This document shows positions 1 to 64,000 of a DNA stretch of 64,000 nucleotides, piece by piece. Source of the DNA: Bacteroidota bacterium (GTDB lineage Bacteria > Bacteroidota > Bacteroidia > AKYH767-A > OLB10). The DNA lies in the NCBI GenBank assembly GCA_031421935.1, contig JANOPQ010000185.1:11914-75913 (forward strand), read 5' to 3'. The position numbers and the translations under genes were made by a program. Under the pieces are notes generated by a model, which ran no database searches, was not told the origin of the DNA, and was given only the letters and a program-made list of their open reading frames with translations. How positions within the stretch are numbered: position 1 is the stretch's first letter; each line of letters opens with the position of its first letter.

Positions 1-1
1 T

Positions 2-3000
2 TTTTTTGATGCGAGTGGAAGTACCAATGGTCCCATTGCGAATTGGAATTGGAATTTTGGAGATGGGACAACCGATACCATTCAAAATCCTGTGCATACT
101 TATAATTTGCCAGGAACATATCCCGTAACTTTAATAGTTACTGATTCATTAGGTTGTAAGGATACGCTCATTCAAAATGTTTCTACGTTACCTGGTCCAG
201 TAAGTGATTTTAGTTATCTCTCCGCATGTGTGAATAGTCAAATTAATTTTACGGATGTGTCTACAGTTGCTGGAACCATTATATTGGATTGGGAATGGAA
301 TTTCGGTGATGCGAGTCCGTTAGTAACTGGAATTTCTAACCCTAATCATTTTTATCCTGGTCCTGGGACGTATAATACATCTCTTATCGTTACCACCGCA
401 AATGGTTGTAAGGATACTATTGTTAAACCAGTGGATGTTCAGTCAGTTCCCATAGCTGCCTTTAACAATACGCTTGCATGTGCGAATCAATTCACTCAAT
501 TTTCGGATGCTTCCGTTACGAATGTTGGAACGATTACCGCTTGGCAATGGAGTTTTGGTGATGGTAGTCAAGTAGCGCTCTCACAGAATCCAGTGCATGC
601 ATTTCCTCCCGGTAATTTTAATGTTCAATTAGTAGTTACTGGTTCTAATGGTTGCACCAACACCTTTATTCAAAATGTAAATGTTTTATCAGGGCCTACT
701 GCAAACTTTAGTTCTACTCCTGTTTGTCCAGGAAGTTCTTCCGCATTTAGTGATTTATCATTAAGCGGGGCTGGACTAATTAATTCCTGGGAGTGGAATT
801 TTGGAGATGGATCTACACTTACCAATGTAGTCAACCCACAACATATTTTTACAGGTGCCGGATCGTATGCTGTATCATTAGTAGTAGAAAGCACTAACGG
901 TTGTGCAGATACGACAACGATATCAATTGCTACGAATCCTATACCTAATGCTGATTATTTTATTCCAAATGGCTGTGTTAATGCTCCTTTATTTTTTCCT
1001 AACCAAAGTAACATTCCTGTAGGAGGAATTGCTGCTTATGAATGGAATTTCGATGATGGCTCTCCTCTGAGTGCGCAATCAAGTCCTACTCATCTTTTTT
1101 CTGCTGCCGGATCGTACTTTGTTTCCTTAGTCGCTATTAGTAATTTGGGCTGTAGAGATTCTATTGTACATGAAGTGATCGTAGTAGGTTTACCACAAGC
1201 CAACTTTTCTGTGAGCGATATTTGTCTCGGTGATTCTGCCATTTTCACAGATATCAGTTTTAATAATCAAGGTAGTATTTTGGATTGGCAATGGAACTAT
1301 GGAGATGGGTCGCCCGTCACGTTTGGTATTCCACAATCTAATCATACATATTCCGCTACAGGTCCCTATTTTCCTAGTTTGATTGTGATGAATAGTGCAG
1401 GATGTTTTGATACGATTCAAAAAGCCATCGTCGTGAAAGAATTGCCCATTCCATCTTTTAGCACTACGGGACCTTATTGCGTTGGTTCTTATTTTTCATT
1501 AACTAATACATCTACATTAAACGGTGGAGCTATTCAAAGCCAGCAGTGGACAAATTCTATTTTCGGAATGTATACCAGTCCAAATCCACAAGTTGTTTTT
1601 TCGCAAGCTGGAAACCATCTGATTAATTTGGTAGTTACTGGTACCAATGGATGTGTTGATTCTACAAATAGAAACGTGTTCGTGAATAATTTGCCAACTG
1701 CCGATATGACTTTGCAAAATGTGTGCGAGCTTGACAATTCACTCTTCTTGGATCAAAGTGTATCGGGCGCGCCAATAACTACTTGGACTTGGGCATTTGG
1801 AGATGGGGATTCTTCATTTATAAAAAATCCTACACATATCTATACGAATGATGGTACTTATGCTGTGACGCACCAAGTTGTTGATGCAAATGGCTGTAAG
1901 AAGGATACAGCTATGAACATTATCATTTTCCCTAAACCTTTCCCGCAATTTACCACTACCAATGAATGTGTAGGCAGTGCTTTTTCATTTCTAAATAGTT
2001 CTACAATTCCCAATGGATATTTAATTTCCAATTCATTTTGGAATTTCGGAGATGGGTCACCGTTAGATACGAATTATCATCCTAGTCATATTTTTCAAAC
2101 TACTGGAAATTATTTAATCACCTATGTAGCGGAAAGTGATAGAGGTTGTAGAGATACCATATTGGATTCCATCACTGTGTTTCCCTTGCCAAATGTATCC
2201 TTCACTTCAGATACTGTTTGCGAAGGAAATCTAACTACATTGAATAATACTTCCTCCATTGTGAATGGTAGTATTATCGGGTATGATTGGAGTTTCGGTG
2301 ATCAAACTACTTCAACGCAAACAGATCCCACACACATTTATCCTTCTGGTGGAATTCATTTCACTACCTTAGTAGCAACTAGTGATCGCGGCTGTATCGA
2401 TTCGCTTATACGAATCGTAAGAGTTTGGTGGCCACCGCAACCCCTGTTGCAAGCAGATGTTGTAGAAGGCTGCGAACCGCTCCCTGTTTTGATTGTAGAT
2501 TTATCGAATTCACCAGATGGATCCATTGTGAATTGGAATTGGGATTTTGGAAATGGAGATACCAGTTCATTGCAACATCCAAGCACTATTTACGAGGAGG
2601 ATGGATTGTATGATGTTCAGTTAAATGTGGTTTCGTCCTATGGATGCATCAACGATACCATATATTCGGAATATATTTTAGTACATCCATTACCGATAGC
2701 TTCTTTTCGGTACGATCCTAGTGAACCGAGTGTATTTATTCCTTTAGTTTATTTCTATGATCAAAGTGCATTGGCTACCGTTTGGCATTGGAATTTTGGT
2801 GATACTACTTTTTCTGCAGATCAAGATCCAACTCATAAGTATAAGAATCCCGGAGTGTATACGGTACAATTAATTATTGAAACCGAATTCGGATGCTTGG
2901 ATACCACCTGGGAAGTGATCGATATTAAAAAAGATTATGCTATCTGGATTCCAAGCGCGTTTACTCCTAATGGTGATGGTTATAACGAAACATTCATGGT

Positions 3001-3208
3001 GAAAGGATTTGGGTTTAGTCAATTCACTATGCAGATTTTTAATCGGTGGGGCGCACTGATTTTTACGAGTAATGAAGTAATTAAAGGCTGGGATGGAACT
3101 TATCAAGGAGCGGAAGCTCAACAAGATGTTTACGTGTACAAAATAGATATGAAAGATGATTTAGGGAATCCTCATACGTATACAGGTCGCGTTTCCATTG
3201 TACGTTAA
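2..3208 (+). CDS. PKD-repeat surface protein with T9SS type-B (gliding-motility-associated) C-terminal domain; 5' partial, continues upstream of window
   Basis: Reading frame is open from position 2 with no stop before the listed GTG at 92. At least 12 tandem ~85-aa repeats each carry the PKD signature (WxWxFGDGS...NPxHxY...G.Y.V.L). The final ~90 aa (IWIPSAFTPNGDGYNETF...YVYKIDMKD...GRVSIVR) match the type-B T9SS CTD. Confidence 0.85.
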   Translation, partial: FFDASGSTNGPIANWNWNFGDGTTDTIQNPVHTYNLPGTYPVTLIVTDSLGCKDTLIQNVSTLPGPVSDFSYLSACVNSQINFTDVSTVAGTIILDWEWNFGDASPLVTGISNPNHFYPGPGTYNTSLIVTTANGCKDTIVKPVDVQSVPIAAFNNTLACANQFTQFSDASVTNVGTITAWQWSFGDGSQVALSQNPVHAFPPGNFNVQLVVTGSNGCTNTFIQNVNVLSGPTANFSSTPVCPGSSSAFSDLSLSGAGLINSWEWNFGDGSTLTNVVNPQHIFTGAGSYAVSLVVESTNGCADTTTISIATNPIPNADYFIPNGCVNAPLFFPNQSNIPVGGIAAYEWNFDDGSPLSAQSSPTHLFSAAGSYFVSLVAISNLGCRDSIVHEVIVVGLPQANFSVSDICLGDSAIFTDISFNNQGSILDWQWNYGDGSPVTFGIPQSNHTYSATGPYFPSLIVMNSAGCFDTIQKAIVVKELPIPSFSTTGPYCVGSYFSLTNTSTLNGGAIQSQQWTNSIFGMYTSPNPQVVFSQAGNHLINLVVTGTNGCVDSTNRNVFVNNLPTADMTLQNVCELDNSLFLDQSVSGAPITTWTWAFGDGDSSFIKNPTHIYTNDGTYAVTHQVVDANGCKKDTAMNIIIFPKPFPQFTTTNECVGSAFSFLNSSTIPNGYLISNSFWNFGDGSPLDTNYHPSHIFQTTGNYLITYVAESDRGCRDTILDSITVFPLPNVSFTSDTVCEGNLTTLNNTSSIVNGSIIGYDWSFGDQTTSTQTDPTHIYPSGGIHFTTLVATSDRGCIDSLIRIVRVWWPPQPLLQADVVEGCEPLPVLIVDLSNSPDGSIVNWNWDFGNGDTSSLQHPSTIYEEDGLYDVQLNVVSSYGCINDTIYSEYILVHPLPIASFRYDPSEPSVFIPLVYFYDQSALATVWHWNFGDTTFSADQDPTHKYKNPGVYTVQLIIETEFGCLDTTWEVIDIKKDYAIWIPSAFTPNGDGYNETFMVKGFGFSQFTMQIFNRWGALIFTSNEVIKGWDGTYQGAEAQQDVYVYKIDMKDDLGNPHTYTGRVSIVR

Positions 3209-3224
3209 TTCGATTTTAGAAATT

Positions 3225-4082
3225 TTAAAAAAGATGAATAGACCATTTATATTGGTAATTCTCGCCGGCATCTAAACTATGTATTCCTTCTTTCTCAGCA
3301 ATTTCTCCTGTAGCTTGAACGCTATCTGCAATTCCTTGCCAAGGTTCAATGCATAAAAAGTCAGCACCCTTCGCAGCCCACAAACCAAGATAGGGACAAG
3401 AGTTCACCGTTACAGTTAATCCATGCTGATGTTTGTTTGAACGTAAATGGATTTGTTGGGAATTTATTTTTTTAAACACTAAGGCATCGTTAGAAAATAG
3501 TTCTTTTGTAAGATGAATTTTTTGAGAATTGAAAAATGGAGTAGGAGCAACGTCAATCAATCCATCTTTTAAAGGCCAACGTCCCGATTGTTCTTCTTGA
3601 TCAAACTCTAAATAATAATCATCATAATTATCTCGTAAATCAAGAGGAACACGAAAGGCAGGATGCGCACCTACCGAAAAATACATTTTTTCAGTTCCGG
3701 TATTTGTCACTGAATAGGTAATAATTATTTCAGAGTCGATTAACTGATAAAGAATATCGAAATGAAAAGCGAATGGATACTTTTTTCGTGTGCTCTCATC
3801 GTCCGACAAACGAAAAATAACTTGGTGGTCTTGTTGCTCAATCACTGAAAATATTTTTTCTCTAGCAAACCCATGTCTAGGCAAACTATATTTATTTTGC
3901 TGATGGATGTATTCATTATTCTTTAACTGCCCCACAATAGGAAACAATACCGGAGAATGTTTCGCCCAAGCCGCACCTTGCCAAATATATTCTAGTCGAT
4001 GTTGCTTATGATACAAGCTGCAAAGCTCTGCTCCGAATGGCAACACCACAATTTTTACTTTTTCGTTCTCTAAAAACACCAT
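3225..4082 (-). CDS. aldose 1-epimerase family protein (galactose mutarotase-like)
   Basis: 285 aa. FSVGAHPAFRVP motif and overall mutarotase-like pattern (YxW, HGFAR). Confidence 0.6.
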   Translation of the reverse strand: MVFLENEKVKIVVLPFGAELCSLYHKQHRLEYIWQGAAWAKHSPVLFPIVGQLKNNEYIHQQNKYSLPRHGFAREKIFSVIEQQDHQVIFRLSDDESTRKKYPFAFHFDILYQLIDSEIIITYSVTNTGTEKMYFSVGAHPAFRVPLDLRDNYDDYYLEFDQEEQSGRWPLKDGLIDVAPTPFFNSQKIHLTKELFSNDALVFKKINSQQIHLRSNKHQHGLTVTVNSCPYLGLWAAKGADFLCIEPWQGIADSVQATGEIAEKEGIHSLDAGENYQYKWSIHLF

Positions 4083-4245
4083 GTTCCTTCTCTCTTTTCG
4101 TAATTATCTTATTGTATAAATTTCTTTATTTGAATTGATTCTCTTTTATTGGTGTATTGGTGTATTGCAAAATGAGAGGATAAATTTCGTACTTTTCGCA
4201 TTTAGTGTTAATTCGTTTTTCGCGTCAAATAAGTACTAAGGATAC

Positions 4246-5688
4246 CTAAAGTTTTATACAAACGTTCTTTTCCTCCGTAAAGAAATTCAACGCCTCAAAT
4301 CCACCTTCTCTTCCTACACCAGATGATTTCACACCTCCGAAAGGCGTTCTTAAGTCGCGCAAGAGCCAACAATTGATCCAAACGATTCCGCTGTGTAATT
4401 TAGCGGCTACATGATGCGCTTTGGTAAGATGTTGGGTCCACACAGAAGCCGCTAATCCGTAATTGGTACTGTTCGCATAACTCAATACTTCTTCTTCTGT
4501 ATCGAACGGTTGTAGTGTTACTACCGGACCAAATATTTCTTCCTGATTGGTTCGGCAATCATGCGGAAGTCCTTCGATGATGGTGGGTGCAATGAAATAC
4601 CCCTCTGCAAACTCACCCTCTAACTGAACTCGGTTTCCTCCGTGTAGAATTTTACCGCCTTCTTTTTGTGCTAACTCAATATAGGATAGGATTTTTTCCA
4701 TGTGTGGTTTTGAGACAATAGCTCCCAACCAATTTTTGTCATCGGAAGGATCTCCGACCTTGAGTTTTTTTACTTCTTCTAAAAATGCAAGTTTAAATTT
4801 ATCATACAATGGTCTTTCAATAAAAATACGTGAACCACATAAACAAATTTCGCCTTGATTGGCAAATGAAGAACGTACTGTTGTTTTCACAGCTTTTTCA
4901 AAATCACAATCCGCGAAAATAATATTTGGATTTTTCCCTCCTAACTCTAAGGATAATTTTTTAAACATCGGCGCAGCTACTCGAGCAATATGTTCTCCGG
5001 TTTTGGTTCCGCCAGTAAATGATATCGCTTGAATTTTTGGGTGAGCAACAATGGCAGATCCTACTTTCGTTCCCAATCCGTGAACAATGTTCAGAACCCC
5101 TGCTGGAATTCCTGCTTCAATCGCTAATTCGGAAAGCAAATAGGCTGTCATGGGTGTTATTTCACTGGGCTTGGCTACCACACAATTTCCAGAAGCTAAG
5201 GCAGGCGCAATTTTCCATGAGAATAAATACAGAGGTAAATTCCACGGAGAAATACATCCTGCAATTCCTATTGGAGTTCTGAGTGTATAATTTAAGGCTA
5301 CATCACCCATCGAATGTGTTTCTGTGCTTTGATGCAATGCAGCCGTTGCATAAAAATGAAAATTGTCAACAGCTCTTGGAATATCTACCGTTCGTGCTAA
5401 CCATACCGGCTTACCGTTGTCAACAGATTCGGCAACTGCAAATTTTTCTAGATTTTTTTCGATTAATTCACTTAATCGAATTAATAACGCTGAACGTTTT
5501 TGTGTTGGCAATGCACTCCATATCGGAAAGGCGTCTTGTGCTGCTTTTACCGCGAGCTCAACATCTTGCTCATCACTATCTGGAATCAAACTATACACCT
5601 TTCCAGTTGAAGGATTGTAGTTGTCGAGATAATTTCCAGACATGGGCTCAACTAAAACGCCGTTGATATAATTTTTAATTTTTTGCAT
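4246..5688 (-). CDS. NAD(P)-dependent aldehyde dehydrogenase
   Basis: 480 aa. ALDH signatures LELGGKNP and catalytic-Cys motif FANQGEICLCGSRIF, plus a Rossmann GxxxxG (FTGGTKTG). Confidence 0.85.
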   Translation of the reverse strand: MQKIKNYINGVLVEPMSGNYLDNYNPSTGKVYSLIPDSDEQDVELAVKAAQDAFPIWSALPTQKRSALLIRLSELIEKNLEKFAVAESVDNGKPVWLARTVDIPRAVDNFHFYATAALHQSTETHSMGDVALNYTLRTPIGIAGCISPWNLPLYLFSWKIAPALASGNCVVAKPSEITPMTAYLLSELAIEAGIPAGVLNIVHGLGTKVGSAIVAHPKIQAISFTGGTKTGEHIARVAAPMFKKLSLELGGKNPNIIFADCDFEKAVKTTVRSSFANQGEICLCGSRIFIERPLYDKFKLAFLEEVKKLKVGDPSDDKNWLGAIVSKPHMEKILSYIELAQKEGGKILHGGNRVQLEGEFAEGYFIAPTIIEGLPHDCRTNQEEIFGPVVTLQPFDTEEEVLSYANSTNYGLAASVWTQHLTKAHHVAAKLHSGIVWINCWLLRDLRTPFGGVKSSGVGREGGFEALNFFTEEKNVCIKL

Positions 5689-5860
5689 TGAAATTTAAGT
5701 AGTATTATTTCCTTTCAACTGAGATACACAGGACTCCAACATGTAGAGATGTGCAGTTTTCAGCGTTGTAAAAGTATGAATTTCAGCCCATGTTTTTTTG
5801 CTTGTAGGATCAAAAAGGAATTGTTATCTTGCGTTAAACTAAGCAAAACCCTCCCCTTAC

Positions 5861-8509
5861 ATGTTTGGTATTCAATTAGACAGGTTATCAAATCTGTTGA
5901 ATAGATTTCTGTCATCGCACATTAAGCTAAAAAAGGAATCCGTTATTGGTTTTTTTATCTTCTTGTATGCATTCTTTGCTCCAGTGGTGGCCTATTCGCA
6001 ATTGCATGATACGGTAAAGGTGGCTGCCTACAATTTATTAAAATACCCCGATATAAGTTCAGTGTCTGCATCAGCTGCAGATACTACACTTCGTCATCCC
6101 TTTTATAGAACTGCTATTACAGCAATAAATCCAGATATTTTAGTGGTGGAGGAGGTTCAATCAACAGCAGGATTTAATTGGTTTTTGAATGGTGTGATGA
6201 ATAGTACTACGCTACAATATGGTGCTGCTACTTTTGTGAATGGTCCAGATACTGATGCTGGTCTCTATTATAAGATATCAAAATTTCAATTTATTAATTC
6301 CAAAACGATTGTTACTAATTTAAGAAATATCTATGAATTTAAGTTGGTGCATATAGCTTCAGGTGATACGTTAAGAGTTTATGCTGTTCATTTAAAAGCA
6401 AGTTCAGGTTCGGTGGAGGAACAAATTCGTACTGCCGAAGTAGATAGTTTACGAAAAGTGACTAATGCATTATTACCAGGTTCTAATTTTGTGGTAATGG
6501 GTGATTTTAATATTTATTCAAGCAGTGAACCAGCATATCAAAAGTTGCTACTTGATCAATCAGGGAACGAAGGCCATTTTATTGACATGATTAATATTAC
6601 GGGCATCTGGAATAATGCTGCCTATTCGATTTATCATACACAGTCAACAAGGACTCGACTATTTGGCGCAGGTGTTGAAGGTGGATTGGATGATCGATTT
6701 GATATGATTCTATATTCGCAAGCCATTTCTCTTGCTGGCGGAATGGAAGTAGTCCCCAATTCTTTGGTGGCTTTTGGTAATGATGGAAATCATTATAATG
6801 ATTCATTGAATCATCCTACTAATACGTTTGCAAGTCCAACCATCATTAATGCTTTATACAATGCATCCGATCACTTGCCTGTAACGATGAAATTTACATT
6901 CCCCATTTCTTTAGGTGGTGATGTAGGTGTGACAGCGCTGCTAACAAATGGTTCGTATTGCCCTTCTAACAATAGAACGATACAGTTGAAAGTTCATAAT
7001 TTTGCATCCAGTACCCTTAATTTTAGTTCTTCATTAGTTACCGTAAATGCATCTATCAAAAATCCGAATAATGTGACAGAGACATTTAATCTTTTACTTA
7101 GTTCAGGTTCACTTGCACCCGGACAAGATACTATTGTAACATTAGGAATAAATTATTCGGCAACTGTACCTGGTTCTTATTTGGTAAATGCATCTACTAG
7201 TTTAACGGGTGATGTAAATAATACCAACAATGCAATGGCACAAAGTTCTTTTTCTATCCTCAGTGGCGGATTAGCTAACGTTTCTCCTGCTGGACCATTA
7301 CAAATATGTTCAGGTAATGCCGTAACATTAACGGTTAGTTATGGAATAAGTTATTTGTGGTCTACAGGTGCTACTACTTCTAGTATTTACGTGAGTGCTG
7401 CAGGTTCGTATAGCGTTAGTGTAACTTCTGCTGGTGGATGTGTGTCTACAAGTAATATCGTTACTGTAAGCATTGGATCAACTCCTCTTTTGCAAAACTT
7501 ATTTTCTGAAAGCATGGGAATTACTACAGGTACTATTCCTATTGCTACCCACGAAAATGCAAATGGATTTCAGAATGTAGCGTTCACGATGTCGGGTACT
7601 GCAGACGTACGCATCACACAAACTTCGAGTAGCTATGCAGGAGCAAGTGCAGGATCAAACATTTTCATCACAAATATTGTGGGAAGATATTTCACGATCT
7701 CAGGAATCAATACCCTAAATTCAAATAGCATGGAAGTTAGTTTTGGAATGTATAAAAGTACGACTGCCAGTACAGGCCAAGAATTGAAAGTTCAAGTGAG
7801 TACTGACAATATTAATTTTACGGATTTGTCTTTTCCTGTGATTACCGGAGGTTCAGGATGGTATTTACGTACGGCCACCGGTTCAATTCCTAAATCTACT
7901 CATCTGCATTTGCGGTTTTATCAATCAACTGTAGCCGCACAATACCGAATTGATGATGTAATTTTTAAACACATTCCTGATCCCACCATTACGGCTTCCG
8001 ATACCATTATTTGTCCGGGCGATTCGGTGTTGTTAACTGCTACTTCCGGAAATAGTTATTTGTGGAGTACTGGCGCCACTACATCCAGCATTTTCGTTTA
8101 TGGGGCAGGAAGTTATTCGGTTACCATTGATTGTGGTAACGCTTCGCCAGTGGTTATTCAAAATTGTGCAGGATCCACAGTGCTTACTGTTAAATGCATG
8201 ATCGAAGGATCTTATGTTCTTAATGGCGAATTGACACCTCGACTCTATAACGTTGGCGCCACTACGAATAACTTACTTTGTGATACCGTACAGCTTCAAT
8301 GGAGAAATGCTACTGCACCTTATGCTCTCGTTCAATCGACGCAAGCCGTTATGGACATCTTCGGAAATTTTTCAGTTCCCGTGCCGGTAGGTTTATTAAA
8401 TCAATCGTATTATTTAGTAGTAAGACAATTGTCCTCTATAGAAACCTGGAGCAAATTACCCGTGATGATGAGCGGTACAACTATCTTTTACGATTTTAGC
8501 ACACCATAA
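5861..8509 (+). CDS. secreted endonuclease/exonuclease/phosphatase (EEP)-family protein with SprB-like Ig repeats
   Basis: N-terminal hydrophobic signal-like segment. EEP motifs (VKVAAYNLL, VMGDFNIYS, DHLPVTMKF). Two internal copies of the SprB-like repeat (C.G..V.L......SYLWSTGATTSSI.V..AGSYSV.V). No T9SS CTD recognised at the C-terminus. Confidence 0.6.
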   Translation: MFGIQLDRLSNLLNRFLSSHIKLKKESVIGFFIFLYAFFAPVVAYSQLHDTVKVAAYNLLKYPDISSVSASAADTTLRHPFYRTAITAINPDILVVEEVQSTAGFNWFLNGVMNSTTLQYGAATFVNGPDTDAGLYYKISKFQFINSKTIVTNLRNIYEFKLVHIASGDTLRVYAVHLKASSGSVEEQIRTAEVDSLRKVTNALLPGSNFVVMGDFNIYSSSEPAYQKLLLDQSGNEGHFIDMINITGIWNNAAYSIYHTQSTRTRLFGAGVEGGLDDRFDMILYSQAISLAGGMEVVPNSLVAFGNDGNHYNDSLNHPTNTFASPTIINALYNASDHLPVTMKFTFPISLGGDVGVTALLTNGSYCPSNNRTIQLKVHNFASSTLNFSSSLVTVNASIKNPNNVTETFNLLLSSGSLAPGQDTIVTLGINYSATVPGSYLVNASTSLTGDVNNTNNAMAQSSFSILSGGLANVSPAGPLQICSGNAVTLTVSYGISYLWSTGATTSSIYVSAAGSYSVSVTSAGGCVSTSNIVTVSIGSTPLLQNLFSESMGITTGTIPIATHENANGFQNVAFTMSGTADVRITQTSSSYAGASAGSNIFITNIVGRYFTISGINTLNSNSMEVSFGMYKSTTASTGQELKVQVSTDNINFTDLSFPVITGGSGWYLRTATGSIPKSTHLHLRFYQSTVAAQYRIDDVIFKHIPDPTITASDTIICPGDSVLLTATSGNSYLWSTGATTSSIFVYGAGSYSVTIDCGNASPVVIQNCAGSTVLTVKCMIEGSYVLNGELTPRLYNVGATTNNLLCDTVQLQWRNATAPYALVQSTQAVMDIFGNFSVPVPVGLLNQSYYLVVRQLSSIETWSKLPVMMSGTTIFYDFSTP

Positions 8510-8518
8510 AAACTAAAT

Positions 8519-8962
8519 TTATTTACAGTCGCATTTAACTTCGTTTTCTAAATCAATCACAGTAACAATACTTGCTTGTGTATTACAATTTCCAACAATG
8601 ATACGCACATGCTGTCCATCATGCGTATTTCCTTCTACTGCATACTTAGGGCAAGGTTTAGATTTCATATCGCTTTTTGAATAATTGATTTCTCCCGTTT
8701 GTAAAATTTCTTTTACTTCTGATTCATCAATGCTGCGGCAATCCATCCGACATTTTGCATGCTTCGTGTAGTAAATTTGTTGATGACGAAAAGTAGCTTC
8801 GCGATGGTCGCGTTGGTTTCGCTGAGAAGTATTTTCTTTTTTGGGATTTTCGAAATCTTTACTGCTTCGATCACAACCTTCGAAGTATAAAATAAAATAG
8901 AGAATCAATAGAATTCCTAGTACGATTAAAGAACCAATATTTTTTTTCTTCGACACACCCAT
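8519..8962 (-). CDS. DUF4258-like domain protein with lipoprotein-type signal peptide
   Basis: Start taken at the internal Met (MGVSKKKNIG...), which removes the overlap with the upstream SDR gene. Hydrophobic h-region (LIVLGILLILYFILYF) is followed by Cys. C-terminal region (YTKHAKCRMDCRSIDESEVKEIL...GQHVRIIVG...IVTVIDL) resembles DUF4258. Confidence 0.45.
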   Translation of the reverse strand: MGVSKKKNIGSLIVLGILLILYFILYFEGCDRSSKDFENPKKENTSQRNQRDHREATFRHQQIYYTKHAKCRMDCRSIDESEVKEILQTGEINYSKSDMKSKPCPKYAVEGNTHDGQHVRIIVGNCNTQASIVTVIDLENEVKCDCK

Positions 8963-8981
8963 CTTCCTATTCACACAACAA

Positions 8982-9773
8982 CTATAAACACGATGTTCTT
9001 CCGCCATCTACCGGAAGATTGATTCCAGTAATGTAAGACGCCGCGGGAGAAGCTAAAAAAGCAATGGCATTCGCAATCTCTGAAGGATCAGCAAAGCGAC
9101 CCATCGGAATTTCACTTTCCATTTCATGGGTGATAGTATCTTCTGTATTACCTGAATTTTTTGATTTGTTGGAAATGATACTTTGCAAACGTTGTGTTGA
9201 AGTAGCTCCCGGTAAAACATTATTAACGGTGATTCCAAATGATGCCACTTCGCTGGCTAATGTCTTCGACCAATTGGCAACAGCAGCTCTGATAGTATTG
9301 GAAACGCCTAATCCTTTCAATGGTTGTTTAACAGAAGTACTAATTACATTAATGATACGACCGTACTTTTCTTTCTTCATCCCATCTAACAAAGCCTGAG
9401 CTAAAATGTGATTGCATAGTAAATGATTGGAAAAAGCAGAAACAAATTCTTCCGTTTTTGCTTGAGCAATAGTACCTGCAGGTGGTCCGCCCGTATTATT
9501 AACTAGGATATGAATGGGATTATTGGCTTTTATATATCCGTCTAAAATAGATTTCAATTGATCGGGATTTGCAAAATCAGCAACTAGATAGGAGTGGTGC
9601 TGACTCTCGGCTTTATGAAGAGTTGCTACAACTTCTTTCAATTTCTCTTCATTTCGAGCCAATAAAATCACATGAGCACCCAATAACGAGAGTTGTGTGG
9701 CGGCCGCAAAACCAATCCCTTGTGTACTACCACAAACCAATGCGGTTTTGCCTTGTAAGTTTAGATCCATCAT
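8982..9773 (-). CDS. SDR-family oxidoreductase (3-oxoacyl-ACP reductase-like)
   Basis: TALVCGSTQGIGFAAA cofactor-binding motif, NNTG segment, and the SDR catalytic region. Confidence 0.85.
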   Translation of the reverse strand: MMDLNLQGKTALVCGSTQGIGFAAATQLSLLGAHVILLARNEEKLKEVVATLHKAESQHHSYLVADFANPDQLKSILDGYIKANNPIHILVNNTGGPPAGTIAQAKTEEFVSAFSNHLLCNHILAQALLDGMKKEKYGRIINVISTSVKQPLKGLGVSNTIRAAVANWSKTLASEVASFGITVNNVLPGATSTQRLQSIISNKSKNSGNTEDTITHEMESEIPMGRFADPSEIANAIAFLASPAASYITGINLPVDGGRTSCL

Positions 9774-9838
9774 ATTGCGAAGATATTATTATTTAGGCAG
9801 AATAATACCTATGACAATTGGATGCTAGCTTAATTATT

Positions 9839-10110
9839 TTAATTGTACAGGCGGTATATCTTGATAATAAGTTTAAAAGTTATGATAAGTTTCAAGATCA
9901 TTCGATTTTTCAAATGAAACGAATTTGTATTAAAAACAAAATTTTCATTTTTTACCACAGAGTCACGGATTACACAGATGTTCACGGAGTGTGTGTAATA
10001 CCAATTGAATACTATTCTACCTCCCAAAATTTTATATGTACAGACGGTATAACTTGATAATTAGATTAAAAGTTATGGTAAGTATCCAGATCATTTGAAA
10101 ATAGTGATTT
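9839..10110. repeat. imperfect ~75-bp direct repeat, two copies ~195 bp apart, in the SDR / 3-hydroxyanthranilate dioxygenase intergenic region
   Basis: tgtacaggcggtatatcttgataataagtttaaaagttatgataagtttcaagatcatt (9845-) versus tgtacagacggtataacttgataattagattaaaagttatggtaagtatccagatcatt (10037-). A GC-rich hairpin-rich island follows at 10130-10290. Confidence 0.7.
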
Positions 10111-10443
10111 ATAAAAGACGAAAAATTCTCCGTGTTTCTCCGTACTTTCTCCGTTCCTGCCTGCAGCATCGCATCGCTTTCGCGTAGCTTCAGCAGAGCA
10201 AAGCTTTTGCTGTAGCTTGTGCCTCCGCTAAAGCTTCAGCGACATGCGGTCAGCGGAGCAAAGCAAGCAGGGTTAGAATTCGAACTTTTTTGGAGTTACG
10301 AACATACTTCATAGATTGTGGCCAAAGCAAAGCTATTATGCGATTGGACTATTTAATTTGTGAATCTTATATAATAGGGGAAGTATGAAAAGTCCATAAT
10401 TGTTTTATTTTTTCTAATTTAGTAGTCCAAAAAAGAAATAATT

Positions 10444-10977
10444 ATGGCCGTAGCCTCAGCTTTCAATCTGAAGAAGTGGATCGATGAAAATCGTCATTTA
10501 TTAAAACCTCCTGTTGGAAATCAGCAGGTCTATAAAGCCAACGACGATTTTATCGTGATGATTGTGGGCGGACCAAACTCCCGAAAAGATTATCATTGGG
10601 AGGAAGCGGAAGAATTATTTTATCAAATTGAAGGCGACATCGTCGTAAAAATTATTGATGAAGGGAAGCAACGTGATATTCATATTAAGGAAGGCGAGAT
10701 GTTTTTACTGCCTCGATGTGTTCCTCATTCTCCACAACGCGGACCTAATACCATTGGATTAGTTATTGAGCGATACCGTGATCAAAAAGAAAAAGATAAA
10801 TGCATGTGGTTTTGTGAAAAGTGCAATGCGAAATTATATGAAGAATCTTTTAGTTTAGAAGATATCGTGAATCAGCTTCCTGCTGTGATGAGTAATTTTT
10901 ACGCATCCAAAGATCTTTGTACTTGCAAGGAGTGTGGAACAATGATGGAAGCTCCACAACCTGTAGGGAACCTCTAA
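10444..10977 (+). CDS. nbaC: 3-hydroxyanthranilate 3,4-dioxygenase (cupin; kynurenine pathway)
   Basis: 177 aa with strong family-typical sequence (LKKWIDENRHLLKPPVGNQ..., HIKEGEMFLLP...PHSPQR) and a C-terminal rubredoxin-like Cys4 (CEKC...CKEC). Confidence 0.85.
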   Translation: MAVASAFNLKKWIDENRHLLKPPVGNQQVYKANDDFIVMIVGGPNSRKDYHWEEAEELFYQIEGDIVVKIIDEGKQRDIHIKEGEMFLLPRCVPHSPQRGPNTIGLVIERYRDQKEKDKCMWFCEKCNAKLYEESFSLEDIVNQLPAVMSNFYASKDLCTCKECGTMMEAPQPVGNL

Positions 10978-11108
10978 AAACCCCGAATACTTCGTTTTAC
11001 AAAAATTTTCAAATCCTCATTTACAATTGGTAAACTCCGGTGTTGAAGATTATTGCAGGCTTAGTCTGCGAGGTTTTTAGGGGCTCCCTTTAGCTTGTAA
11101 TTTATTGA

Positions 11109-12173
11109 TTACAATTTTAATTTTTCAATCTTAATGTGATTGCGAATCCATCGAGGGAGAAGAATAGCGCCTATCAATAAATAGGGATAGTAGCTTAGCA
11201 TCCTCCACAAAATACTTAGCGTTGGTGCGAGACCTTTTGAAATAAATTCTCCTAAAAAATCGGTAAACATAAATTCTGCTAGTCCACTGCCTCCTGGTGT
11301 GGGACTTAGTAAAATGATGATGCCCATGATGACTTGTTTCCCATAAATTACAAAATCATTGAGTGCAGTAGTACCATGAAATGCGTGTAAGATGCAATTC
11401 ACGATCGAGTAGCGGGCGGTCCATGAAACAAAGGTGGCACCCAAACACCACATCCAATATTTTTTACTTTTATCTTTTAATCCGTTAGATGCGATTACTA
11501 ACTGATCGCCGGTTTCTCTCGCTTGTCTCTTCCATCTCCTCAATAAAGGCGCAGAAAACATATACAGCAATAATTTTTTTATGAATTGTGGATTTACAAA
11601 AAGCGCATAAGCCACAAATAATTTATAGGCGAGGATTAAAAAATAGACTGTCCAGAAAGTATAGAAAATACTATTTCCAAAACTGGTGTTAAGATGGATT
11701 CCTGAAAAGAGTGCATCCTTGCTTGCCATAAAATAAACGAAGGGAGCCATCACAGCCAGGAAAATTCCATCTAGAAAAGAAGAGTTGAGAATTGCGGTAA
11801 TGCTTTTTCCCATGTGAAGTCCTTCTCGATTTAAAATGAAAATAGCGAAAATAAATCCACCACCAATCATTCCTGGAGCCAATGCTGAACTAAATTCCCA
11901 CAGCATAATAACTATGAAAGCACGCTTCCAATTAAGATGTTGATCGGTGAGCACACGAATACGAATCATGTAAGCCCAATCACGAATAACGACGGAAACG
12001 ATAGCAAGAAAAAACCAGAAAGAAGAATTCAAATTCCATTTCACAGCGGAAAACGCTTCCTTATCAAAATCTTTAAAAAAAAGAAATGCGGTTACGCAAA
12101 GACCAATCAATATTGGCCAAATAATTTTTTTGGGAGAGAATACTTTTAGAATTTCACGGGGATCAGTTTGCAT
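11109..12173 (-). CDS. flippase-like / lysylphosphatidylglycerol-synthase-TM-domain family membrane protein
   Basis: 354 aa polytopic membrane protein; PGGSGLAEFMF motif typical of the UPF0104 flippase-like family. Confidence 0.5.
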   Translation of the reverse strand: MQTDPREILKVFSPKKIIWPILIGLCVTAFLFFKDFDKEAFSAVKWNLNSSFWFFLAIVSVVIRDWAYMIRIRVLTDQHLNWKRAFIVIMLWEFSSALAPGMIGGGFIFAIFILNREGLHMGKSITAILNSSFLDGIFLAVMAPFVYFMASKDALFSGIHLNTSFGNSIFYTFWTVYFLILAYKLFVAYALFVNPQFIKKLLLYMFSAPLLRRWKRQARETGDQLVIASNGLKDKSKKYWMWCLGATFVSWTARYSIVNCILHAFHGTTALNDFVIYGKQVIMGIIILLSPTPGGSGLAEFMFTDFLGEFISKGLAPTLSILWRMLSYYPYLLIGAILLPRWIRNHIKIEKLKL

Positions 12174-12951
12174 CCTCTTCCCTTGGAGCTGTAACTTCGG
12201 GTGCCGCTTCGAGCGTACTCACCACAAAATTGTTAAAGCCTTCACCCATGAAGATGAGTAAGGTTCTGTTCTGAATAAGATCTAGTAATGCGAGAAACGT
12301 GAATACGGCATGCAGTTTACTGGTACATTCTTCAAAGAGCTCGATGAAATTTACCTGTGGTTTTTTCATCAATGTTTTATTGATGTAATCCTTCTGGCTG
12401 TCGATAGAAAAAGGATATTGAATGATGGTATGCGTAACTTTATTTTGATTGTCTTCAAAACGCGACATTACTTTTTCGAAAGTAGCAATGAGTCGATATA
12501 AAGTCAACTGATTTAATTCGCCGGCATAAGTAGCATCTGATGTTGCTTTATACTTTGCAAGCTCTTGCTCTAAGTTGCCACGATGAAAACGCATCATGCG
12601 TTCATCTTCCATCGCTCTTAACTCTTCTGACGCTGCTTTAAATTGTTTGTAGTCGAGCAGTTGTCGAACCAAGTCATGACGCGGATCAATCTCATTACCT
12701 TCTTCGTCTTTTTCATAACGAGGCAACAGTAGTTTTGCTTTGATCCGCATTAAAGTAGAAGCAACAAGGATGAACTCACTCGCCAATTCGATGTCCATGG
12801 TTTGCATATCATGCATATAGGTCAAAAAATCGTTGGTGATTTTGGCAATGGGAATATCATGAATGTCCAATTCATCCCTTTCTATAAAGAAAAGAAGAAG
12901 GTCGAATGGACCTTCAAACTGGGGTAATTTAATTTCGAAACTTTCGCTCAC
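12163..12951 (-). CDS. scpA: segregation and condensation protein A
   Basis: LPQFEGPFDLLLFFIERDELDIHDIPIAKIT N-terminal ScpA signature; 262 aa. Confidence 0.8.
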   Translation of the reverse strand: MSESFEIKLPQFEGPFDLLLFFIERDELDIHDIPIAKITNDFLTYMHDMQTMDIELASEFILVASTLMRIKAKLLLPRYEKDEEGNEIDPRHDLVRQLLDYKQFKAASEELRAMEDERMMRFHRGNLEQELAKYKATSDATYAGELNQLTLYRLIATFEKVMSRFEDNQNKVTHTIIQYPFSIDSQKDYINKTLMKKPQVNFIELFEECTSKLHAVFTFLALLDLIQNRTLLIFMGEGFNNFVVSTLEAAPEVTAPREEDAN

Positions 12952-13112
12952 AATGCTCTTTATGGTATTTGAAGTATCAAATTTCAGCCTTTTTCAGCTC
13001 TAAAACAATGATCAAACTAAATTAATCATATTCTATTGATTAAGACGACTAAAGATCCTCATTAAGTTACTCTTCCTAACTCAATCTAATAAACAAACCC
13101 CTTACTTGTTGG

Positions 13113-13145
13113 AAATAAAAAAGGCCATCCGTGAGGACAGCCTTT
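13113..13145 (-). terminator. putative intrinsic terminator of the OMP gene
   Basis: On the minus strand, stem aaaggc...gccttt with an internal tcc/gga helix, followed by TTTTTTATTT. Confidence 0.5.
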
Positions 13146-13165
13146 CTTATTAATTTTTTTACTTT

Positions 13166-13909
13166 TTAGAAGTAGAAATTTAAAACAAGAGATCCGCTAG
13201 CGTTATCAGTATCTAAACCGAAAGAAGATGATTTACCAGTTTTAGAAGATGTAGAAACACCACCAGTAGTAGAAGAATTTTCTCCTTCACCAGTGCTTGA
13301 AAATGCGATTCCCCAACCGAATTCACCGCCTAAAGACATCTTTGGAGCAAAGAAGTACTCTATACCAATGAAACCACGGATTCCTAAGCCGAAGGTACTA
13401 CCCAATTTGTTCTCACTTGTGTAACCAGGTGCATCGATAGTAGTTTTTCCACCGCTTAAACCAATGTTTGCTTCAGCACCGTAAATTCCTTTTAAGCGTC
13501 CTTTACCACGGTATTTTTGGATACCAGCTCCTAAGTTGATGTTGGTAGCAGAAGTTTTAACTTCAGCTGAATCAACATCATCAAATCCGTCTCCGTCAGT
13601 ATCAACACTTTGTCCTTCTTGCTTATTAGAACCCAGACCTAAACGCAATCTTAAGCGATAAGCTGTGTTTTCGTCTTTCATCATTTTACCTTGAAGAACG
13701 TTTTGTGGATTTTGCCAATCGAATGATGGTGCACTGTTGTTACCATTCATAAGATTTCCGAAATAGTCTAAGGTAGAGTTTGCGCCAATACCAATGCTCC
13801 AATCACCAGCTTCTGGTAAAATTGGAGTTCCTTTTTTTGATGTCATGTTATCTTGTGCAGTTACTGCTCCACCGATAAACATTGCTAAGATTAGTAAGCT
13901 CTTTTTCAT
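13166..13909 (-). CDS. outer-membrane beta-barrel protein (porin-like), signal peptide
   Basis: Start set at MKKSLLILAMFIGGAVTAQ. Alternating amphipathic beta-strand pattern with a terminal aromatic (…LNFYF). Confidence 0.5.
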   Translation of the reverse strand: MKKSLLILAMFIGGAVTAQDNMTSKKGTPILPEAGDWSIGIGANSTLDYFGNLMNGNNSAPSFDWQNPQNVLQGKMMKDENTAYRLRLRLGLGSNKQEGQSVDTDGDGFDDVDSAEVKTSATNINLGAGIQKYRGKGRLKGIYGAEANIGLSGGKTTIDAPGYTSENKLGSTFGLGIRGFIGIEYFFAPKMSLGGEFGWGIAFSSTGEGENSSTTGGVSTSSKTGKSSSFGLDTDNASGSLVLNFYF

Positions 13910-14153
13910 TGCTTTTATAGTTAAGGTTGGGTGCAAATTTATTGTCATTTTTTTAACTATTCCAAATACTGGGGATTGTTATTGAACAATTAACTGTTTA
14001 TAAGTGCATTGTGATTTCCTTTGGTAATGTAAAATTGACGTTTTTTGGCTGATTTTAGTCGTTTTTTCATTCAAAATGGGCTCAAAAGTGCTTTTGCGTA
14101 GGCTCAGGCGGTTATTAGCTTCGATTAGATTTTTATACTTAATAAAATTTACG

Positions 14154-14262
14154 CTTCTGGCTTCTGGCTTCTAGCTTCTAGCTTCTAGCTTCAGGCTTCT
14201 AGCTTCTAGCTTCTTGCTTCTTGCTTCTGGCTTCTAGCTTCTGGCTTCTGGCTTTTAGCTTC
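14154..14262. repeat. heptanucleotide tandem array (CTTCTRG) x16
   Basis: cttctgg/cttctag units repeated 16 times with few substitutions. Inverted short arrays (CTAGAAG-type, 4 units) occur at 14418-14452 and 15612-15648, and a degenerate forward array at 15355-15385. Confidence 0.9.
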
Positions 14263-14387
14263 AAAAACTAGTACTACCAGCTTGATCCGATACTAACTAT
14301 TATTATTTGCGAAAAACCCCTTTTGTATTCTCTAGTCGAGGAGATTTAGAAAAATCAAATTTCTCTAGTGAACTCTTTTAAAAAGTT

Positions 14388-14512
14388 TATCTATGAAATA
14401 AATACTATTTACCAATAAAAAACTAGAAGCTAGAAGCCTGAAGCTAGCAGCTCAACCCCAATAGCGTACTACAAACAATATTTACAAAAAAAATCCCTGC
14501 GAAATGAAAAAC
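14388..14512. repeat. ~120-bp dispersed repeat, copy 1; abuts the stop codon of the minus-strand gene 14512-15270
   Basis: ~80% identical to 15585-15700, sharing ctatgaa.ta..tactatttaccaataaaaaact.gaagctag.agcc.gaagctagcagc...atag.gtactacaaaca...aatccctgcg. Read on the minus strand it gives GCUAGC self-complementary segments followed by a U6 run, i.e. terminator-like. Confidence 0.8.
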
Positions 14513-15270
14513 TATCGTCCAACTTCTTCGGCCATTTCTTGTTGAAGAGAGGAAGCAATTCCTGGAAACGTTCGTTCTACAATTTCACGATCGCTATTCG
14601 TTGAAGATGGAAAAAATTCCATACAAAAATTTCCACGCACTTGTTTTCCATCGGCTTTTAAAATGGAATAGTGAATCAACAATTCTCGTCGGTAAATTTT
14701 ATTGGCAATGTCGATGCAAGAATTGTAATTTGTTTTTATTTCGAATTGATTAATGCTTACTATATAATCGGATTGATACAATTGAAATAAATAATTTAGA
14801 AAGGAAGTATCTCTTATCTCCACTTGCATGAACTTTGAATCGCCGCGTGTGGTGATGGTTTGCGGTGCCGTTTGTGCATCGGGATGGAGTTCGGATTTCT
14901 TTTTTTGTTTTTTGATTTCGCTTTTGGAAGTATTACTTCCTCCTGTTGGATATGCATAACTGTACCCCGCTTTTCCGTAAAACATTTCTAAAAGTTTTCG
15001 ACCTCGATTGGTGGTATCTTGTAAAAGACTAATGCAAGGTCCATGTACTTCTAACTCTCCTTGAATTTTTAAATCTAATGTTTTGCGAAAATAATTTCTA
15101 TACTCCTCCGGACTCCTTTTCGTTTGAGCCATGATATCGCGTTCCGCATCGCTTAAATAATATTCAGGTGGGAAAGGAACTAATAAAATCGAGGTATTCT
15201 TAAGCGTGTCTTGTGCCGATGCAACCATCTGCAAGAAAAGAAATACGAGGAGGGTAATGTGAATTCTCAT
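14512..15270 (-). CDS. hypothetical secreted protein
   Basis: 252-aa ORF with a signal peptide (MRIHITLLVFLFLQMVASAQD). No recognisable domain. Flanked on both sides by the heptamer-array elements. Confidence 0.45.
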   Translation of the reverse strand: MRIHITLLVFLFLQMVASAQDTLKNTSILLVPFPPEYYLSDAERDIMAQTKRSPEEYRNYFRKTLDLKIQGELEVHGPCISLLQDTTNRGRKLLEMFYGKAGYSYAYPTGGSNTSKSEIKKQKKKSELHPDAQTAPQTITTRGDSKFMQVEIRDTSFLNYLFQLYQSDYIVSINQFEIKTNYNSCIDIANKIYRRELLIHYSILKADGKQVRGNFCMEFFPSSTNSDREIVERTFPGIASSLQQEMAEEVGR

Positions 15271-15584
15271 ACTTCAAAAATATGAAGTCAATTAATGAAT
15301 TCACATGTGTGGCACAGAGAGATATTAACAGGGTGAAATCAAATGTTGCTTCGAATTGAAATTAAGCTACAGGCTTCGAGCTTCAAGTGTTATATTGAAT
15401 GAGTAAAACCGCTCTTCGACTCTCATTCTTTGATTTGAAATAGCGAAAGAAACTTACAGTAGCGGCGCTTTTTCAACACTAGAGAAAATAGAGGACACTA
15501 AGTGCACTAAAGGTTAATCGCTTTTATTCTCTTGTGATCTTTTGTGTCCTCTAGTGCCTTTAGTGTTAAATTCTTTTTATCAAT

Positions 15585-15700
15585 GCTATGAATATTATTT
15601 ACCAATAAAAAACTTGAAGCTAGCAGCCAGAAGCTAGCAGCCCAGTAACGATAGTGTACTACAAACATTATTAACCAATAAATCCCTGCGTACGAAAATC
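15585..15700. repeat. ~120-bp dispersed repeat, copy 2; abuts the stop codon of rseP
   Basis: See copy 1. The same motif order ends at the rseP stop codon. Confidence 0.8.
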
Positions 15701-17036
15701 AATGGAGAATGTGTTTCCAAATATCATTCCCTACAGCAAAAATTAACAAGCTAAAGAGAATCACCATTCCTACCACTTGCGCACGCTCCATTACTTTGTC
15801 ACTAAATTTCACTTTGAAAATGCTTTCAATTAAAAGGAAGATAACGTGTCCGCCGTCTAAAGCTGGAATGGGTAACATATTCATGAAAGCTAATACCATC
15901 GACAAAAGTCCGGTGATTGCCCAAAAACGAGACCAATCCCAAACGCCACCGTAAATAGTGGCAATACCAATGGGACCTTGCACCGATTCACTTGCTTTTT
16001 CTTCACCAGTAAATATTTTTCCTAAGCCTTTCGCATTCGAAACAAGTGCCTCAATGGCATCCGATGTACCAAATGAAACAGCGTTTGAAACCGTATAAGG
16101 TTCCATTTTATACGAAGAGTTCTTTTCGGGTGTAGCATCGTATGAAATACCGATGGTGCCTTTCTCGGTTACTGTACTTTCTAAGGTGATGGTTTTATTA
16201 TCGCGAAGTATATTTAAAGTAACCGTCTTGTTTTTTAACGCACCAATTTTGCTTACTAAATCATCGTTGTTGGCAATGCTTTCACCATTGATAGCTGTAA
16301 TTTTATCTCCAGCTTGTACTCCTGCTTTTTGTGCAGGCTCACCATCCACTACTCTTCCAATTTGGTAATGAAGCGGACCATAACCAATGAAACTCCAACG
16401 ACCAGCCTCACCTACCTTGCGATAAAAATTATCAGGAACTATTACTTCCATCGTGCGATTATCTCGCTCAATGGATAAAGTTGCGCCAAATAAAACACGC
16501 GATGAAAGCACATCTTCAAAACGCTCAAATGAATTACCGTTGATGGTAAGAATTTTATCTCCGTCTTGTAAGCCAATCTCCTTACCCAACTTGTAAGCAT
16601 AAATTCCCTTTCCTTGAATTACTTCTTGATTGGGTAAATAATCTTTTTTGAATTGTAATAAAGTACCACTGAAAATAATAATTCCTAATATTACATTCAT
16701 CGTAACACCACCCACCATCACAATCAATCGTTGCCATGCTGGTTTCGCTCTAAATTCCCAAGGTTGTGGCTCGGCAGCTAATTGCTCAGTGTCTAAACTT
16801 TCGTCAACCATTCCCGCAATTTTGACATAGCCACCTAATGGTAACCACCCCATACCGTACTCTGTATCACCTATTTTAAAACTGAAAAGTTTAAAGCCCC
16901 AAGCATCAAAGAATAAATAAAATTTTTCTACTTTAATTCCGAATGCACGAGCCGCTAAAAAATGTCCTAACTCGTGAAGTGTTACTAATATTGAGAGGCC
17001 TAAAATTAATTGGCCGGCCATAATAAGTCCTTGCAT
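15699..17036 (-). CDS. rseP: RIP metalloprotease RseP (site-2 protease)
   Basis: HELGHFLAARAFG zinc motif, PDZ-like central region, and the C-terminal LDGGH motif (PIPALDGGHVIFL). Confidence 0.9.
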   Translation of the reverse strand: MQGLIMAGQLILGLSILVTLHELGHFLAARAFGIKVEKFYLFFDAWGFKLFSFKIGDTEYGMGWLPLGGYVKIAGMVDESLDTEQLAAEPQPWEFRAKPAWQRLIVMVGGVTMNVILGIIIFSGTLLQFKKDYLPNQEVIQGKGIYAYKLGKEIGLQDGDKILTINGNSFERFEDVLSSRVLFGATLSIERDNRTMEVIVPDNFYRKVGEAGRWSFIGYGPLHYQIGRVVDGEPAQKAGVQAGDKITAINGESIANNDDLVSKIGALKNKTVTLNILRDNKTITLESTVTEKGTIGISYDATPEKNSSYKMEPYTVSNAVSFGTSDAIEALVSNAKGLGKIFTGEEKASESVQGPIGIATIYGGVWDWSRFWAITGLLSMVLAFMNMLPIPALDGGHVIFLLIESIFKVKFSDKVMERAQVVGMVILFSLLIFAVGNDIWKHILH

Positions 17037-17172
17037 TGATCTATTTAATTATGATGAAATTGTTTCAGGTTGCGAATGTACGAATAAGGAATGGGTCTTG
17101 CCGAAAGCCTTTGTTCTCCCTTTTTCTAATCTAATCTTTTTAGGGAGTTTATGTTTGACGATTATCCTCACT

Positions 17173-18339
17173 TTAAATTTGAACGTCGCTTTTTTGAATT
17201 AGTTGTGACGCTATTTTCCGAGCCACCTCATCGCTCTCCTGAAACGATTTTATATCGGGCTGAGACTCAAAAGGAACTTGATTCATCGTCGCTTCGATGA
17301 CCTCCGCAATTTGAAGGAACCCAAGCTCGTCGCGTAAAAAGGCAGCTACCGCAATTTCATTAGCAGCATTCATGATGCAAGGTAAATTCCCGCCTTTTTC
17401 CATCGCCCATCTCGCCAAGCCTAAGCACCTAAAGGTTTCTTCATCAGCAGCTTCGAAGGTCAGTTGCGGAAATTTAGTAAAATCGAAGCGCGGAAAATCG
17501 GATACTAATCGGTTTGGATAACCCAAGGCATATTGAATAGGTAATTTCATATCAGGTAATCCCATTTGGGCTTTCATGCTTCCATCTTGAAATTGAACAA
17601 TGCTGTGAATGATAGATTGAGGATGTACAATAACTTCAATTTCAGAAGCTTGCAAATCGAAAAGCCATTTGGCCTCAATCATTTCCAAGCCTTTATTCAT
17701 CAAAGTCGCCGAATCAATGGTAATTTTAGCGCCCATGGTCCAGTTGGGATGTTTTAATGCCTGCGCCTTGGTGATGTTAGCTAATTCTGATTTTTTCTTC
17801 CCGCGGAAAGGTCCGCCCGAAGCTGTCAAAATAATTTTTTCAATCGGATTGTGCATTTCTCCAGCTAAACACTGAAAAATAGCGCTGTGCTCGGAGTCGA
17901 CAGGATAAATGCTGACTTTATTCTCCAAAGCCAATTTCGTTACTAAATCGCCTGCCACCACCAACGTTTCTTTATTTGCCAGCGCAATATTTTTTTTGTT
18001 TTCAATGGCGGCCAAGGTTGGAGCAAGACCAGAAAAACCAACCATAGCTGTCAACACTAAATCGATAGTGTCCATACTCATCAATTGTACAATGGAAGCC
18101 GCACCGCCAAATACTTTTATGTTGTCGCTTTCCAACCCCGATTTTAATGCGGCTAATTTTGTGGTATCACAAATAACTACCGCATTTGGTTTAAACTTTT
18201 TAGCTTGTTCAATCAGCAAATCTACATTGCTATTTGCAGTGAGCACTTCCACACTGAATTGATCAGGATGTGCCTCAATCACTTCGAGGGCTTGTGTTCC
18301 GATGGATCCCGTTGATCCGAGAATGGCGATTCTTTTCAT
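17173..18339 (-). CDS. dxr: 1-deoxy-D-xylulose 5-phosphate reductoisomerase
   Basis: MKRIAILGSTGSIGTQALEVI NADPH-binding N-terminus and DXR-family sequence throughout. Confidence 0.9.
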   Translation of the reverse strand: MKRIAILGSTGSIGTQALEVIEAHPDQFSVEVLTANSNVDLLIEQAKKFKPNAVVICDTTKLAALKSGLESDNIKVFGGAASIVQLMSMDTIDLVLTAMVGFSGLAPTLAAIENKKNIALANKETLVVAGDLVTKLALENKVSIYPVDSEHSAIFQCLAGEMHNPIEKIILTASGGPFRGKKKSELANITKAQALKHPNWTMGAKITIDSATLMNKGLEMIEAKWLFDLQASEIEVIVHPQSIIHSIVQFQDGSMKAQMGLPDMKLPIQYALGYPNRLVSDFPRFDFTKFPQLTFEAADEETFRCLGLARWAMEKGGNLPCIMNAANEIAVAAFLRDELGFLQIAEVIEATMNQVPFESQPDIKSFQESDEVARKIASQLIQKSDVQI

Positions 18340-18447
18340 GTTGATGTTGCGAAGGTATGAAAGCTTTTTGTACGTAATACGAATTTGCTATTACAAAGAG
18401 GGTTGAGTTGTTGCCTATAAATTTTGCTTCGCAGTTCTACAGGGACG

Positions 18448-18617
18448 CGAAAATGCGAAAAGCCTACCTATGCTAAAGCTCCTTGCTTCGCCGAAGCAAG
18501 GCAAAGGCAAGTCGGTAGGCAGGCACGAAAATGCGAAAAGCCTACCTATGCTAAAGCTCCTTGCTTCGCCGAAGCAAAGCAAAGGCAAGTCGGTAGGCAG
18601 GCACGAAAATCGAAATT
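18448..18617. repeat. 78-bp tandem direct repeat x2.1 with nested inverted repeats
   Basis: Units 18448-18525 and 18526-18603 differ at 1 nt, and a third unit starts at 18604. Each unit contains gcctacc...ggtaggc flanking a perfect ccttgcttcg-c-cgaagcaagg hairpin. Confidence 0.9.
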
Positions 18618-18683
18618 AGAGAAAGGTGTTTCTGTCCTAACTTTTATTCGGTACTATTTAAATCCTTACTACGTTTGTAGACT

Positions 18684-19676
18684 ATGTCGAGTCCCGATTA
18701 TTATCAACTTCTCGGACTTCCACGCGATGCTAATCCAGTGGAAATAAAAAAGGGATATCATCGACAGGCACTTTTGCATCATCCCGACAAAAATCCGAAT
18801 GATGAAAAGTCGGCCGATCGATTTAAAATGATTGCTGAAGCATATAAAGTTTTAAGTGATCCCATCAAGCGCGCGAATTATGATGCTGGATTTAGTAGTT
18901 ATGCATTTACAAGTGCAATCATTTCTCCCGAATATTTAAAAGCAGAGGTAGATGTAAAAAAAGTAAAGCTCAATGAAGAAGTAGAATTAACTTTTTCATT
19001 TCCGGGTGAAGGACGCTTTTTCAAAAAACCTGTTTTATATGGATGGGTTATAACGGCAGGACCTACCGTGGATCATCGTTATGTTTTAGTAGATGGACAT
19101 TCCATTCGTGAAACGGTTTTACATTATACTGTTTGTGCGTTGAGAACCGGAGTGCAAACCATTCCTGCAGCGCAAATTCATTTCCATCATATTCCAGTAA
19201 ACTCCGAATCGCTGCAAGTTTTTGTGGAGGAGAATCATTGCTATTTTAAATCGGGAGAAAAGGCGGGAAGCAATCCATTAAAAGTGATGATGCATCGCAT
19301 GCAAGTGACCAGCAATACGGTGTACCGAAAAACGATAATTCATCATCGCGCTGTATTACTTCCACGTTCCGATATCGTTTATTGGTATCATAAAGTGGGA
19401 CGAATTTTAAAAATTTCGTTTGCATTGATGGGTGCTGTATTTGCTATGACTCGAGGAGAAAGTGCTTTCTTAGGAATGGTGGGTGGGTCGATGTTGGCCG
19501 GAGTCAATGTACATTTGATGTATTACATGATGGGAATTAAATCGAAGTTTTATTATTCTTCACACCATCCAGTCGTGTTGGAATACGAAGAATGTGGCTA
19601 TCGTTTAGGTGAAGCTCCACACGAAGGACTTTTTGGTTCAAAACGATGGGCATTTGTGAAGTCGATGTTTGTGTAA
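18684..19676 (+). CDS. J-domain (DnaJ-like) protein with uncharacterised C-terminal region and C-terminal hydrophobic segments
   Basis: DYYQLLGLPRDANPVEIKKGYHRQALLHHPDKNPND is a canonical J domain with the HPD motif. The rest has no recognisable domain. Confidence 0.7.
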   Translation: MSSPDYYQLLGLPRDANPVEIKKGYHRQALLHHPDKNPNDEKSADRFKMIAEAYKVLSDPIKRANYDAGFSSYAFTSAIISPEYLKAEVDVKKVKLNEEVELTFSFPGEGRFFKKPVLYGWVITAGPTVDHRYVLVDGHSIRETVLHYTVCALRTGVQTIPAAQIHFHHIPVNSESLQVFVEENHCYFKSGEKAGSNPLKVMMHRMQVTSNTVYRKTIIHHRAVLLPRSDIVYWYHKVGRILKISFALMGAVFAMTRGESAFLGMVGGSMLAGVNVHLMYYMMGIKSKFYYSSHHPVVLEYEECGYRLGEAPHEGLFGSKRWAFVKSMFV

Positions 19677-20333
19677 AGGTTAGATGATATTTTTCTTATG
19701 TCATTTATACATAAAATGTAATCCAATAATTTAAACATAAATGGAAACATATTTCGAGCAATAAATTTATAATAAAAAGTAATATCGTACGGAACAGTGC
19801 GGAGGTCGTCCAGGCAACAGCGCGAACCGATTTTTGCTGTACCGATATAGTAAAGAGATAGCACAAAAGATTGTTTAGTGGTTGCGAAAGAAAGTAGAAA
19901 GCAAAAACTGCAAAAATTGGTTGGTGTTGGGTGGCGTGCTTTCTTTGGTTATACCGACTCTACATATTAATTTATCGAAAGGCTTAAGATTTATAGAATG
20001 TAAGTCGGCATTCCACAAGTCTATTCAAAGTTGAATAGAAATAATCGGAGTTTCACTTTCTTTTCACGCAAAAGAAAGTAACAAGTAATATAGGACTAAA
20101 ATCTTAATTAAAAAACTAAAATATTTATTACGGATATCCAATCAACTAGAAAACCCTTATTTTGTAAGATAAAGTTCAGTAATGTCAGTGTTTATGAAAT
20201 AAACTAACTAGCAAAAATATTATTAGACTTATTTGGACTATTAAATATTTTTTAAATGGTATTAAATGAAAATTGTTAAGAGCGAAATTAAAGAGGATTT
20301 GAATAGATGAATTATCATGCCATCAACTTTCCT

Positions 20334-20370
20334 TAATAAAAAAGACTGCCTCCTGTGTAGAGACAGTCTT
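20334..20370 (-). terminator. intrinsic terminator of the fasciclin gene
   Basis: On the minus strand, aagactg...cagtctt stem followed by TTTTTTATT, immediately 3' of the stop. Confidence 0.6.
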
Positions 20371-20388
20371 AATAATTGTTTTGGAAAA

Positions 20389-20961
20389 TTACATTTTTGG
20401 TAGAACCACGGCATCAATAACATGGATCACTCCATTACTTTGTTTTACATCATAAACACTGATGTTCGCTCCGTTACCGTTTTCATCCCATACTGAAATA
20501 TTTTTTTCTCCATTCATGGTGAACATTAATGTTCCGCCGCTTACTGTTGGAAAGGTTGCTTTACCACCTGATTTTTGAATTTGTTTTGTCAACTCTTCGA
20601 AATTGTAGCTACCACTGATTACATGATACGTCAACACTTTCGTTAAGCTAGCCTTATTTTCAGGCTTCAACAAAGTTTCAACCGTGCCTGCTGGTAAATT
20701 TTCGAACGCATCATTCGTAGGCGCAAATACAGTAAATGGACCTTTGCCTTGTAATGTTTCAACCAATCCTGCAGCTTTTACTGCCGCAACCAATGTAGTA
20801 TGCACAGTTGATTTCACAGCATTTTCAATGATGTTTTTTGTGGGGTACATAGCTTCTCCACCTACTTTGACATTTTTGTCCATAGATTGGGCAAATGTTT
20901 GATTACAGAACATACTTGCTGCAATTAACATAGAGGACAGAATTAATTTTGAATTTTTCAT
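20389..20961 (-). CDS. fasciclin (FAS1) domain protein, secreted
   Basis: Signal peptide. FAS1 motifs (TVFAPTNDAFENLP..., VLTYHVISG, NGVIHVIDAVVLP). Confidence 0.8.
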   Translation of the reverse strand: MKNSKLILSSMLIAASMFCNQTFAQSMDKNVKVGGEAMYPTKNIIENAVKSTVHTTLVAAVKAAGLVETLQGKGPFTVFAPTNDAFENLPAGTVETLLKPENKASLTKVLTYHVISGSYNFEELTKQIQKSGGKATFPTVSGGTLMFTMNGEKNISVWDENGNGANISVYDVKQSNGVIHVIDAVVLPKM

Positions 20962-21097
20962 ATTGTTATTGTTTATTTGTTTAATGACACTTACGGATGT
21001 AACTAAATTTTGGATTTATTTTATTAAAATTTCTCACGAGCGAGAATAAAAAAGCGAGCAGATGAATAATTTCGTCTACTCGCATAAAAGATTTAGT

Positions 21098-22939
21098 TTA
21101 GTTTTTAACAAACTTCAAGGTTGAAGTTTTACTTCCTTGAATTAAATTCACAAAATACATTCCAGCCTGCCAATCAATAATATTGATTTGTATTGTTTTG
21201 GTATTTGCAGATGGATCTTGGATCGAATTATAAACCGATTCTCCTAATAAATTGGTAATGTTAATTTCACCACTGAAGCTTTCGTTTAAATTCAAATCTA
21301 TGAATAAGTTATCTGAACTAGGATTAGGATAAAGATTCAGAATGTTATTTGAAGAAGAGTTTTGTGCTATTCCCGTTGTTGTATTTGAGCAATTAAATCC
21401 ACGATCAACTTGTCCTCTAATTTCTCCATTTGGATTCACTGCTGTATGAATATTTACATAAATACTATCATTTCTAAACTGAACGGAATTACCAACCAAG
21501 AAAGGTGTTGCGTCAGTACTTCTCCAGTATCCAAAGATTCCATTATTTACTAAGAACGAAGCTAGGTCGTAAACAACTCCACCATTCTGTCCCATTACTG
21601 CATTATGAAAATGAGCACCGGTCGCAGACAATCCATTAATTACAAGCATGAAATGCGCATTATCTTGATCCCTATCAATGGAAACCATTCCGGATCCAGA
21701 TGCGGTTGTTGTAACGGATGGTACTTCTTGCGTTCCATCTAAAGCTACCGTGTAGCCTTCACGCGCTAAGCGATATACTTGTCCTCTTATTTCTCCATTC
21801 GGATTTTGAGCTGTATGTACGTTCAAATAAATTTCTGCTTTAAAAAACTTATTAAGCAATGCTGAATTTAAAACTGACCCAGTTACAATTCCTGTAATTC
21901 GGTTTCCATTAATGGATGAACTTAAATCAACAACAACACTACCTGTAGTTAGAACTACTCCATTATGAAAATGTGCACCAGTAATTGGGCCACTTAAATT
22001 TGTTACGCTTACATCATACCATAATGTGTCAAAGCTGGCATTAATTTTAATGGTAGCAGCGCCTTTTGCTCCTGTTACTAAAGGAGGAACTTCCTGATTT
22101 CCGTCTAACTTAGCATCAAAGTACAGATAATTTTTTTCCCACACTAATTGGCTTCTGATTTCTCCATTTGGGTTTGCTAATGTATGTACATTAAAATAAA
22201 TACTGTTTGCAAATAAGCTATCGATTACCGCTTGTGATGGTGCAGTAATAACTCCTGATATTTCATCACCATTTACATTTGTACTTACTGATACTGCAAC
22301 TGGTCCAGCTACACCGGGCATTCCAAAATGTAGATGTGCACCCGTAATTGCGCCACTTAATCCTTGCGTAATAATGTTAAATTTTATTTTAGAAAAATCT
22401 TTTGACAGATTAAATACACCTACGCCGTACGCATTAGTTGCTAATGGAGGAGTATTTTGACTTCCGCTTAACATTACCGGAAAACTATAATCTGTTTCTA
22501 AATAGATTTGTCCACGAATTTCGCCATTTGGATTAGCCGAAGTATGACCGTTTACATATAATTGTCCAGATAGCATTTTAGCAATAGCTGCCGGTGATGC
22601 GTTGGCTCCTGTTAATGTAGTTGTAATTCTATTTCCAGAAATAAATGAAGAAAGGTCGATGAGAACACCGCCGTTGGTTCCAAATGATCCATCGTGAATA
22701 TGGATTCCTACTAGTGGACCACTTAATCCAGTTACAGTAATATCAACACATACGGAATCGCGTGTTGGGTTTAACATAAAACTGGCAATACCTACAGCAT
22801 TGGTTGCAACAGCGGGCACTTCTTGTGCGCCATCCATTCTTGCAGATAATAAAAGATGATCTCTTAAATGAGCGGCCGGAGCCATGGTACTAATTAGTAA
22901 TCCTACTAATAATGTGGTGAGTAGAGTAATTTTTTTCAT
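21098..22939 (-). CDS. CHRD-domain repeat protein (x4) with T9SS type-A C-terminal sorting domain
   Basis: Four ~110-aa repeats each ending in NPNGEIRGQ (CHRD-like). C-terminal ~80 aa (LNLYPNPSSDNLFIDL...MYFVNLIQG...KFVKN) match the Por secretion tail. Confidence 0.75.
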   Translation of the reverse strand: MKKITLLTTLLVGLLISTMAPAAHLRDHLLLSARMDGAQEVPAVATNAVGIASFMLNPTRDSVCVDITVTGLSGPLVGIHIHDGSFGTNGGVLIDLSSFISGNRITTTLTGANASPAAIAKMLSGQLYVNGHTSANPNGEIRGQIYLETDYSFPVMLSGSQNTPPLATNAYGVGVFNLSKDFSKIKFNIITQGLSGAITGAHLHFGMPGVAGPVAVSVSTNVNGDEISGVITAPSQAVIDSLFANSIYFNVHTLANPNGEIRSQLVWEKNYLYFDAKLDGNQEVPPLVTGAKGAATIKINASFDTLWYDVSVTNLSGPITGAHFHNGVVLTTGSVVVDLSSSINGNRITGIVTGSVLNSALLNKFFKAEIYLNVHTAQNPNGEIRGQVYRLAREGYTVALDGTQEVPSVTTTASGSGMVSIDRDQDNAHFMLVINGLSATGAHFHNAVMGQNGGVVYDLASFLVNNGIFGYWRSTDATPFLVGNSVQFRNDSIYVNIHTAVNPNGEIRGQVDRGFNCSNTTTGIAQNSSSNNILNLYPNPSSDNLFIDLNLNESFSGEINITNLLGESVYNSIQDPSANTKTIQINIIDWQAGMYFVNLIQGSKTSTLKFVKN

Positions 22940-23506
22940 GTTAAATTTGTTTTAAAGGTGATTAGATTATTGTTTAGAAATAGATACGAGATAAAACCAG
23001 TTCTGGATTTTCGTCTAATAGAGAAATAGTTAGAAATTCAAATTTTGAAGATTCATAAATGCATTTTTTTTTCATCTCACTTATAGAATTTGACGGTACA
23101 AAGTTGGTAAGTCCTTTTATTTTAATCATTACACAATTCTTGAGTTATATTATATAATTCACATATTTAATCGACTGAAAGAGGATAAGAGGGCAGAAAA
23201 CATAATGTAAGGGAACATTACACCTTTACAGAAATTATCCACTAGAAAGCTAGCTTTAATACTAGATCTATTAATTATTTAAAGAGAATGAATGTTTAGT
23301 ATTAGCATTAATAGGGCAATGGTGGTGAAATTTCTAACATATTTTGCTATGTCATGCAACTTATAGCTATGCTACAGTGTAAATTGGAAAACAGTAAATT
23401 AAATTATCAAATCTTAGAAGTTGAAATGTGAAAAAATTTCATCTGTAAAAATTATTACTATACTTTATTGCACAAAAATTAATTCTGCTCGTGAATCCTG
23501 ATTTAT

Positions 23507-23818
23507 TTATGAATTATTTAATAGAATAAAAATAACTCCTAGAAAACTCAATGGAACACCAATCACCAGAGAAAGAACTAAACTTTTTGTATTCGATAAT
23601 TTCTTGCTGAGTAAATGATGAATGAGTAGACAAATTAAAAAGGTAGGTATAAAATAAACCACCAACGCCGCTAAAATCCCCGGACTTAGTAAATCGCTAA
23701 GTTGATGCGTTGCTTTGTCGATAGCGAAAAGGAGCCAACAAAAAGTAAGTGTTACAAGTGCAATGGTAAATACGGAGCTGAATCTTGACACGGGGATGGA
23801 TTCTATGTATAGTTTCAT
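23507..23818 (-). CDS. small hypothetical membrane protein
   Basis: 103-aa ORF with three hydrophobic helices. No other support. Confidence 0.3.
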   Translation of the reverse strand: MKLYIESIPVSRFSSVFTIALVTLTFCWLLFAIDKATHQLSDLLSPGILAALVVYFIPTFLICLLIHHLLSKKLSNTKSLVLSLVIGVPLSFLGVIFILLNNS

Positions 23819-23970
23819 GGATATAAAACTAGAAAATGATGGTTTTATTGTTTTCCAAAATTATTCAATATGAGTAATATCAGGTGAACGGAAATGAGAT
23901 CATTGTATCTTTGCAAAGAAGTAGATTCCGAAACGTAACTGGGAATTATTAGTTAAACAAGCTACTGACG

Positions 23971-24363
23971 ATGATAAAGACAAAAGCCGACATTGCAACT
24001 CGTGAAGACATAGAATTATTAGTAAATACTTTTTACGATGGAATTAAAGTTCATTCAATATTGGGTCCCATCTTTAATGTAAGCGCCAATGTAAATTGGG
24101 AAACCCATTTGCCCAAGATGTATTCCTTTTGGAGCAGTTTATTATTAGGCGAACATTCATTTAGCGGAAATCCGATGGCCACTCATATTGCACTAAGCAA
24201 AAATATTCCATTAACCGCATTGGAATTTTCGGAGTGGATCCAATTATTTAATACCACGGTAGATGGTTTGTTCGAAGGCGAAAAGGCCAACGAGGCAAAA
24301 ATTAGAGCTGCTAATATTGCGAGGTTGATGTTGTTTAAGATTGAAGCGGATTCTTCTATATGA
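23971..24363 (+). CDS. truncated hemoglobin-like globin (group III-like)
   Basis: 130 aa. F.Y....P.F, HLPKMYSFWSSLLLGE, G.P...H pattern typical of 2/2 hemoglobins. Confidence 0.6.
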   Translation: MIKTKADIATREDIELLVNTFYDGIKVHSILGPIFNVSANVNWETHLPKMYSFWSSLLLGEHSFSGNPMATHIALSKNIPLTALEFSEWIQLFNTTVDGLFEGEKANEAKIRAANIARLMLFKIEADSSI

Positions 24364-24668
24364 AAAAGTAGTCTAGCGATAGGTTACGAATTACGAATCA
24401 ATACGAATGTACTAATTACGAATTTACGAAAGCGCGAATCCACTAGTTCACTTATGAGTTGCATTGTACCTATCTACTTATTTTCTAAGTGTGATTAACG
24501 AATCCGTGAAAATCCGTTTAATCCGTGTCATCCGCGTTCCTTTTTTTATCCAAATCATAACGAAAATTTATCATGAAAATCTTAATCATCATAATAAATC
24601 AGTGTTCCATCAAGCATAAATAGATACGATAAAAAATATATTTCGGCAAACTGCAAGAAGCCAGCAAC

Positions 24669-25043
24669 TCACTTATACTTCTCCCTAAACCCCCCATACG
24701 ATTCCAACACCTCGAAAATGGTGAAGCAGAAATAAAAGAAAAAGAAACAAAGTGCAAACGGAATAACCATCGGTTTATTAATGAATGCAAAAATGATGAT
24801 GGTGGTTAGGTAAATGAAAAGTTTGAGTCCGGTGGAACCCATGTAATAGCGGATGAATTTTTTTCCATCGTTTCTGCGGGTGTATAATCCGTGATGGAGA
24901 ATCAAAGTAATGAAGGCAATAAAAATCGGTAGCCAATAAAAGTTTGTGTAATACCATTTTTGAGGAACTACATTTCCTAACATGGCGTATATGCCTGCCG
25001 TTAGTAAAGTGATAACAATTAATTTGATGATGAATTTTTGCAT
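24669..25043 (-). CDS. hypothetical membrane protein
   Basis: Start placed at MQKF; 4 predicted TM helices; no domain recognised. Confidence 0.35.
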   Translation of the reverse strand: MQKFIIKLIVITLLTAGIYAMLGNVVPQKWYYTNFYWLPIFIAFITLILHHGLYTRRNDGKKFIRYYMGSTGLKLFIYLTTIIIFAFINKPMVIPFALCFFFFYFCFTIFEVLESYGGFREKYK

Positions 25044-25147
25044 CAAGTTTAAATTATTCAGTAGAATCATGATGCGCAAAGGTATACAATAAGTTTTTTT
25101 GGAAATGAGGCTTTTGGTTGTGAGGTTACGCGATGGGTGTAAAGCAA

Positions 25148-25375
25148 CTACTTCTTGGAAACTTGTTTAATGAAATAATACATGACACCCGCTACCGATG
25201 CTAAGGTGAGCACTAGTGTGAATATTGGAAAAGTAAGTTTTAAATATTGGTCTAATTTCACGCCCGCCCATGCCATGCAAAAAATGGTCATGCCCATTTG
25301 CAGGCCCATCGACGAATAACGAATGTAATTGTTAAGCGGTTTTTTCGGCGAGTTTTTCGTTGGATCGGTCGCCAT
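25148..25375 (-). CDS. AtpZ/AtpI-like small membrane protein
   Basis: 75 aa; LNNYIRYSSMGLQMGMTIF... two-TM pattern as in Bacteroidota AtpZ-family proteins. Overlaps the bactofilin gene by 44 nt. Confidence 0.5.
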   Translation of the reverse strand: MATDPTKNSPKKPLNNYIRYSSMGLQMGMTIFCMAWAGVKLDQYLKLTFPIFTLVLTLASVAGVMYYFIKQVSKK

Positions 25376-25766
25376 GTTTCATGTCTTTAATTACGGAACC
25401 CATACTGCAATTGCCGGTAAAGCTGGCACCCACTTCCACTACTAATTTTCCAGTGTGAATATCACCGTTGATGCGCGCCGATGATTTTAAAAATAGCATT
25501 TCTGATACAGTTGTTTTTCCTTTAATAGCACCTGAAATATCGGCGCTCTGGCAAAATACGTCTCCTTCCACCACACCCGTTGCTCCAATGACCACTTTCG
25601 CTTTGGATGTTACTGATCCACGAATGGTTCCATCAATTCTTACATCGCCATTCGATTTTATTTCACCTTCAATCACGGTGCCCGCACCAATAATGTTGAT
25701 AGCGCCATTTGAATCTGCCGGACGTGTAATTACACCTTTGTTTTTTAATTGCTGGAACATAGACAT
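25332..25766 (-). CDS. bactofilin (polymer-forming cytoskeletal protein)
   Basis: Repetitive beta-helical G-x-I/V motifs (INIIGAGTVIEGEIKSNGDVRIDGTIRGSV...). Confidence 0.8.
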   Translation of the reverse strand: MSMFQQLKNKGVITRPADSNGAINIIGAGTVIEGEIKSNGDVRIDGTIRGSVTSKAKVVIGATGVVEGDVFCQSADISGAIKGKTTVSEMLFLKSSARINGDIHTGKLVVEVGASFTGNCSMGSVIKDMKHGDRSNEKLAEKTA

Positions 25767-26164
25767 AGAGGAATTTGTGGTTATGAATTGTGTTGCACAA
25801 ATATATGAAATAAATAAAAATTATGAACAGTAGATTGTGAATTGCCTAAATCTTTTAAAACTAGTGCTTCCAGTCTCTCCCCTCGCGAGGCTTCGCGACC
25901 CTCTCCAGAGGCGAGGGGCTTTATTAAACTAAAATTTCTCAAGTGTCCTCAAGTGCTCTTCGTTTCTCTAGTGTTAGAAAAAAATGCAATATCAAAGCTA
26001 GAAATTATTACGCTGACGATGACTATAGTTGCTGGCCTAGAAGCGCTGCCTGAGGTTCTCGATGGCAGCCTCAGCCAGCAGAAAAAATCTAAAATCTAAA
26101 ATCTAAAATCCAACATCCCACCTTCGTGACGACGAACATTATCCCAAATAATCCCCATAGCGAA

Positions 26165-27154
26165 CTAAGCACTAACCTCCGAATACCTCGTCTCAATAAA
26201 ATTCAAAGTATCCACAATCTCATCATAATTATTACTGGTAACCAGCTTCATACGATGCTCCTTGAAATGATCTAAGCCTTTGAAATAGTTGGTATAATGC
26301 CTTCTCATTTCCACAATACCCACATAATCGCCTTTCCATTTAATCGAAAAATCGAGATGCATTTTACAAGTATTTACACGCTGTGAAATATTGGGAGGAG
26401 CTAAGTGCATCCCTGTTTTCATAAAGTGTTTGATCTCATTAAAAATCCATGGATATCCGATACTCGCCCTTCCAATCATCACCCCATCTACCCCATAACG
26501 CTCTTTCATGGCGATTGCTTTTTCAGGGGAATCAACATCTCCATTCCCAAAAATTGGAATGGTAAGTCTGGGGTTTTCTTTTAATTTACCAATGAGTGTC
26601 CAGTCGGCCGGACCTTTATAAAGTTGCGCTCTTGTTCTACCATGCACAGTTAAAGCGGCAATGCCAATGTCCTGCAAGCGCTCGGCCACTTCCATAATAT
26701 TCTTGGTGCTATCGTCCCAACCTAAACGCGTTTTCACAGTGACAGGTCGGGTCGCAATTTTCACAATTTCGCTGGTCATCTGCACCATCTTGGGAATGTC
26801 TTGCAAGAGAGCAGCGCCGGCACCTTTACACGCAACAGCTTTCACCGGACAACCATAATTGATATCGATAAGTTCGGGCTTCGCTTCATCGGCGATACGT
26901 CCAGCTTCACGCATGGAGTCGATATCGGAGCCAAAAAGTTGAATGCCGATGGGACGCTCGTATTCAAAAATATCCAACTTCATGGTGCTTTTTCGGGCGG
27001 CACGGATGAGTCCTTCACTCGAAATAAACTCCGTATACATCAAATCGGCCCCATGTTCCTTGCACACATAACGGAAAGGCGGATCACTCACATCCTCCAT
27101 GGGAGCGAGTAAAAGCGGAAATTCGCCTAGTTCTATATTGCCAATTTTTACCAA
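26165..27154 (-). CDS. dus: tRNA-dihydrouridine synthase
   Basis: LAPMEDVSDPPFRYVCKEHGADLMYTEFISSEGL, the FMN-binding TIM-barrel Dus signature. Confidence 0.85.
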   Translation of the reverse strand: MVKIGNIELGEFPLLLAPMEDVSDPPFRYVCKEHGADLMYTEFISSEGLIRAARKSTMKLDIFEYERPIGIQLFGSDIDSMREAGRIADEAKPELIDINYGCPVKAVACKGAGAALLQDIPKMVQMTSEIVKIATRPVTVKTRLGWDDSTKNIMEVAERLQDIGIAALTVHGRTRAQLYKGPADWTLIGKLKENPRLTIPIFGNGDVDSPEKAIAMKERYGVDGVMIGRASIGYPWIFNEIKHFMKTGMHLAPPNISQRVNTCKMHLDFSIKWKGDYVGIVEMRRHYTNYFKGLDHFKEHRMKLVTSNNYDEIVDTLNFIETRYSEVSA

Positions 27155-27306
27155 GATGGGTTTATTTGCTGGATGTGAATTATATGTAAGTTAATGGTAT
27201 AAGTACATTTATGCTGCTCTTTTTCTTCTTTAGATGGTCGTACAGGGTTCGATAAAACCATCTTCCCCCAACCCAAAGAACAGAAGCCGAAAGAAGAAAA
27301 CTATCT

Positions 27307-28251
27307 TTGAGCCCGCAAAAATACGAAACAATGCAACTCCGCGCTAGTCTTTCTGACCGAACCCCTTACCGTAAATTCTTGATTGTTGTTGGCTTAACCT
27401 TGATAGGGGCTGTCCTTTTTACTGCTATAGGAACGATGCTCAGCCAATTAATATTCGGAATTAATTTAACGGGCGATGCCTCCATCTTAGACCAAACCGG
27501 AAACGCTGCATTGGTAAACGCCTTCCGATTGTTTCAGGGACTTGCTGCTATTGGCACTTTCATTTTGCCTGCTTTAGGAGCTGCTTATCTTTTTTCAAAT
27601 CAATCAACCGAATACCTCGGACTCGAAAAAAAATCCAAGGGAATTCACCTTTTTGCAGTCTTTATTTTATTGATAGTGGCTATACCCTTTATAAATTGGA
27701 TGATGCAAATTAATGGTGAATTGAATCTACCATCTTCCCTCAAAGGATTACAAGATTGGATGGAAATGACTGAGGCGCAAGCATCCAAAATCACCAAATT
27801 ACTTTTAGGAAATACCGGAGTAAGTGATTTGCTAATAAATTTAATTGTGATTGCTATTATTCCCGCCATAGGGGAGGAGTTGCTTTTTAGAGGGGTCATC
27901 CAAAAACTATTCACCGAACTCGCCAACAGCAAAGGGTTTGCAGTGATCCTTACTGCGGTTTTATTTTCAGCTTTACACATGCAATTTTTCGGATTCCTTC
28001 CAAGATTTGCTTTAGGGGTTTTACTGGGTTATTTGTATGTATGGAGTGGTTCGTTGTGGGTGCCCATCACTGCGCATTTCATCAACAACGCCATGGCCGT
28101 CATCCTCACTTGGTATATGGAAAGAGGAACCATTCATTTCAATCCAGATACCATCGGCATTGAACAAGGCCAGGAAGGAATATTAGCGGGATCCGTCTTC
28201 CTAACCTGGGCAATATTGTGGTGGTTGAAAAAACAATGGGACACGAAATAA
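27307..28251 (+). CDS. CPBP-family intramembrane metalloprotease (CAAX protease-like)
   Basis: EELLFRGVIQ motif 1, FxxxH motif (FSALHMQF), and a polytopic membrane profile. Confidence 0.75.
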   Translation: MSPQKYETMQLRASLSDRTPYRKFLIVVGLTLIGAVLFTAIGTMLSQLIFGINLTGDASILDQTGNAALVNAFRLFQGLAAIGTFILPALGAAYLFSNQSTEYLGLEKKSKGIHLFAVFILLIVAIPFINWMMQINGELNLPSSLKGLQDWMEMTEAQASKITKLLLGNTGVSDLLINLIVIAIIPAIGEELLFRGVIQKLFTELANSKGFAVILTAVLFSALHMQFFGFLPRFALGVLLGYLYVWSGSLWVPITAHFINNAMAVILTWYMERGTIHFNPDTIGIEQGQEGILAGSVFLTWAILWWLKKQWDTK

Positions 28252-28446
28252 TTTGAAAATTTTTCAGTTTGAAAATTTGAAAATGTATTCACCAAGCGAA
28301 GCCTAACGACACCAATTTGCCATTAAACAATTGCTATCGGGACACCAATTCGCTCTTGAAGCAATGCATTACACCTGTTGCCACAGGCAGTTTCTGACTT
28401 CATAGCGCAGCAATTCACCAATCCACCAACTTACCAATTCACCAAT

Positions 28447-28500
28447 TGTATCGTAAAAGGAAGAGAAGCGATTTATCGCTTCTCTTCCTTTTACGATACA
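28447..28500. repeat. perfect 54-bp palindrome (26-nt arms, 2-nt centre)
   Basis: tgtatcgtaaaaggaagagaagcgat-tt-atcgcttctcttccttttacgataca, preceded by 4 octamer repeats (YYACCAAY). Confidence 0.95.
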
Positions 28501-28574
28501 CCTATACGAAAATCTTTTTTAATAACCAATAGCCTGTGCCTTATTGTTTTTGTGAAAATTCCCTCTATATTCCG

Positions 28575-28582
28575 TATCTTTG
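28575..28582 (+). promoter_or_regulatory. Bacteroidota-type -7 promoter element (TAnnTTTG) upstream of the short glgA
   Basis: TATCTTTG lies 31 nt upstream of the ATG at 28613, with a TTTG about 23 bp further upstream. It overlaps the TTG start used by the ORF track, which argues for the ATG start. Confidence 0.4.
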
Positions 28583-28612
28583 CGTAAAATTATCTATATC
28601 GTGAAGAAAGCT

Positions 28613-29440
28613 ATGAGAAAAGCACGTGTTCTATTTATCTCTTCTGAGATTCATCCTTACCTTGATTTATCAGAGCAAAGTGAAATCGCTCGCAACCTCC
28701 CACAAGGAATTCAAGAGCGCGGTAAAGAGATTCGAACTTTTATGCCTCGATTTGGAAATATTAACGAGCGCCGCAATCAATTACACGAAGTAATTCGTCT
28801 TTCTGGAATGAATTTGATCATTGATGATACCGATCATCCCTTGATCATTAAGGTAGCTTCCATTCAAGCGGCTCGTATGCAAGTTTATTTTATTGATAAT
28901 GAAGAATATTTTCAACGCAAGTGTACCATCCGTGATACCGACGATACTTTCTTCGCCGATAACGACGATCGTACCATTTTCTTCGGCCGTGGAGTGTTAG
29001 AAACCGTGAAGAAGTTAGGCTGGTCGCCCGATATTATTCATTGCCATGGTTGGATGACTGCTCTAATTCCAATGTTGATTAAAACTAGCTATAAGGACGA
29101 TCCTATGTTCCACAATAGCAAAGTAGTTTATTCTTTGTACAATGATTCTTTCACGGAGTCGTTTAACAAGGACTTTAGCAAGAAAATCTTAATGGATGGT
29201 TTGAGTGCTGATGATGTAAAGGGATTGGAAGATCCTAATTACGTGAGCCTTACAAAATTGGCAATGCAGTATTCAGATGCGGTGATGAAGAGTTCAACCA
29301 CATTGCATGATGAAATTGAAACAGCATTTAAGAGCTTGAGTAAACCAACACTTGACTATAAATCACCTGAAGAATACATTGAAGCCTACGATAATTTCTA
29401 TGATGAGGCGATGCTTGAAGATTCTGTTCTTGCAGAATAG
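28613..29440 (+). CDS. glgA: short glycogen/starch synthase-like protein (GT5 catalytic N-domain only)
   Basis: VLFISSEIHPY..., HCHGWMTAL motifs of the Glyco_transf_5 domain. Only ~275 aa, so it lacks the C-terminal GT1 half of canonical GlgA. Confidence 0.6.
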   Translation: MRKARVLFISSEIHPYLDLSEQSEIARNLPQGIQERGKEIRTFMPRFGNINERRNQLHEVIRLSGMNLIIDDTDHPLIIKVASIQAARMQVYFIDNEEYFQRKCTIRDTDDTFFADNDDRTIFFGRGVLETVKKLGWSPDIIHCHGWMTALIPMLIKTSYKDDPMFHNSKVVYSLYNDSFTESFNKDFSKKILMDGLSADDVKGLEDPNYVSLTKLAMQYSDAVMKSSTTLHDEIETAFKSLSKPTLDYKSPEEYIEAYDNFYDEAMLEDSVLAE

Positions 29441-29504
29441 TCCCCTTTTTTATTCTTTGCGTTTAGCTTCTGTATCTTTTATAAATTCCTTTACCTTCGC
29501 CCCC

Positions 29505-30800
29505 ATGTTGAAGAATGTTCGCCGTTCCTTGCAAATTGCAAGTGTAGCCCTATTATTTCTGCTCCCATCTTGTACCGAACCTGATCTAATAGGTCTTGAT
29601 TTACAGCCGGTTTCGGAAACTCCTGGAGTAAGTATTGAAACACTGGAAGTAGAAAGTTTTGTGGTGATGGAAGATTCACTCATTATGTGGAGTCCATTAA
29701 AGAACCTAATTGAGTCGCCAACGCTGTTTATCGGAAGTTATGACGATCCTTATTTGGGAAAAACGCAAGCATCAACTGTCGCTCAAATTCGTTTAGGCAA
29801 TACCATTACAACGACCACTTTCGCAGGAGCCACTACTCCCGATTCGGTGGTGCTAAGTTTTTTGTACAAGGATATTAATGGCGATTCCACTTCCACGCAT
29901 CATATTAGTGTTTATGAGTTGAATCAAAAGTTGTTTAACGATAGTACATATTATTCATCCAGAACTTATGATCGTTTTACTACTACAATAGGTCACGCAG
30001 ATTTAATTCCAACGTTAGATAGCCTTGAATTTAACAGTGTGAAAATAGCTCCGCAATTACGTATTCCAATGGATACTGCCTTTGGTGGAAAATTGATGCG
30101 AGAATATATTAGCAACCCATCCACCTTCGCGAGTAATACAGCATTCACCGATTATTTTAAAGGGATCGTTATGGTGGATAGTGCCGATGGTATGGGAAGT
30201 ATTGTTACACTCACCTCCACTTCCAGTATTCATCTACTTACCATTTATTTCTCAGGTAACAAGAGTTATCAATTTCTAATTGATGCAGGTGCCGTGCGTA
30301 CTAGTTTCTTCAGTCATCAATATCTTTCTGTGAATATGGATAGTTTTCCGGACGATGATTTGGTGGTGGCTTCCATGGCTGGATTAAAAGATAGTTTGGT
30401 AATAAATAATATTGCTTCGCTGTATGATGATGGACCAGTATCCATTAGTTCTGCTCGATTGATATTTCAACTTAAAGATGGATCAGCACCTAATAAATTT
30501 AAAGCGCATACCAATTTGTTGGTTTTTGGAAGTGATGCATCAGGAAATAATGTTGCTACCGCAGATGCGAATGAAACGTCAAGTTATTTTGGTGGATTGT
30601 ATGATGAGACCCAAAATAAGTATACCTTTAATGTTGCTCGTTACGTGCAACAAACATTGAAGAAAGTCGTACAAAATGGAGGAACCGATTACGGTCTTTT
30701 CCTTGTTGCTGGAGGAAGTACTAGCAATGCACGTCGAAGTGTAGTGAAAGGCAGAGGCGCTATTAAACTAATCGTTACTAAAACTAAATTCAACCCTTAA
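29505..30800 (+). CDS. lipoprotein, DUF4270-like (inferred from context)
   Basis: Start at MLKNVRRSLQIASVALLFLLPSC (lipobox). 431 aa. The short-glgA / this gene / glmS order recalls a conserved Bacteroidota arrangement, recalled from memory and not verified. Confidence 0.4.
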   Translation: MLKNVRRSLQIASVALLFLLPSCTEPDLIGLDLQPVSETPGVSIETLEVESFVVMEDSLIMWSPLKNLIESPTLFIGSYDDPYLGKTQASTVAQIRLGNTITTTTFAGATTPDSVVLSFLYKDINGDSTSTHHISVYELNQKLFNDSTYYSSRTYDRFTTTIGHADLIPTLDSLEFNSVKIAPQLRIPMDTAFGGKLMREYISNPSTFASNTAFTDYFKGIVMVDSADGMGSIVTLTSTSSIHLLTIYFSGNKSYQFLIDAGAVRTSFFSHQYLSVNMDSFPDDDLVVASMAGLKDSLVINNIASLYDDGPVSISSARLIFQLKDGSAPNKFKAHTNLLVFGSDASGNNVATADANETSSYFGGLYDETQNKYTFNVARYVQQTLKKVVQNGGTDYGLFLVAGGSTSNARRSVVKGRGAIKLIVTKTKFNP

Positions 30801-30803
30801 GCC

Positions 30804-32639
30804 ATGTGTGGAATTGTTGCCTATATTGGTAAGCAAGATGCTTATCCCATCATCATTAAAGGACTTCAGCGCCTCGAGTATAGAGGGTATGACAGTGCCG
30901 GTGTTGCTTTGTTAAATGGAAGTTTGAATGTATATAAAAAAGCAGGAAAAGTAAGTGATCTTGCTGCTTACGTAAAAGATAAAAATTTGGCAGGTGTCGT
31001 AGGCATGGGGCATACACGTTGGGCTACACATGGTGAGCCAAACGATAGAAATGCGCATCCTCATTTTTCTCAGTCAAAAGATTTTGCAATCATCCACAAT
31101 GGAATTATTGAAAACTATGCATCCATAAAAGCAGAATTAATCAAGCAAGGTCATACTTTCGAGAGTGATACTGACACCGAAGTATTGGTGCATTTGATTG
31201 AAGAAATATATGTGAAGGCAGATGTTGCACTCGAAGAGGCAGTACGTTTAGCATTAGGTGAAGTGGTAGGAGCTTATGCCATTGTTATTTTATCTAAAAA
31301 CGATCCTAATAAATTAATTGCTGCCCGTAAAGGTTCTCCAATCGTAGTTGGAATTGGTAAGGATGAATTTTTTGTTGCTTCCGATGCTACACCCATCGTT
31401 GAGTATACTAAAAACGTTGCATATTTAAACGACGGTGAAGTAGCAGTTATCTCCGATGGAAAACTAACTGTGAAAACCATCGGTAATGAAATTAAAATTC
31501 CGTTTGTTCAAGAATTGGAAATGAAACTCGAGGCACTGGAAAAAGGTGGCTACGAACATTTCATGTTGAAGGAAATTTATGAGCAACCACGCTCCATTGC
31601 TGATAGTATGCGCGGTCGATTTGATAGTCGCAATGGCACATTGAAGTTAGGTGGCTTACGTGAATTCGAGACGAAAATTGTAAATGCGAAACGAATTATT
31701 ATTATTGCTTGTGGTACATCATGGCATGCCGGAATGGTTGCTGAATATTTGATTGAAGATTTAGCGCGGATACCTGTGGAGGTTGAGTATGCTTCCGAAT
31801 TTCGTTACCGCAACCCCGTTATATACGAAGATGATGTGGTCATTGCGATTTCACAGAGTGGAGAGACTGCCGATACTTTAGCAGCAATCGAAATGGCAAA
31901 GTCGAAGGGCGCAACTATTTTTGGAGTATGTAATGTCGTAGGATCAAGTATTCCACGCGCAACACATGCGGGTTCTTATACACATGCGGGACCTGAAATT
32001 GGAGTGGCTTCTACCAAAGCATTTACAGCGCAAGTAACGGTGCTCACTTTATTAGCATTACAAATTGCACACAAACGTGGATCCATTGCTGAATCACGCT
32101 TCCGTCAAATATTAAATGAGCTTGAAGCCATTCCACAGAAAGTAGAAAAAGCTTTGCAGTCGAATGATAAAATTTTAGCCATCGCTCAAGAGTATAAAAA
32201 CGCTAGAAATTTCTTATACTTAGGTAGAGGATATGGATTTCCAGTAGCATTAGAAGGCGCTTTGAAGTTGAAAGAGATTTCATACATCCATGCTGAAGGT
32301 TATCCTGCTGCAGAGATGAAGCATGGTCCCATTGCTTTGATAGATGCAGAAATGCCTGTCGTAGTGATTGCAACCAAGCACGGATCTTATGAGAAGGTGG
32401 TGAGCAATATTCAGGAAGTGAGAGCACGTAAAGGAAAAATTATTGCCATCGTAACAGAGGGGGATACACAAGTGAAGGAACTTGCCGATTACGTTATAGA
32501 AATTCCAGAGACGGATGAGATTTTAGTTCCTTTAGTGAGCGTTGTTCCATTACAACTCTTAGCATATCATATTGCGGTATTGCGTGGATGTAATGTAGAT
32601 CAGCCACGAAATTTGGCGAAGAGTGTAACAGTGGAGTAA
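30804..32639 (+). CDS. glmS: glutamine--fructose-6-phosphate aminotransferase
   Basis: MCGIVAYIG N-terminal nucleophile, two SIS domains, C-terminal ...VE. Confidence 0.95.
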   Translation: MCGIVAYIGKQDAYPIIIKGLQRLEYRGYDSAGVALLNGSLNVYKKAGKVSDLAAYVKDKNLAGVVGMGHTRWATHGEPNDRNAHPHFSQSKDFAIIHNGIIENYASIKAELIKQGHTFESDTDTEVLVHLIEEIYVKADVALEEAVRLALGEVVGAYAIVILSKNDPNKLIAARKGSPIVVGIGKDEFFVASDATPIVEYTKNVAYLNDGEVAVISDGKLTVKTIGNEIKIPFVQELEMKLEALEKGGYEHFMLKEIYEQPRSIADSMRGRFDSRNGTLKLGGLREFETKIVNAKRIIIIACGTSWHAGMVAEYLIEDLARIPVEVEYASEFRYRNPVIYEDDVVIAISQSGETADTLAAIEMAKSKGATIFGVCNVVGSSIPRATHAGSYTHAGPEIGVASTKAFTAQVTVLTLLALQIAHKRGSIAESRFRQILNELEAIPQKVEKALQSNDKILAIAQEYKNARNFLYLGRGYGFPVALEGALKLKEISYIHAEGYPAAEMKHGPIALIDAEMPVVVIATKHGSYEKVVSNIQEVRARKGKIIAIVTEGDTQVKELADYVIEIPETDEILVPLVSVVPLQLLAYHIAVLRGCNVDQPRNLAKSVTVE

Positions 32640-32664
32640 AAGTGTTGTTTGACTATAGAGATTT

Positions 32665-33321
32665 ATGAAAAAAATACTTGCTTACTCTGGTGATCAAGAT
32701 TCATTAGGAAATTCATTTCGGATAAAACGTTTTAAGTTTCTTGCGGCTAAATTGGAAAAATTTTCAAAGCCTATTTCCATTCTAGACGTTGGCGGAACCG
32801 TGAAATATTGGGAGGCTAGAGGGTTTCAAAATAATAATGATTATAAGATAACCATCATTAATATTGAACCTTCTGATTCACCTTATTCGAATATCGAAGT
32901 GTTTAAGGGCGATGCTACCAACCTTTCTAATTTTCAGGATAAATCTTTCGACCTATCGTTTAGTAATTCAGTAATCGAACATTTAACACATGTAGAGAAA
33001 CAAGTGATGATGGCTAATGAAATAGTCCGATTAGGTAAGTATTATTTTGTTCAAACTCCGAATCGTTATTTTCCTATTGAACCACATTTCCTTTTTCCAT
33101 TTTTTCAGTTTCTTCCTTACTCAGTAAAGTATTTTATTCTCACCAAAACAAAATTGAGTAGAGGCCGTAAACGTACGCCAGAAAGAGCAGCAACCTATAT
33201 CAAGGAAATTCGATTGCTTACTACATCCGAAATGTTGAAGTTATTTCCTGGTTGTAAAGTGTACTTTGAAAAAGTAGCAGGGTTGGTTAAATCAATTACT
33301 GTACATAATTTGCCAGATTAA
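32665..33321 (+). CDS. class I SAM-dependent methyltransferase-like protein
   Basis: ILDVGGTVKYW (motif I-like, GxG) and acidic motif II. Weak call. Confidence 0.45.
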   Translation: MKKILAYSGDQDSLGNSFRIKRFKFLAAKLEKFSKPISILDVGGTVKYWEARGFQNNNDYKITIINIEPSDSPYSNIEVFKGDATNLSNFQDKSFDLSFSNSVIEHLTHVEKQVMMANEIVRLGKYYFVQTPNRYFPIEPHFLFPFFQFLPYSVKYFILTKTKLSRGRKRTPERAATYIKEIRLLTTSEMLKLFPGCKVYFEKVAGLVKSITVHNLPD

Positions 33322-33336
33322 ATACATCCCTAAAAT

Positions 33337-34509
33337 TTAGTGTAATAAATCCGAAAATTGTTTGCCGATAGTAATCGGGTTAAATCTGTTTTCAATACTT
33401 TTCAATGCGGCAGCACTAAGTGTGTGGCTTAGATTTGGGTTATTGATGAGCAAACTTATTTTTTGTGCAAGCTCCTGTGTATTTTCCGACTGAAAGAGAA
33501 GTCCATTTTCTTCCGATGTAATTATTTCGGCGTTTGGGGATAGGTCAGAGGCAATAATCGTTTTTGGAAAGCTCATCGCCATCAATAAGACGCCACTTTG
33601 GTAAATGCGCGTATATGGCAAAATTACTGCATGGGAAATTGAAAATAAGTAATCGCGCTCTTCATCGGTGATATGTCGAATGATAGGGATTACTCGGTCT
33701 TTTATATTGAGTACTGTAATGATTTCTTCATAGCGTTCCCAATTTTCGTCACGTACTCTTCCTGCAATGATAACTTTGAATTTTGAAGAAGTTTGGGTGA
33801 TTGCTTCCAATAAAATATCTAATCCTTTCACCTTTTTAATTTGTCCAAAAAACAAGAAAATCGGTGTTTTTTCTTTCAAACAAATTTGTATAGCGGGATG
33901 AAGTTGTAATGGAAGTTCGCTATTCGTTTTCAATTTCTCCAATGCCTCTGGTGCATCATGATACGTACTAAATAAATGACGGAAGTGCACGTGCGGAATA
34001 ACATGCGTCGATTTTTCCAAGGTAGGAGGTAATGATTTTAGTAACTCCTTTTTGCAAAAATCATTATGTACGATGCGCATATGTGGTAATTTTCCAATCA
34101 CGGTCTTTCTCACGAAGGGCAAGGTAATCGTATCTAAACTTTCGATATCATGTACGATAGCGCAGAGTTGAAAACCCATCAGGCGCGTGATACCAAACGT
34201 TACTAAGTCAAATATTCCTGCTCTGAAAACGTGAACAATAATCCAATCGCATTGATTTTCTTTACACTTACGAAGAGCTTTAATAAATCCAAAAAAATTA
34301 CTTGAGATGGCTTTTATTTTGGATACCCCAGTATTTAAAAAAACATGGTTTATATTTACGACATGAGCAGATAGCGTGAAGTTGGAATATAAATCAACAC
34401 GACAAGTATCACTTTGTATTCCTGAAAGCAATAATAAATCATAATGATCCATACCAGCTTTTATGCCAACGGGATCGATAAGTGCTATGCGTTTCCTTTT
34501 TTTCTCCAC
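33337..34509 (-). CDS. glycosyltransferase family 4 (GT-B)
   Basis: C-terminal EX7E-like region (SDLSPNAEIITSEENGLLF) and overall GT4 layout. Confidence 0.65.
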   Translation of the reverse strand: MEKKRKRIALIDPVGIKAGMDHYDLLLLSGIQSDTCRVDLYSNFTLSAHVVNINHVFLNTGVSKIKAISSNFFGFIKALRKCKENQCDWIIVHVFRAGIFDLVTFGITRLMGFQLCAIVHDIESLDTITLPFVRKTVIGKLPHMRIVHNDFCKKELLKSLPPTLEKSTHVIPHVHFRHLFSTYHDAPEALEKLKTNSELPLQLHPAIQICLKEKTPIFLFFGQIKKVKGLDILLEAITQTSSKFKVIIAGRVRDENWERYEEIITVLNIKDRVIPIIRHITDEERDYLFSISHAVILPYTRIYQSGVLLMAMSFPKTIIASDLSPNAEIITSEENGLLFQSENTQELAQKISLLINNPNLSHTLSAAALKSIENRFNPITIGKQFSDLLH

Positions 34510-34563
34510 TATTAAAATTAAATCAAGTAACCAATTTCGAAATCTTCAATCTATTGTGTCAAC

Positions 34564-35751
34564 TTAATTTTTATTTAATTTGAAATAATTGACCATCATT
34601 TTCCATCCTTCTGTTTCTTTTCCTACATATTCAATTTTCCATTCTTTGGAATCTCCTTTTTTGTTTACTACATCATAATAGGGATCCCAGAAATCGGTGT
34701 CACATTGAAACCCATACATGGCCCATGCCCATTTGTTTTCATCTATGATGTCAACAACATCTTTCAGCCAAACGTTTCCTCCATCCGACCATTTGATACT
34801 TTGAAATTCTCCTACAAAAATAAGATTTCCTGTCTTCGCTTCAAATGCTTTTAGCTTGGCAAGTTTTTCTCTAAGTACTTTTTTATCCCAAAAAACTTGA
34901 TCTACAAATCCAGGATATTTTAAACCGCGTGGTCGTTTTTTTACACCTTGATGTGTAAAGGGATCAGGAAGATACATGTGTACTCCGTAGATTAATTTTT
35001 TGTCCTTAATGTCATACCCATCAAACTTATTGTAGTTGTTTGGTTTGCCCCATGGACCAGGTGTTAAAAGGAAGTAGCGTTGTGTATCGTATTTTCTTAT
35101 GGTTAACAAAATCCTTTTGTAAAAGTCCTCAATATTATCAGGACTTTTCATTCTTCCAAGGGATTCAACAGCGGGTTCCCCAATTACTTCGTACGCGGTG
35201 AGTTCAGTCCCTCTGTCTTGATATCTTTTTACAATGATATCTACCAAATTAATGGCACTATCTACTAAGCTTTTATTTTGCCAGAAATCAGGATGCTTAT
35301 CATCAATATCTGAATTTGGATCAAGATTAAGATTGTTAAATGCAATCATGCAAGTAATACCCTGACTCTTTGCAACATCCAAAATACTATCTGTCCAATT
35401 CAATTCTTTGTAAAACGCAAGCGTTGGATTGATTTTCTCCCGCTTAGCCCTTTTATCTCCTTTGATGAAAATTCTAACAAAATTTACATGTATAGATTTT
35501 AGATAAACAAGATCTTCAGGCTTTGTTTTTTTAGACTCGACTGAAACGCCTCTCCATGGCCAGTTAATCGGTAAATCTTTTTGTTGAGTTTCAACTTCTA
35601 GAACGTTGGGTGGTGAGCCCTGATCTGAGTCGACAGATACTTTATTGTCTGATAGGATGGGAACCTCGCTGTTGGTTTTCTTTGCTTCTTGATTGCATGA
35701 ATTTTGCATGTTTAGAACACATAGACTTAAAAGAAGAATTACTTTAATCAT
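34564..35751 (-). CDS. secreted glycoside hydrolase, GH5-like
   Basis: Signal peptide. (beta/alpha)8-type pattern with a candidate acid/base VIGEPAV and nucleophile FVGEFQ. Embedded in the glycan-biosynthesis cluster. Confidence 0.45.
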   Translation of the reverse strand: MIKVILLLSLCVLNMQNSCNQEAKKTNSEVPILSDNKVSVDSDQGSPPNVLEVETQQKDLPINWPWRGVSVESKKTKPEDLVYLKSIHVNFVRIFIKGDKRAKREKINPTLAFYKELNWTDSILDVAKSQGITCMIAFNNLNLDPNSDIDDKHPDFWQNKSLVDSAINLVDIIVKRYQDRGTELTAYEVIGEPAVESLGRMKSPDNIEDFYKRILLTIRKYDTQRYFLLTPGPWGKPNNYNKFDGYDIKDKKLIYGVHMYLPDPFTHQGVKKRPRGLKYPGFVDQVFWDKKVLREKLAKLKAFEAKTGNLIFVGEFQSIKWSDGGNVWLKDVVDIIDENKWAWAMYGFQCDTDFWDPYYDVVNKKGDSKEWKIEYVGKETEGWKMMVNYFKLNKN

Positions 35752-35901
35752 AATAGTGGTTTTAAATTTAAATTAAAATTAAAATAGAAGTAAATTATAC
35801 TTCTAGTATTGTAAAGTTACTAAATTATTTCATTGAAAGTATGATTTAATCTCTATTTTAAATTGAATTCTAGCTAAAAGGTGGACTGAAAAGTACTTAT
35901 T

Positions 35902-37179
35902 CTATTTTGAAGACACTATTTCGTTTCGAAAAGGGTATACATAAAATCTATAATAGTAAATGACCCCAATAAAGAATGCGGGTGTTCCAATAAACTTAAT
36001 GTTATTCGCTGCACTTTGCATGTCAAGGAAAATAAATAGGAGGGTGTAGATACAAGTTAATATAAAGGAGTCGTTAATTTTTTTCATCTGTAAAACCCAT
36101 ATAAAACAGGCAATATAAGGGATGTAATAAAAGAGTGTCCCAATAACACCAAATACATAAAGGTTGCCAAGTATTCCGATATCTGCAGGGTAAAAATAAC
36201 GATGAAATTGTAAATATCCACCATTCCACTGCGAGCTAAGAAAGCCATTTCCTAGCCAAGGATGTTCACTAATCCCTTTTAATGCTACCTCAGCTTCATA
36301 ATACCTGATATTTGTCGAATACTCGGTGGTTTGGTCTCCAGTGAAAATCGTAAACGCATTTCCAAATAGTTCTGAATAATGCTCAATGAATTCTGGAGCG
36401 AATAATTGTAGAAGCACAAGCACTGAACTAATAAATAAAATACCGATTATTGAGTATAAAAATATTTTAGTGACTTTTAGATATTTAAAATAAAAAAGAA
36501 GTAATACGAAGACAAGAATTAAAATTTGTGATCGGTCTTGTCCATAAATCAGGAAGAAGGTAAAGGACAAAAGTACCGTTATTAAATGTCTTGATTTGTT
36601 ATCTTTTAAGAAGGTAATAGCAGCATAAATCAAAAGGCCAGCAGTGGCTCCATTAGGAAATTCGTAAATCCACCCTTTGTAACCGGTTAGTTTTACGAAC
36701 TCTGTTCCAGAAAAGATAGAGGGATCTACAAAAACGTAAAAAAAGTACATAATGAAAAGTATAATGTACATTGAATATACAAAGTATTTTTCCAATTGAT
36801 CTAAATTTATCCAGTTTCGTTTTAGTGAAACTACTACGCCAATTGCACCTAATATATAGTAGTGATATCGTTGTGAAAGCAATCCATAAGTGTAGGGCTG
36901 ATTAAAAACAAGTTGTGCTTGTGCAGCATTGATAAAAGGATAAATCAACAGGGCAATCAGTATCATAAACAAAAGATTGAGCTTCCCATTCATAAGCTGT
37001 CTAGTGGTATCATATAAAAAGATAGTCACCAATATCAACAGAAACAGTATGGACAGAAATTCATTGACTATGCCCATTGGTATTCTTGAAATCACTCTAA
37101 AGCAAACCATAAAATACAAGAAAGAAAAAAATATCAGCAATATTTTTTTGGTGAGGGATATTATTTTAGGGACAATCAT
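35902..37179 (-). CDS. Wzy-like O-antigen/EPS polymerase or ligase-family membrane protein
   Basis: 425 aa, about 11 TM helices with a large periplasmic loop. Position between sulfotransferases and the GH5-like gene. Confidence 0.45.
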   Translation of the reverse strand: MIVPKIISLTKKILLIFFSFLYFMVCFRVISRIPMGIVNEFLSILFLLILVTIFLYDTTRQLMNGKLNLLFMILIALLIYPFINAAQAQLVFNQPYTYGLLSQRYHYYILGAIGVVVSLKRNWINLDQLEKYFVYSMYIILFIMYFFYVFVDPSIFSGTEFVKLTGYKGWIYEFPNGATAGLLIYAAITFLKDNKSRHLITVLLSFTFFLIYGQDRSQILILVFVLLLFYFKYLKVTKIFLYSIIGILFISSVLVLLQLFAPEFIEHYSELFGNAFTIFTGDQTTEYSTNIRYYEAEVALKGISEHPWLGNGFLSSQWNGGYLQFHRYFYPADIGILGNLYVFGVIGTLFYYIPYIACFIWVLQMKKINDSFILTCIYTLLFIFLDMQSAANNIKFIGTPAFFIGVIYYYRFYVYPFRNEIVSSK

Positions 37180-37189
37180 TTAAAGCAAT

Positions 37190-38068
37190 TTATTTGCACC
37201 AATGTGAAAGGTTGGCACCAGTGATTTTTTCTATCTCTTGAATTTCTGGTTTGTATAAATCATTAAGAAATTCTTTGGTAGAACGGGTCATCGTCGGAAG
37301 ATTGTTTTTGGAAAACAATTTTGATTTTAGTTGACCCCTTTTTTTTTGATCTAAGAAAAGGGAAACAAACTTTCGAAATTGTTCCTGTTTGTAGAGCCAT
37401 CTCACTAAGGGTGATTTTGCGCTAGTTGTTACATTTCTTTGCTCTAAATTCCCTGTTGAACTTGTATGGTTTATACCAAGAAATTGAGAGAGTCTTTTTA
37501 ATTCTTTATCCGGATTCGCAATTAAATGGTCATGAATGAATATTAATAGTTGATCTTTTGGAAAGACTGATAGGAATCTTTTAATTTGTTCAGGATAATG
37601 ACTAAGTCGAATATATTGTTGATAGTATAGTTTCAGCTTCTCATCTTTTTCTCCTTCAAAAACAATTTTGTCAAATGGTACTGTGACCAAATTTAAACTG
37701 TAATCCATGAGGTAGTGAGAGAAAGCTCTCTGCACAGGATCACGTAATGAAATTATAATTTTCGACTTTGGGTTAAATTGATGTATTTTTTCTGCAACCC
37801 CAGGATAAAATAAATAGGAAACACTACATTCTCCAGCAATTAAATTACCTTCCTTTGCTTGGAAAAGCTGAAGATATTCATCTTGTGTTGTTACGTTTTT
37901 CTTTTTATAATATAATGCTTGTGCTTCAATTTGTTCTTTAGAGAAATAATTAGGCTCTTTATCTGAACTCATACATACCTGAGGATGATTGGATAGATAG
38001 GCATATAATGCAGTAGTGCCAGCTTTAGGCGAACCTATAATAAAGAAATCAGGTTTGATCTGTTTCAT
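37190..38068 (-). CDS. PAPS-dependent sulfotransferase (paralog 1 of 4)
   Basis: 5'-PSB motif GSPKAGTTAL and 3'-PB region ISLRDPVQRAFSHY. Confidence 0.75.
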   Translation of the reverse strand: MKQIKPDFFIIGSPKAGTTALYAYLSNHPQVCMSSDKEPNYFSKEQIEAQALYYKKKNVTTQDEYLQLFQAKEGNLIAGECSVSYLFYPGVAEKIHQFNPKSKIIISLRDPVQRAFSHYLMDYSLNLVTVPFDKIVFEGEKDEKLKLYYQQYIRLSHYPEQIKRFLSVFPKDQLLIFIHDHLIANPDKELKRLSQFLGINHTSSTGNLEQRNVTTSAKSPLVRWLYKQEQFRKFVSLFLDQKKRGQLKSKLFSKNNLPTMTRSTKEFLNDLYKPEIQEIEKITGANLSHWCK

Positions 38069-38076
38069 ACATAAAC

Positions 38077-39048
38077 TTACTTAATAACTAACCAATGCGA
38101 AAGATCGCGGTCTAGTTCTTTACTTAATGCTTCAATTTCATTCGCAAAAATCGAATTTAACCATTTTCGGTCTTCTATGTTCATTTTTTCTTGACCATCC
38201 TTCTTGAAGAATAAAGCCTTTACCCTAGGTTGTATGGAATTAGGAAGAACTCGAAATATTTTTCTCTTCAATCCTATTTGTGTTAGAAAGTGTATAAATT
38301 TAATGTTCTTTGGAACTTTGGCTTCATTGTGTTTTTCTTTAAAGTTGATATTTATTTCTGAATCTAAATTCAGAAACTCGAACACGTCTTTTATTACTTT
38401 TGGTGTGTTTGCTTTTAAATCATCTAAGAGAAGTATCTTAAACTGATCTGGACCAAAATTTCTTTTGAAGCGTTTAATCTGTTCGTTATACATTCCCAAT
38501 TCAATATATAAATGTGATTTGCCCCATCCCTTATTCGGTTTCAAAATATCTTGCTCTAGTTCTTTTTTGAAAGGCAAAACAGCACGACCATCTCGTATGT
38601 TTGCTAAATAGTGAGAGTAAGCTCTATCAACTGGATTTCGAAGTATAGCGATCAATTTTACCTCAGGTAATGTTGATTTAATATTTTCGGACGCTACTTT
38701 ACTATAAAGATATGAGTTGCTTATCTCTCCAATTCGCTTCTTTCCTTCAGCAAATTTAAATAATAGTTTGTAATCTTCTTCTAACTGTACATAGGCTCCC
38801 CATTGATCCTCTTTCATATCGCCACGCACATATTTCGATACGTTTAGATTTTTCATTTTTTCGTGGTGTTTATATTCCGGACTAAACTCTTCTGGATGGA
38901 TATCATTGGAAAAATAATTCGGTTCCTTAATTGGACTCATATACACATCTTTGTGCTGTTTCAGATAATGATAAAGGGAAGTAGTCCCACATTTCGCAGC
39001 TCCAACCACCAAAAAATTGGGTAGTATATTTGTATTTATTTCAACCAT
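38077..39048 (-). CDS. PAPS-dependent sulfotransferase (paralog 2 of 4)
   Basis: GAAKCGTTSL and ILRNPVDRAYSHY motifs. Confidence 0.75.
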   Translation of the reverse strand: MVEINTNILPNFLVVGAAKCGTTSLYHYLKQHKDVYMSPIKEPNYFSNDIHPEEFSPEYKHHEKMKNLNVSKYVRGDMKEDQWGAYVQLEEDYKLLFKFAEGKKRIGEISNSYLYSKVASENIKSTLPEVKLIAILRNPVDRAYSHYLANIRDGRAVLPFKKELEQDILKPNKGWGKSHLYIELGMYNEQIKRFKRNFGPDQFKILLLDDLKANTPKVIKDVFEFLNLDSEININFKEKHNEAKVPKNIKFIHFLTQIGLKRKIFRVLPNSIQPRVKALFFKKDGQEKMNIEDRKWLNSIFANEIEALSKELDRDLSHWLVIK

Positions 39049-39989
39049 TCGCTTAGATCTCTATTTATTAATTTTGATAATTGTAAGACATCTTCCTTCA
39101 ATAGAATTTTTATTTCTTGAAGAACTTCTTCGTCTTTTTTATTGATTTCCGATTTTTTATAAAGGATTTTTAAGATGTTTTTTTTCAACTTAGTATGTTC
39201 CAACAAATTTCTTGCTTTAATTCTAATAAAATCTGATTTTAAAAGAAGTGAAGTTAACTTGTTTGAGGGTACAACAGATTCGTTTTTAAATTCAGGTTCG
39301 TTCGGAACAAAGTCATCTTTTACATGTAGAAATTGGAATAAAGTCTTTATTGTCTCCTCTTTATTTTTGTATAGATCTTTTTGAAGTAATACCAGAACAT
39401 TTTCTTTTGGAAAAACATCAAGATATCTTTTTACTTGCAAGTAATATTGACCAAGCTCTAAGTAGAGAGAGCTGCTTCCCCAACCTTTAGGATCAGCTAT
39501 TTTGTCTTTTTCTAGGGCTTCACTAAAAGAGTCTTGGGTAAACCCAAGTTTAAGATCCATCTTATAGTGTGAATAAGCCCTGCTTGAAGGTTCACGTAGA
39601 ATGATAATTATTTTTGCTTTCTGGTTAAACTCGAAAATAGCTTTAGCTGCAACTTCTGAGTAGAGGTAGGAGGGACTTGCTTCACCTTTAATTTGTCTGG
39701 GACCTGCAGGTGTAAACAGCTGAAGATATTGATGCAAATCCCTAATGTATGCCCGGTGAATAGTGCGCTTCATTCCATTTTTGAAAAACTGATCAATATT
39801 TTCGGCCTTTATTCTGTTTTTAACACTTTGTCTTAAATTTTCTAAATTGATATCCGTGGAAAAAAAATTAGGTTCTTTAATGGGTGCCATATAAATTTCA
39901 GGATGCTGATTCAAATAATGAAAAAGCGAGGTGGTTCCTGACTTAGCAGCCCCTACAATGAAAAAATTCGGTTGGTTAGTTTCAATCAT
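39036..39989 (-). CDS. PAPS-dependent sulfotransferase (paralog 3 of 4)
   Basis: GAAKSGTTSL and ILREPSSRAYSHY motifs. Confidence 0.75.
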   Translation of the reverse strand: MIETNQPNFFIVGAAKSGTTSLFHYLNQHPEIYMAPIKEPNFFSTDINLENLRQSVKNRIKAENIDQFFKNGMKRTIHRAYIRDLHQYLQLFTPAGPRQIKGEASPSYLYSEVAAKAIFEFNQKAKIIIILREPSSRAYSHYKMDLKLGFTQDSFSEALEKDKIADPKGWGSSSLYLELGQYYLQVKRYLDVFPKENVLVLLQKDLYKNKEETIKTLFQFLHVKDDFVPNEPEFKNESVVPSNKLTSLLLKSDFIRIKARNLLEHTKLKKNILKILYKKSEINKKDEEVLQEIKILLKEDVLQLSKLINRDLSEWLK

Positions 39990-39993
39990 ATCT

Positions 39994-40899
39994 TTATTTT
40001 AGCCAACTGGATAAATCACGATTGATTAATTGTTGTGTTCTGATGATATCGTTTCTGTAAAAATTCAATAGATCTTCTCTTAGTTTTGCATCAAGAATTA
40101 ATTTGTTTTCACCTTGTTTCGATGGTTTTCTAAATTGATGCATTATTTTTCTCCTCGTTTTTTCTGCAATCAAAAAATGAGTAATTGGCTTCAATAATGT
40201 TTTTACATGGTTATTTTGAAAGAGATATTTAAACCAGAAATTATGTTGTTGTGGATCTGAAATATTGTATTTTACGGAAGTGTCTGGAATAATAGAGCCG
40301 TCCACATTTATAAATTTGAACAACTCCTGCATAATTTCTACAGGCTGTTTGGTGAGTTCTTCTTGTAATATCACTTTTACTTTGGTGAAATGTTGTTGAA
40401 AAGCAGCAATACCATCTGCATACAAACCCAATCGCTTGTATTGCCACATAAAATCCCAGTTCAATACGGCACGATTCGCTTCTTCTTCTAATGCTGATTC
40501 AAGGGATAGATCTTCTTTATCCATTCTTGTAAAATGTTTGTAGCCGCTAAGGAGTCGATCAATTGGTTGTCGGATAACAATGATTATCGGAATATCTCCC
40601 AGTGTTTTTTTGATATTTGGAATGGCTGTATCATGATAGTGAAGATAACAAGTAGACACTTCACCAATTGCACCTCCTTGACATTTGGAGTAAAGTTGAT
40701 TGTATTTATCCTCAGTAAAAATGATGCGAGAACTTTCTCTTCTTCCACGCTCATCTTCCGATTGATTTTTATATAAATCAGATATAAAGAAAAAGGTTTC
40801 TTTTTTTGGAATACACACTTCAGGATGTTGTTCTAGATAATAGAACAACGATGTGGTTCCACATTTTGCAACACCAGCAACAAGGAAATTTGGTTTCAT
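39994..40899 (-). CDS. PAPS-dependent sulfotransferase (paralog 4 of 4)
   Basis: GVAKCGTTSL and VIRQPIDRLLSGY motifs. Confidence 0.7.
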   Translation of the reverse strand: MKPNFLVAGVAKCGTTSLFYYLEQHPEVCIPKKETFFFISDLYKNQSEDERGRRESSRIIFTEDKYNQLYSKCQGGAIGEVSTCYLHYHDTAIPNIKKTLGDIPIIIVIRQPIDRLLSGYKHFTRMDKEDLSLESALEEEANRAVLNWDFMWQYKRLGLYADGIAAFQQHFTKVKVILQEELTKQPVEIMQELFKFINVDGSIIPDTSVKYNISDPQQHNFWFKYLFQNNHVKTLLKPITHFLIAEKTRRKIMHQFRKPSKQGENKLILDAKLREDLLNFYRNDIIRTQQLINRDLSSWLK

Positions 40900-42230
40900 A
40901 ATGAATCAGTGGATGTATTATTCGATCGAGTTAAGCCTGGAATATAGATGGAAAGGAATCCAAATTTTTTATAGACATATAAACAGCCAGCAAAATTTTG
41001 AACAATCTTTGCCGACGCAGAAGCAATGGCAGCTCCCGTAATACCAATTCGAGGCACTAGAATAATGTTAAGCGTAATACTTGTAAATGCAGCGAAAAGA
41101 ATGATGGTATTGTATGGTTTTTGATGCCCTGTCATTTGCAATAGTATCCCAACTGAGCCAGTAATGGAGCTAAAGAAATTTCCAATGGAGAGTATAATTA
41201 ACGCCGTGCTGGCTTGTTCAAATTCTTTTCCAAAAAAGGAAAGTATCCATTCTGGAAAGATAATGATCAATACGGTAAATGGTAGGGTTGCGTAAAAGAG
41301 CATTTTAGTGGATGTAAAAATGGAATCGCGTAGTTTCGAGAAATCATTCTTGCTGTGATATTCGGCAAAAGTGGGACCTTGAATGGCATTGATGGCCATT
41401 AATATTATTGCGGACGCAGAAGCCATTTTAAAAGCGGTATCATATAATCCTACTTCAAGTTCTGTCCTAAAAATGCCAATTACTAAATTGTCGATCCAGT
41501 TTAAAATAAAAAAGATGGAGCCAGTGATCATCATAGGAAGAGATTCTAATGCCATCTCCTTCATTGATGTTGTTTCAACAACTGCAACTTCTTTTATTCG
41601 ACTGTATTTATACCATGCAATACTATATAATAATAGGACAAGAATGCATGAAATCATATATCCAAGTGTAGGGCTAATGTTTAGCGCAAAATAATATCCA
41701 ATAAAAATAAAGGCTACGTTGAATAAAGGAATGATCGCTTTATAAAGAGTGAAACCAATCATGTTTTTCATACCACGAAATGCAGCAGCATGAATATTAA
41801 TAAACACAAATGGCGCTAATGCAAAACACATTACTTTTAGATGTGTTGTTAATTGCGGTTTGTGAAATACTGCATTCGCTAAATATTCAGCGGTGACAAA
41901 CAGCAATAATGAAAGAAGCACCGAGCTTATGGCTGTAATTTTGATGGATGTGATAAACGCCGATTTAATAACTTCTGGTCGATCAGCTGCTTTAGCAGCT
42001 GCGACTTTTCTAGTGAGTAGATTGTCTAAGCCCAACAATCCAAGAATGGCCAACAATTGCAGTACCGTGAACGATAATGTAAAACTTCCCAAGGCGGTTG
42101 GCCCTAACATCCGTGCCACAACAAAAACAAAAAGATACTGAGTTATCATCCCTCCAGCTTTCACCGAAAGTGCAATGCCACCTTTTTCTAGTAGTAAGGA
42201 TGATTCCTTTTGATTGCCCTTTTTACTCAT
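40896..42230 (-). CDS. Wzx-like oligosaccharide flippase (MOP superfamily)
   Basis: 444 aa, about 12 TM helices; polysaccharide-biosynthesis-protein family pattern; 4-nt overlap with the first sulfotransferase. Confidence 0.65.
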   Translation of the reverse strand: MSKKGNQKESSLLLEKGGIALSVKAGGMITQYLFVFVVARMLGPTALGSFTLSFTVLQLLAILGLLGLDNLLTRKVAAAKAADRPEVIKSAFITSIKITAISSVLLSLLLFVTAEYLANAVFHKPQLTTHLKVMCFALAPFVFINIHAAAFRGMKNMIGFTLYKAIIPLFNVAFIFIGYYFALNISPTLGYMISCILVLLLYSIAWYKYSRIKEVAVVETTSMKEMALESLPMMITGSIFFILNWIDNLVIGIFRTELEVGLYDTAFKMASASAIILMAINAIQGPTFAEYHSKNDFSKLRDSIFTSTKMLFYATLPFTVLIIIFPEWILSFFGKEFEQASTALIILSIGNFFSSITGSVGILLQMTGHQKPYNTIILFAAFTSITLNIILVPRIGITGAAIASASAKIVQNFAGCLYVYKKFGFLSIYIPGLTRSNNTSTDSL

Positions 42231-42311
42231 ATCTTCAAAGGCAAAGATGACTATTTTTCCTTCTATAAGTGAGTGTAATTCCTGTTTCTCTTACGAGATT
42301 TCAACCACTAT

Positions 42312-42344
42312 AAAAAGAAAAAAGAGGCCGGTTTTGCCGACCTC
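42312..42344 (-). terminator. orphan minus-strand terminator-like hairpin
   Basis: On the minus strand, gaggtcgg-caaaa-ccggcctc followed by TTTTTTCTTTTT. No minus-strand ORF lies upstream of it. Confidence 0.4.
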
Positions 42345-42850
42345 CTTGGAACTAATGAAAAGTATAAAAAAATGACAATTTGTTATTTATATTTTGGAAA
42401 TGTGATATATTGCGACAAATTTGATTTTCAAATTGCTGTGGAGCAACAAGTTAAGGTTCTATTTTGCTCGGTTCTTTGAATAAGTAAGCTAGGATCTAGG
42501 CATTCTTAAGAGGAGTGATGAATTGCAAATCAGTTAAAGAGTTTAATTTTTATAGGAGGCTGAAGGATTTTATTAACGTAATGAAGTGCCGTTTTTTGAT
42601 TTAATAATTTTTACAAAGAAGAGAAGGCAAAGTGAATTTTAGCTTATGCTAGTATTAAATTGAAATAAACTTTTGGGTGTGTTATTCATGTTACAGGCGG
42701 TTGTTAACATTAATTTAAAAGAGAGTTTATTTAATCAATCGGTTTTACAATTTGGTAATGGTAAGATAATTTGAAAAGTATTCATTTCGGATTTCTGGTT
42801 TCTACTTTTGCATTCAATAAAATTCTAAACTTCTCATCGCAGCTGAAATC

Positions 42851-44956
42851 ATGAAAAAATTTACCATCTTATTCTTGTCCTTCATATTATTGTACCAATT
42901 GGGAAGTAGCCAAAATGGTTTGGAAGGGGTCATTGTAGAAAAATATTATATTTCTAATGCTGCTGATGCAGCCGGAAGTTCTGGTGTGTTACCAACTGGA
43001 TCTACTACCTATCGCATTTTTATTGATTTGCTGCCAGGTTATACATTTCAAGCTGCATACGGTGTTCCTAATCATGAACTTCGTTTCCAAACTACTACTT
43101 CTTTTTTCAACAATGAAGATTACGGTGCTACCACACCTACTTTTAGTAAAACAAATGCTAGAAATAATACCGTAATGTTAGATTCTTGGTTTAGTGGCGG
43201 AGCCTCTTGTGGAGGTAATTTTGGTATTTTGAAACCAGAAGATGGAGTAGCAGGTGGAACCAATGTTATTAATGCAAATGGAATTTTAGCAAACAACGAC
43301 CCTCTCGCAGGTATTCCTTTAACTGCACAGGATGGAATTTATACAGCTGTAACTCCTTCTGTAACCGTACTCGGTTTTACTCCAGCTCAGTTAGATGTGA
43401 TCGACGCAATTAGTAATGTTGGAAATTTAATTTCTACAACGAATGCTTCATGGGCTGTTTTGGGTGGTTCAACAGGCCCAATTCCATCTGTAAATAAAAT
43501 ACTAATAGCACAGTTTACGACGAATGGTACATTTTCTTTTAAATTAAATATTCAAATTGGAACTCCTATGCCTGGTGTTTCTCAGAATTTTGTTGCTGAA
43601 AATGCAACCGGAAACGAAATTCTTTTCCCTGCATTAATTTATTCCTCTGTTTCTCTTCCTACAGCAGCAGTATCTATCGCAACCAATGTCCCATTCCCGG
43701 TTTGTACCGGAACATCAGTGGTTTTTACCGCTACTCCTGTAAATGGTGGTGCTACCCCTTCTTATCAATGGAAGAGGAATGGCGCTAACGTAGGTACCAA
43801 TAGCCCTACGTATACTACTTCCGGACTTGTTGCCAACAATGTCATTACCTGCGTAATGACTTCCAGTATTGCTGGGGCGCTGAATAATCCGGCTACGTCA
43901 AATGCGATCACAGCACAAATAATTGCAAAACCTGTAGCCAATATTGTATCTACCGGACCTACCACCTACTGCTCCAGTGCGAATGCCTGTACATTATCAA
44001 CTACGGCTGTAGCGGGTGACACGTATTTATGGTTTAAAGGGTCTACAAGCATTGCCAATTCTAACAGTCCCACGTATGTTCCAAACTCTACTACTTCTAA
44101 AACGTACAAAGTACAAGTAACAAATAGTGGTGGTTGTAGCAAAACATCCAGCACCGTAAGTATTACAGTAAATCCGTTACCGGTTGCAACGGTAACCATT
44201 TCCGGACCTACTACGTTTTGTAAAGGCTCAAATGCTTGTACGCTGACAGCGAACAGTGGCGCAGGACTTACTTACCAATGGAAAAAAGGAAGCGTTAATG
44301 AGGCTGGAGCTACCGGAATTTCTTTTCAACCTAATGCTACAAGCACTGGTTATAAAGTTCAAGTCACCAATGCAAATGGTTGTTCTAAAACTTCTAGTGC
44401 AACAGCTATAATCGCTAACGCACTTCCAACTGCAACAATTACCCCACAAGGTCCTACTACTTTTTGTAGTGGTGACAGCGTAGTTTTAAAGGCTAATAGC
44501 GGGGCTGGATTAACTTATCAGTGGATTAAAGGCGTTATACCACAAGCCGGTCAAACGTCAATTAATTACACAGCTAAATCACAAGCTTCTTATAAAGTAA
44601 CTGTAACGAATGCTAATGGTTGTACAAAAAATTCATCATCGGTTTCAATAACTGTTAATTGTCGTGAAGGGGATTCATTCGGAATTTCTGATGGAAATGA
44701 AAGTCTTTCTACTTATCCAAATCCAACGAATGGTCCATTCACAATAAATTATTATAACAATGAATTAATTTATACTGATGCACAAATAGTAATTCTAGAT
44801 GTTTTAGGTCGAGTGATTTATACGGAGGAAGTTGAAATTGTTGATGGAGTATTTAACAAAGAACTTTCGTTGGAGAACCCATTAGTGAATGGAATGTATT
44901 TTGTTTCCTTAAACTATAGTGGAAAGGGAATTACCAATAAGTTCTTGGTTGATTAA
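42851..44956 (+). CDS. T9SS cargo protein: conserved N-domain (paralog A1) + 4 SprB-like Ig repeats + type-A CTD
   Basis: Signal peptide, then GLEGVIVEKYYIS N-domain shared with 4 other genes. Repeats with C.G....L.A.SGAGLTYQW.KG pattern. C-terminal YPNPTNGPFTI...MYFVSL...KFLVD. Confidence 0.75.
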   Translation: MKKFTILFLSFILLYQLGSSQNGLEGVIVEKYYISNAADAAGSSGVLPTGSTTYRIFIDLLPGYTFQAAYGVPNHELRFQTTTSFFNNEDYGATTPTFSKTNARNNTVMLDSWFSGGASCGGNFGILKPEDGVAGGTNVINANGILANNDPLAGIPLTAQDGIYTAVTPSVTVLGFTPAQLDVIDAISNVGNLISTTNASWAVLGGSTGPIPSVNKILIAQFTTNGTFSFKLNIQIGTPMPGVSQNFVAENATGNEILFPALIYSSVSLPTAAVSIATNVPFPVCTGTSVVFTATPVNGGATPSYQWKRNGANVGTNSPTYTTSGLVANNVITCVMTSSIAGALNNPATSNAITAQIIAKPVANIVSTGPTTYCSSANACTLSTTAVAGDTYLWFKGSTSIANSNSPTYVPNSTTSKTYKVQVTNSGGCSKTSSTVSITVNPLPVATVTISGPTTFCKGSNACTLTANSGAGLTYQWKKGSVNEAGATGISFQPNATSTGYKVQVTNANGCSKTSSATAIIANALPTATITPQGPTTFCSGDSVVLKANSGAGLTYQWIKGVIPQAGQTSINYTAKSQASYKVTVTNANGCTKNSSSVSITVNCREGDSFGISDGNESLSTYPNPTNGPFTINYYNNELIYTDAQIVILDVLGRVIYTEEVEIVDGVFNKELSLENPLVNGMYFVSLNYSGKGITNKFLVD

Positions 44957-45003
44957 TGTACATTTATTAGCATAAATTTCAAAAAGTTTAATTCAAGTTA
45001 GTA

Positions 45004-46110
45004 ATGAAAAAGTATTGTTGGTGTTATTTGTTTTTTTGTTTTATATTGAATTCAAATGCAAATGCACAAAAAGGGTTGGAGAATATTATAGTGGAGAAGT
45101 ATTATATTTCTACAGCTGCCGATACAATAGGAACAGAGCTAGGAGGGTATCTTCCTATTGGCTCTGTTACTTATCGTGTGTATGCCGACTTAACTCCTGT
45201 TCATCGACTTCAAGCCATTTATGGGGAAGCCCAACATGAATTAAAAATTGCTACTACAACTCGTTTTTTTAATTGTGCAAAAAATGATGGAAAGTCATCC
45301 ACTGACATAGAACCTTCTTTTCTTAAAGAAAGCACTTTGCTGTTGGATTCATGGGTCAGTGTAGGTGCTGCATGCTTAGATTATCAAGCTGTGTTGAAAT
45401 CAATGGATGATTCGCTTCCCACTTTTGTTGAAAGTAATGAACTGAATATTTTGAGAAATGAAGAAAAGGATCTAGGTATTCCATTGACAATAGTAGATGG
45501 AATGAAGAAGTTGAAACTACAACCAGGTCCTGTGTTTTTCAATTTCGATAAGGAGTTGCAAAATTTCCAGTATGCATTTCGAGATTCAGTAAATGGCATC
45601 ATCAGTACACTCAATGGTGCTTGGGCTTCTTTTGGTGGATCTGTGGGCCCACACCCTCAAAATCAAGTTTTGTTAGGTCAATTTACTACCGATGGTGTAT
45701 TTAGTTTTGAATTGAATTTGTTAATAGCTATTCCAGGAGGAGGTTCTGAAAAGTTTGTCGCAAAAAATCCGGTAGATAGCGAATTTGTGTTTCCAGCTTT
45801 AATTTATACTTCTTCACCTAACAATAAGTCGCCTCAAATCTTGTTGGCTGTTGATCAACAGCAAAAGAAGAAAGGAGTAAGTGCAATTGAATTATTGGCA
45901 ACGGCCAGTGATGAGGATGGAAAAGTAGTAGCTGTCGATTTTTATGTTAATGATAGATTGGTTTATACAGATTCTACTTTTCCGTTTGCATTTAGCTATA
46001 ATGGAAATTCAAAGGATGCCATAGTATCAGCTTCTGCCATAGACGATAAGGGAACTAAATGCAGATCTAAAAATATATTTCTTTCTGGTACTATTTCTCA
46101 GCACGATTAA
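45004..46110 (+). CDS. secreted protein: conserved N-domain (paralog A2) + C-terminal Ig-like domain; no CTD
   Basis: Signal peptide + GLENIIVEKYYIS N-domain. C-terminal Ig-like module (ASDEDGKVVAVDFYVNDRLVYTDSTFPFAFSY). Confidence 0.65.
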   Translation: MKKYCWCYLFFCFILNSNANAQKGLENIIVEKYYISTAADTIGTELGGYLPIGSVTYRVYADLTPVHRLQAIYGEAQHELKIATTTRFFNCAKNDGKSSTDIEPSFLKESTLLLDSWVSVGAACLDYQAVLKSMDDSLPTFVESNELNILRNEEKDLGIPLTIVDGMKKLKLQPGPVFFNFDKELQNFQYAFRDSVNGIISTLNGAWASFGGSVGPHPQNQVLLGQFTTDGVFSFELNLLIAIPGGGSEKFVAKNPVDSEFVFPALIYTSSPNNKSPQILLAVDQQQKKKGVSAIELLATASDEDGKVVAVDFYVNDRLVYTDSTFPFAFSYNGNSKDAIVSASAIDDKGTKCRSKNIFLSGTISQHD

Positions 46111-46301
46111 TAACCAGGTTTGTTAAATTATTGTTTTCAATTGGTACCAATTTTGGTATTCCTTAACTCAAAGTTAATCTTCTTTTAAACAATAATAAAG
46201 GGTAATTGTTGAGTTTTGTCGTCTGATTGCTTCTATACAAAGCAACTGATTTTGGAACTAGTATACTTAACATTATCAATTAATATTTAATACCATTTAT
46301 T

Positions 46302-47390
46302 ATGAAAAAATTAATACTCCTTTCTGGACTTCTCATGACCAGCTTGTTTCTTCAAGCACAAAATGGGTTGGAAAATATCATTGTAGAAAGATACTATGTA
46401 TCGGAGCCAAATGATACAAATGCAAATTCTACTGGAGGTATTCTTCCTGTGGGATCTGTAACCTACCGCATTTATGTGGATATGTTACCAGGATATAAAT
46501 TTCAAGTATGTTACGGAGTTCCAACTCATGAAATGAGAATTGAAACTTCTACTTTGTTTTTTAATAATGAAGATCGTGGCTCTACATCACCTAATTTCTC
46601 CTTTGTGAATGCAGCAAAGAATACCGTAATGCTCGATTCATGGTTGTCAGTCGGAGCAGCATGTAATGGTTATATGGGAGTTTTGAAAACAGAAGATAAT
46701 GGAGTAAATAACATCATTAATAACTTTTCGCCACAGGTGTTGCAAGGTACAGATGCTTCTGCCGGAATTCCATTGACTACGCAAGATGGTTTGATTTTAA
46801 GTGCTCCAGAGCCTTTTAATGAATTAGGTTTGACAAATGATATTATCGTTTTTGATAATCAGAATGATGGTACAAATGGACCTTTGTTTTCAAGTTTTAA
46901 CGGTTCTTGGGTAGCTTTAAATGGAGCTTCAGGTCCTGATACTTCGATTAACAAAGTATTAATAGCGCAAATTACAACCGACGGAACTTTCTGCTTTAAA
47001 TTGAATGTGCAATTACGCTCTCCAATACCTGGTGTTGTTGAAAATTATGTTGCTGACAGCCCAACTGGAAATGAAATTGCTTTTCCAGGTTTACAATATT
47101 GTTCAAATGTTGGAAATCCAGAGTTTGCAGTGGAAGGTCCTGCGTTTAGTTTGTATCCAAATCCAACGCATGATATTTTTAGTATGTGGGTTTTTGCAAG
47201 CAGACAACCTGGAATATACAATTACAAAATTTATTCGATGGATGGAAAGCAGATGTTGAGTAAATCTTTAGGCGTTACTCAAGCTGATGTAATGGAGAAA
47301 GTGGATTTGTCAGCTTATCCTTCTGGAATATATTTTGTGGAACTTTCTGTTGAAGGACACTCTTCTACCAAGAAACTAATTAAAAATTAA
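46302..47390 (+). CDS. T9SS cargo protein: conserved N-domain (paralog A3) + type-A CTD
   Basis: GLENIIVERYYVS N-domain; C-terminal LYPNPTHDIFS...IYFVEL...KKLIKN. Confidence 0.75.
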   Translation: MKKLILLSGLLMTSLFLQAQNGLENIIVERYYVSEPNDTNANSTGGILPVGSVTYRIYVDMLPGYKFQVCYGVPTHEMRIETSTLFFNNEDRGSTSPNFSFVNAAKNTVMLDSWLSVGAACNGYMGVLKTEDNGVNNIINNFSPQVLQGTDASAGIPLTTQDGLILSAPEPFNELGLTNDIIVFDNQNDGTNGPLFSSFNGSWVALNGASGPDTSINKVLIAQITTDGTFCFKLNVQLRSPIPGVVENYVADSPTGNEIAFPGLQYCSNVGNPEFAVEGPAFSLYPNPTHDIFSMWVFASRQPGIYNYKIYSMDGKQMLSKSLGVTQADVMEKVDLSAYPSGIYFVELSVEGHSSTKKLIKN

Positions 47391-47442
47391 TTGTAACTGG
47401 TAAATAGTTCTAGTTTGATTAATTCTTGAAATTATTAAGTTA

Positions 47443-50400
47443 ATGATGAATGTATTGTATCGTTTGTTAATTGTAATAGGCTTCCTATTTTTATTTGTTA
47501 ATTCTGCAAAATCACAAGGCGTGATTCGAGGAAAAATAACAGATGCAAATGGAGAAACATTGATTGGAGTAACTGTCGTTGAGAAAGCAAATCCAAGCAA
47601 TGGACAAGTTAGCGATTTAGATGGTAATTATTCGATAAAGATTGTAAATAGTGAACCTGTCGTTTTGTTAATCACTTATGTTGGCTTTACTACTATTGAA
47701 CAAACTTTTCAGTTAGCGAATAATGAAATTAAATTACAAAACTTTGTTTTGAAAAGCGCTGCAACTGAAGTTAAAGAAGTGGAAATTGAAGCTAAAGCAA
47801 TTAAAGCTGCAGATTACTATATGGAGAATATGAAGAAAAAGTCGGCAACAACCATCGACTATGTTTCTTCAGAAACCATGCGTAAAACTGGTGATAATAA
47901 TGTATCTAATGCCATCGCTCGGATCACAGGTGTTTCTACAAGTAGTGCCGGTTTCATTACAGTAAGAGGCATTGGTGATCGATACGTGCGTACTACTATT
48001 AATGGAGCAACCATTCCAACATTAGATCCATTTACCAGTAATATCAAATTGGATTTTATTCCAGCAAATTTGGTCGACAATATTATCATTACGAAAACGG
48101 CTTCTCCTGATCTTCCTGGAAATTGGGCAGGCGCTTATATTTCTGTCGAAACAAAGGATTACCCAGAAAAATTATCGATTACGGTGGAATCACAAATCGG
48201 ATATAATTCACAGAGTACTTTTAAAAATGTATTAACAACAGATGGAAGTGCTACCGATTGGTTAGGATATGATGATGGATTCAGAGATCGTGATCATAAC
48301 CACGTGCAATATATTAATCGTCCTACGCAGTATCAAGAACTATGTGCATTGGGTTTGAAAGATTATTTTGCTGGCTTGGGAGTAACAACGAGTTGGGATC
48401 AAGGTACTGAAGCTGGAAATAATTATTTCAAATTGGGACTTATTCAATTAGGATTATTAGGGGCAGCAGAGATTAATGACCCAGTAGCTTACAATAACGC
48501 ATTATCATTATATGCTGCGAATTATGAATTGCAGGCTTTTGATAAAGTAAATGAATCTTTGCCGGTGTATGGAAAATCTTTTCCTAATAATTGGATTCCG
48601 TTTAAGAAGAAAGCTCCACTTAACTTCAGTCAAAGTTTTGGAATCGGTAATCAAATAAACATAGGCAAGAACGATGTTATTGGATTTTTATTTGGATTGA
48701 AGTATAATAGCTCGGTCTCATATGATCCATCTGCCAGCGGTACACGTATTGAGAAGCGAGGCGCTGAAGAGCAAACTTTATATACTTCTTCTCAAAACTT
48801 GAGTCGAGAAGCCAATGGATGGAGTGCTTTGATGAATTTGGCTTATAAATTTAACCCGAATAATTCAGTCTCTTTTTTATTTATGCCTAATCTGAATGGA
48901 ACTAATAACACACGCGAAATTTACCAAAATGATCTGATTGATTTTCCTGGATTAAGTTCCACTGTCTATGATCAATATTATGAGGAGCGTAAACAGTATA
49001 TTTATCAAGCAAAGTCAGAAAATTATTTTCCGAAGTTGAAGACAAAAGTAGAATTAAATGCATCTTATGCTGATGGAAATAGTGATGTTCCTGACTTTAA
49101 AACATGGAATGTACTCGATCTAAATGGACAGCTTTTAAGTGGGATAGGAGGAAACAGTAGATTTTTTAGATATCTTGATGAAAATGTACTTGATACAAGA
49201 GCAAATATTTTGTTTCCCATAAATGAGAAACCTGGTCTAAATCGTGACTTTAGTTTTGGAGCTTCAAGAGTATGGCAGGAGCGAGATTTTCAACAGTATT
49301 CATACAGTCTAGGTGCAACTGATAGCAGTGGAAATATTCAATCAGCTTCTTATTTTATTCCCAATAATGATTTAGATGCATTTTTAGATCCTTCGGAGTT
49401 TGATATAGAAAGTTATTTTTTTCAAGGGATTCCGAAGCGCCGAGCTAAGAAATTTTATTTTGATGATCCAAACCCAGCAAATCATACTATCGGTAATTCA
49501 GAAGTGTTAGCCGCTTTTGCAATGTTGGATTATAGTTTGAATTTTAGATGGCGCGCTTCCGTTGGTTTGCGAGTTGAAAAGGCAAAGCTGTTTGCTGATG
49601 TGTATGAATACGATCAGAAAGGGTATGGAGTAAATGATTTTAGACGCCGATTTGAAACCGATATTTTTTTGCCAAATCCCGGTAATTTTAATTTAACAAA
49701 GTATCTCCCAAGTCTTAATGTGATTTATAAGCTTAAAGAAGAAGAGAAAGTGGCTATGAATTTAAGAGCGAACTATAGTCGTACTACTGCTTATCCTAGT
49801 ATTCGCGAAATCACAGAAACCAATGTGTATGATTTCGAACTGCGAACTTTTGTTTTTGGTAATTCTAATTTGAGAGAAGTGGATATTGATAATTTCGATG
49901 TTCGATGGGAAACGTTTTATAAATCCGGTACTTCTATATCTTTAAGTGGATTTTATAAAGATTTTGCTAATCATATTGAATTGGTTAATTCAGTAGGAGG
50001 ATATTCTTGGCAAAATGTTGATAATTCATTCGTAGCCGGAATTGAAATAGAAGGAAAGAAAAATCTTACAAAACAATTTGAAGTTCGTGCTAATATTGCC
50101 GTTATTAATTCTGAAACAAATTTTAATTATAGAACAGTAAATGTAGTGAATGGAATTCGTACAGAAGTTCCTGGTGAGTTAATAAAGCGCAAAATGTTTG
50201 GTCAATCTCCCTATGTAGTAAATGCGATCGTTAGTTATCGCTTGGAGAAATCTAAAATTTTAATCACCGCCTCTTATAATATTCAAGGTAAGAAATTGGT
50301 AATTGCAAGTGATGAATTGGCTCCTGCCGTTTATGAGCTACCAAGAAACGTATTGGACATGAAGATAACAAAGGAGTTAGGAAAGCATTTTGTACTAGCT

Positions 50401-50532
50401 GTTAATATCAGAGATATTTTAAATGAACCCGTAACACGAGAGTATGATAATGATAGTTCTCTTGGTAAGAAAAATTACGATAGCTTTCGTTGGGGAACAA
50501 ATTATAATTTAGGATTAACCTATCGACTCTAA
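47443..50532 (+). CDS. SusC/RagA-like TonB-dependent outer-membrane receptor
   Basis: 1029 aa. N-terminal carboxypeptidase-regulatory-like domain (RGKITDANGETLIGVTVV), plug, and a barrel ending in an aromatic (…LTYRL). No SusD-like gene follows. Confidence 0.8.
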   Translation: MMNVLYRLLIVIGFLFLFVNSAKSQGVIRGKITDANGETLIGVTVVEKANPSNGQVSDLDGNYSIKIVNSEPVVLLITYVGFTTIEQTFQLANNEIKLQNFVLKSAATEVKEVEIEAKAIKAADYYMENMKKKSATTIDYVSSETMRKTGDNNVSNAIARITGVSTSSAGFITVRGIGDRYVRTTINGATIPTLDPFTSNIKLDFIPANLVDNIIITKTASPDLPGNWAGAYISVETKDYPEKLSITVESQIGYNSQSTFKNVLTTDGSATDWLGYDDGFRDRDHNHVQYINRPTQYQELCALGLKDYFAGLGVTTSWDQGTEAGNNYFKLGLIQLGLLGAAEINDPVAYNNALSLYAANYELQAFDKVNESLPVYGKSFPNNWIPFKKKAPLNFSQSFGIGNQINIGKNDVIGFLFGLKYNSSVSYDPSASGTRIEKRGAEEQTLYTSSQNLSREANGWSALMNLAYKFNPNNSVSFLFMPNLNGTNNTREIYQNDLIDFPGLSSTVYDQYYEERKQYIYQAKSENYFPKLKTKVELNASYADGNSDVPDFKTWNVLDLNGQLLSGIGGNSRFFRYLDENVLDTRANILFPINEKPGLNRDFSFGASRVWQERDFQQYSYSLGATDSSGNIQSASYFIPNNDLDAFLDPSEFDIESYFFQGIPKRRAKKFYFDDPNPANHTIGNSEVLAAFAMLDYSLNFRWRASVGLRVEKAKLFADVYEYDQKGYGVNDFRRRFETDIFLPNPGNFNLTKYLPSLNVIYKLKEEEKVAMNLRANYSRTTAYPSIREITETNVYDFELRTFVFGNSNLREVDIDNFDVRWETFYKSGTSISLSGFYKDFANHIELVNSVGGYSWQNVDNSFVAGIEIEGKKNLTKQFEVRANIAVINSETNFNYRTVNVVNGIRTEVPGELIKRKMFGQSPYVVNAIVSYRLEKSKILITASYNIQGKKLVIASDELAPAVYELPRNVLDMKITKELGKHFVLAVNIRDILNEPVTREYDNDSSLGKKNYDSFRWGTNYNLGLTYRL

Positions 50533-50543
50533 TTCGCTAGAAT

Positions 50544-51908
50544 ATGAAAACATATACTATTACTAAAATTCTAATTTGCTTCTTCCTTTTTATGGTAGGG
50601 ATGTTGTCAAGTCATGTTGCTACCTCTCAAATTGCAGGATTGCAAGTGGAAACTTATTATATCGCTGATGCAAATGATGCGACCGACACCACGGGTGGCC
50701 GATCACTTTCTGTAGGTGAAAAGACATTTCGTATTTATGTTGAATTGATGCCAGGTTCAAGAGTGAAAAAAGTGTACGGAGATGTTTATCACCCATTAAC
50801 TATATCAAGTACGTATCCCTTTTATAATAATATTGATCGACCTGCTAGCGTTTTTGGATATCAAATAAAGTCATCTTGGATCTCAGATAATCCAACGCTG
50901 GCGTTGGATAGTTGGTTAACAATTGGAATGGCTACTACCACACAGAAAGGGGTATTGAAATCTTTAGATCCCGATGGTGATGATATTGCAGGTTTGAATA
51001 ATACAGGTGGAACGGCTTTGATTACTTCAGGACTTTTAGCGAATACAGACCCCTTAATTGGAATTCCTTTAACTACAGCAGATGGGTTAGTTCCAAATAA
51101 TTTCGCATTAGGGCAATGGACTGATGTCGGGTTTAAAGATTTGAGTGGAAATGATACTACTGTTTTTGGACCTATCGCTATAGGAAATAATCTTACATGT
51201 AATAATTGCGCTATTCAACAAAATAATGCTCTAAGCGGTCCAACCGTTGACTCCACGAAGGTCCTCATCGCTCAGCTAACTACTTTTGGCGAACTCTCAT
51301 TTCAAATAAATTTAACTATTGAAGAGTTAGATAGTTTAGGAAATTATTCATTGGTTAATTATGTTGCAACTGATGATACGCTTTTATCAGGTGAACAAGT
51401 AAGTCCATTTTTACAATACCCTCAGGCTTGTGGTTGTAGAGATACTCGGTATTTGGAATATGGTGCCAATTATGGTTGTGATAATATGGATTCTTGTAAA
51501 ACACTAATTGTTTTTGGTTGTACAGATACTATGGCTTGTAATTATGATCCAAGCGTTAATTTTAATATAAGCACTTTATGCTGTTATCCTGGTAAATGTA
51601 ATGATAGAGATATAAGTCTTGTTTGTCCCGAATTAAATGGAGGTAGATTTGCAAAATCTACAGTGAATGTATTTCCTAATCCAGCCGCAGATCAGATTTC
51701 GATTGAAGTATATTCAAAGAGTGTGGGTGATGCATCAGTGAAATTCTTAGATGTGATGGGAAAGGTAATTCAAGATTTCTCGTTCACATTAGATAGTGAG
51801 ATTACGAAGAGAAATATCGATATTTCTTTTTTAAGGGATGGGGTGTACTTTATTTTAGTTTCTCATCATGATAAATCAGAATCGAAACGTATTGTAAAAA
51901 TAAAATAA
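50544..51908 (+). CDS. T9SS cargo protein: conserved N-domain (paralog A4) + Cys-rich segment + type-A CTD
   Basis: GLQVETYYIADANDATD N-domain variant. Cys-rich middle (CGCRD...CDNMDSC...CNYDPS...CCYPGKCND). C-terminal VFPNPAADQISIEVY...VYFILV...KIK. Confidence 0.7.
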   Translation: MKTYTITKILICFFLFMVGMLSSHVATSQIAGLQVETYYIADANDATDTTGGRSLSVGEKTFRIYVELMPGSRVKKVYGDVYHPLTISSTYPFYNNIDRPASVFGYQIKSSWISDNPTLALDSWLTIGMATTTQKGVLKSLDPDGDDIAGLNNTGGTALITSGLLANTDPLIGIPLTTADGLVPNNFALGQWTDVGFKDLSGNDTTVFGPIAIGNNLTCNNCAIQQNNALSGPTVDSTKVLIAQLTTFGELSFQINLTIEELDSLGNYSLVNYVATDDTLLSGEQVSPFLQYPQACGCRDTRYLEYGANYGCDNMDSCKTLIVFGCTDTMACNYDPSVNFNISTLCCYPGKCNDRDISLVCPELNGGRFAKSTVNVFPNPAADQISIEVYSKSVGDASVKFLDVMGKVIQDFSFTLDSEITKRNIDISFLRDGVYFILVSHHDKSESKRIVKIK

Positions 51909-51909
51909 G

Positions 51910-52701
51910 ATGGAATTTATATTTTCTGGAATTAAACATTTTATGATATTGATTATGGTTATTGTAAAAGAATCCCTGCAAGCAATAGGAAATTATTATA
52001 AGTCAAGCTTGCCTTTACTTTTTATTTGTTTTTTCTTTTTTGTCACATCTTGTGATGATAAGGAAGAAATGGAAGTTCCTGTTGAAGTCAGTTCAATGAC
52101 GGATATTGATGGCAATGTTTATAAAACAGTTAAAATCGGTAACCAATGGTGGATGGCTGAAAATTTAAATGTTACAACTTATCGTAATGGTATTCCAATG
52201 ACTTTATTGATAGATGATCTGGTTTGGAATGATACTATTCCGGGGTACTGCACATATAATGGCGGTTATGGTAAGTTGTATAATGGATACGCTGTAGTGG
52301 ATACAAATAATATCGCTCCAATAGGTTGGCATATACCTACTGATCTGGATTGGAAAAAATTAGAAGCTTATTTGGGGATGAGTGGAGGAGCTGCTGATAA
52401 AACAGGATGGAGAGGTACTTCCGAAGGTGATAAATTAAAAGCTCAAGGTATAGATAAGTGGTTCCGATATGGTGAAGTATGGGGTACGGATAGTTATCAA
52501 TTTAGAGCACTAGGAGGATCTTGCAGAATTTATAATGGAAGTTTTGGAAATCCAGGTATTAACTATGCTGGATTTTGGTGGACATCCTCAGTAAATGCGA
52601 ATGATTTATTTTTTCGATATCTCGACTATAAAAAATCTGGAATTTATCGCGGATATGATACCATGAAAATGGGTTGCAGTATACGTTGTGTTAAGGATTA
52701 G
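51910..52701 (+). CDS. FISUMP (Fibrobacter succinogenes major paralogous) domain protein
   Basis: DGNVYKTVKIGNQWWMAENLN...GWHIPTDLDWKKLE...GFWWTSS, the FISUMP hallmark. Confidence 0.75.
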   Translation: MEFIFSGIKHFMILIMVIVKESLQAIGNYYKSSLPLLFICFFFFVTSCDDKEEMEVPVEVSSMTDIDGNVYKTVKIGNQWWMAENLNVTTYRNGIPMTLLIDDLVWNDTIPGYCTYNGGYGKLYNGYAVVDTNNIAPIGWHIPTDLDWKKLEAYLGMSGGAADKTGWRGTSEGDKLKAQGIDKWFRYGEVWGTDSYQFRALGGSCRIYNGSFGNPGINYAGFWWTSSVNANDLFFRYLDYKKSGIYRGYDTMKMGCSIRCVKD

Positions 52702-52728
52702 TAAATACTATTTTGATTAGAATAGAAG

Positions 52729-52757
52729 GAGCGACGTAATGTCGCTTTCTTTTCGAT
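52729..52757 (+). terminator. putative intrinsic terminator after the FISUMP gene
   Basis: agcgac-gtaat-gtcgct stem followed by a T-rich tract (ttcttttcgatgtttttt). Confidence 0.5.
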
Positions 52758-52981
52758 GTTTTTTCAAGAATAATGTAGTTTATTTTGTGATAACTGATGT
52801 TATTTTTTTTGACCCATATTAAGTTAATGTGAACCATTTATTTTTTTCTGAAATCGGTTAACATACAAGAGAAATTTAAATAAAGATTTGATAAGTTAAT
52901 GGAAATGTCCAACTGCATTTCGCGCCCTACATTTGCCTCATTCTTCAGCTGAATTAAAAACAAAAAAATCTATTAAAAAAA

Positions 52982-54607
52982 ATGAAAAAACTTATCTTAA
53001 AAATGACTACTGCAGCAGCTATGCTTGTTGCTATGTCCAATGTGAGCAATGCTCAAAACAATTTAGGAGCCGATTGCGGTTGTCCTACTGTATCTTCAAG
53101 ACCAGTAGTGAATCTTGGATTGCGCGCGGATGTGAATGGTAACTTAACGGATGTCAATACAACTTTGTATTGCGATACGGTTTATACCATTGGTGCTCCA
53201 GGAAACGTAGCTCAAAAAATTTATGTTTCTAGTGGAAAAACGTTAACTGTTAATCCAGGAACAGTTGTAAAGACTTATGATACGAATGTAAACTCTGCAG
53301 CTAGTTCATTGGTTGTTACAAGAGGTGGTAAAATTAATGCTGCTGGTTCTCCAACTTGTGGTATTGTATTTACTTCTATTCTTGATAACATGGATGGAAC
53401 ACATCCAATCGGAAATCGTGGAGAATGGGGTGGTGTAGTAGTGATGGGTAATGCACAAGTAAATAGAATTGCAAATCCTGCAGGTGTTACGACTCAAAAT
53501 GGCGAAATGTTTATGGAAGGACTTTCTACCGCAGATACTCGCTCTATTTTTGGTGGCGGTTTAACTTACAATAATAATGACAATTCTGGAATATTGAAGT
53601 ATGTTTCTATTCGTTTTGCTGGTGTTACTATTGCTCAAGATGTTGAGTTAAACGGATTGTCTTTAGGTGCAGTGGGAAGTGGAACTACTATCGAGAATAT
53701 CGAGATTCTATCTAATGATGATGATGGTATCGAATTTTGGGGTGGTACTGTAAATGTAAAGTATGCTAATTTCATGTTCGTTAATGACGATGGTTTTGAT
53801 TTCGATATTAACTACGATGGAAAGATGCAATTCTTATTTGGTTTGAAAGCACCTGCTGCTATTGCTTCTGGTGGAGAAAGTGGTTTCGAGTGGGATGGTG
53901 ACGAAGGTTCATCTACATTCTATAATAACTTTTCTCAGGCTAGTACTGGTTGGAGATCTCACCCTGTAGTTTACAATGCTACTATTATTGGAAATGGTTC
54001 AAATACAAGTGCGAGTGGTACAGGTACAACAACTGGAAACCCATTCGGAATTAGCTTTAAAGCTGATGCTGAAGGTGAAATCTATAATTCAATCTTCACA
54101 GGTTTCCGTGGTGGTGTGAATATGCAAAATGGAGTAGATTCATCTAAAATTAACTATGATTTAAATTTGATAAAAATCGGATGTAACCATTTCGTAGGTT
54201 GTACTTTCCCTGCTTCTGCTGGAAACGTGCAATTATCAGGTACTGATTCTACGAAATTCTTCACAACGGATAATAATGTAAACACAAACTCTATTGCTGG
54301 TTTCGATTATTCTTTCGCAATCACTTCTAGCGCAACAAATCCTGTAACAGATAATATCGATGTTGTTCCTTCTAGTAACTTATCTACTGTTTGTACTCCT
54401 CCTGCTGATGGATTTTTTACTCCTGCAAACTTCCGTGGTGCATTTGAAGCTGGTAAGAAGCCTTGGTTAAACAAGTGGGCTTACACTTCAATTGTAAACG
54501 TTACTCCAGGTTTAGCACCATGTCCAACTGATTTTACAGGTGACGGTGTAACTAACACTTCTGACTTCTTAATCTTTGTTGCTCAATTTAACCTTTCTTG
54601 TAATTAA
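52982..54607 (+). CDS. secreted parallel beta-helix-like protein with C-terminal dockerin-like repeat
   Basis: Signal peptide. Gly/Asn/Thr-rich repetitive beta-helix-like body. C-terminal DFTGDGVTNTSDFLIFVAQF matches the dockerin Ca-binding loop plus helix. Confidence 0.6.
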   Translation: MKKLILKMTTAAAMLVAMSNVSNAQNNLGADCGCPTVSSRPVVNLGLRADVNGNLTDVNTTLYCDTVYTIGAPGNVAQKIYVSSGKTLTVNPGTVVKTYDTNVNSAASSLVVTRGGKINAAGSPTCGIVFTSILDNMDGTHPIGNRGEWGGVVVMGNAQVNRIANPAGVTTQNGEMFMEGLSTADTRSIFGGGLTYNNNDNSGILKYVSIRFAGVTIAQDVELNGLSLGAVGSGTTIENIEILSNDDDGIEFWGGTVNVKYANFMFVNDDGFDFDINYDGKMQFLFGLKAPAAIASGGESGFEWDGDEGSSTFYNNFSQASTGWRSHPVVYNATIIGNGSNTSASGTGTTTGNPFGISFKADAEGEIYNSIFTGFRGGVNMQNGVDSSKINYDLNLIKIGCNHFVGCTFPASAGNVQLSGTDSTKFFTTDNNVNTNSIAGFDYSFAITSSATNPVTDNIDVVPSSNLSTVCTPPADGFFTPANFRGAFEAGKKPWLNKWAYTSIVNVTPGLAPCPTDFTGDGVTNTSDFLIFVAQFNLSCN

Positions 54608-54644
54608 TATTCTTTAAATCAATAAATCATTAACTAAAAAAATT

Positions 54645-57600
54645 ATGAAAATTAAAAATATATTAGCAGGACTTGCTTTCTTGCTAGTAGGAACCGCTGC
54701 GCATTCTCAAGGTTTAGAGAATATTATCGTAGAGAAGTACTATGTCTCAAATGCAGCGGATGCTGCTTCTGCCAATGCTGATTTAACGTCAGCTGGCTAT
54801 CCAACTGGTACGCTACCAGTAGGATCTGTAACCTTCCGTGTTTATGCGGATTTATTACCAGGTTGGGGAATTCAATCCGTATACGGAATTCCTTCTCATC
54901 CATTGGTATTAACTACTTCAACAAATTTCTATAACCATTCAAATGGTAATACTACTGGAGGAAATTTCTCTAGCAGTAGTGCAGCTATCATTGGTTCTGG
55001 AACAACTTTTTTAGATTCTTATTTGTCTTGTGGTGCTATTGCTCCTGCACGTTTCGGAGTATTGAAAGCAGAAGATGCGGTTGCAGGTGGAGCTAATTTA
55101 GCTTTCAATCCAGTTACAGTTCTTGCTAATAATGATCCAAGTGCAGCTCCAGCAATTACAACTGCTGACGGTATGTATAACACGGCTGGTGTACCTTCTT
55201 TGCTTTCTCTTACTTTGTTAGGTGATGCAGCGAGCCCATTGGTAAACATGTTTACGGATGGTTCTGTAGTTGGAAATAATTACACAAGTACAAATACTTC
55301 TTGGGGAGTATTGGGTGAGCAAATTGGTGCTTTTCCTACTGGAACTAACCGTGTGTTATTAGGTCAGTTTACTTCTAATGGTGTGTTTCACTTTGAATTA
55401 AATATTCAAATTCGTAACAATACTACTTTCGCAATTCAAAACTATGTTTCTTCAAATCCAACAGGTGCTGAAATTTTGATGCCTAGCTTGTCAGGAACAT
55501 TTAACGTAGCTAACATCAGCCCAACAATCAGTATCACCAATCCTTTGAATGGTGCTTCTTTCTTTGTAGGTGATGCAGTTGCTATCAATGCTACTGCTGC
55601 TGATGCAGACGGTAGTGTTGCTTCTGTGGAATTTTTTGTAAATGGTGTTTCAATCGGAGTTGATAATACGGCTCCTTATACTACTACATGGACTGCTACT
55701 TCAGGTAACAAAGCGTTAACAGCTAGAGTTACTGATAATGCAGGTGCTCAAACAACTTCTGCTGCTGTGAATATCACAGTGGGTGTAAACGTTGCTCCAA
55801 CAGTAAGTCTTACCGCTCCTGCAAATGCTGCTAACGTTGTTGGTGGAACTGCGGTAAACATTGATGCGAATGCTGCTGATGCTGATGGTACTGTTGCTAA
55901 TGTTGAATTTTTTGTTGATGGTGTTTCTGTAGGTGTTGATGCAACTTCTCCTTATTCAGTTAGCTGGACCAGTGGTGCTCCTTTCGGTAATCGTGTAATT
56001 ACTGCACGTGCAACTGATAACTTCGGTGCTCAAACTACTTCTGCATCTAGAACAATATTTATATTGAATCCTGCAGGTGCTCCTTATTTGATAGGTAATA
56101 TCGTGAGTACTTGTGTTCCAAGTAACTTCTGTTTGCCAATTAAAGCGTCTACATTGAGTCCAGTTTCAAACGTGATCGGTTATGATATCGTTCTTGATTA
56201 TGATGTAACTAAAGTTACTCCTACTGGTGCTATCGTAAGAAGTAATGATTTACTTTCTCCAACTTACAACTACAACCAAGTAAGCACGGCTCATTCAATT
56301 GATGCGGTTAATGGTAAAATGCGTATCGCTGTATACTTCAATTCTGGAGCTCCTGCTGCTGCACGTTTCTCTGGTTCTGGTGAAATCATTTGTGTTGAAT
56401 TTGCAAAGACTGCTGGTTTCTTGAATGTAGATACTGCTATTTTCAAAGCGGATACTTTGTTAGAAAGCCGTATCACAGGTGTTCAATTACAACCTGTTGA
56501 TTCTGGTTTGTTCTCTACGTATAAGGATAGTATCTTTAATAGCTCATTGCGTTTCTGGGAAGATAATAGCCCAATCCGTTACAATGCGGCAGCTCCTAGT
56601 GATTATTTAATCACTAATATCTACGGAAACAGTATTGCATGTAATAACCGATCATTGGTTGCAGTTCAACCTGACGTGAATGGTAATTTCTCTTACAATA
56701 TCAATAATGGTCCAAAGTTAGAAGTGATTAAGGATATCGCTGCTGCAACAGATGTACAACCTGTAGTAAATGGTTTCGATGCGTTCTTAACACGTCGTGT
56801 ATTAATTCTTGATGCTAGCTTCACTCCTTCAGTTTATCAAATGATTGCAATGGATGTGAATATGGATGGTGTGGTTTCTTCTGGTGACCTTACTCAAATT
56901 AACCAACGTGCGGTATTGTTCATCCCTGAATTCCAACAAGCTTGGAACTATGATGCAAGTGGTAATCCAATCCTTCCTGTACGTCCTTCACGTGACTGGC
57001 AGTTTGTTGATGTTACAACAGTAAGTTCTACTCCGGCTTATTATATTTCTACTACCTATCCTTCAAATGATGGTATCGGTTTCAGTAAGAACAAAGTTCC
57101 GGTTGTTGCTTTCTGTAGCAATATTCCAGTTCTTGATTACTCTGGTTGCCCAATTATCGGTACTGAGTCTTACAAAGGAATCTTAGTGGGTGATGTGAAT
57201 GGTAATTACTCTTCTAACAATGGCGCACCAAGTCCTTTCAGAGTAGGTTCTACTGATAAGGTGAGCTTCAATTTGTCAAATGCAATTATTGCAAATGGTT
57301 TTGTAACGATTCCTGTTTCTTTCCAATCGAGTGAATCAGTAAATGCAATTGACTTCTCATTGAAAATGAACAATGCTAAACTTAGCTTTGATGGTGTTGA
57401 AGATTTAACTGGTAAAATGATGATCATGTCTCATTATAACACCAACGATCAAACCATCCGTTTTACTTCGAATAGCATGGATGCAATCGAGAAAAATACG
57501 CAAGTATTAAACGTTCGTTTCGCTATCAATGGAAATGAAATGACAGCTAGTGATTTATCTAATTTAACTGCTTACTTGAATGGAGAGCACGTACAATTGG

Positions 57601-57869
57601 ATGTGAACACTGAGCGTTCACTTTCTGCTGAAAAGTTGAATGTATCTGTTTATCCAAATCCAGTGAATAGCATGTTGAATGTATTAACATCTGAAAATGC
57701 TCAAATCGAATTATCTGATATGAGTGGTCGTGTAGTTCTTGCAGTTGCTAATGTTTTAGCAGGTGAGAAACTTGAAATGGATGTGAAAACATTATCAAAT
57801 GGTGTTTACATGTTGAAAGTTTGGAATGGTGGATTTATCTCTACCAGCAAAGTAGTAGTGAAACACTAA
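54645..57869 (+). CDS. scaffoldin-like T9SS cargo: N-domain (paralog A5) + 2 Ig-like repeats + cohesin-like module + dockerin-like repeat + cohesin-like module + type-A CTD
   Basis: GLENIIVEKYYVS N-domain. Two ~95-aa Ig repeats (ADADGSVASVEFFVNGVSIGVD...). Cohesin-like LPIKASTLSPVSNVIGYDIVLDYDVTKV...EIICVEFAKT and VTIPVSFQSSESVNAIDFSLKMNNAKLSFDGVE. Dockerin-like DVNMDGVVSSGDLTQINQRAV. C-terminal VYPNPVNSMLNV...VYMLKV...VVKH. Confidence 0.65.
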   Translation: MKIKNILAGLAFLLVGTAAHSQGLENIIVEKYYVSNAADAASANADLTSAGYPTGTLPVGSVTFRVYADLLPGWGIQSVYGIPSHPLVLTTSTNFYNHSNGNTTGGNFSSSSAAIIGSGTTFLDSYLSCGAIAPARFGVLKAEDAVAGGANLAFNPVTVLANNDPSAAPAITTADGMYNTAGVPSLLSLTLLGDAASPLVNMFTDGSVVGNNYTSTNTSWGVLGEQIGAFPTGTNRVLLGQFTSNGVFHFELNIQIRNNTTFAIQNYVSSNPTGAEILMPSLSGTFNVANISPTISITNPLNGASFFVGDAVAINATAADADGSVASVEFFVNGVSIGVDNTAPYTTTWTATSGNKALTARVTDNAGAQTTSAAVNITVGVNVAPTVSLTAPANAANVVGGTAVNIDANAADADGTVANVEFFVDGVSVGVDATSPYSVSWTSGAPFGNRVITARATDNFGAQTTSASRTIFILNPAGAPYLIGNIVSTCVPSNFCLPIKASTLSPVSNVIGYDIVLDYDVTKVTPTGAIVRSNDLLSPTYNYNQVSTAHSIDAVNGKMRIAVYFNSGAPAAARFSGSGEIICVEFAKTAGFLNVDTAIFKADTLLESRITGVQLQPVDSGLFSTYKDSIFNSSLRFWEDNSPIRYNAAAPSDYLITNIYGNSIACNNRSLVAVQPDVNGNFSYNINNGPKLEVIKDIAAATDVQPVVNGFDAFLTRRVLILDASFTPSVYQMIAMDVNMDGVVSSGDLTQINQRAVLFIPEFQQAWNYDASGNPILPVRPSRDWQFVDVTTVSSTPAYYISTTYPSNDGIGFSKNKVPVVAFCSNIPVLDYSGCPIIGTESYKGILVGDVNGNYSSNNGAPSPFRVGSTDKVSFNLSNAIIANGFVTIPVSFQSSESVNAIDFSLKMNNAKLSFDGVEDLTGKMMIMSHYNTNDQTIRFTSNSMDAIEKNTQVLNVRFAINGNEMTASDLSNLTAYLNGEHVQLDVNTERSLSAEKLNVSVYPNPVNSMLNVLTSENAQIELSDMSGRVVLAVANVLAGEKLEMDVKTLSNGVYMLKVWNGGFISTSKVVVKH

Positions 57870-57887
57870 TTGAATTGGGGTTTTGAC

Positions 57888-57923
57888 AAGGCTTCTGGAT
57901 TTTTCCCGAAGCCTTTTTTTTGT
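57888..57923 (+). terminator. intrinsic terminator after the scaffoldin-like gene
   Basis: aaggcttc...gaagcctt 8-bp stem followed by TTTTTTTT. Confidence 0.7.
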
Positions 57924-58023
57924 TATGAAAATTAACATTGAAGTAATTTTAATATTGTCTTAACATCCCCTTGCAACTTAAAAAGTAATTTAGCAGTGTA
58001 TTTTAAATTAAAAAATTCAGTAG

Positions 58024-58623
58024 GTGAAGTCGTTTATATTATTTCTTTTTTTAGTGTGGTCAATATTTTTTGACAGCAGCTGCCTTGCCCAAATAAAGAA
58101 TACTATTTTTCAAGACCAAAATAGGGAGTATTTTTACATAAATTCAACGCAAGAAATGAAGGATCGAAATACTTTCTTTTCAGTTTCTAGTAGCGCTGAT
58201 ACAATAGATTTTAATAGAAGTAGCTTTATAGCTATTATTTCTTCCTCAGGCCCTACTTCCATTTGCCCCGGACAAAGCGTTGTATTAACCGGAAACGGTG
58301 GCAGTGGTTACACTTATTTGTGGACCACAGGTCAAACAACTAAGTCTATTACAGTAAACCAACCAGGGGTGTATGGATTAACTATTTTCTGTTCGAAGTG
58401 CAATAACGCTACTTATGTGGCAAATCCCATCACTATTAACACCAATACATTAGTGACAGATTTAAATACCAATGGCATCGTAGATGTGGCGGATTATAAC
58501 ATTTTTTTGGGCAAGTACCTCACACCCTGCCTCGGTTGCCAGGAGGATTTTTATCCGGATGGTTTTGTTGACACCCGGGATTATCTGATTTGGGTAGCCG
58601 ATATTTTTAAAACATGTAATTAA
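58024..58623 (+). CDS. small secreted protein: SprB-like Ig repeat + complete two-repeat dockerin-like C-terminal domain
   Basis: GTG start. Signal peptide. ICPGQSVVLTGNGGSGYTYLWTTGQTTKSITV (SprB-like). DLNTNGIVDVADYNIFLGKYL and DFYPDGFVDTRDYLIWVADIF form two dockerin-type repeats. Confidence 0.6.
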   Translation: MKSFILFLFLVWSIFFDSSCLAQIKNTIFQDQNREYFYINSTQEMKDRNTFFSVSSSADTIDFNRSSFIAIISSSGPTSICPGQSVVLTGNGGSGYTYLWTTGQTTKSITVNQPGVYGLTIFCSKCNNATYVANPITINTNTLVTDLNTNGIVDVADYNIFLGKYLTPCLGCQEDFYPDGFVDTRDYLIWVADIFKTCN

Positions 58624-58720
58624 TTAGTTGGGCGTTCTTTTAGTTAACAATTCCCTTACACAAGTATAATTCGCAGTTTACATCAATTTCATTTTGCAGT
58701 AGTAAATTTGTAAGATAGAA

Positions 58721-59560
58721 ATGGAAATCATGAAAAGTTTAAAAATAGTAGGATGTGCCTGGATGCTTATGCTCCTTTGTGCTCAACCCATCGCAGCAAA
58801 GTCTTTTGTTGTTAATGTTAGTGGATCTTCTGAAAGTTGCAAGAATTATGAGGTTATCAATGTTGCAGAACTTGCTAATGATGCAATGCTCGGTACCGTT
58901 TCTATTGATTCTGCCGATTCTGTTTTTTTTAGTATGAATAATGCTATTTATAATGGAACTCATGTTTCTTTTCCGATTTATTTTAATTCAGATGATTTAA
59001 TTTATTCATTCGATTATTCTTTTAAATACAATCACAATCGAATTACTTTTGATACGATATCAATGGAGCCTGCTGGACAACCATTATTAGCGTTTTTCCA
59101 TTATAATACCAACGATTCCACAGTACGTTTTACTTCAAGTAATCTCGTGGCTATTGCAAATGGAGTTCCTATCGCTATGATTCATTTTGATTTTGTTGGG
59201 GGTACCACTCCTTTGTTGGATTCTTCCGATTTGTATAACTTGAAAAGTTATTTGAATGGTGATGCAAGTTCCGAAGTGATTATTCCTCCTACAACTGTAG
59301 GTCTGAATGATAATTTAGCTGCTGAATGGGGCCTAAGCCTTTTTCCAGTACCCACAAGTAGCGAATTGAATGTTAAAATTAACCGTGATGCGAATATGGA
59401 AGTACTTTCGCTCGATGGAAAATTGGTGATGTCGAATGTTAATTTGTCTTTTCAAGGAATTAACACGTTGAATTTACAAGATCTTCAGAATGGTATTTAC
59501 CTGGTTCGCGTGATCAGTGAAGGAAGTGTTTTTTCTAAGAAGATTGTAATTGCAAAATAA
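58721..59560 (+). CDS. T9SS cargo with cohesin-like module + type-A CTD
   Basis: VSFPIYFNSDDLIYSFDYSFKYNHNRITFDTI...HYNTNDSTVRFTSSN is paralogous to the second cohesin-like module of 54645-57869. C-terminal LFPVPTSSELNV...IYLVRVI...IAK. Confidence 0.6.
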   Translation: MEIMKSLKIVGCAWMLMLLCAQPIAAKSFVVNVSGSSESCKNYEVINVAELANDAMLGTVSIDSADSVFFSMNNAIYNGTHVSFPIYFNSDDLIYSFDYSFKYNHNRITFDTISMEPAGQPLLAFFHYNTNDSTVRFTSSNLVAIANGVPIAMIHFDFVGGTTPLLDSSDLYNLKSYLNGDASSEVIIPPTTVGLNDNLAAEWGLSLFPVPTSSELNVKINRDANMEVLSLDGKLVMSNVNLSFQGINTLNLQDLQNGIYLVRVISEGSVFSKKIVIAK

Positions 59561-59589
59561 TCAAACCCGAGAAACTAAAGGAATTTGAT

Positions 59590-60975
59590 TTATCTTTCTT
59601 CGTTGGTGTTGAATAATTGATGTTCCTGTTGAATCTTGTCCTCATAATTTTGGTTGAGGATATGATTTTTGTACCAATACCCCGATTCTTTAATAGTGCG
59701 CTTTTGATTTGTATAGTCGATATGTACTAAGCCAAAGCGCGGATAATATCCTTCAGCCCACTCGAAATTATCGTGTAGAGACCAAACAAAGTATCCGCAT
59801 AATTTTGAACAATCTATCCTTGCTCTATTGATATGGAGCATATAGTTTTTTAAGTAGTTCAGTCGCTGAGAATCCTTAATTTCATTACCTGTAACATGAT
59901 CAGGAAAGGCAGCGCCATTCTCACTGACAATTATATTTTTTATTTCCGGATAAGCAGCATATTTGTGAATGAGTGCATGAATGCCTTCTGGATATATTTC
60001 CCAATTGAGTAAGGTATGAGGAACTTGACGCGTTCTAGCATCAATAAGTTTAGCGTTAATGTAAGGTGTAAACCAAGAATGCTTCACCACCTCTCGCGTG
60101 TAGTTTTGAATTCCGATGAAGTCAGGGTTTGCTTTTAATAAAGTCTCATCATCTTTCTGATAAAATTTTTCTATTTCTTTTAAGAAAGGAAGTTCTTTAA
60201 TCGGATAACCATAACCTAAAAGGGGCTCTACAAAAAATCTATTCATTAAAGCATCTACACGAATAGCCGCTTGTTGATCATTGCTTGATTCACTGAAAGG
60301 TGTAATCCAAGAGCATGAGTAAGTTGTTCCTACATTGAAAGAAGTATTGTGTTCTTTAATTTGTCTAATCCCGCCAGCTTGTGCTAAGGATGCATGGTGT
60401 GCAGCGGAAAGAAAGCTGTTCATCCCCTTTTTTCCTGGAGCATGAATCCCTAAAAAATATCCAGCACCAGTAAATACTAAAGGCTCGTTCAATACCATCC
60501 AATCGGAAACTCGATCACCAAATTTATGAAGCATCAATGCAATATACTCACTAAACCATGAAAGTATATCTCTGTTATTCCAGCCTCCATTTATTTCAAG
60601 CTGTAAAGGCAAATCCCAATGGTATAAAGTAACCCAGGGAGTAATTCCTCTTTCTAAACAAGCATCAATAAGTCGATCGTAATAGTCTATTCCTTTTTGA
60701 TTGATGTTTCTTGTTCCTTGAGGTAAAACTCGTGGCCATGAAATGGAAAATCGGAAATTAGGAATATGTAATGATTGGACGATGTCTAAATCTTCTTCGT
60801 ATCGATAGTAAAAGGAGTTTGCAATTTCTGGAGTATGACCTCCAGCGATTTTTCCTTTGCGCAACGAAAATTCATCCCAAATGCTGGGCCCTTTTCCCTC
60901 TAAATACGAGGCGCCCTCAGTTTGTAGTGCCGATGTCGCAACACCCCAATGAAAAGGTTTTTTTACGTCCTTCAC
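59590..60975 (-). CDS. GH1 beta-glucosidase
   Basis: GH1 signatures: N-terminal F.WG.A.S..Q.EG, acid/base LNEP (MVLNEPLVF), nucleophile ENG (VSENGAAF). Confidence 0.85.
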   Translation of the reverse strand: MKDVKKPFHWGVATSALQTEGASYLEGKGPSIWDEFSLRKGKIAGGHTPEIANSFYYRYEEDLDIVQSLHIPNFRFSISWPRVLPQGTRNINQKGIDYYDRLIDACLERGITPWVTLYHWDLPLQLEINGGWNNRDILSWFSEYIALMLHKFGDRVSDWMVLNEPLVFTGAGYFLGIHAPGKKGMNSFLSAAHHASLAQAGGIRQIKEHNTSFNVGTTYSCSWITPFSESSNDQQAAIRVDALMNRFFVEPLLGYGYPIKELPFLKEIEKFYQKDDETLLKANPDFIGIQNYTREVVKHSWFTPYINAKLIDARTRQVPHTLLNWEIYPEGIHALIHKYAAYPEIKNIIVSENGAAFPDHVTGNEIKDSQRLNYLKNYMLHINRARIDCSKLCGYFVWSLHDNFEWAEGYYPRFGLVHIDYTNQKRTIKESGYWYKNHILNQNYEDKIQQEHQLFNTNEER

Positions 60976-60982
60976 TTAGTAC

Positions 60983-62053
60983 TTAAGCTAGTTTTACTTT
61001 AGATGGACGTGTTAATCTTTGTAAAATAGACTGATCAGAATAAAAATTATTTTCGTCTAATTCTTGCCCTGCATGTCTTTCAATAATCTGATCTAATAAA
61101 TCTGAAGTTTCATCCGGATAATCAACAGAAATTGTATTTAATTGTTGAAACCAACTGTCTAGTTTAGGAAGTTGTTTTTCTTTCAAGTTCGGCAAAATTT
61201 CTACACCCATTGATTTTAATACAGCAGCGTTGCAATGTTGTTCGTATTGCGTTTTCATCGGAATGGCCAATAATGATTTTCCCAAATAAAGCGCTTCTGC
61301 TGTAGTGCCAAATCCTGCGTTGCATATTACTCCAGAAGATTCTGCCATGCTTTTTACAAAAGTATCTTGGTTGATGGGAATCACTCGAAAATTCCGATGT
61401 CGATAGGTTATTTTTGATTTCTTACTGAATAATTGAAAATCAATGTCGGAATAAGTTTTCAATTTCTTGATCACTTTTTCATCATCGTAGCTGGGAAGGT
61501 ATACCGTAATGTAAGGCTTGGTATCCACTTTTGCATTGCGAATTTCTTGTCGAATTATTGGCGTATGAATACTCGCATCAAATTTTTTAAAATGAAATCC
61601 ATAATTAAAAGTTCCCGGTGCATAATGATTCAATATCATTTTTCCGAAAGGATCTTTCGTTTTAGGTTTGGGAGCTAATGGATGCAAACTAGCCACCTGA
61701 TTGCTTAAACCAACACAAACTTTATTTTTCAAATGACATGCCCATGCCGATACCGGTTCGAAATCACTGATGACTAAATCGTATTTTTCTACAGGTAAGC
61801 TTTTGATTTCTTTTAAAAGTTGAATTGAATCTAAATTCATATAAGTGCGAAGAATATCGACACCTCCCTGCTTCCCAAAAACAAACCCCATTCCTTTGTA
61901 ATTATATTCAACAGGAAACGGAACTTTTAAATCCCACTGCGAAGCACTGATGAGAACATCAACATTCGCTTTTTTCTTTAGTATCGGAATGATCTCAAGC
62001 GCTCGGCTGATATGTCCGTTACCCGTGCCCTGTATGGCATAAAGTATTTTCAT
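60983..62053 (-). CDS. GT-B glycosyltransferase (MJ1255/TIGR00661-like, MurG-related fold)
   Basis: MKILYAIQGTGNGHISRALEI N-terminus typical of this uncharacterised GT family. Confidence 0.55.
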   Translation of the reverse strand: MKILYAIQGTGNGHISRALEIIPILKKKANVDVLISASQWDLKVPFPVEYNYKGMGFVFGKQGGVDILRTYMNLDSIQLLKEIKSLPVEKYDLVISDFEPVSAWACHLKNKVCVGLSNQVASLHPLAPKPKTKDPFGKMILNHYAPGTFNYGFHFKKFDASIHTPIIRQEIRNAKVDTKPYITVYLPSYDDEKVIKKLKTYSDIDFQLFSKKSKITYRHRNFRVIPINQDTFVKSMAESSGVICNAGFGTTAEALYLGKSLLAIPMKTQYEQHCNAAVLKSMGVEILPNLKEKQLPKLDSWFQQLNTISVDYPDETSDLLDQIIERHAGQELDENNFYSDQSILQRLTRPSKVKLA

Positions 62054-62954
62054 TCTTCTTAATAATTTTAGTGGAGGATTCGTTATTGCTGGAATATATT
62101 TCGCCGAGTAGGATATTAAATAATTCTTTGTTGTTTAAGTATACAAAGTTGTTTACTATTTCTTGTTCGGGATCATTTTCAAATTGTGCTTGGGCTGGAT
62201 GATGGTAAAGCGACCATTTGTTTTCATGATATTCCAAAGCAGTAAGGTTTTCTACCCAATCACCACTATTTAGATAGCCAACTTCTCCATGCTCATTTTT
62301 AATGGTTCTTATCTCGGGTTGATGGATGTGCCCACACACGACATAATCATATCCATTGCTAATGGCAATATCTGCACAAATCACCTCAAAATTGTTGATG
62401 TACTTCACAGCACTTTTCACTCCATTCTTTATTTTTTTGGATAAAGAAATTTTCTCTCTACCCATTTTTTTTAGTATACTATTGGTACATGCGTTAATTA
62501 AAATTAATAGGTCGTAGCCTATCGCACCCAATTTTGTGAGCCACTTTGCATGTTGCATGGTTACGTCAAATACGTCACCATGAAACACCCATGCGCGCTT
62601 CCCATCCATCTCTAATACGAGCTTGTTGTCGATAGATAAATTGCCTAATTGAAATCCAGAAAATTTTCGAAGCAACTCATCATGATTTCCCGTGATGTAA
62701 TGTACAGGAACACCACTCGTCGCTAAAGAAATAATTTCTTTTACCACTTGCATGTGATCTTTTGGAAAATAGTTTTTACTGAATTGCCACATGTCAACGA
62801 TATCACCATTCAGAATTAACCTTCCTGGTTGTATCGACTTTAAATATTGACAAAGTTCTTTAGCGTGGCAACCATAAGTGCCTAAATGAACATCGGAAAT
62901 AACTACTACCTCAACTTCTCTTCTCGCTTTCTTTATCTGTTTAGTAGTCTTCAA
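62019..62954 (-). CDS. LpxH-like metallophosphoesterase (UDP-2,3-diacylglucosamine diphosphatase family)
   Basis: VVISDVHLG...LNGDIVDMW...GNHD calcineurin-like motifs. 35-nt overlap with the downstream GT gene. Confidence 0.65.
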   Translation of the reverse strand: MKTTKQIKKARREVEVVVISDVHLGTYGCHAKELCQYLKSIQPGRLILNGDIVDMWQFSKNYFPKDHMQVVKEIISLATSGVPVHYITGNHDELLRKFSGFQLGNLSIDNKLVLEMDGKRAWVFHGDVFDVTMQHAKWLTKLGAIGYDLLILINACTNSILKKMGREKISLSKKIKNGVKSAVKYINNFEVICADIAISNGYDYVVCGHIHQPEIRTIKNEHGEVGYLNSGDWVENLTALEYHENKWSLYHHPAQAQFENDPEQEIVNNFVYLNNKELFNILLGEIYSSNNESSTKIIKKNENTLCHTGHG

Positions 62955-63529
62955 GCCGTGGTGGGGTTTTTAAAGTCTACCGAAAGCCGATCATAGTGAA
63001 AATTTTTATTCCAAATGGTAGTAATTTTTAGAATAGTAAAGCGCTCTATAAAAGCCCAGCTTATTTTATTTAAAAATGCATGTATCACTTTATTTTTCAC
63101 GATACAATATTACGCGCACAATGTTAGAATTTTATTACCAAGAAGTTAGATTATTGTTAATAATCTTAAAGGAATTGGAAAAGCAAATTTTGTATTTCTA
63201 ATGCTTCTTTCAGAACATACTACACAGGAACCACCATTGCTAAAATTTTCGCCTCTGGAGCAATTTGTAAATGCTGCACAAGAAGAATCGCCGACATATT
63301 TACCTCCTAAGGTTGAACAGCAATTTAATTTATCAATTTCTTTAGTGATAAAATTTCCATCAAAAAAGAGGAAAGAAGATAGTACACAGATTTTAATAGT
63401 TGTAATATCATAGAACTTAATTGTAATACTGAAATATTCTTTTACAATAAAATAATTTAAACCTTTAGTGAAAAATATAGCCTCTTGTGGAATATCAAGA
63501 GGCTATATTTTATTCTTGGAAACAGAATA

Positions 63530-64000
63530 CTATTGCTTCACCATTTTTTTGCTATCAATTACTTTTCCATCACACACTAAAGTATATGTATATAATCCTT
63601 TACTTAGGTCAGATGAGTATACATCAAGTTGACCAGTTCCTTTTTCGCTAATAATTGCAGTGTTAATTATCGTACCGGACATTGAAGTAAAAATTATTTT
63701 TGCTACTTTAATTTCTTCTGGAATAAAATAAGTAATTGTTGTACTCTCAGTAAATGGATTTGGATCGTTTTGATTTAAGATGATACCTTGTTGATTGGAT
63801 AAAACTATTTTTTGCTCATTGGTAACATCATCATTTGTGTTTTTGTTTTCAATGTTATTAATGTTACTTTTAGCTCTGTTTGAAGAGGCATTTGCGGTTA
63901 ATGAATCTACTTGTGCTTTCAAATCTTTTATTGCTTCTATAAGCACTGGAATTAGTCCGTCATAGTTTATAGATTTAACAGAATAGTCGTTTTTAACAAT
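63530..64000 (-). CDS. T9SS type-A CTD protein, 5' partial (continues beyond window end)
   Basis: Frame stays open from the listed GTG (63946) to position 64000. C-terminal QNDPNPFTESTTITYFIPEE...LYTYTLVCDG...KQ is a Por secretion tail. Confidence 0.55.
   Translation of the reverse strand: MVKNDYSVKSINYDGLIPVLIEAIKDLKAQVDSLTANASSNRAKSNINNIENKNTNDDVTNEQKIVLSNQQGIILNQNDPNPFTESTTITYFIPEEIKVAKIIFTSMSGTIINTAIISEKGTGQLDVYSSDLSKGLYTYTLVCDGKVIDSKKMVKQ

Follow-up and report, generated by a model that had tools for sequence, protein, structure and literature searches.

An eight-gene operon of an uncultured Bacteroidota bacterium most likely directs the synthesis of a heavily sulfated cell-surface sugar polymer

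Animals and algae are familiar sources of sulfated polysaccharides, whereas in bacteria the genes for their synthesis have been identified in only a few cases, namely cyanobacterial synechan and the capsules of a small number of marine Gammaproteobacteria. Synechan is a Wzx/Wzy-dependent sulfated EPS made by the xss cluster of Synechocystis sp. PCC 6803 (plasmid pSYSM), as proven genetically and chemically, and sulfated EPS has been described in the same work as exclusive to cyanobacteria (PMC8205485). In marine Vibrio sp. KMM 8419 and Cobetia marina KMM 1449, which make polymers of sulfated structure, the gene clusters for the capsule contain sulfotransferases (STs) alongside cysN/D/C, cysQ, and a gene for a sulfate permease (PMC11641403, PMC11766843). 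The co-occurrence of PAPS genes and STs within a polysaccharide cluster has been published as a hallmark of the synthesis of sulfated polysaccharides (PMC11641403). In a study of Shark Bay mats, none of the Bacteroidetes MAGs was reported to contain a sulfotransferase gene. In addition, ‘sulfated glycosaminoglycan-like’ material has been found chemically in freshwater and wastewater biofilms, with producers and pathways unknown (PMC10483923), and according to work on granular sludge, the pathways by which bacteria make sulfated GAG-like polymers are not known.

The locus described here lies in a 64-kb stretch of DNA (the window) from a Bacteroidota bacterium known from metagenomes alone. As in xss, PAPS-type STs are embedded among Wzx/Wzy assembly genes. 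The cassette, ~9 kb long, is composed of eight closely packed minus-strand genes (42230 to 33337) in the order wzx, STD, STC, STB, STA, wzy-like, GH5, and GT4 (Table 1). The successive junctions from wzx to wzy are −4, +4, −13, +8, and +10 nt, the first being a 4-nt overlap of wzx and STD. We estimate at about 0.8 the probability that the eight genes form a single operon for the Wzx/Wzy-dependent synthesis of a sulfated glycan at the cell surface.

Table 1 Features of the cassette and its flanks (positions in the window).
Feature	Coordinates	Strand	Evidence and remarks
Terminator-like hairpin and T-run	42321..42347	-	~90 nt 5' of wzx; 11 bp stem (6 GC), dG -17.2 kcal/mol
CATCTTTG box	42242..42249	-	11 nt 5' of wzx ATG; resembles Bacteroidota -7 promoter element TAnnTTTG
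Wzx-type (MOP family) flippase, operon gene 1	40896..42230	-	Pfam Polysacc_synt 1.3e-25, Polysacc_synt_3, MatE; ~12 hydrophobic segments
Sulfotransferase STD, 301 aa, most divergent paralog	39994..40899	-	Sulfotransfer_3 2.2e-12, Sulfotransfer_1 7e-08
Sulfotransferase STC, 317 aa	39036..39989	-	Sulfotransfer_1 6.2e-16
Sulfotransferase STB, 323 aa	38077..39048	-	Sulfotransfer_1 5.6e-14
Sulfotransferase STA, 292 aa	37190..38068	-	Sulfotransfer_1 6.2e-19
Wzy_C-family polytopic membrane protein (polymerase, or possibly ligase)	35902..37179	-	Pfam Wzy_C 1.9e-08; ~10 hydrophobic segments
GH5 glycoside hydrolase	34564..35751	-	Pfam Cellulase 1.2e-13; hydrophobic N-terminus
GT4 glycosyltransferase, sole GT of the cassette	33337..34509	-	Glycos_transf_1 4.6e-22; last gene of the operon
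Class I methyltransferase	32665..33321	+	Methyltransf_11 4.3e-06; convergent with GT4

Upstream of wzx, the CATCTTTG box is presumably a promoter element, judging from the Bacteroidota promoter consensus. An nAnnTTTG box is found at about the same distance 5' of the annotated or presumed wzx start in the window and in the related loci L004, L083, and L002. Hairpins equivalent to that of the window, with different stem sequences, precede wzx in L004 (dG −20.2) and L083 (−20.1), and a weaker one in L002. An Rfam search with the hairpin gave no match.

The initial annotation had reported four adjacent minus-strand ST genes at 37190–40899, with PAPS-binding motifs and moderate mutual identity, next to Wzx, Wzy-like, GH5, and GT4 genes, and each of these points is borne out, far beyond chance. 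The open reading frames have exactly these coordinates, and the neighbours match the corresponding Pfam families. All four STs pass the Pfam gathering scores for Sulfotransfer_1 and/or Sulfotransfer_3 (E-values 6e-19 to 2e-12; 48–69 bits versus cutoffs of 22–27), and their pairwise identity is 22–38%. The 5'-phosphosulfate-binding loop reads KAGTTAL, KCGTTSL, KSGTTSL, and KCGTTSL in STA, STB, STC, and STD, respectively, and the 3'-phosphate-binding region reads RDPVQRAFSHY, RNPVDRAYSHY, REPSSRAYSHY, and RQPIDRLLSGY. STB, STC, and STD further carry KEPNYF, KEPNFF, and KE. A four-way alignment reveals no loss of motifs, with residues K15, G17, T18, T19, R109, P111, R114, S117, and Y119 invariant. 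In STs of related loci, K37, E38, R109, P111, and R114 are invariant (63 of 63), S117 is Ser in 60 of 63, and K15 is Lys in 57 of 60. No transmembrane segment or signal peptide was found in the four STs.

The K-x-G-T-T and R-x-P-x-x-R-x-x-S motifs of the four STs align with the same motifs in NDST1 and 3-OST-3. Residue E38, kept as Glu in all four paralogs, corresponds in the alignment to the Glu in the ‘AEPHFFD’ motif of 3-OST-3, the residue that serves as catalytic base in NST/3-OST enzymes. The His following this Glu in 3-OSTs is replaced by Asn or Phe in the window's STs and is not conserved among related STs, where the position after E38 is Asn in 25 and His in 16. A profile of the STs matches the bacterial ST 3RNL at 1.5e-73, followed by NDST1 and 3-OST at ~1e-20. 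The fold is in accordance: the AF2 model of STA (pLDDT 80.4, pTM 0.78) has 3RNL and heparan sulfate (HS) NST/3-OST structures as its 21 best Foldseek matches (5.6e-16 to 9.2e-10; 3RNL 5.6e-16, 1NST 6.2e-13, 3-OSTs ~1e-12), and cytosolic SULTs and TPSTs rank lower (1e-6 or weaker). Domains, motifs, catalytic residues, predicted fold, and operon context together support the prediction that the four proteins are active PAPS-dependent carbohydrate STs acting on a Wzx/Wzy-assembled glycan.

The four STs fall in four separate deep clades, each with its own orthologs in other MAGs, indicating that they are not recent duplicates. L002, the closest relative, has orthologs of all four. The STD clade (68% identity to the L002 ortholog) is shared with L028; STC has orthologs in L002 (70%), L004, and L017; and STB has orthologs in L002 (74%), L003, L004, L019, and L017, as well as an identical copy in Logan SRR20217188. 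The STA clade corresponds to the ST adjoining GT4 in many Flavobacteriales/Chitinophagales loci. Because the four deep clades are each retained in other genomes, it is plausible that the four STs differ in specificity.

In four related Bacteroidia loci (L002, L003, L004, and L019), the cassette occupies a syntenic position next to glmS/DUF4270, and STs are interleaved with wzx/wzy in more than 15 loci across Bacteroidota. At least three STs lie within ~20 kb in 17 of the 80 best reference-genome loci, and distant Flavobacteriales/Chitinophagales loci contain up to six. The suggestion that four STs in one cluster are unusual holds against characterised clusters but not against the nearest relatives. 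The cluster belongs to an already known kind, which recurs in relatives, and is not a one-off; the cassette looks mobile, with three to six STs in uncultured Bacteroidota relatives. The names of their MAGs suggest lakes, activated sludge, and seawater as the origin of these relatives.

We propose that a short repeat unit would be assembled on undecaprenyl phosphate on the cytoplasmic side of the membrane, with an initiating transferase encoded elsewhere starting it and the single GT4 extending it. The four soluble cytoplasmic STs would each use PAPS to sulfate a different position, hydroxyl or amino, of the lipid-linked unit, with the Lys of K-x-G-T-T and the Arg/Ser of RxPxxRxxS holding the 5'-phosphosulfate and the 3'-phosphate and the conserved Glu serving as base. 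Wzx would flip the sulfated unit across the membrane, the Wzy_C protein would polymerise or ligate it, and the exported GH5 would trim or release the polymer, which could be an O-antigen-like chain or a free or capsular EPS. No initiating phosphoglycosyl transferase of the WbaP/WecA type was found in the 64-kb window (Pfam on ORFs of at least 120 aa; tblastn with a WecA-like protein). Five related loci of the Flavobacteriales type (L007, L008, L010, L011, and L015) contain a gene for such a transferase, which this genome may encode elsewhere.

The remaining cassette proteins fit these roles to different degrees. The GH5 protein matches endoglucanases in the PDB (8b3y/8ag9/8anx, 1e-30), has both Glu motifs (GEP at 191 and GEF at 314), and is kept within the cassette in L002, L003, L004, and L019; it is probably exported for trimming or release of the polymer. 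GT4 weakly matches EPS/O-antigen GT4 equivalogs and is 54–57% identical to its orthologs in L002–L004. In those three loci GT4 abuts glmS and the convergent methyltransferase is absent. The only homolog of the methyltransferase lies near the ST array of L028. The gene may have an accessory, genome-specific role in glycan modification, and we include it in the cassette by inference.

The Wzy_C protein (71% identical to its L002 ortholog) scores just over threshold (34.7 bits versus a cutoff of 31.7), a PDB sequence search with it gave no match, and sequence cannot distinguish a polymerase from a WaaL/PglL-type ligase within this family. It could instead be a ligase or oligosaccharyltransferase that attaches a short sulfated oligosaccharide once to lipid A-core or to proteins (e.g., T9SS cargo or general O-glycosylation targets), in which case no long polysaccharide would be made. 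This would agree with the near-threshold Pfam match to Wzy_C (‘O-antigen ligase’) being the protein's only one, with the presence of one GT, and with the finding that Wzz, Wzc, and Wza are encoded neither in the 64-kb window nor by the genes that recur around related loci. The window, L004, and L019 also have conserved T9SS-cargo genes as neighbours, and Wzx weakly matches the NCBIfam O-glycosylation flippase model; the latter score, however, is far below the cutoff (26 versus 720 bits). Wzx and a Wzy_C protein in one operon are the classic polymerase arrangement, the synechan equivalent of the Wzy_C protein is the polymerase XssF, and a dedicated exported GH5 fits a polymer better. We therefore consider a ligase unlikely.

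The supply of PAPS bears on whether the cassette is active. In L002 and L017, an SLC13-type sulfate transporter, APS kinase (cysC), CysD, CysN, and a CysQ-like phosphatase are encoded on the same strand directly 5' of wzx. Sulfate uptake, PAPS synthesis, and PAP recycling are all covered by this module, to which the cassette is fused in some relatives. In seven loci, wzx is preceded by a CysQ-like gene, which stands alone in the five other than L002 and L017. Because the module adjoins wzx in L002, PAPS-dependent glycan sulfation is strongly supported. In the 64-kb window, no cysD/N/C/Q was found by Pfam in any ORF of at least 120 aa, and the best tblastn hit to the L002 module had an E-value of 0.38; the hallmark combination of PAPS genes and STs in one cluster is thus absent from the window and present in L002 and L017. 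It is conceivable that the module was lost and that an intact cassette is inactive here, no PAPS being made and the STs being idle or decaying, with the terminator-like hairpin as a possible relic of the module. This is very improbable, since none of the four ST reading frames is truncated or lacks a functional residue, L004 and L019 also keep the cassette with no adjacent module, and cysDNC are commonly encoded elsewhere in genomes, of which 64 kb is a small sample. As for a non-glycan acceptor (lipid, peptide, or small molecule), with the position between wzx and wzy incidental, acceptor specificity cannot be read from sequence and the superfamily, among the lower Foldseek matches, includes lipid, steroid, tyrosine, and polyketide enzymes, but the wzx-to-wzy genes overlap or are spaced so that no junction exceeds 13 nt, the interleaving recurs across Bacteroidota, and the closest characterised relatives are all carbohydrate STs, making this extremely unlikely. 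The sulfated polysaccharide predicted in the initial annotation for this Wzx/Wzy cluster is supported by the domain, motif, fold, and operon evidence in combination with the L002 PAPS module.

The 4:1 ratio of STs to GTs hints at a densely sulfated, glycosaminoglycan-like product. With four STs of the HS NST/3-OST-like clade accompanying one glycosyltransferase, the repeat might be very short (possibly a disaccharide) with several sulfates per unit. Tentatively, and as a doubtful extension of the sulfated-polymer reading, the product would be a Wzx/Wzy-assembled, heparin-like hypersulfated bacterial polymer, and the cassette with an L002-type transporter–cysCDNQ module would be the missing genetic basis of the ‘sulfated glycosaminoglycan-like’ biofilm material. 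The cassette with its relatives provides a concrete 9–14 kb gene set for heterologous expression and a marker for producers of sulfated glycans in metagenomes. The four divergent, soluble, cytoplasmic predicted carbohydrate STs form a panel relevant to enzymatic sulfation and to heparin-type biomanufacturing.

The closest solved relative of the STs is 3RNL from Alicyclobacillus acidocaldarius (PDB title ‘sulfotransferase’), the profile match to which is full length and includes the C-terminal helices. In contrast to the window, the related Alicyclobacillus loci L013, L032, and L034 have one ST each. The animal HS enzymes NDST1 and HS3ST1/3/5 share with the window's STs the fold, the 5'-phosphosulfate-binding loop, the 3'-phosphate-binding RxPxxRxxS, and the Glu at the AEPHFFD position, but are ~20–22% identical to them and do not have the extra C-terminal helical region of the bacterial STs and 3RNL. 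They are Golgi-lumenal and act on finished chains, whereas the window's STs are soluble and cytoplasmic and presumably act on lipid-linked units. Among cultured Bacteroidota, plasmid pAUEa of Aureispira anguillae (Saprospiraceae) has an uncharacterised cluster with an O-antigen translocase, a Wzy_C-family protein, and an ST 35% identical to STB; unlike the cassette, it has one ST among five GTs and a priming sugar transferase, and no GH5.

In synechan, XssA (pSYSM 40411–41316) belongs to the same ST subfamily as the window's four (KEPNFF; 95 bits against their HMM; 22–25% identity), whereas XssE belongs to another (22 bits). The xss cluster, from another phylum, has two STs to eight GTs, a priming transferase (XssP), a PCP (XssK), and the regulators XssQ/R/S, but no GH5. 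The cassette has four STs to one GT, and no STAND regulator, two-component pair, PCP, or priming transferase was found near it. The set common to both is limited to the XssA-type ST subfamily, Wzx, the Wzy-like protein, and GT4. The Vibrio and Cobetia clusters share their hallmark of PAPS genes plus STs with L002 and L017, but are of the ABC-transporter (kps) type, with 70–80 genes and one to three dispersed STs in Gammaproteobacteria. By comparison, the window cassette, without a PAPS module of its own, has its four STs side by side in a compact Wzx/Wzy operon of 9 kb, the product of which is most likely a heavily sulfated cell-surface sugar polymer.

Four sulfotransferase (ST) paralogs, STA, STB, STC, and STD, lie on the minus strand in open reading frames that match the initial annotation exactly. 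Each exceeds the Pfam gathering score (Sulfotransfer_1 and/or Sulfotransfer_3); NCBIfam gives NoeE matches only, partial and sub-threshold. Pairwise identities are 22–38%, as moderate as had been noted. In the four-way alignment, the numbering of which is used here, the proposed motifs, K15-x-G-T-T and R109-x-P-x-x-R114-x-x-S117-x-Y119, are invariant, as is a K37-E38 pair, so that the PAPS-binding motifs are retained in all four proteins. Across 63 STs from related loci, K37, E38, R109, P111, and R114 are invariant, S117 is serine in 60 of 63, and K15 is lysine in 57 of 60; the position of the histidine that follows the glutamate in 3-O-sulfotransferases (3-OSTs) is variable. A pseudo-enzyme reading is rejected, since the PAPS-binding and catalytic residues are all intact in STA–STD and in 57–63 of the 63 relatives.

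A profile of STA–STD matches the bacterial sulfotransferase structure 3RNL over its full length (1.5e-73), and human NDST1 and 3-OSTs 1, 3, and 5 at 1e-15 to 1e-21. In the NDST1 and 3-OST alignments, K15 is positioned on the 5'-phosphosulfate loop and RxPxxRxxS on the 3'-phosphate site. E38 aligns with the glutamate of the 3-OST-3 motif AEPHFFD, which is the catalytic base. When an AlphaFold2 model of STA (pLDDT 80.4, pTM 0.78) is searched against the PDB with Foldseek, the 21 best matches are 3RNL and heparan-sulfate NST/3-OST structures; the matches to polyketide, cytosolic, and tyrosylprotein sulfotransferases are far weaker. None of STA–STD has a signal peptide or transmembrane segment. 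Therefore, they are expected to act in the cytoplasm, where PAPS is located.

The ST genes are part of a minus-strand eight-gene cassette, wzx-STD-STC-STB-STA-(wzy-like)-GH5-GT4. Pfam confirms the neighbours named in the initial annotation, namely Wzx (Polysacc_synt, 1.3e-25), a Wzy_C protein, GH5, and GT4. Between wzx and the wzy-like gene, successive genes are spaced by -4, +4, -13, +8, and +10 nt, and the gaps ahead of GH5 and GT4 are 150 and 54 nt. The G+C content of the cassette is 33.9%, compared with 37.1% for the remaining window. GH5 carries both catalytic glutamate motifs, and among solved structures endoglucanases are nearest to it (1e-30); the literature on its closest PDB structures gave nothing usable on substrate. 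A PDB sequence search with the Wzy-like protein returned zero matches.

Coordinates of features in the window (upper rows) and in related loci (lower rows, with locus name)
Feature	Coordinates	Strand	Remarks
STA	37190-38068	minus	292 aa
STB	38077-39048	minus	323 aa
STC	39036-39989	minus	317 aa
STD	39994-40899	minus	301 aa
Class I methyltransferase, small	32665-33321	plus	between glmS and GT4
nAnnTTTG box, CATCTTTG	42242-42249	minus	11 nt upstream of wzx start
GC-rich hairpin and T-run	42321-42347	minus	~90 nt upstream of wzx start
Glyco_transf_5 (glycogen-synthase-like), DUF4270, GlmS	28580-32639	plus	beside the cassette
T9SS-sorted proteins	92-3208, 21098-22939, 42851-47390, 50544-51908, 54645-59560, 63530-63946		very dense
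Receptor block	47443-52701	plus	SusC-like receptor first
ORFs lacking a Pfam hit at E <= 0.001	13166-13948, 14512-15270, 52982-54607, 58024-58623		199-541 aa
Leader hairpin, L004	~1255-1290		equivalent to window hairpin
Leader hairpin, L083	~1757-1790		equivalent to window hairpin
Leader hairpin, L002	~5697-5745		equivalent to window hairpin
Fifth, more divergent ST family, L003	~3100-4140		between wzy and hydrolase or STA
Fifth ST family, L004	~6910-7990		as above
Fifth ST family, L011	8991-10001		as above
Fifth ST family, L015	8991-10004		as above

The closest related locus, L002, has the identical cassette order and likewise adjoins GlmS and DUF4270, and its cassette proteins are 54–74% identical to those of the window, its GlmS 91%. 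Directly upstream of its wzx, on the same strand, are genes for an SLC13/CitMHS-type anion transporter with TrkA_C domains (a sodium:sulfate symporter family match), APS kinase (1.4e-68), CysD (PAPS_reduct family), CysN (GTP_EFTU), and a CysQ-like protein of the inositol-monophosphatase family. The same five genes precede a Wzx-ST-ST-Wzy array in L017, and the CysQ-like gene alone precedes wzx in five loci (L008, L009, L010, L011, and L015). A study of a sulfated Vibrio capsule names the occurrence of PAPS genes and sulfotransferases together in a polysaccharide cluster as the hallmark of sulfated polysaccharide synthesis (PMC11641403); Cobetia provides a further case. The module is missing beside the cassette in the window, L004, and L019. 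No ATP sulfurylase, APS kinase, or CysQ-type phosphatase is found in the 64-kb window (Pfam on ORFs of at least 120 aa; tblastn), and both a scan for APS-kinase, CysN, and CysD motifs and tblastn with the L002 module found no PAPS genes or remnants there. Three single-ST loci of Bacillota/Alicyclobacillus (L032, L043, and L045) carry APS-kinase signatures within ~3 kb of the ST, and L043 and L045 also an ATP-sulfurylase GRDHAG motif within that distance; thus, the linkage of ST and PAPS genes extends beyond Bacteroidota.

The motifs of the STs, the modelled fold of STA, the operon packing, and the cys module in L002 and L017 support the initial reading of the cassette as a sulfated-glycan cluster, predicted to be PAPS-dependent and of the Wzx/Wzy type, a kind already known.

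L002 (CAZHSC010000009.1) is titled 'uncultured Bifidobacterium sp.' and carries a Bacteroidota DUF4270/glgA-like block. Given this block and the 91% identity of GlmS, a taxonomic mislabel is almost certain, and the title 'Bifidobacteriaceae' of L069 may be wrong in the same way.

A scan that took a single genome from each species found at least 573 relatives of the STs, in many phyla. Of the 80 best loci, each counted over ~20 kb, 51 have one ST, 12 have two, 10 have three, four have four, two have five, and one has six. The initial annotation regarded four STs in one cluster as unusual. Compared with characterised systems this is correct, but compared with relatives in the same lineage it is not; arrays of three to six STs recur among these relatives, and a unique arrangement is rejected. 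In a neighbour-joining tree, STA, STB, STC, and STD fall into four different, deeply branching clades, all of which include orthologs from other genomes. A recent tandem duplication is rejected on this ground, indicating that the array is an old set of distinct subfamilies, shuffled between genomes, rather than a recent amplification. These old, shuffled subfamilies also support the suggestion that the four STs may differ in specificity, and they suggest that the cassette may be a variable, serotype-like locus.

The cassette occupies the same chromosomal position in L003, L004, and L019, but their ST sets differ and include a further divergent family between wzy and GH5. This fifth family (L011 member, Sulfotransfer_3 5.8e-26) is absent from the window, where the corresponding gap is just 150 nt. 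The adjacent Glyco_transf_5–DUF4270–GlmS block is conserved in L002, L003, L004, and L019 (the Glyco_transf_5 gene is seen in the first three; the L019 locus stops inside DUF4270), and the interval from glmS to the T9SS cargo behaves like a variable glycan island with ST content differing per genome. Among close relatives, the methyltransferase gene is inserted between glmS and GT4 in the window genome only, and a 39% homolog lies near the L028 ST array. As the closest relatives lack it, this gene may be an accessory one specific to the window genome; O-methylation of the glycan is a possible role. In more distant MAG loci of Flavobacteriales and Chitinophagales, the common core consists of Wzx, two or three STs, Wzy, a GH-like protein, an STA-clade ST, and GT4, with GT2s, epimerases, GmhA/GmhB, and a WecA-type priming transferase as extras; none has Wza or Wzc.

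In the synechan model, the repeat unit is still lipid-linked and not yet flipped when modification enzymes act on it, and we propose a similar sequence here. The single GT4, together with a priming transferase whose gene lies elsewhere, would build a short undecaprenyl-diphosphate-linked unit, which the four cytoplasmic STs would decorate with PAPS as donor. Wzx would flip the sulfated unit, the Wzy_C protein would polymerise the flipped units, and an exported GH5 would trim or release the polymer. The window contains no priming phosphoglycosyl transferase (Pfam on ORFs of at least 120 aa; WecA-type by tblastn) and no Wzz, Wzc, or Wza (Pfam, same ORFs). Since Wza and Wzc are lacking and related loci carry a WecA-type primer, an O-antigen-like chain is at least as likely as a capsule. 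It is possible, though unlikely, that the product is a hypersulfated, glycosaminoglycan-like short-repeat polymer. As a less likely alternative to polymerisation, the Wzy_C protein may be a ligase that places a short, sulfated oligosaccharide onto lipid A-core or proteins.

A GC-rich hairpin with a T-run precedes the wzx start by ~90 nt in four loci, the Wzx proteins of which are only 50–69% identical. The pairing is preserved while the stem sequences differ (dG -17 to -20 kcal/mol, weaker in L002), and a GTTGAAATCT-like motif after the hairpin is common to the window, L083, and L002. A metagenome scan with Wzx gave two short contigs only, which informed on the leader hairpin but not on gene context. 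No gene lies upstream on the hairpin strand in the window, L004, or L083; in L002 the cysQ-like gene comes before the hairpin. Possible identities are an insulating terminator, a remnant of the lost cys module, and a small-RNA end. Rfam has no family in the leader or anywhere in the window. The nAnnTTTG box is conserved at equivalent positions, a short distance upstream of wzx, in L002, L004, and L083, and it resembles the Bacteroidota -7 promoter element. Its position near the start codon implies a very short predicted leader. A sigma-70 promoter scan is uninformative (43 sites; 43.6 expected).

The rest of the window has Bacteroidota features: T9SS sorting domains (CHU_C, Por_Secre_tail) are numerous, and there are also a SusC-like receptor and DUF4270. 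The T9SS-sorted proteins end in CHU_C or Por_Secre_tail and contain PKD (x11), CHRD (x4), and Big_7 domains; for the two directly upstream of wzx, L004 and L019 have homologs adjacent to the cassette. In the receptor block, a TonB-dependent receptor (CarbopepD_reg_2 and Plug) is followed by a T9SS-tailed protein and a Fib_succ_major-domain protein, not SusD, an atypical PUL-like arrangement. The exact proteins occur elsewhere only on one 5.9-kb Logan contig.

A full-text search found no literature joining sulfotransferase, wzx, and sulfated in Flavobacteri-, and a study of Shark Bay mats reported its Bacteroidetes MAGs to be without sulfotransferase. In Aureispira anguillae, a cultured member of the Bacteroidota, a cluster on a plasmid contains a single homologous ST alongside five GTs. 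The clusters of Vibrio and Cobetia belong to the ABC-transporter type and are much larger than the cassette. The nearest validated system is synechan xss, in which XssA (the sulfotransferase at pSYSM 40411-41316, assigned by gene order) has the KEPNFF motif and reaches 95 bits with the HMM built from STA–STD, whereas XssE is far more distant (22 bits). However, xss combines two STs with eight GTs and its own primer, PCP, and regulators, whereas the cassette combines four STs with one GT and GH5. The cassette stands out by its phylum, by its compactness and 4:1 ratio of STs to GT, and by its recurrence in uncultured Bacteroidota, at times fused to a complete sulfate-activation module.

Follow-up and report, generated by a model that had tools for sequence, protein, structure and literature searches.

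A previously undescribed domain family at a conserved, SusD-less and T9SS-associated locus of uncultured Bacteroidota: indications of an outer-membrane uptake system

Gene content of the locus

The locus occupies positions 42851 to ~59560 of the window, i.e. of the whole 64,000-nucleotide stretch of DNA that was analysed, and its parts are all on the plus strand. Five of its open reading frames, p1, p2, p3, p5 and p8, were all recovered and share a homologous domain of ~245 aa, hereafter ND. An earlier note on this DNA had let the unit end at 57869, with p8, which proved to be too short for the functional unit.

The first gene, p1 (42851..44956, 701 aa), encodes a signal peptide, ND, a series of Ig_7/PKD_6/PKD repeats, which had been described as SprB-like and were assigned to these Pfam families instead, and a T9SS type-A sorting domain (CTD; residues 622-700). 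It is followed by p2 (45004..46110, 368 aa, class A), composed of an SPI-type signal peptide, ND and one Big_7 Ig domain, with neither CTD nor lipobox, and by p3 (46302..47390, 362 aa, class B), with signal peptide, ND and T9SS CTD. Further downstream, p5 (50544..51908, 454 aa, class C) carries a Cys-rich segment (51420-51668) between ND and the T9SS CTD, while p8 (54645..57869, 1074 aa, class D) consists of ND, two Big_7 domains, a cohesin-like module, a dockerin-like module (56763-56906), a cohesin (57303-57611) and a T9SS CTD. The cohesin-like character of p8, surmised before, was corroborated by a Pfam Cohesin match in two stretches (E=6.1e-9, 36.6 bits, cut-off 24.1), accompanied by a weak match to Dockerin_1 (E=0.0059, under the cut-off). 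The sorting domain (Por_Secre_tail / TIGR04183) was detected in p1, p3, p5, p8 and a 279-aa protein with E-values of 2e-8 to 5e-13; having both CTD and Sec signal peptide, these proteins are predicted T9SS type-A cargo. That ND occurs mostly together with a T9SS CTD thus holds for p1, p3, p5 and p8 and fails for p2, which is predicted to be periplasmic.

Between p3 and p5 lies the gene of a TonB-dependent receptor (TBDR; 47443..50532, 1029 aa) with CarbopepD_reg_2 (E=1e-15), Plug (E=3.3e-12) and barrel regions, the barrel half matching TIGR01782 residues 427-867; the latter match is partial and, at 163 bits, under the 310-bit cut-off. The SusC/RagA model was not matched, so the receptor is not SusC-type, and no SusD-family Pfam match was obtained for any gene from 42851 to 59560. 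The adjacent SusC-type TonB-dependent transporter (TBDT) and SusD, by which a canonical SusC/SusD polysaccharide utilisation locus (PUL) is recognised, are therefore absent here. Downstream of p5, a FISUMP (Fib_succ_major) lipoprotein is encoded (51910..52701, E=1.9e-40), with a DDKEE stretch after the lipobox Cys that resembles a surface-export signal. The lipobox was found in 35 of 47 orthologs, and an acidic stretch past the Cys in 26 of these 35. A terminator-like hairpin with a T-rich tail (52728..52748) stands between two apparent transcription units, 42851-52701 and 52982-59560, in an intergenic gap of ~280 bp that is conserved.

The second unit opens with a secreted right-handed beta-helix protein (52982..54607, 541 aa), in which an acidic cluster is invariant and which ends in a dockerin-like module flanked by Cys (dockerin_GC E=0.0055, under the cut-off); in this module C514, T516, D517, G522, D528, L530 and C540 are invariant columns of the family. 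Its orthologs match PF28492 Beta_helix_4. The AF2 model (pLDDT 83.8) returned weak Foldseek matches (TM 0.2-0.33) to GH28, PL6, PL9, CE8, epimerases and tailspikes, i.e. to a generic pectin-lyase fold. Beyond p8 there follow a 199-aa secreted protein (58024..58623) with a two-segment dockerin-like module at its C-terminus (dockerin_GC E=0.0017, under the cut-off), relatives of which recur in related loci, and the 279-aa protein (58721..59560), with a cohesin-like module and T9SS CTD. The latter aligns at E=1e-28 with p8 residues 867-1072, a segment containing the Pfam Cohesin match, and is paralogous to this C-terminal region of p8. The earlier description of ND genes grouped around the receptor was accurate; FISUMP, the beta-helix protein and the modules of cohesin and dockerin type had not been tied in.

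Clues to the substrate were sought in close PDB sequence relatives of the TBDR, FISUMP and beta-helix proteins and in riboswitches or other RNA elements; the former yielded none, and Rfam gave 0 matches in the window at gathering thresholds. Neither an inner-membrane transporter nor a regulator or recognised catabolic enzyme is encoded at the locus. An upstream sulfotransferase/Wzx cluster was considered as a part of the system and rejected, because it recurs in close relatives only (14 loci). A GH1 gene further downstream is encoded on the other strand, and among the recurrent families no cluster attributable to it was prominent.

The ND family and its partner domains

ND starts 1-2 residues past the predicted signal-peptide cleavage site (AQ/SQ), has a length of 243-264 residues and occupies positions 42914-43642 in p1, 45070-45807 in p2, 46362-47099 in p3, 50628-51419 in p5 and 54708-55496 in p8. 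In the alignment of the five NDs, 40 columns are invariant and identity to the p1 copy amounts to 35-54%. The most divergent pair tested, p5 and p2, is matched by BLASTP with E=5e-24 over 225 residues, hence the similarity exceeds chance by far and is not that of the signal peptide alone. The five-paralog domain proposed in the earlier note is consequently upheld, and every motif quoted there (GLENIIVEKYY, TYR.Y.D.LPG, LDSW, GIPLT..DG and VLIAQ.TT.G.F.F.LN.Q) was found.

No named family could be assigned to ND previously, and our searches bear this out. Pfam matched none of the five NDs at a threshold as loose as E<=10, and no CBM model among its families matched; NCBIfam and PDB sequence and profile searches likewise provided no supported match. 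One hit to the periplasmic amino-acid-binding protein 9d5w (E=0.0047, 19 bits) was regarded as a chance match, because it was not returned with a deeper profile. ND of p3 was modelled by AlphaFold (AF2) with very high confidence (pLDDT 95.7), and Foldseek detected no relative of this model in PDB or BFVD. Precomputed Pfam annotation, which covers recent families such as PF28492, assigned no family to ND among the 120 listed homologs, whereas Por_Secre_tail was recorded on nearly all of them and Ig-type families on two. Literature and full-text searches retrieved no description of the domain or of its gene cluster. The family comprises at least 1387 clusters at 50% identity, and the best 75 genome loci with ND all derive from metagenome-assembled genomes (MAGs) of uncultured Bacteroidota.

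In the family members ND invariably forms the N-terminal, distal module, with Ig-like spacers and the T9SS CTD behind it, in concordance with its previous reading as the head of modular proteins that are mostly T9SS cargo. Por_Secre_tail was present in 46 of 52 and 26 of 37 long members (two sets, 89 in total). The partners include Big_7, Ig_7, PKD, TSP3, EF-hand, MAM, cohesin/dockerin and SprB repeats, and starch-type CBMs (CBM48/20/53, X25) stand beside ND in two of the 89; tandem ND copies inside one protein also occur. No catalytic domain was fused to ND among these 89 members. The proposal of a ligand-binding or adhesive surface domain accords with such partners, all spacers or binding modules, but probably does not extend to the whole family: as one conserved paralog class is devoid of CTD, it is unlikely that all NDs are surface proteins.

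Conservation of the gene cluster and of the paralog classes

Dozens of MAG species share this gene cluster. Its conserved order is ND without T9SS tail, ND with CTD, TBDR, ND with Cys-rich segment and CTD, FISUMP, beta-helix protein with dockerin-like tail, ND with Ig, cohesin and CTD, and cohesin with CTD; in three loci (L037, L076 and L058) the order is permuted and the components are still together. Of 37 loci with a length of 15 kb or more, the beta-helix protein is present in 31, FISUMP in 34 and the TBDR in 35, with a median of four ND genes per locus, so that the association with a TonB-dependent receptor claimed earlier turned out to be far stronger than a single locus could indicate. 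Spacing in related loci is operon-like, with 12 bp from TBDR to ND and 11 bp from ND to FISUMP.

These data bear on the reading of ND proteins as adhesins for particles, algae or other cells, or as gliding proteins similar to SprB/RemA, with the receptor being co-regulated only and no ligand handed to it. Heads borne on Ig/PKD stalks and combined with a CTD are typical of T9SS adhesins, MAM, TSP3, SprB repeats and EF-hands are adhesion-type partners, and the missing inner-membrane transporter and catabolic genes would suit such a function. The coupling to the TBDR is nevertheless tight and its order conserved, as the gaps and the receptor frequency given above indicate, and neither the shortest, stalkless paralog (ND and CTD) nor the CTD-less one is well suited to distant adhesion; we consider this reading rather unlikely.

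By identity comparison, the positional classes proved to be orthologous groups, with 52-64% identity inside the three that are best conserved and ~49% inside class A, while class C, the most divergent one, shares 37-39% with the others; judged from these sequences, the ND paralog classes are old. The positional class of p1 is confined to the closest relatives (11 ORFs). Orthologs in class A mostly have ~270 aa, i.e. signal peptide and ND only, with CTD in a few, and the CTD-less members are probably not surface cargo. The receptor gene always lies directly downstream of class B, and class C follows the receptor stop at a median of 12 bp.

The receptor gene is thus always directly flanked by two ND genes, of classes B and C, and SusD is absent at the locus, both of which would agree with ND proteins as structural partners or lids of the receptor, standing in for SusD in assembly or gating rather than in long-range capture. 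In Cytophaga hutchinsonii, the physical presence of a binding protein counted more than its binding activity (PMC12016534), which is a further point for this view. The long stalks and scaffolds of p1 and p8, the tandem ND proteins and the CTD-less class are left unexplained by it, however. Moreover, T9SS cargo is linked to the surface through C-terminal modification, and the N-terminal head of the long forms should therefore sit away from the membrane. Taken together, a lid function appears very unlikely to us.

Polar residues kept in all classes are E9, Y11, Y12, D18, T34, R36, H56 and N68, and likewise D92, W94, K109, D112, D142, Q203, T205 and N215, which suggests one conserved site used in differing positions. 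The number of invariant residues such as E9, R36, H56, D92, K109, D112, D142, Q203 and N215, together with Tyr and Trp, is unusually high, and several of the polar or charged ones are located on beta-strands. They would also fit a catalytic site, that is, a new enzyme family, for instance one cleaving or modifying polysaccharides at the surface into importable fragments; an Arg/Gln/His/Tyr set may recall the catalytic residues of polysaccharide lyases with a beta-sandwich fold. Against such a role, Foldseek showed no likeness to any enzyme fold in PDB, the four to five ND copies found at a locus, on differing stalks, and the tandem copies are more typical of binding modules, and a copy without CTD, probably located in the periplasm, has been retained as well. 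A catalytic ND is accordingly judged improbable.

A putative uptake system and its relation to known systems

The reading we put forward, with about an even chance of being right as a whole, is that ND constitutes a compact, beta-rich, extracellular and previously undescribed domain family, with the role of a head that captures the ligand for a conserved, T9SS-dependent, PUL-like outer-membrane uptake system of uncultured Bacteroidota that operates without SusD. According to this proposal, ND proteins would be exported by T9SS and tethered by their CTD, which would place the same head at varied distances from the membrane: directly in p3, by way of a Cys-rich linker in p5, by Ig stalks in p1 and, in p8, by a long scaffold of Ig and cohesin modules. 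The beta-helix protein, probably a glycan-active enzyme or binder, and its small partner protein of 199 aa may bind, through their dockerin-like tails, to the cohesins that p8 and the 279-aa protein carry, and the FISUMP lipoprotein would be located at the surface beside the receptor. The captured substrate, probably a glycan (oligo- or polysaccharide), would be handed to the TBDR, a step put forward in the earlier note and suggested by synteny of ND and receptor genes, and then imported, and the CTD-less paralog of the p2 class may take it up in the periplasm. The uptake reading is supported by the N-terminal position of ND, its non-enzymatic partners, the conserved cluster with operon-like spacing, the old paralog classes with their shared polar residues, the lipobox and acidic stretch of FISUMP, the cohesin match of p8 with its homolog in the 279-aa protein, and the beta-helix protein, which has an invariant acidic cluster and the fold class of many polysaccharide-active enzymes. 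Weak points of this reading are the lack of an inner-membrane transporter, regulator or recognised catabolic enzyme at the locus, the invariant charged residues that would also fit catalysis, the CTD-less class, the dockerin-like modules under thresholds, the weak beta-helix matches (TM 0.2-0.33) and the occurrence of the starch-CBM clue in just 2/89 members.

The domain family is new, and the system surrounding it is a novel form of an already known sort. SusC/SusD PULs with surface glycan-binding proteins (SGBPs; SusE/SusF, SGBP-B type) similarly feature binding heads on Ig-like spacers beside a TonB-dependent transporter, a surface lipoprotein, a surface-located glycan-active protein and several non-catalytic binders per locus, with the putative ND heads, FISUMP and the putative glycan-active beta-helix protein as counterparts here. 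The ND locus differs in having no SusD, a receptor that is not SusC/RagA and heads that are T9SS cargo instead of lipoproteins; furthermore, ND resembles known SGBPs and CBMs neither in sequence nor in fold, and the locus is devoid of a regulator and of a recognised CAZyme. A precedent for a cluster of this sort is chu_1276-chu_1280 of Cytophaga hutchinsonii, an atypical SusD-less PUL with TBDT-like outer-membrane proteins and a non-catalytic binding protein that is essential; it also belongs to a T9SS-using environmental member of the Bacteroidota (PMC12016534). The likeness is by description: the binder there is bimodular and CBM-like, not an ND, a known endoglucanase is included, and a paralog series, cohesin/dockerin modules and FISUMP were not reported (PMC12016534). 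With their cohesins, p8 and the 279-aa protein recall cellulosomes and amylosomes, as do the beta-helix and 199-aa proteins with their Ca-loop dockerin-like tails; here, however, the scaffold has a T9SS CTD for its anchor and belongs to a Gram-negative bacterium, and the dockerin-like modules are short, Cys-flanked and attached to no recognised CAZyme.

If the uptake reading is correct, nutrient capture in a large group of uncultured Bacteroidota from lakes and wastewater is unlike the SusC/SusD model, the novel points being T9SS-exported heads in place of lipoproteins, a fold without a solved relative and assembly of cohesin/dockerin type, and the system would have been overlooked because its key domain is unannotated everywhere. 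Definition of the ND family, which has 1387 clusters or more at 50% identity, would provide annotation for thousands of 'hypothetical' T9SS cargo proteins. ND could further serve as a marker for the conserved uptake locus, making the substrate traceable in metatranscriptomes, and as a compact, well-predicted target for structure determination and ligand screening.

The heme-relay proteins of the Isd system, which are Gram-positive and sortase-anchored in the wall, also employ a single ligand-binding domain of beta-sandwich type, NEAT, in several paralogs per locus, some of them tandem, at differing depths or heights round a transporter. By this architectural analogy, ND might be a new-fold ligand shuttle on both sides of the outer membrane, with surface NDs held at graded heights by T9SS anchoring and the cohesin scaffold, a free paralog in the periplasm and one intact ligand relayed through the SusD-less TBDR. 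NEAT and ND are not homologous, and the ND locus bears no indication of haem or iron; we regard such a relay as a distinctly unlikely version. If true, it would represent an undescribed nutrient-acquisition architecture, maybe widespread in uncultured freshwater and activated-sludge Bacteroidota.

It should be added that two motifs, once considered as a shared operator and set aside as their spacing is variable and no regulator is assignable, GTTAACAT and ATTTGrTAAGTT, recur 5' of both transcription units of the locus.

A new domain family with five paralogs in one locus

Open reading frames p1 (42851-44956, 701 aa), p2 (45004-46110, 368 aa), p3 (46302-47390, 362 aa), p5 (50544-51908, 454 aa) and p8 (54645-57869, 1074 aa), all on the plus strand, encode the five paralogs for which the earlier note had proposed a common, unrecognised N-terminal domain (here ND). 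The proposal was borne out. ND is 243-264 residues long and begins 1-2 residues past the point where the signal peptide is predicted to be cleaved. It is 35-54% identical to ND of p1, with 40 invariant columns in the alignment of the five, and the most divergent pair tested aligned with E=5e-24, so that the similarity is not limited to the signal peptide. The quoted motifs were all found.

No relative of ND was detected by any of the searches, and the domain constitutes a new family; the note, too, had been unable to assign it to a named one. Pfam-A gave no match over ND, including scans of isolated domains at E<=10, and only accessory domains were matched in the ND proteins (Ig_7, PKD_6, Big_7, Por_Secre_tail); the T9SS sorting domain was their sole NCBIfam match. 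Against PDB sequences, the best result of the five-sequence profile was one 19-bit match, and a profile of 85 sequences matched the C-terminal sorting domain alone and nothing over ND. The AlphaFold2 model of p3 ND, made with 85 sequences, was very confident (pLDDT 95.7, pTM 0.93) and placed most regular beta structure in N-terminal (residues 3-62) and C-terminal (175-230) strands, separated by a long, loop-rich and well-ordered insert (63-174). Foldseek searches with this model returned a best E=0.17 (TM 0.28) in PDB and zero matches in BFVD.

A word-indexed search yielded more than 1188 homologs, mostly proteins of about 360 aa composed of ND and Por_Secre_tail; among the 120 listed, none had a family annotation over ND. 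When 1.84 billion cluster representatives were searched exhaustively with HMMER, 1387 clusters matched ND at E<=1e-3, of which 558 reached E<=1e-30. Tandem NDs, 2-4 per protein, occur in some members; the four matched stretches of the 1036-aa protein P0121 are such copies. Scanning one genome per GTDB species revealed ND-encoding stretches, at least 556 in number. All of the 75 top-ranking loci derived from metagenome-assembled Bacteroidota of lakes, activated sludge and similar habitats, with no cultured strain among them; as far as seen, the system is widespread, yet confined to uncultured lineages.

Conserved cluster around a TonB-dependent receptor

In the window, all genes from p1 to that of a 279-aa protein (58721-59560) are consecutive and lie on the same strand. 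They include a TonB-dependent receptor (TBDR; 47443-50532, 1029 aa), a FISUMP protein (51910-52701, 263 aa), a beta-helix protein (52982-54607, 541 aa) and a 199-aa protein (58024-58623). ORFs were called in 79 related loci and searched with profiles of the window proteins. The conserved order is ND (~270 aa), ND with sorting domain (CTD; ~360), TBDR (~1020), ND with Cys-rich segment and CTD (~445), FISUMP (~250), beta-helix (~560), ND with Big_7, cohesin and CTD (~1135) and cohesin with CTD (~255). Among the 37 genome loci of >=15 kb, TBDR and the Cys-rich ND gene were each present in 35, FISUMP in 34 and the gene of the beta-helix protein in 31, with a median of four ND genes per locus. Median gaps were 73 bp from ND to TBDR, 12 bp from TBDR to ND and 11 bp from ND to FISUMP. 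In three loci (L037, L076, L058) the order was permuted and the components remained together. No other conserved genes were found around the cluster in the related loci.

The locus looks like two adjacent transcription units, because the conserved intergenic stretch ahead of the beta-helix gene, about 280 bp in length, holds, in the window, a terminator-like hairpin (52728-52748) and promoter-like TAnnTTTG elements. Upstream of each putative unit (42700-42810 and 52857-52935) stand three blocks in identical order: GTTAACAT, ATTTG(G/A)TAA(G)TT and then a TAnnTTTG box. Their spacing varied in the intergenic regions of related loci, and no regulator was identified for them. The related motif TAACCTAA occurred in 10/42 upstream regions and 6/33 FISUMP/beta-helix gaps, against a background of 0.04 per kb.

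The receptor carries CarbopepD_reg_2 and Plug domains (Pfam), and its barrel resembles, below the NCBIfam score threshold, a Xanthomonas/Caulobacter TBDR subfamily. It did not match SusC/RagA models, and Pfam and NCBIfam scans detected no SusD gene in the locus. A lipobox Cys is present in the window FISUMP protein and in 35/47 orthologs; in 26 of the lipobox proteins it is followed by an acidic stretch (e.g. DDKEE or KKEEE), which resembles the surface-export signal of Bacteroidota lipoproteins.

The 541-aa protein was modelled as a right-handed beta-helix (pLDDT 83.8), and Beta_helix_4 was matched on its orthologs. Structure matches were generic and weak (GH28, PL6, PL9, CE8, alginate epimerases, tailspikes and one adhesin), and an acidic cluster is invariant (D247, D248, E251, D269, D270, D273, D275, E303, D305, D307). 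Short, Cys-flanked C-terminal modules with a calcium-loop-like D-x-D-G-x-x-x-x-D-F motif terminate this protein (54530-54607) and the 199-aa protein (58450-58623); dockerin_GC matched them weakly (E=0.0055 and 0.0017, respectively), and module columns are invariant in 67 beta-helix orthologs. Protein p8 matched Pfam Cohesin above threshold and Dockerin_1 weakly, and its cohesin-CTD part aligns with the 279-aa protein (E=1e-28).

Paralog classes and partner domains

Across related loci, ND domains cluster by gene position, which implies ancient paralogs that were each retained. Identity is 52-64% inside classes B (p3, before the receptor), C (p5, after it) and D (p8), and about 49% in the looser class A (p2); class C shares only 37-39% with the others. 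Its Cys-rich linker (51420-51668, residues ~293-375 of p5), located between ND and CTD and conserved in the class, has 12 cysteines over about 80 residues that include GCTDTMACNYDP, and had no Pfam match even at E<=10.

Class A genes lie two positions ahead of the receptor gene. Behind an SPI signal peptide, their products (p2 and orthologs in L033, L035, L042, L051, L061 and others) mostly have ND alone or ND with one Ig domain; many are ND-only proteins of ~270 aa. Since sorting domain and lipobox are usually absent, these proteins would, by the usual rules for Bacteroidota, stay periplasmic, so that ND would occur outside as well as inside the outer membrane.

A common set of polar positions is retained in every class (p3 ND numbering: E9, Y11, Y12, D18, T34, Y35, R36, H56, N68, D92, W94, K109, D112, D142, N197, Q203, T205, T206 and N215), which argues for one conserved functional site. 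ND could alternatively be a new enzyme family, and the number of its invariant charged residues is the strongest point for this reading. In 89 long members scanned for partner domains (two sets, 52 and 37), no catalytic domain was fused to ND. The T9SS sorting domain was present in 46/52 and 26/37; other recurrent partners were Big_7, Ig_7, PKD, Big_2, TSP3, EF-hand, MAM and dockerin. Pure adhesins are another possible reading of ND proteins. Starch- or glycogen-type binding modules were joined to ND in two of the 89, P0221 (ND, Big_7, CBM48/AMPK1_CBM/CBM20/CBM53-like modules, CTD) and P0203 (ND, X25, dockerin), which points weakly to a glycan as the ligand. Other unusual architectures combined ND with a MopE-type Cu-binding motif and PKD_6 (P0210) or with 12 Dicty_CTDC repeats (P0252).

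Putative uptake apparatus and neighbouring genes

The best-supported hypothesis is that the cluster encodes a SusD-less, T9SS-dependent, PUL-like uptake apparatus. Substrate would be captured by ND heads presented at several heights; the beta-helix protein, held by cohesin and dockerin, would process or bind it; and the putative surface lipoprotein and receptor would complete import. That one ND paralog is predicted to be periplasmic hints at a ligand that may be handed on intact. Domain architecture and gene order are the observed part of this model; protein location, binding, hand-off, assembly and a glycan as ligand are its inferred part. Alternatively, ND proteins might be structural lids of the receptor. 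As an uptake apparatus, the system would be a new variation on a known theme, in which a locus for TonB-dependent uptake also encodes binding proteins of the cell surface. Precedent comes from Cytophaga hutchinsonii, where an atypical TBDT cluster lacks SusD and includes a binding protein that is essential (PMC12016534).

Directly downstream, on the opposite strand, lies a GH1 beta-glucosidase gene (59590-60975, E=2e-135), followed by genes for a GT28-like glycosyltransferase and a metallophosphoesterase. Among recurrent families of related loci, none that stood out could be attributed to the GH1 gene. Elsewhere in the window are an 882-aa ORF (5861-8509, +) without Pfam match at E<=1e-5, a 1038-aa protein (92-3208, +) with about ten PKD domains and a type-B (CHU_C) T9SS signal, and a 613-aa protein (21098-22939, -) with four CHRD domains and a T9SS type-A CTD.

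Divergent from the ND locus, a minus-strand polysaccharide-biosynthesis cluster (33337-42230) encodes a GT4 glycosyltransferase (33337-34509), a GH5-like protein (34564-35751), a Wzy/O-antigen-ligase-like protein (35902-37179), four tandem sulfotransferase paralogs (37190-40899) and a Wzx-type flippase (40896-42230), which suggests a sulfated surface polysaccharide. This cluster, with its sulfotransferase and flippase genes, recurs in the closest relatives only. Just upstream of the flippase gene start, a strong terminator-like hairpin (42321-42347, -; 11 pairs and a T-run) stands where no gene needs termination; perhaps it works in both directions, or it marks a small transcript that lacks annotation.
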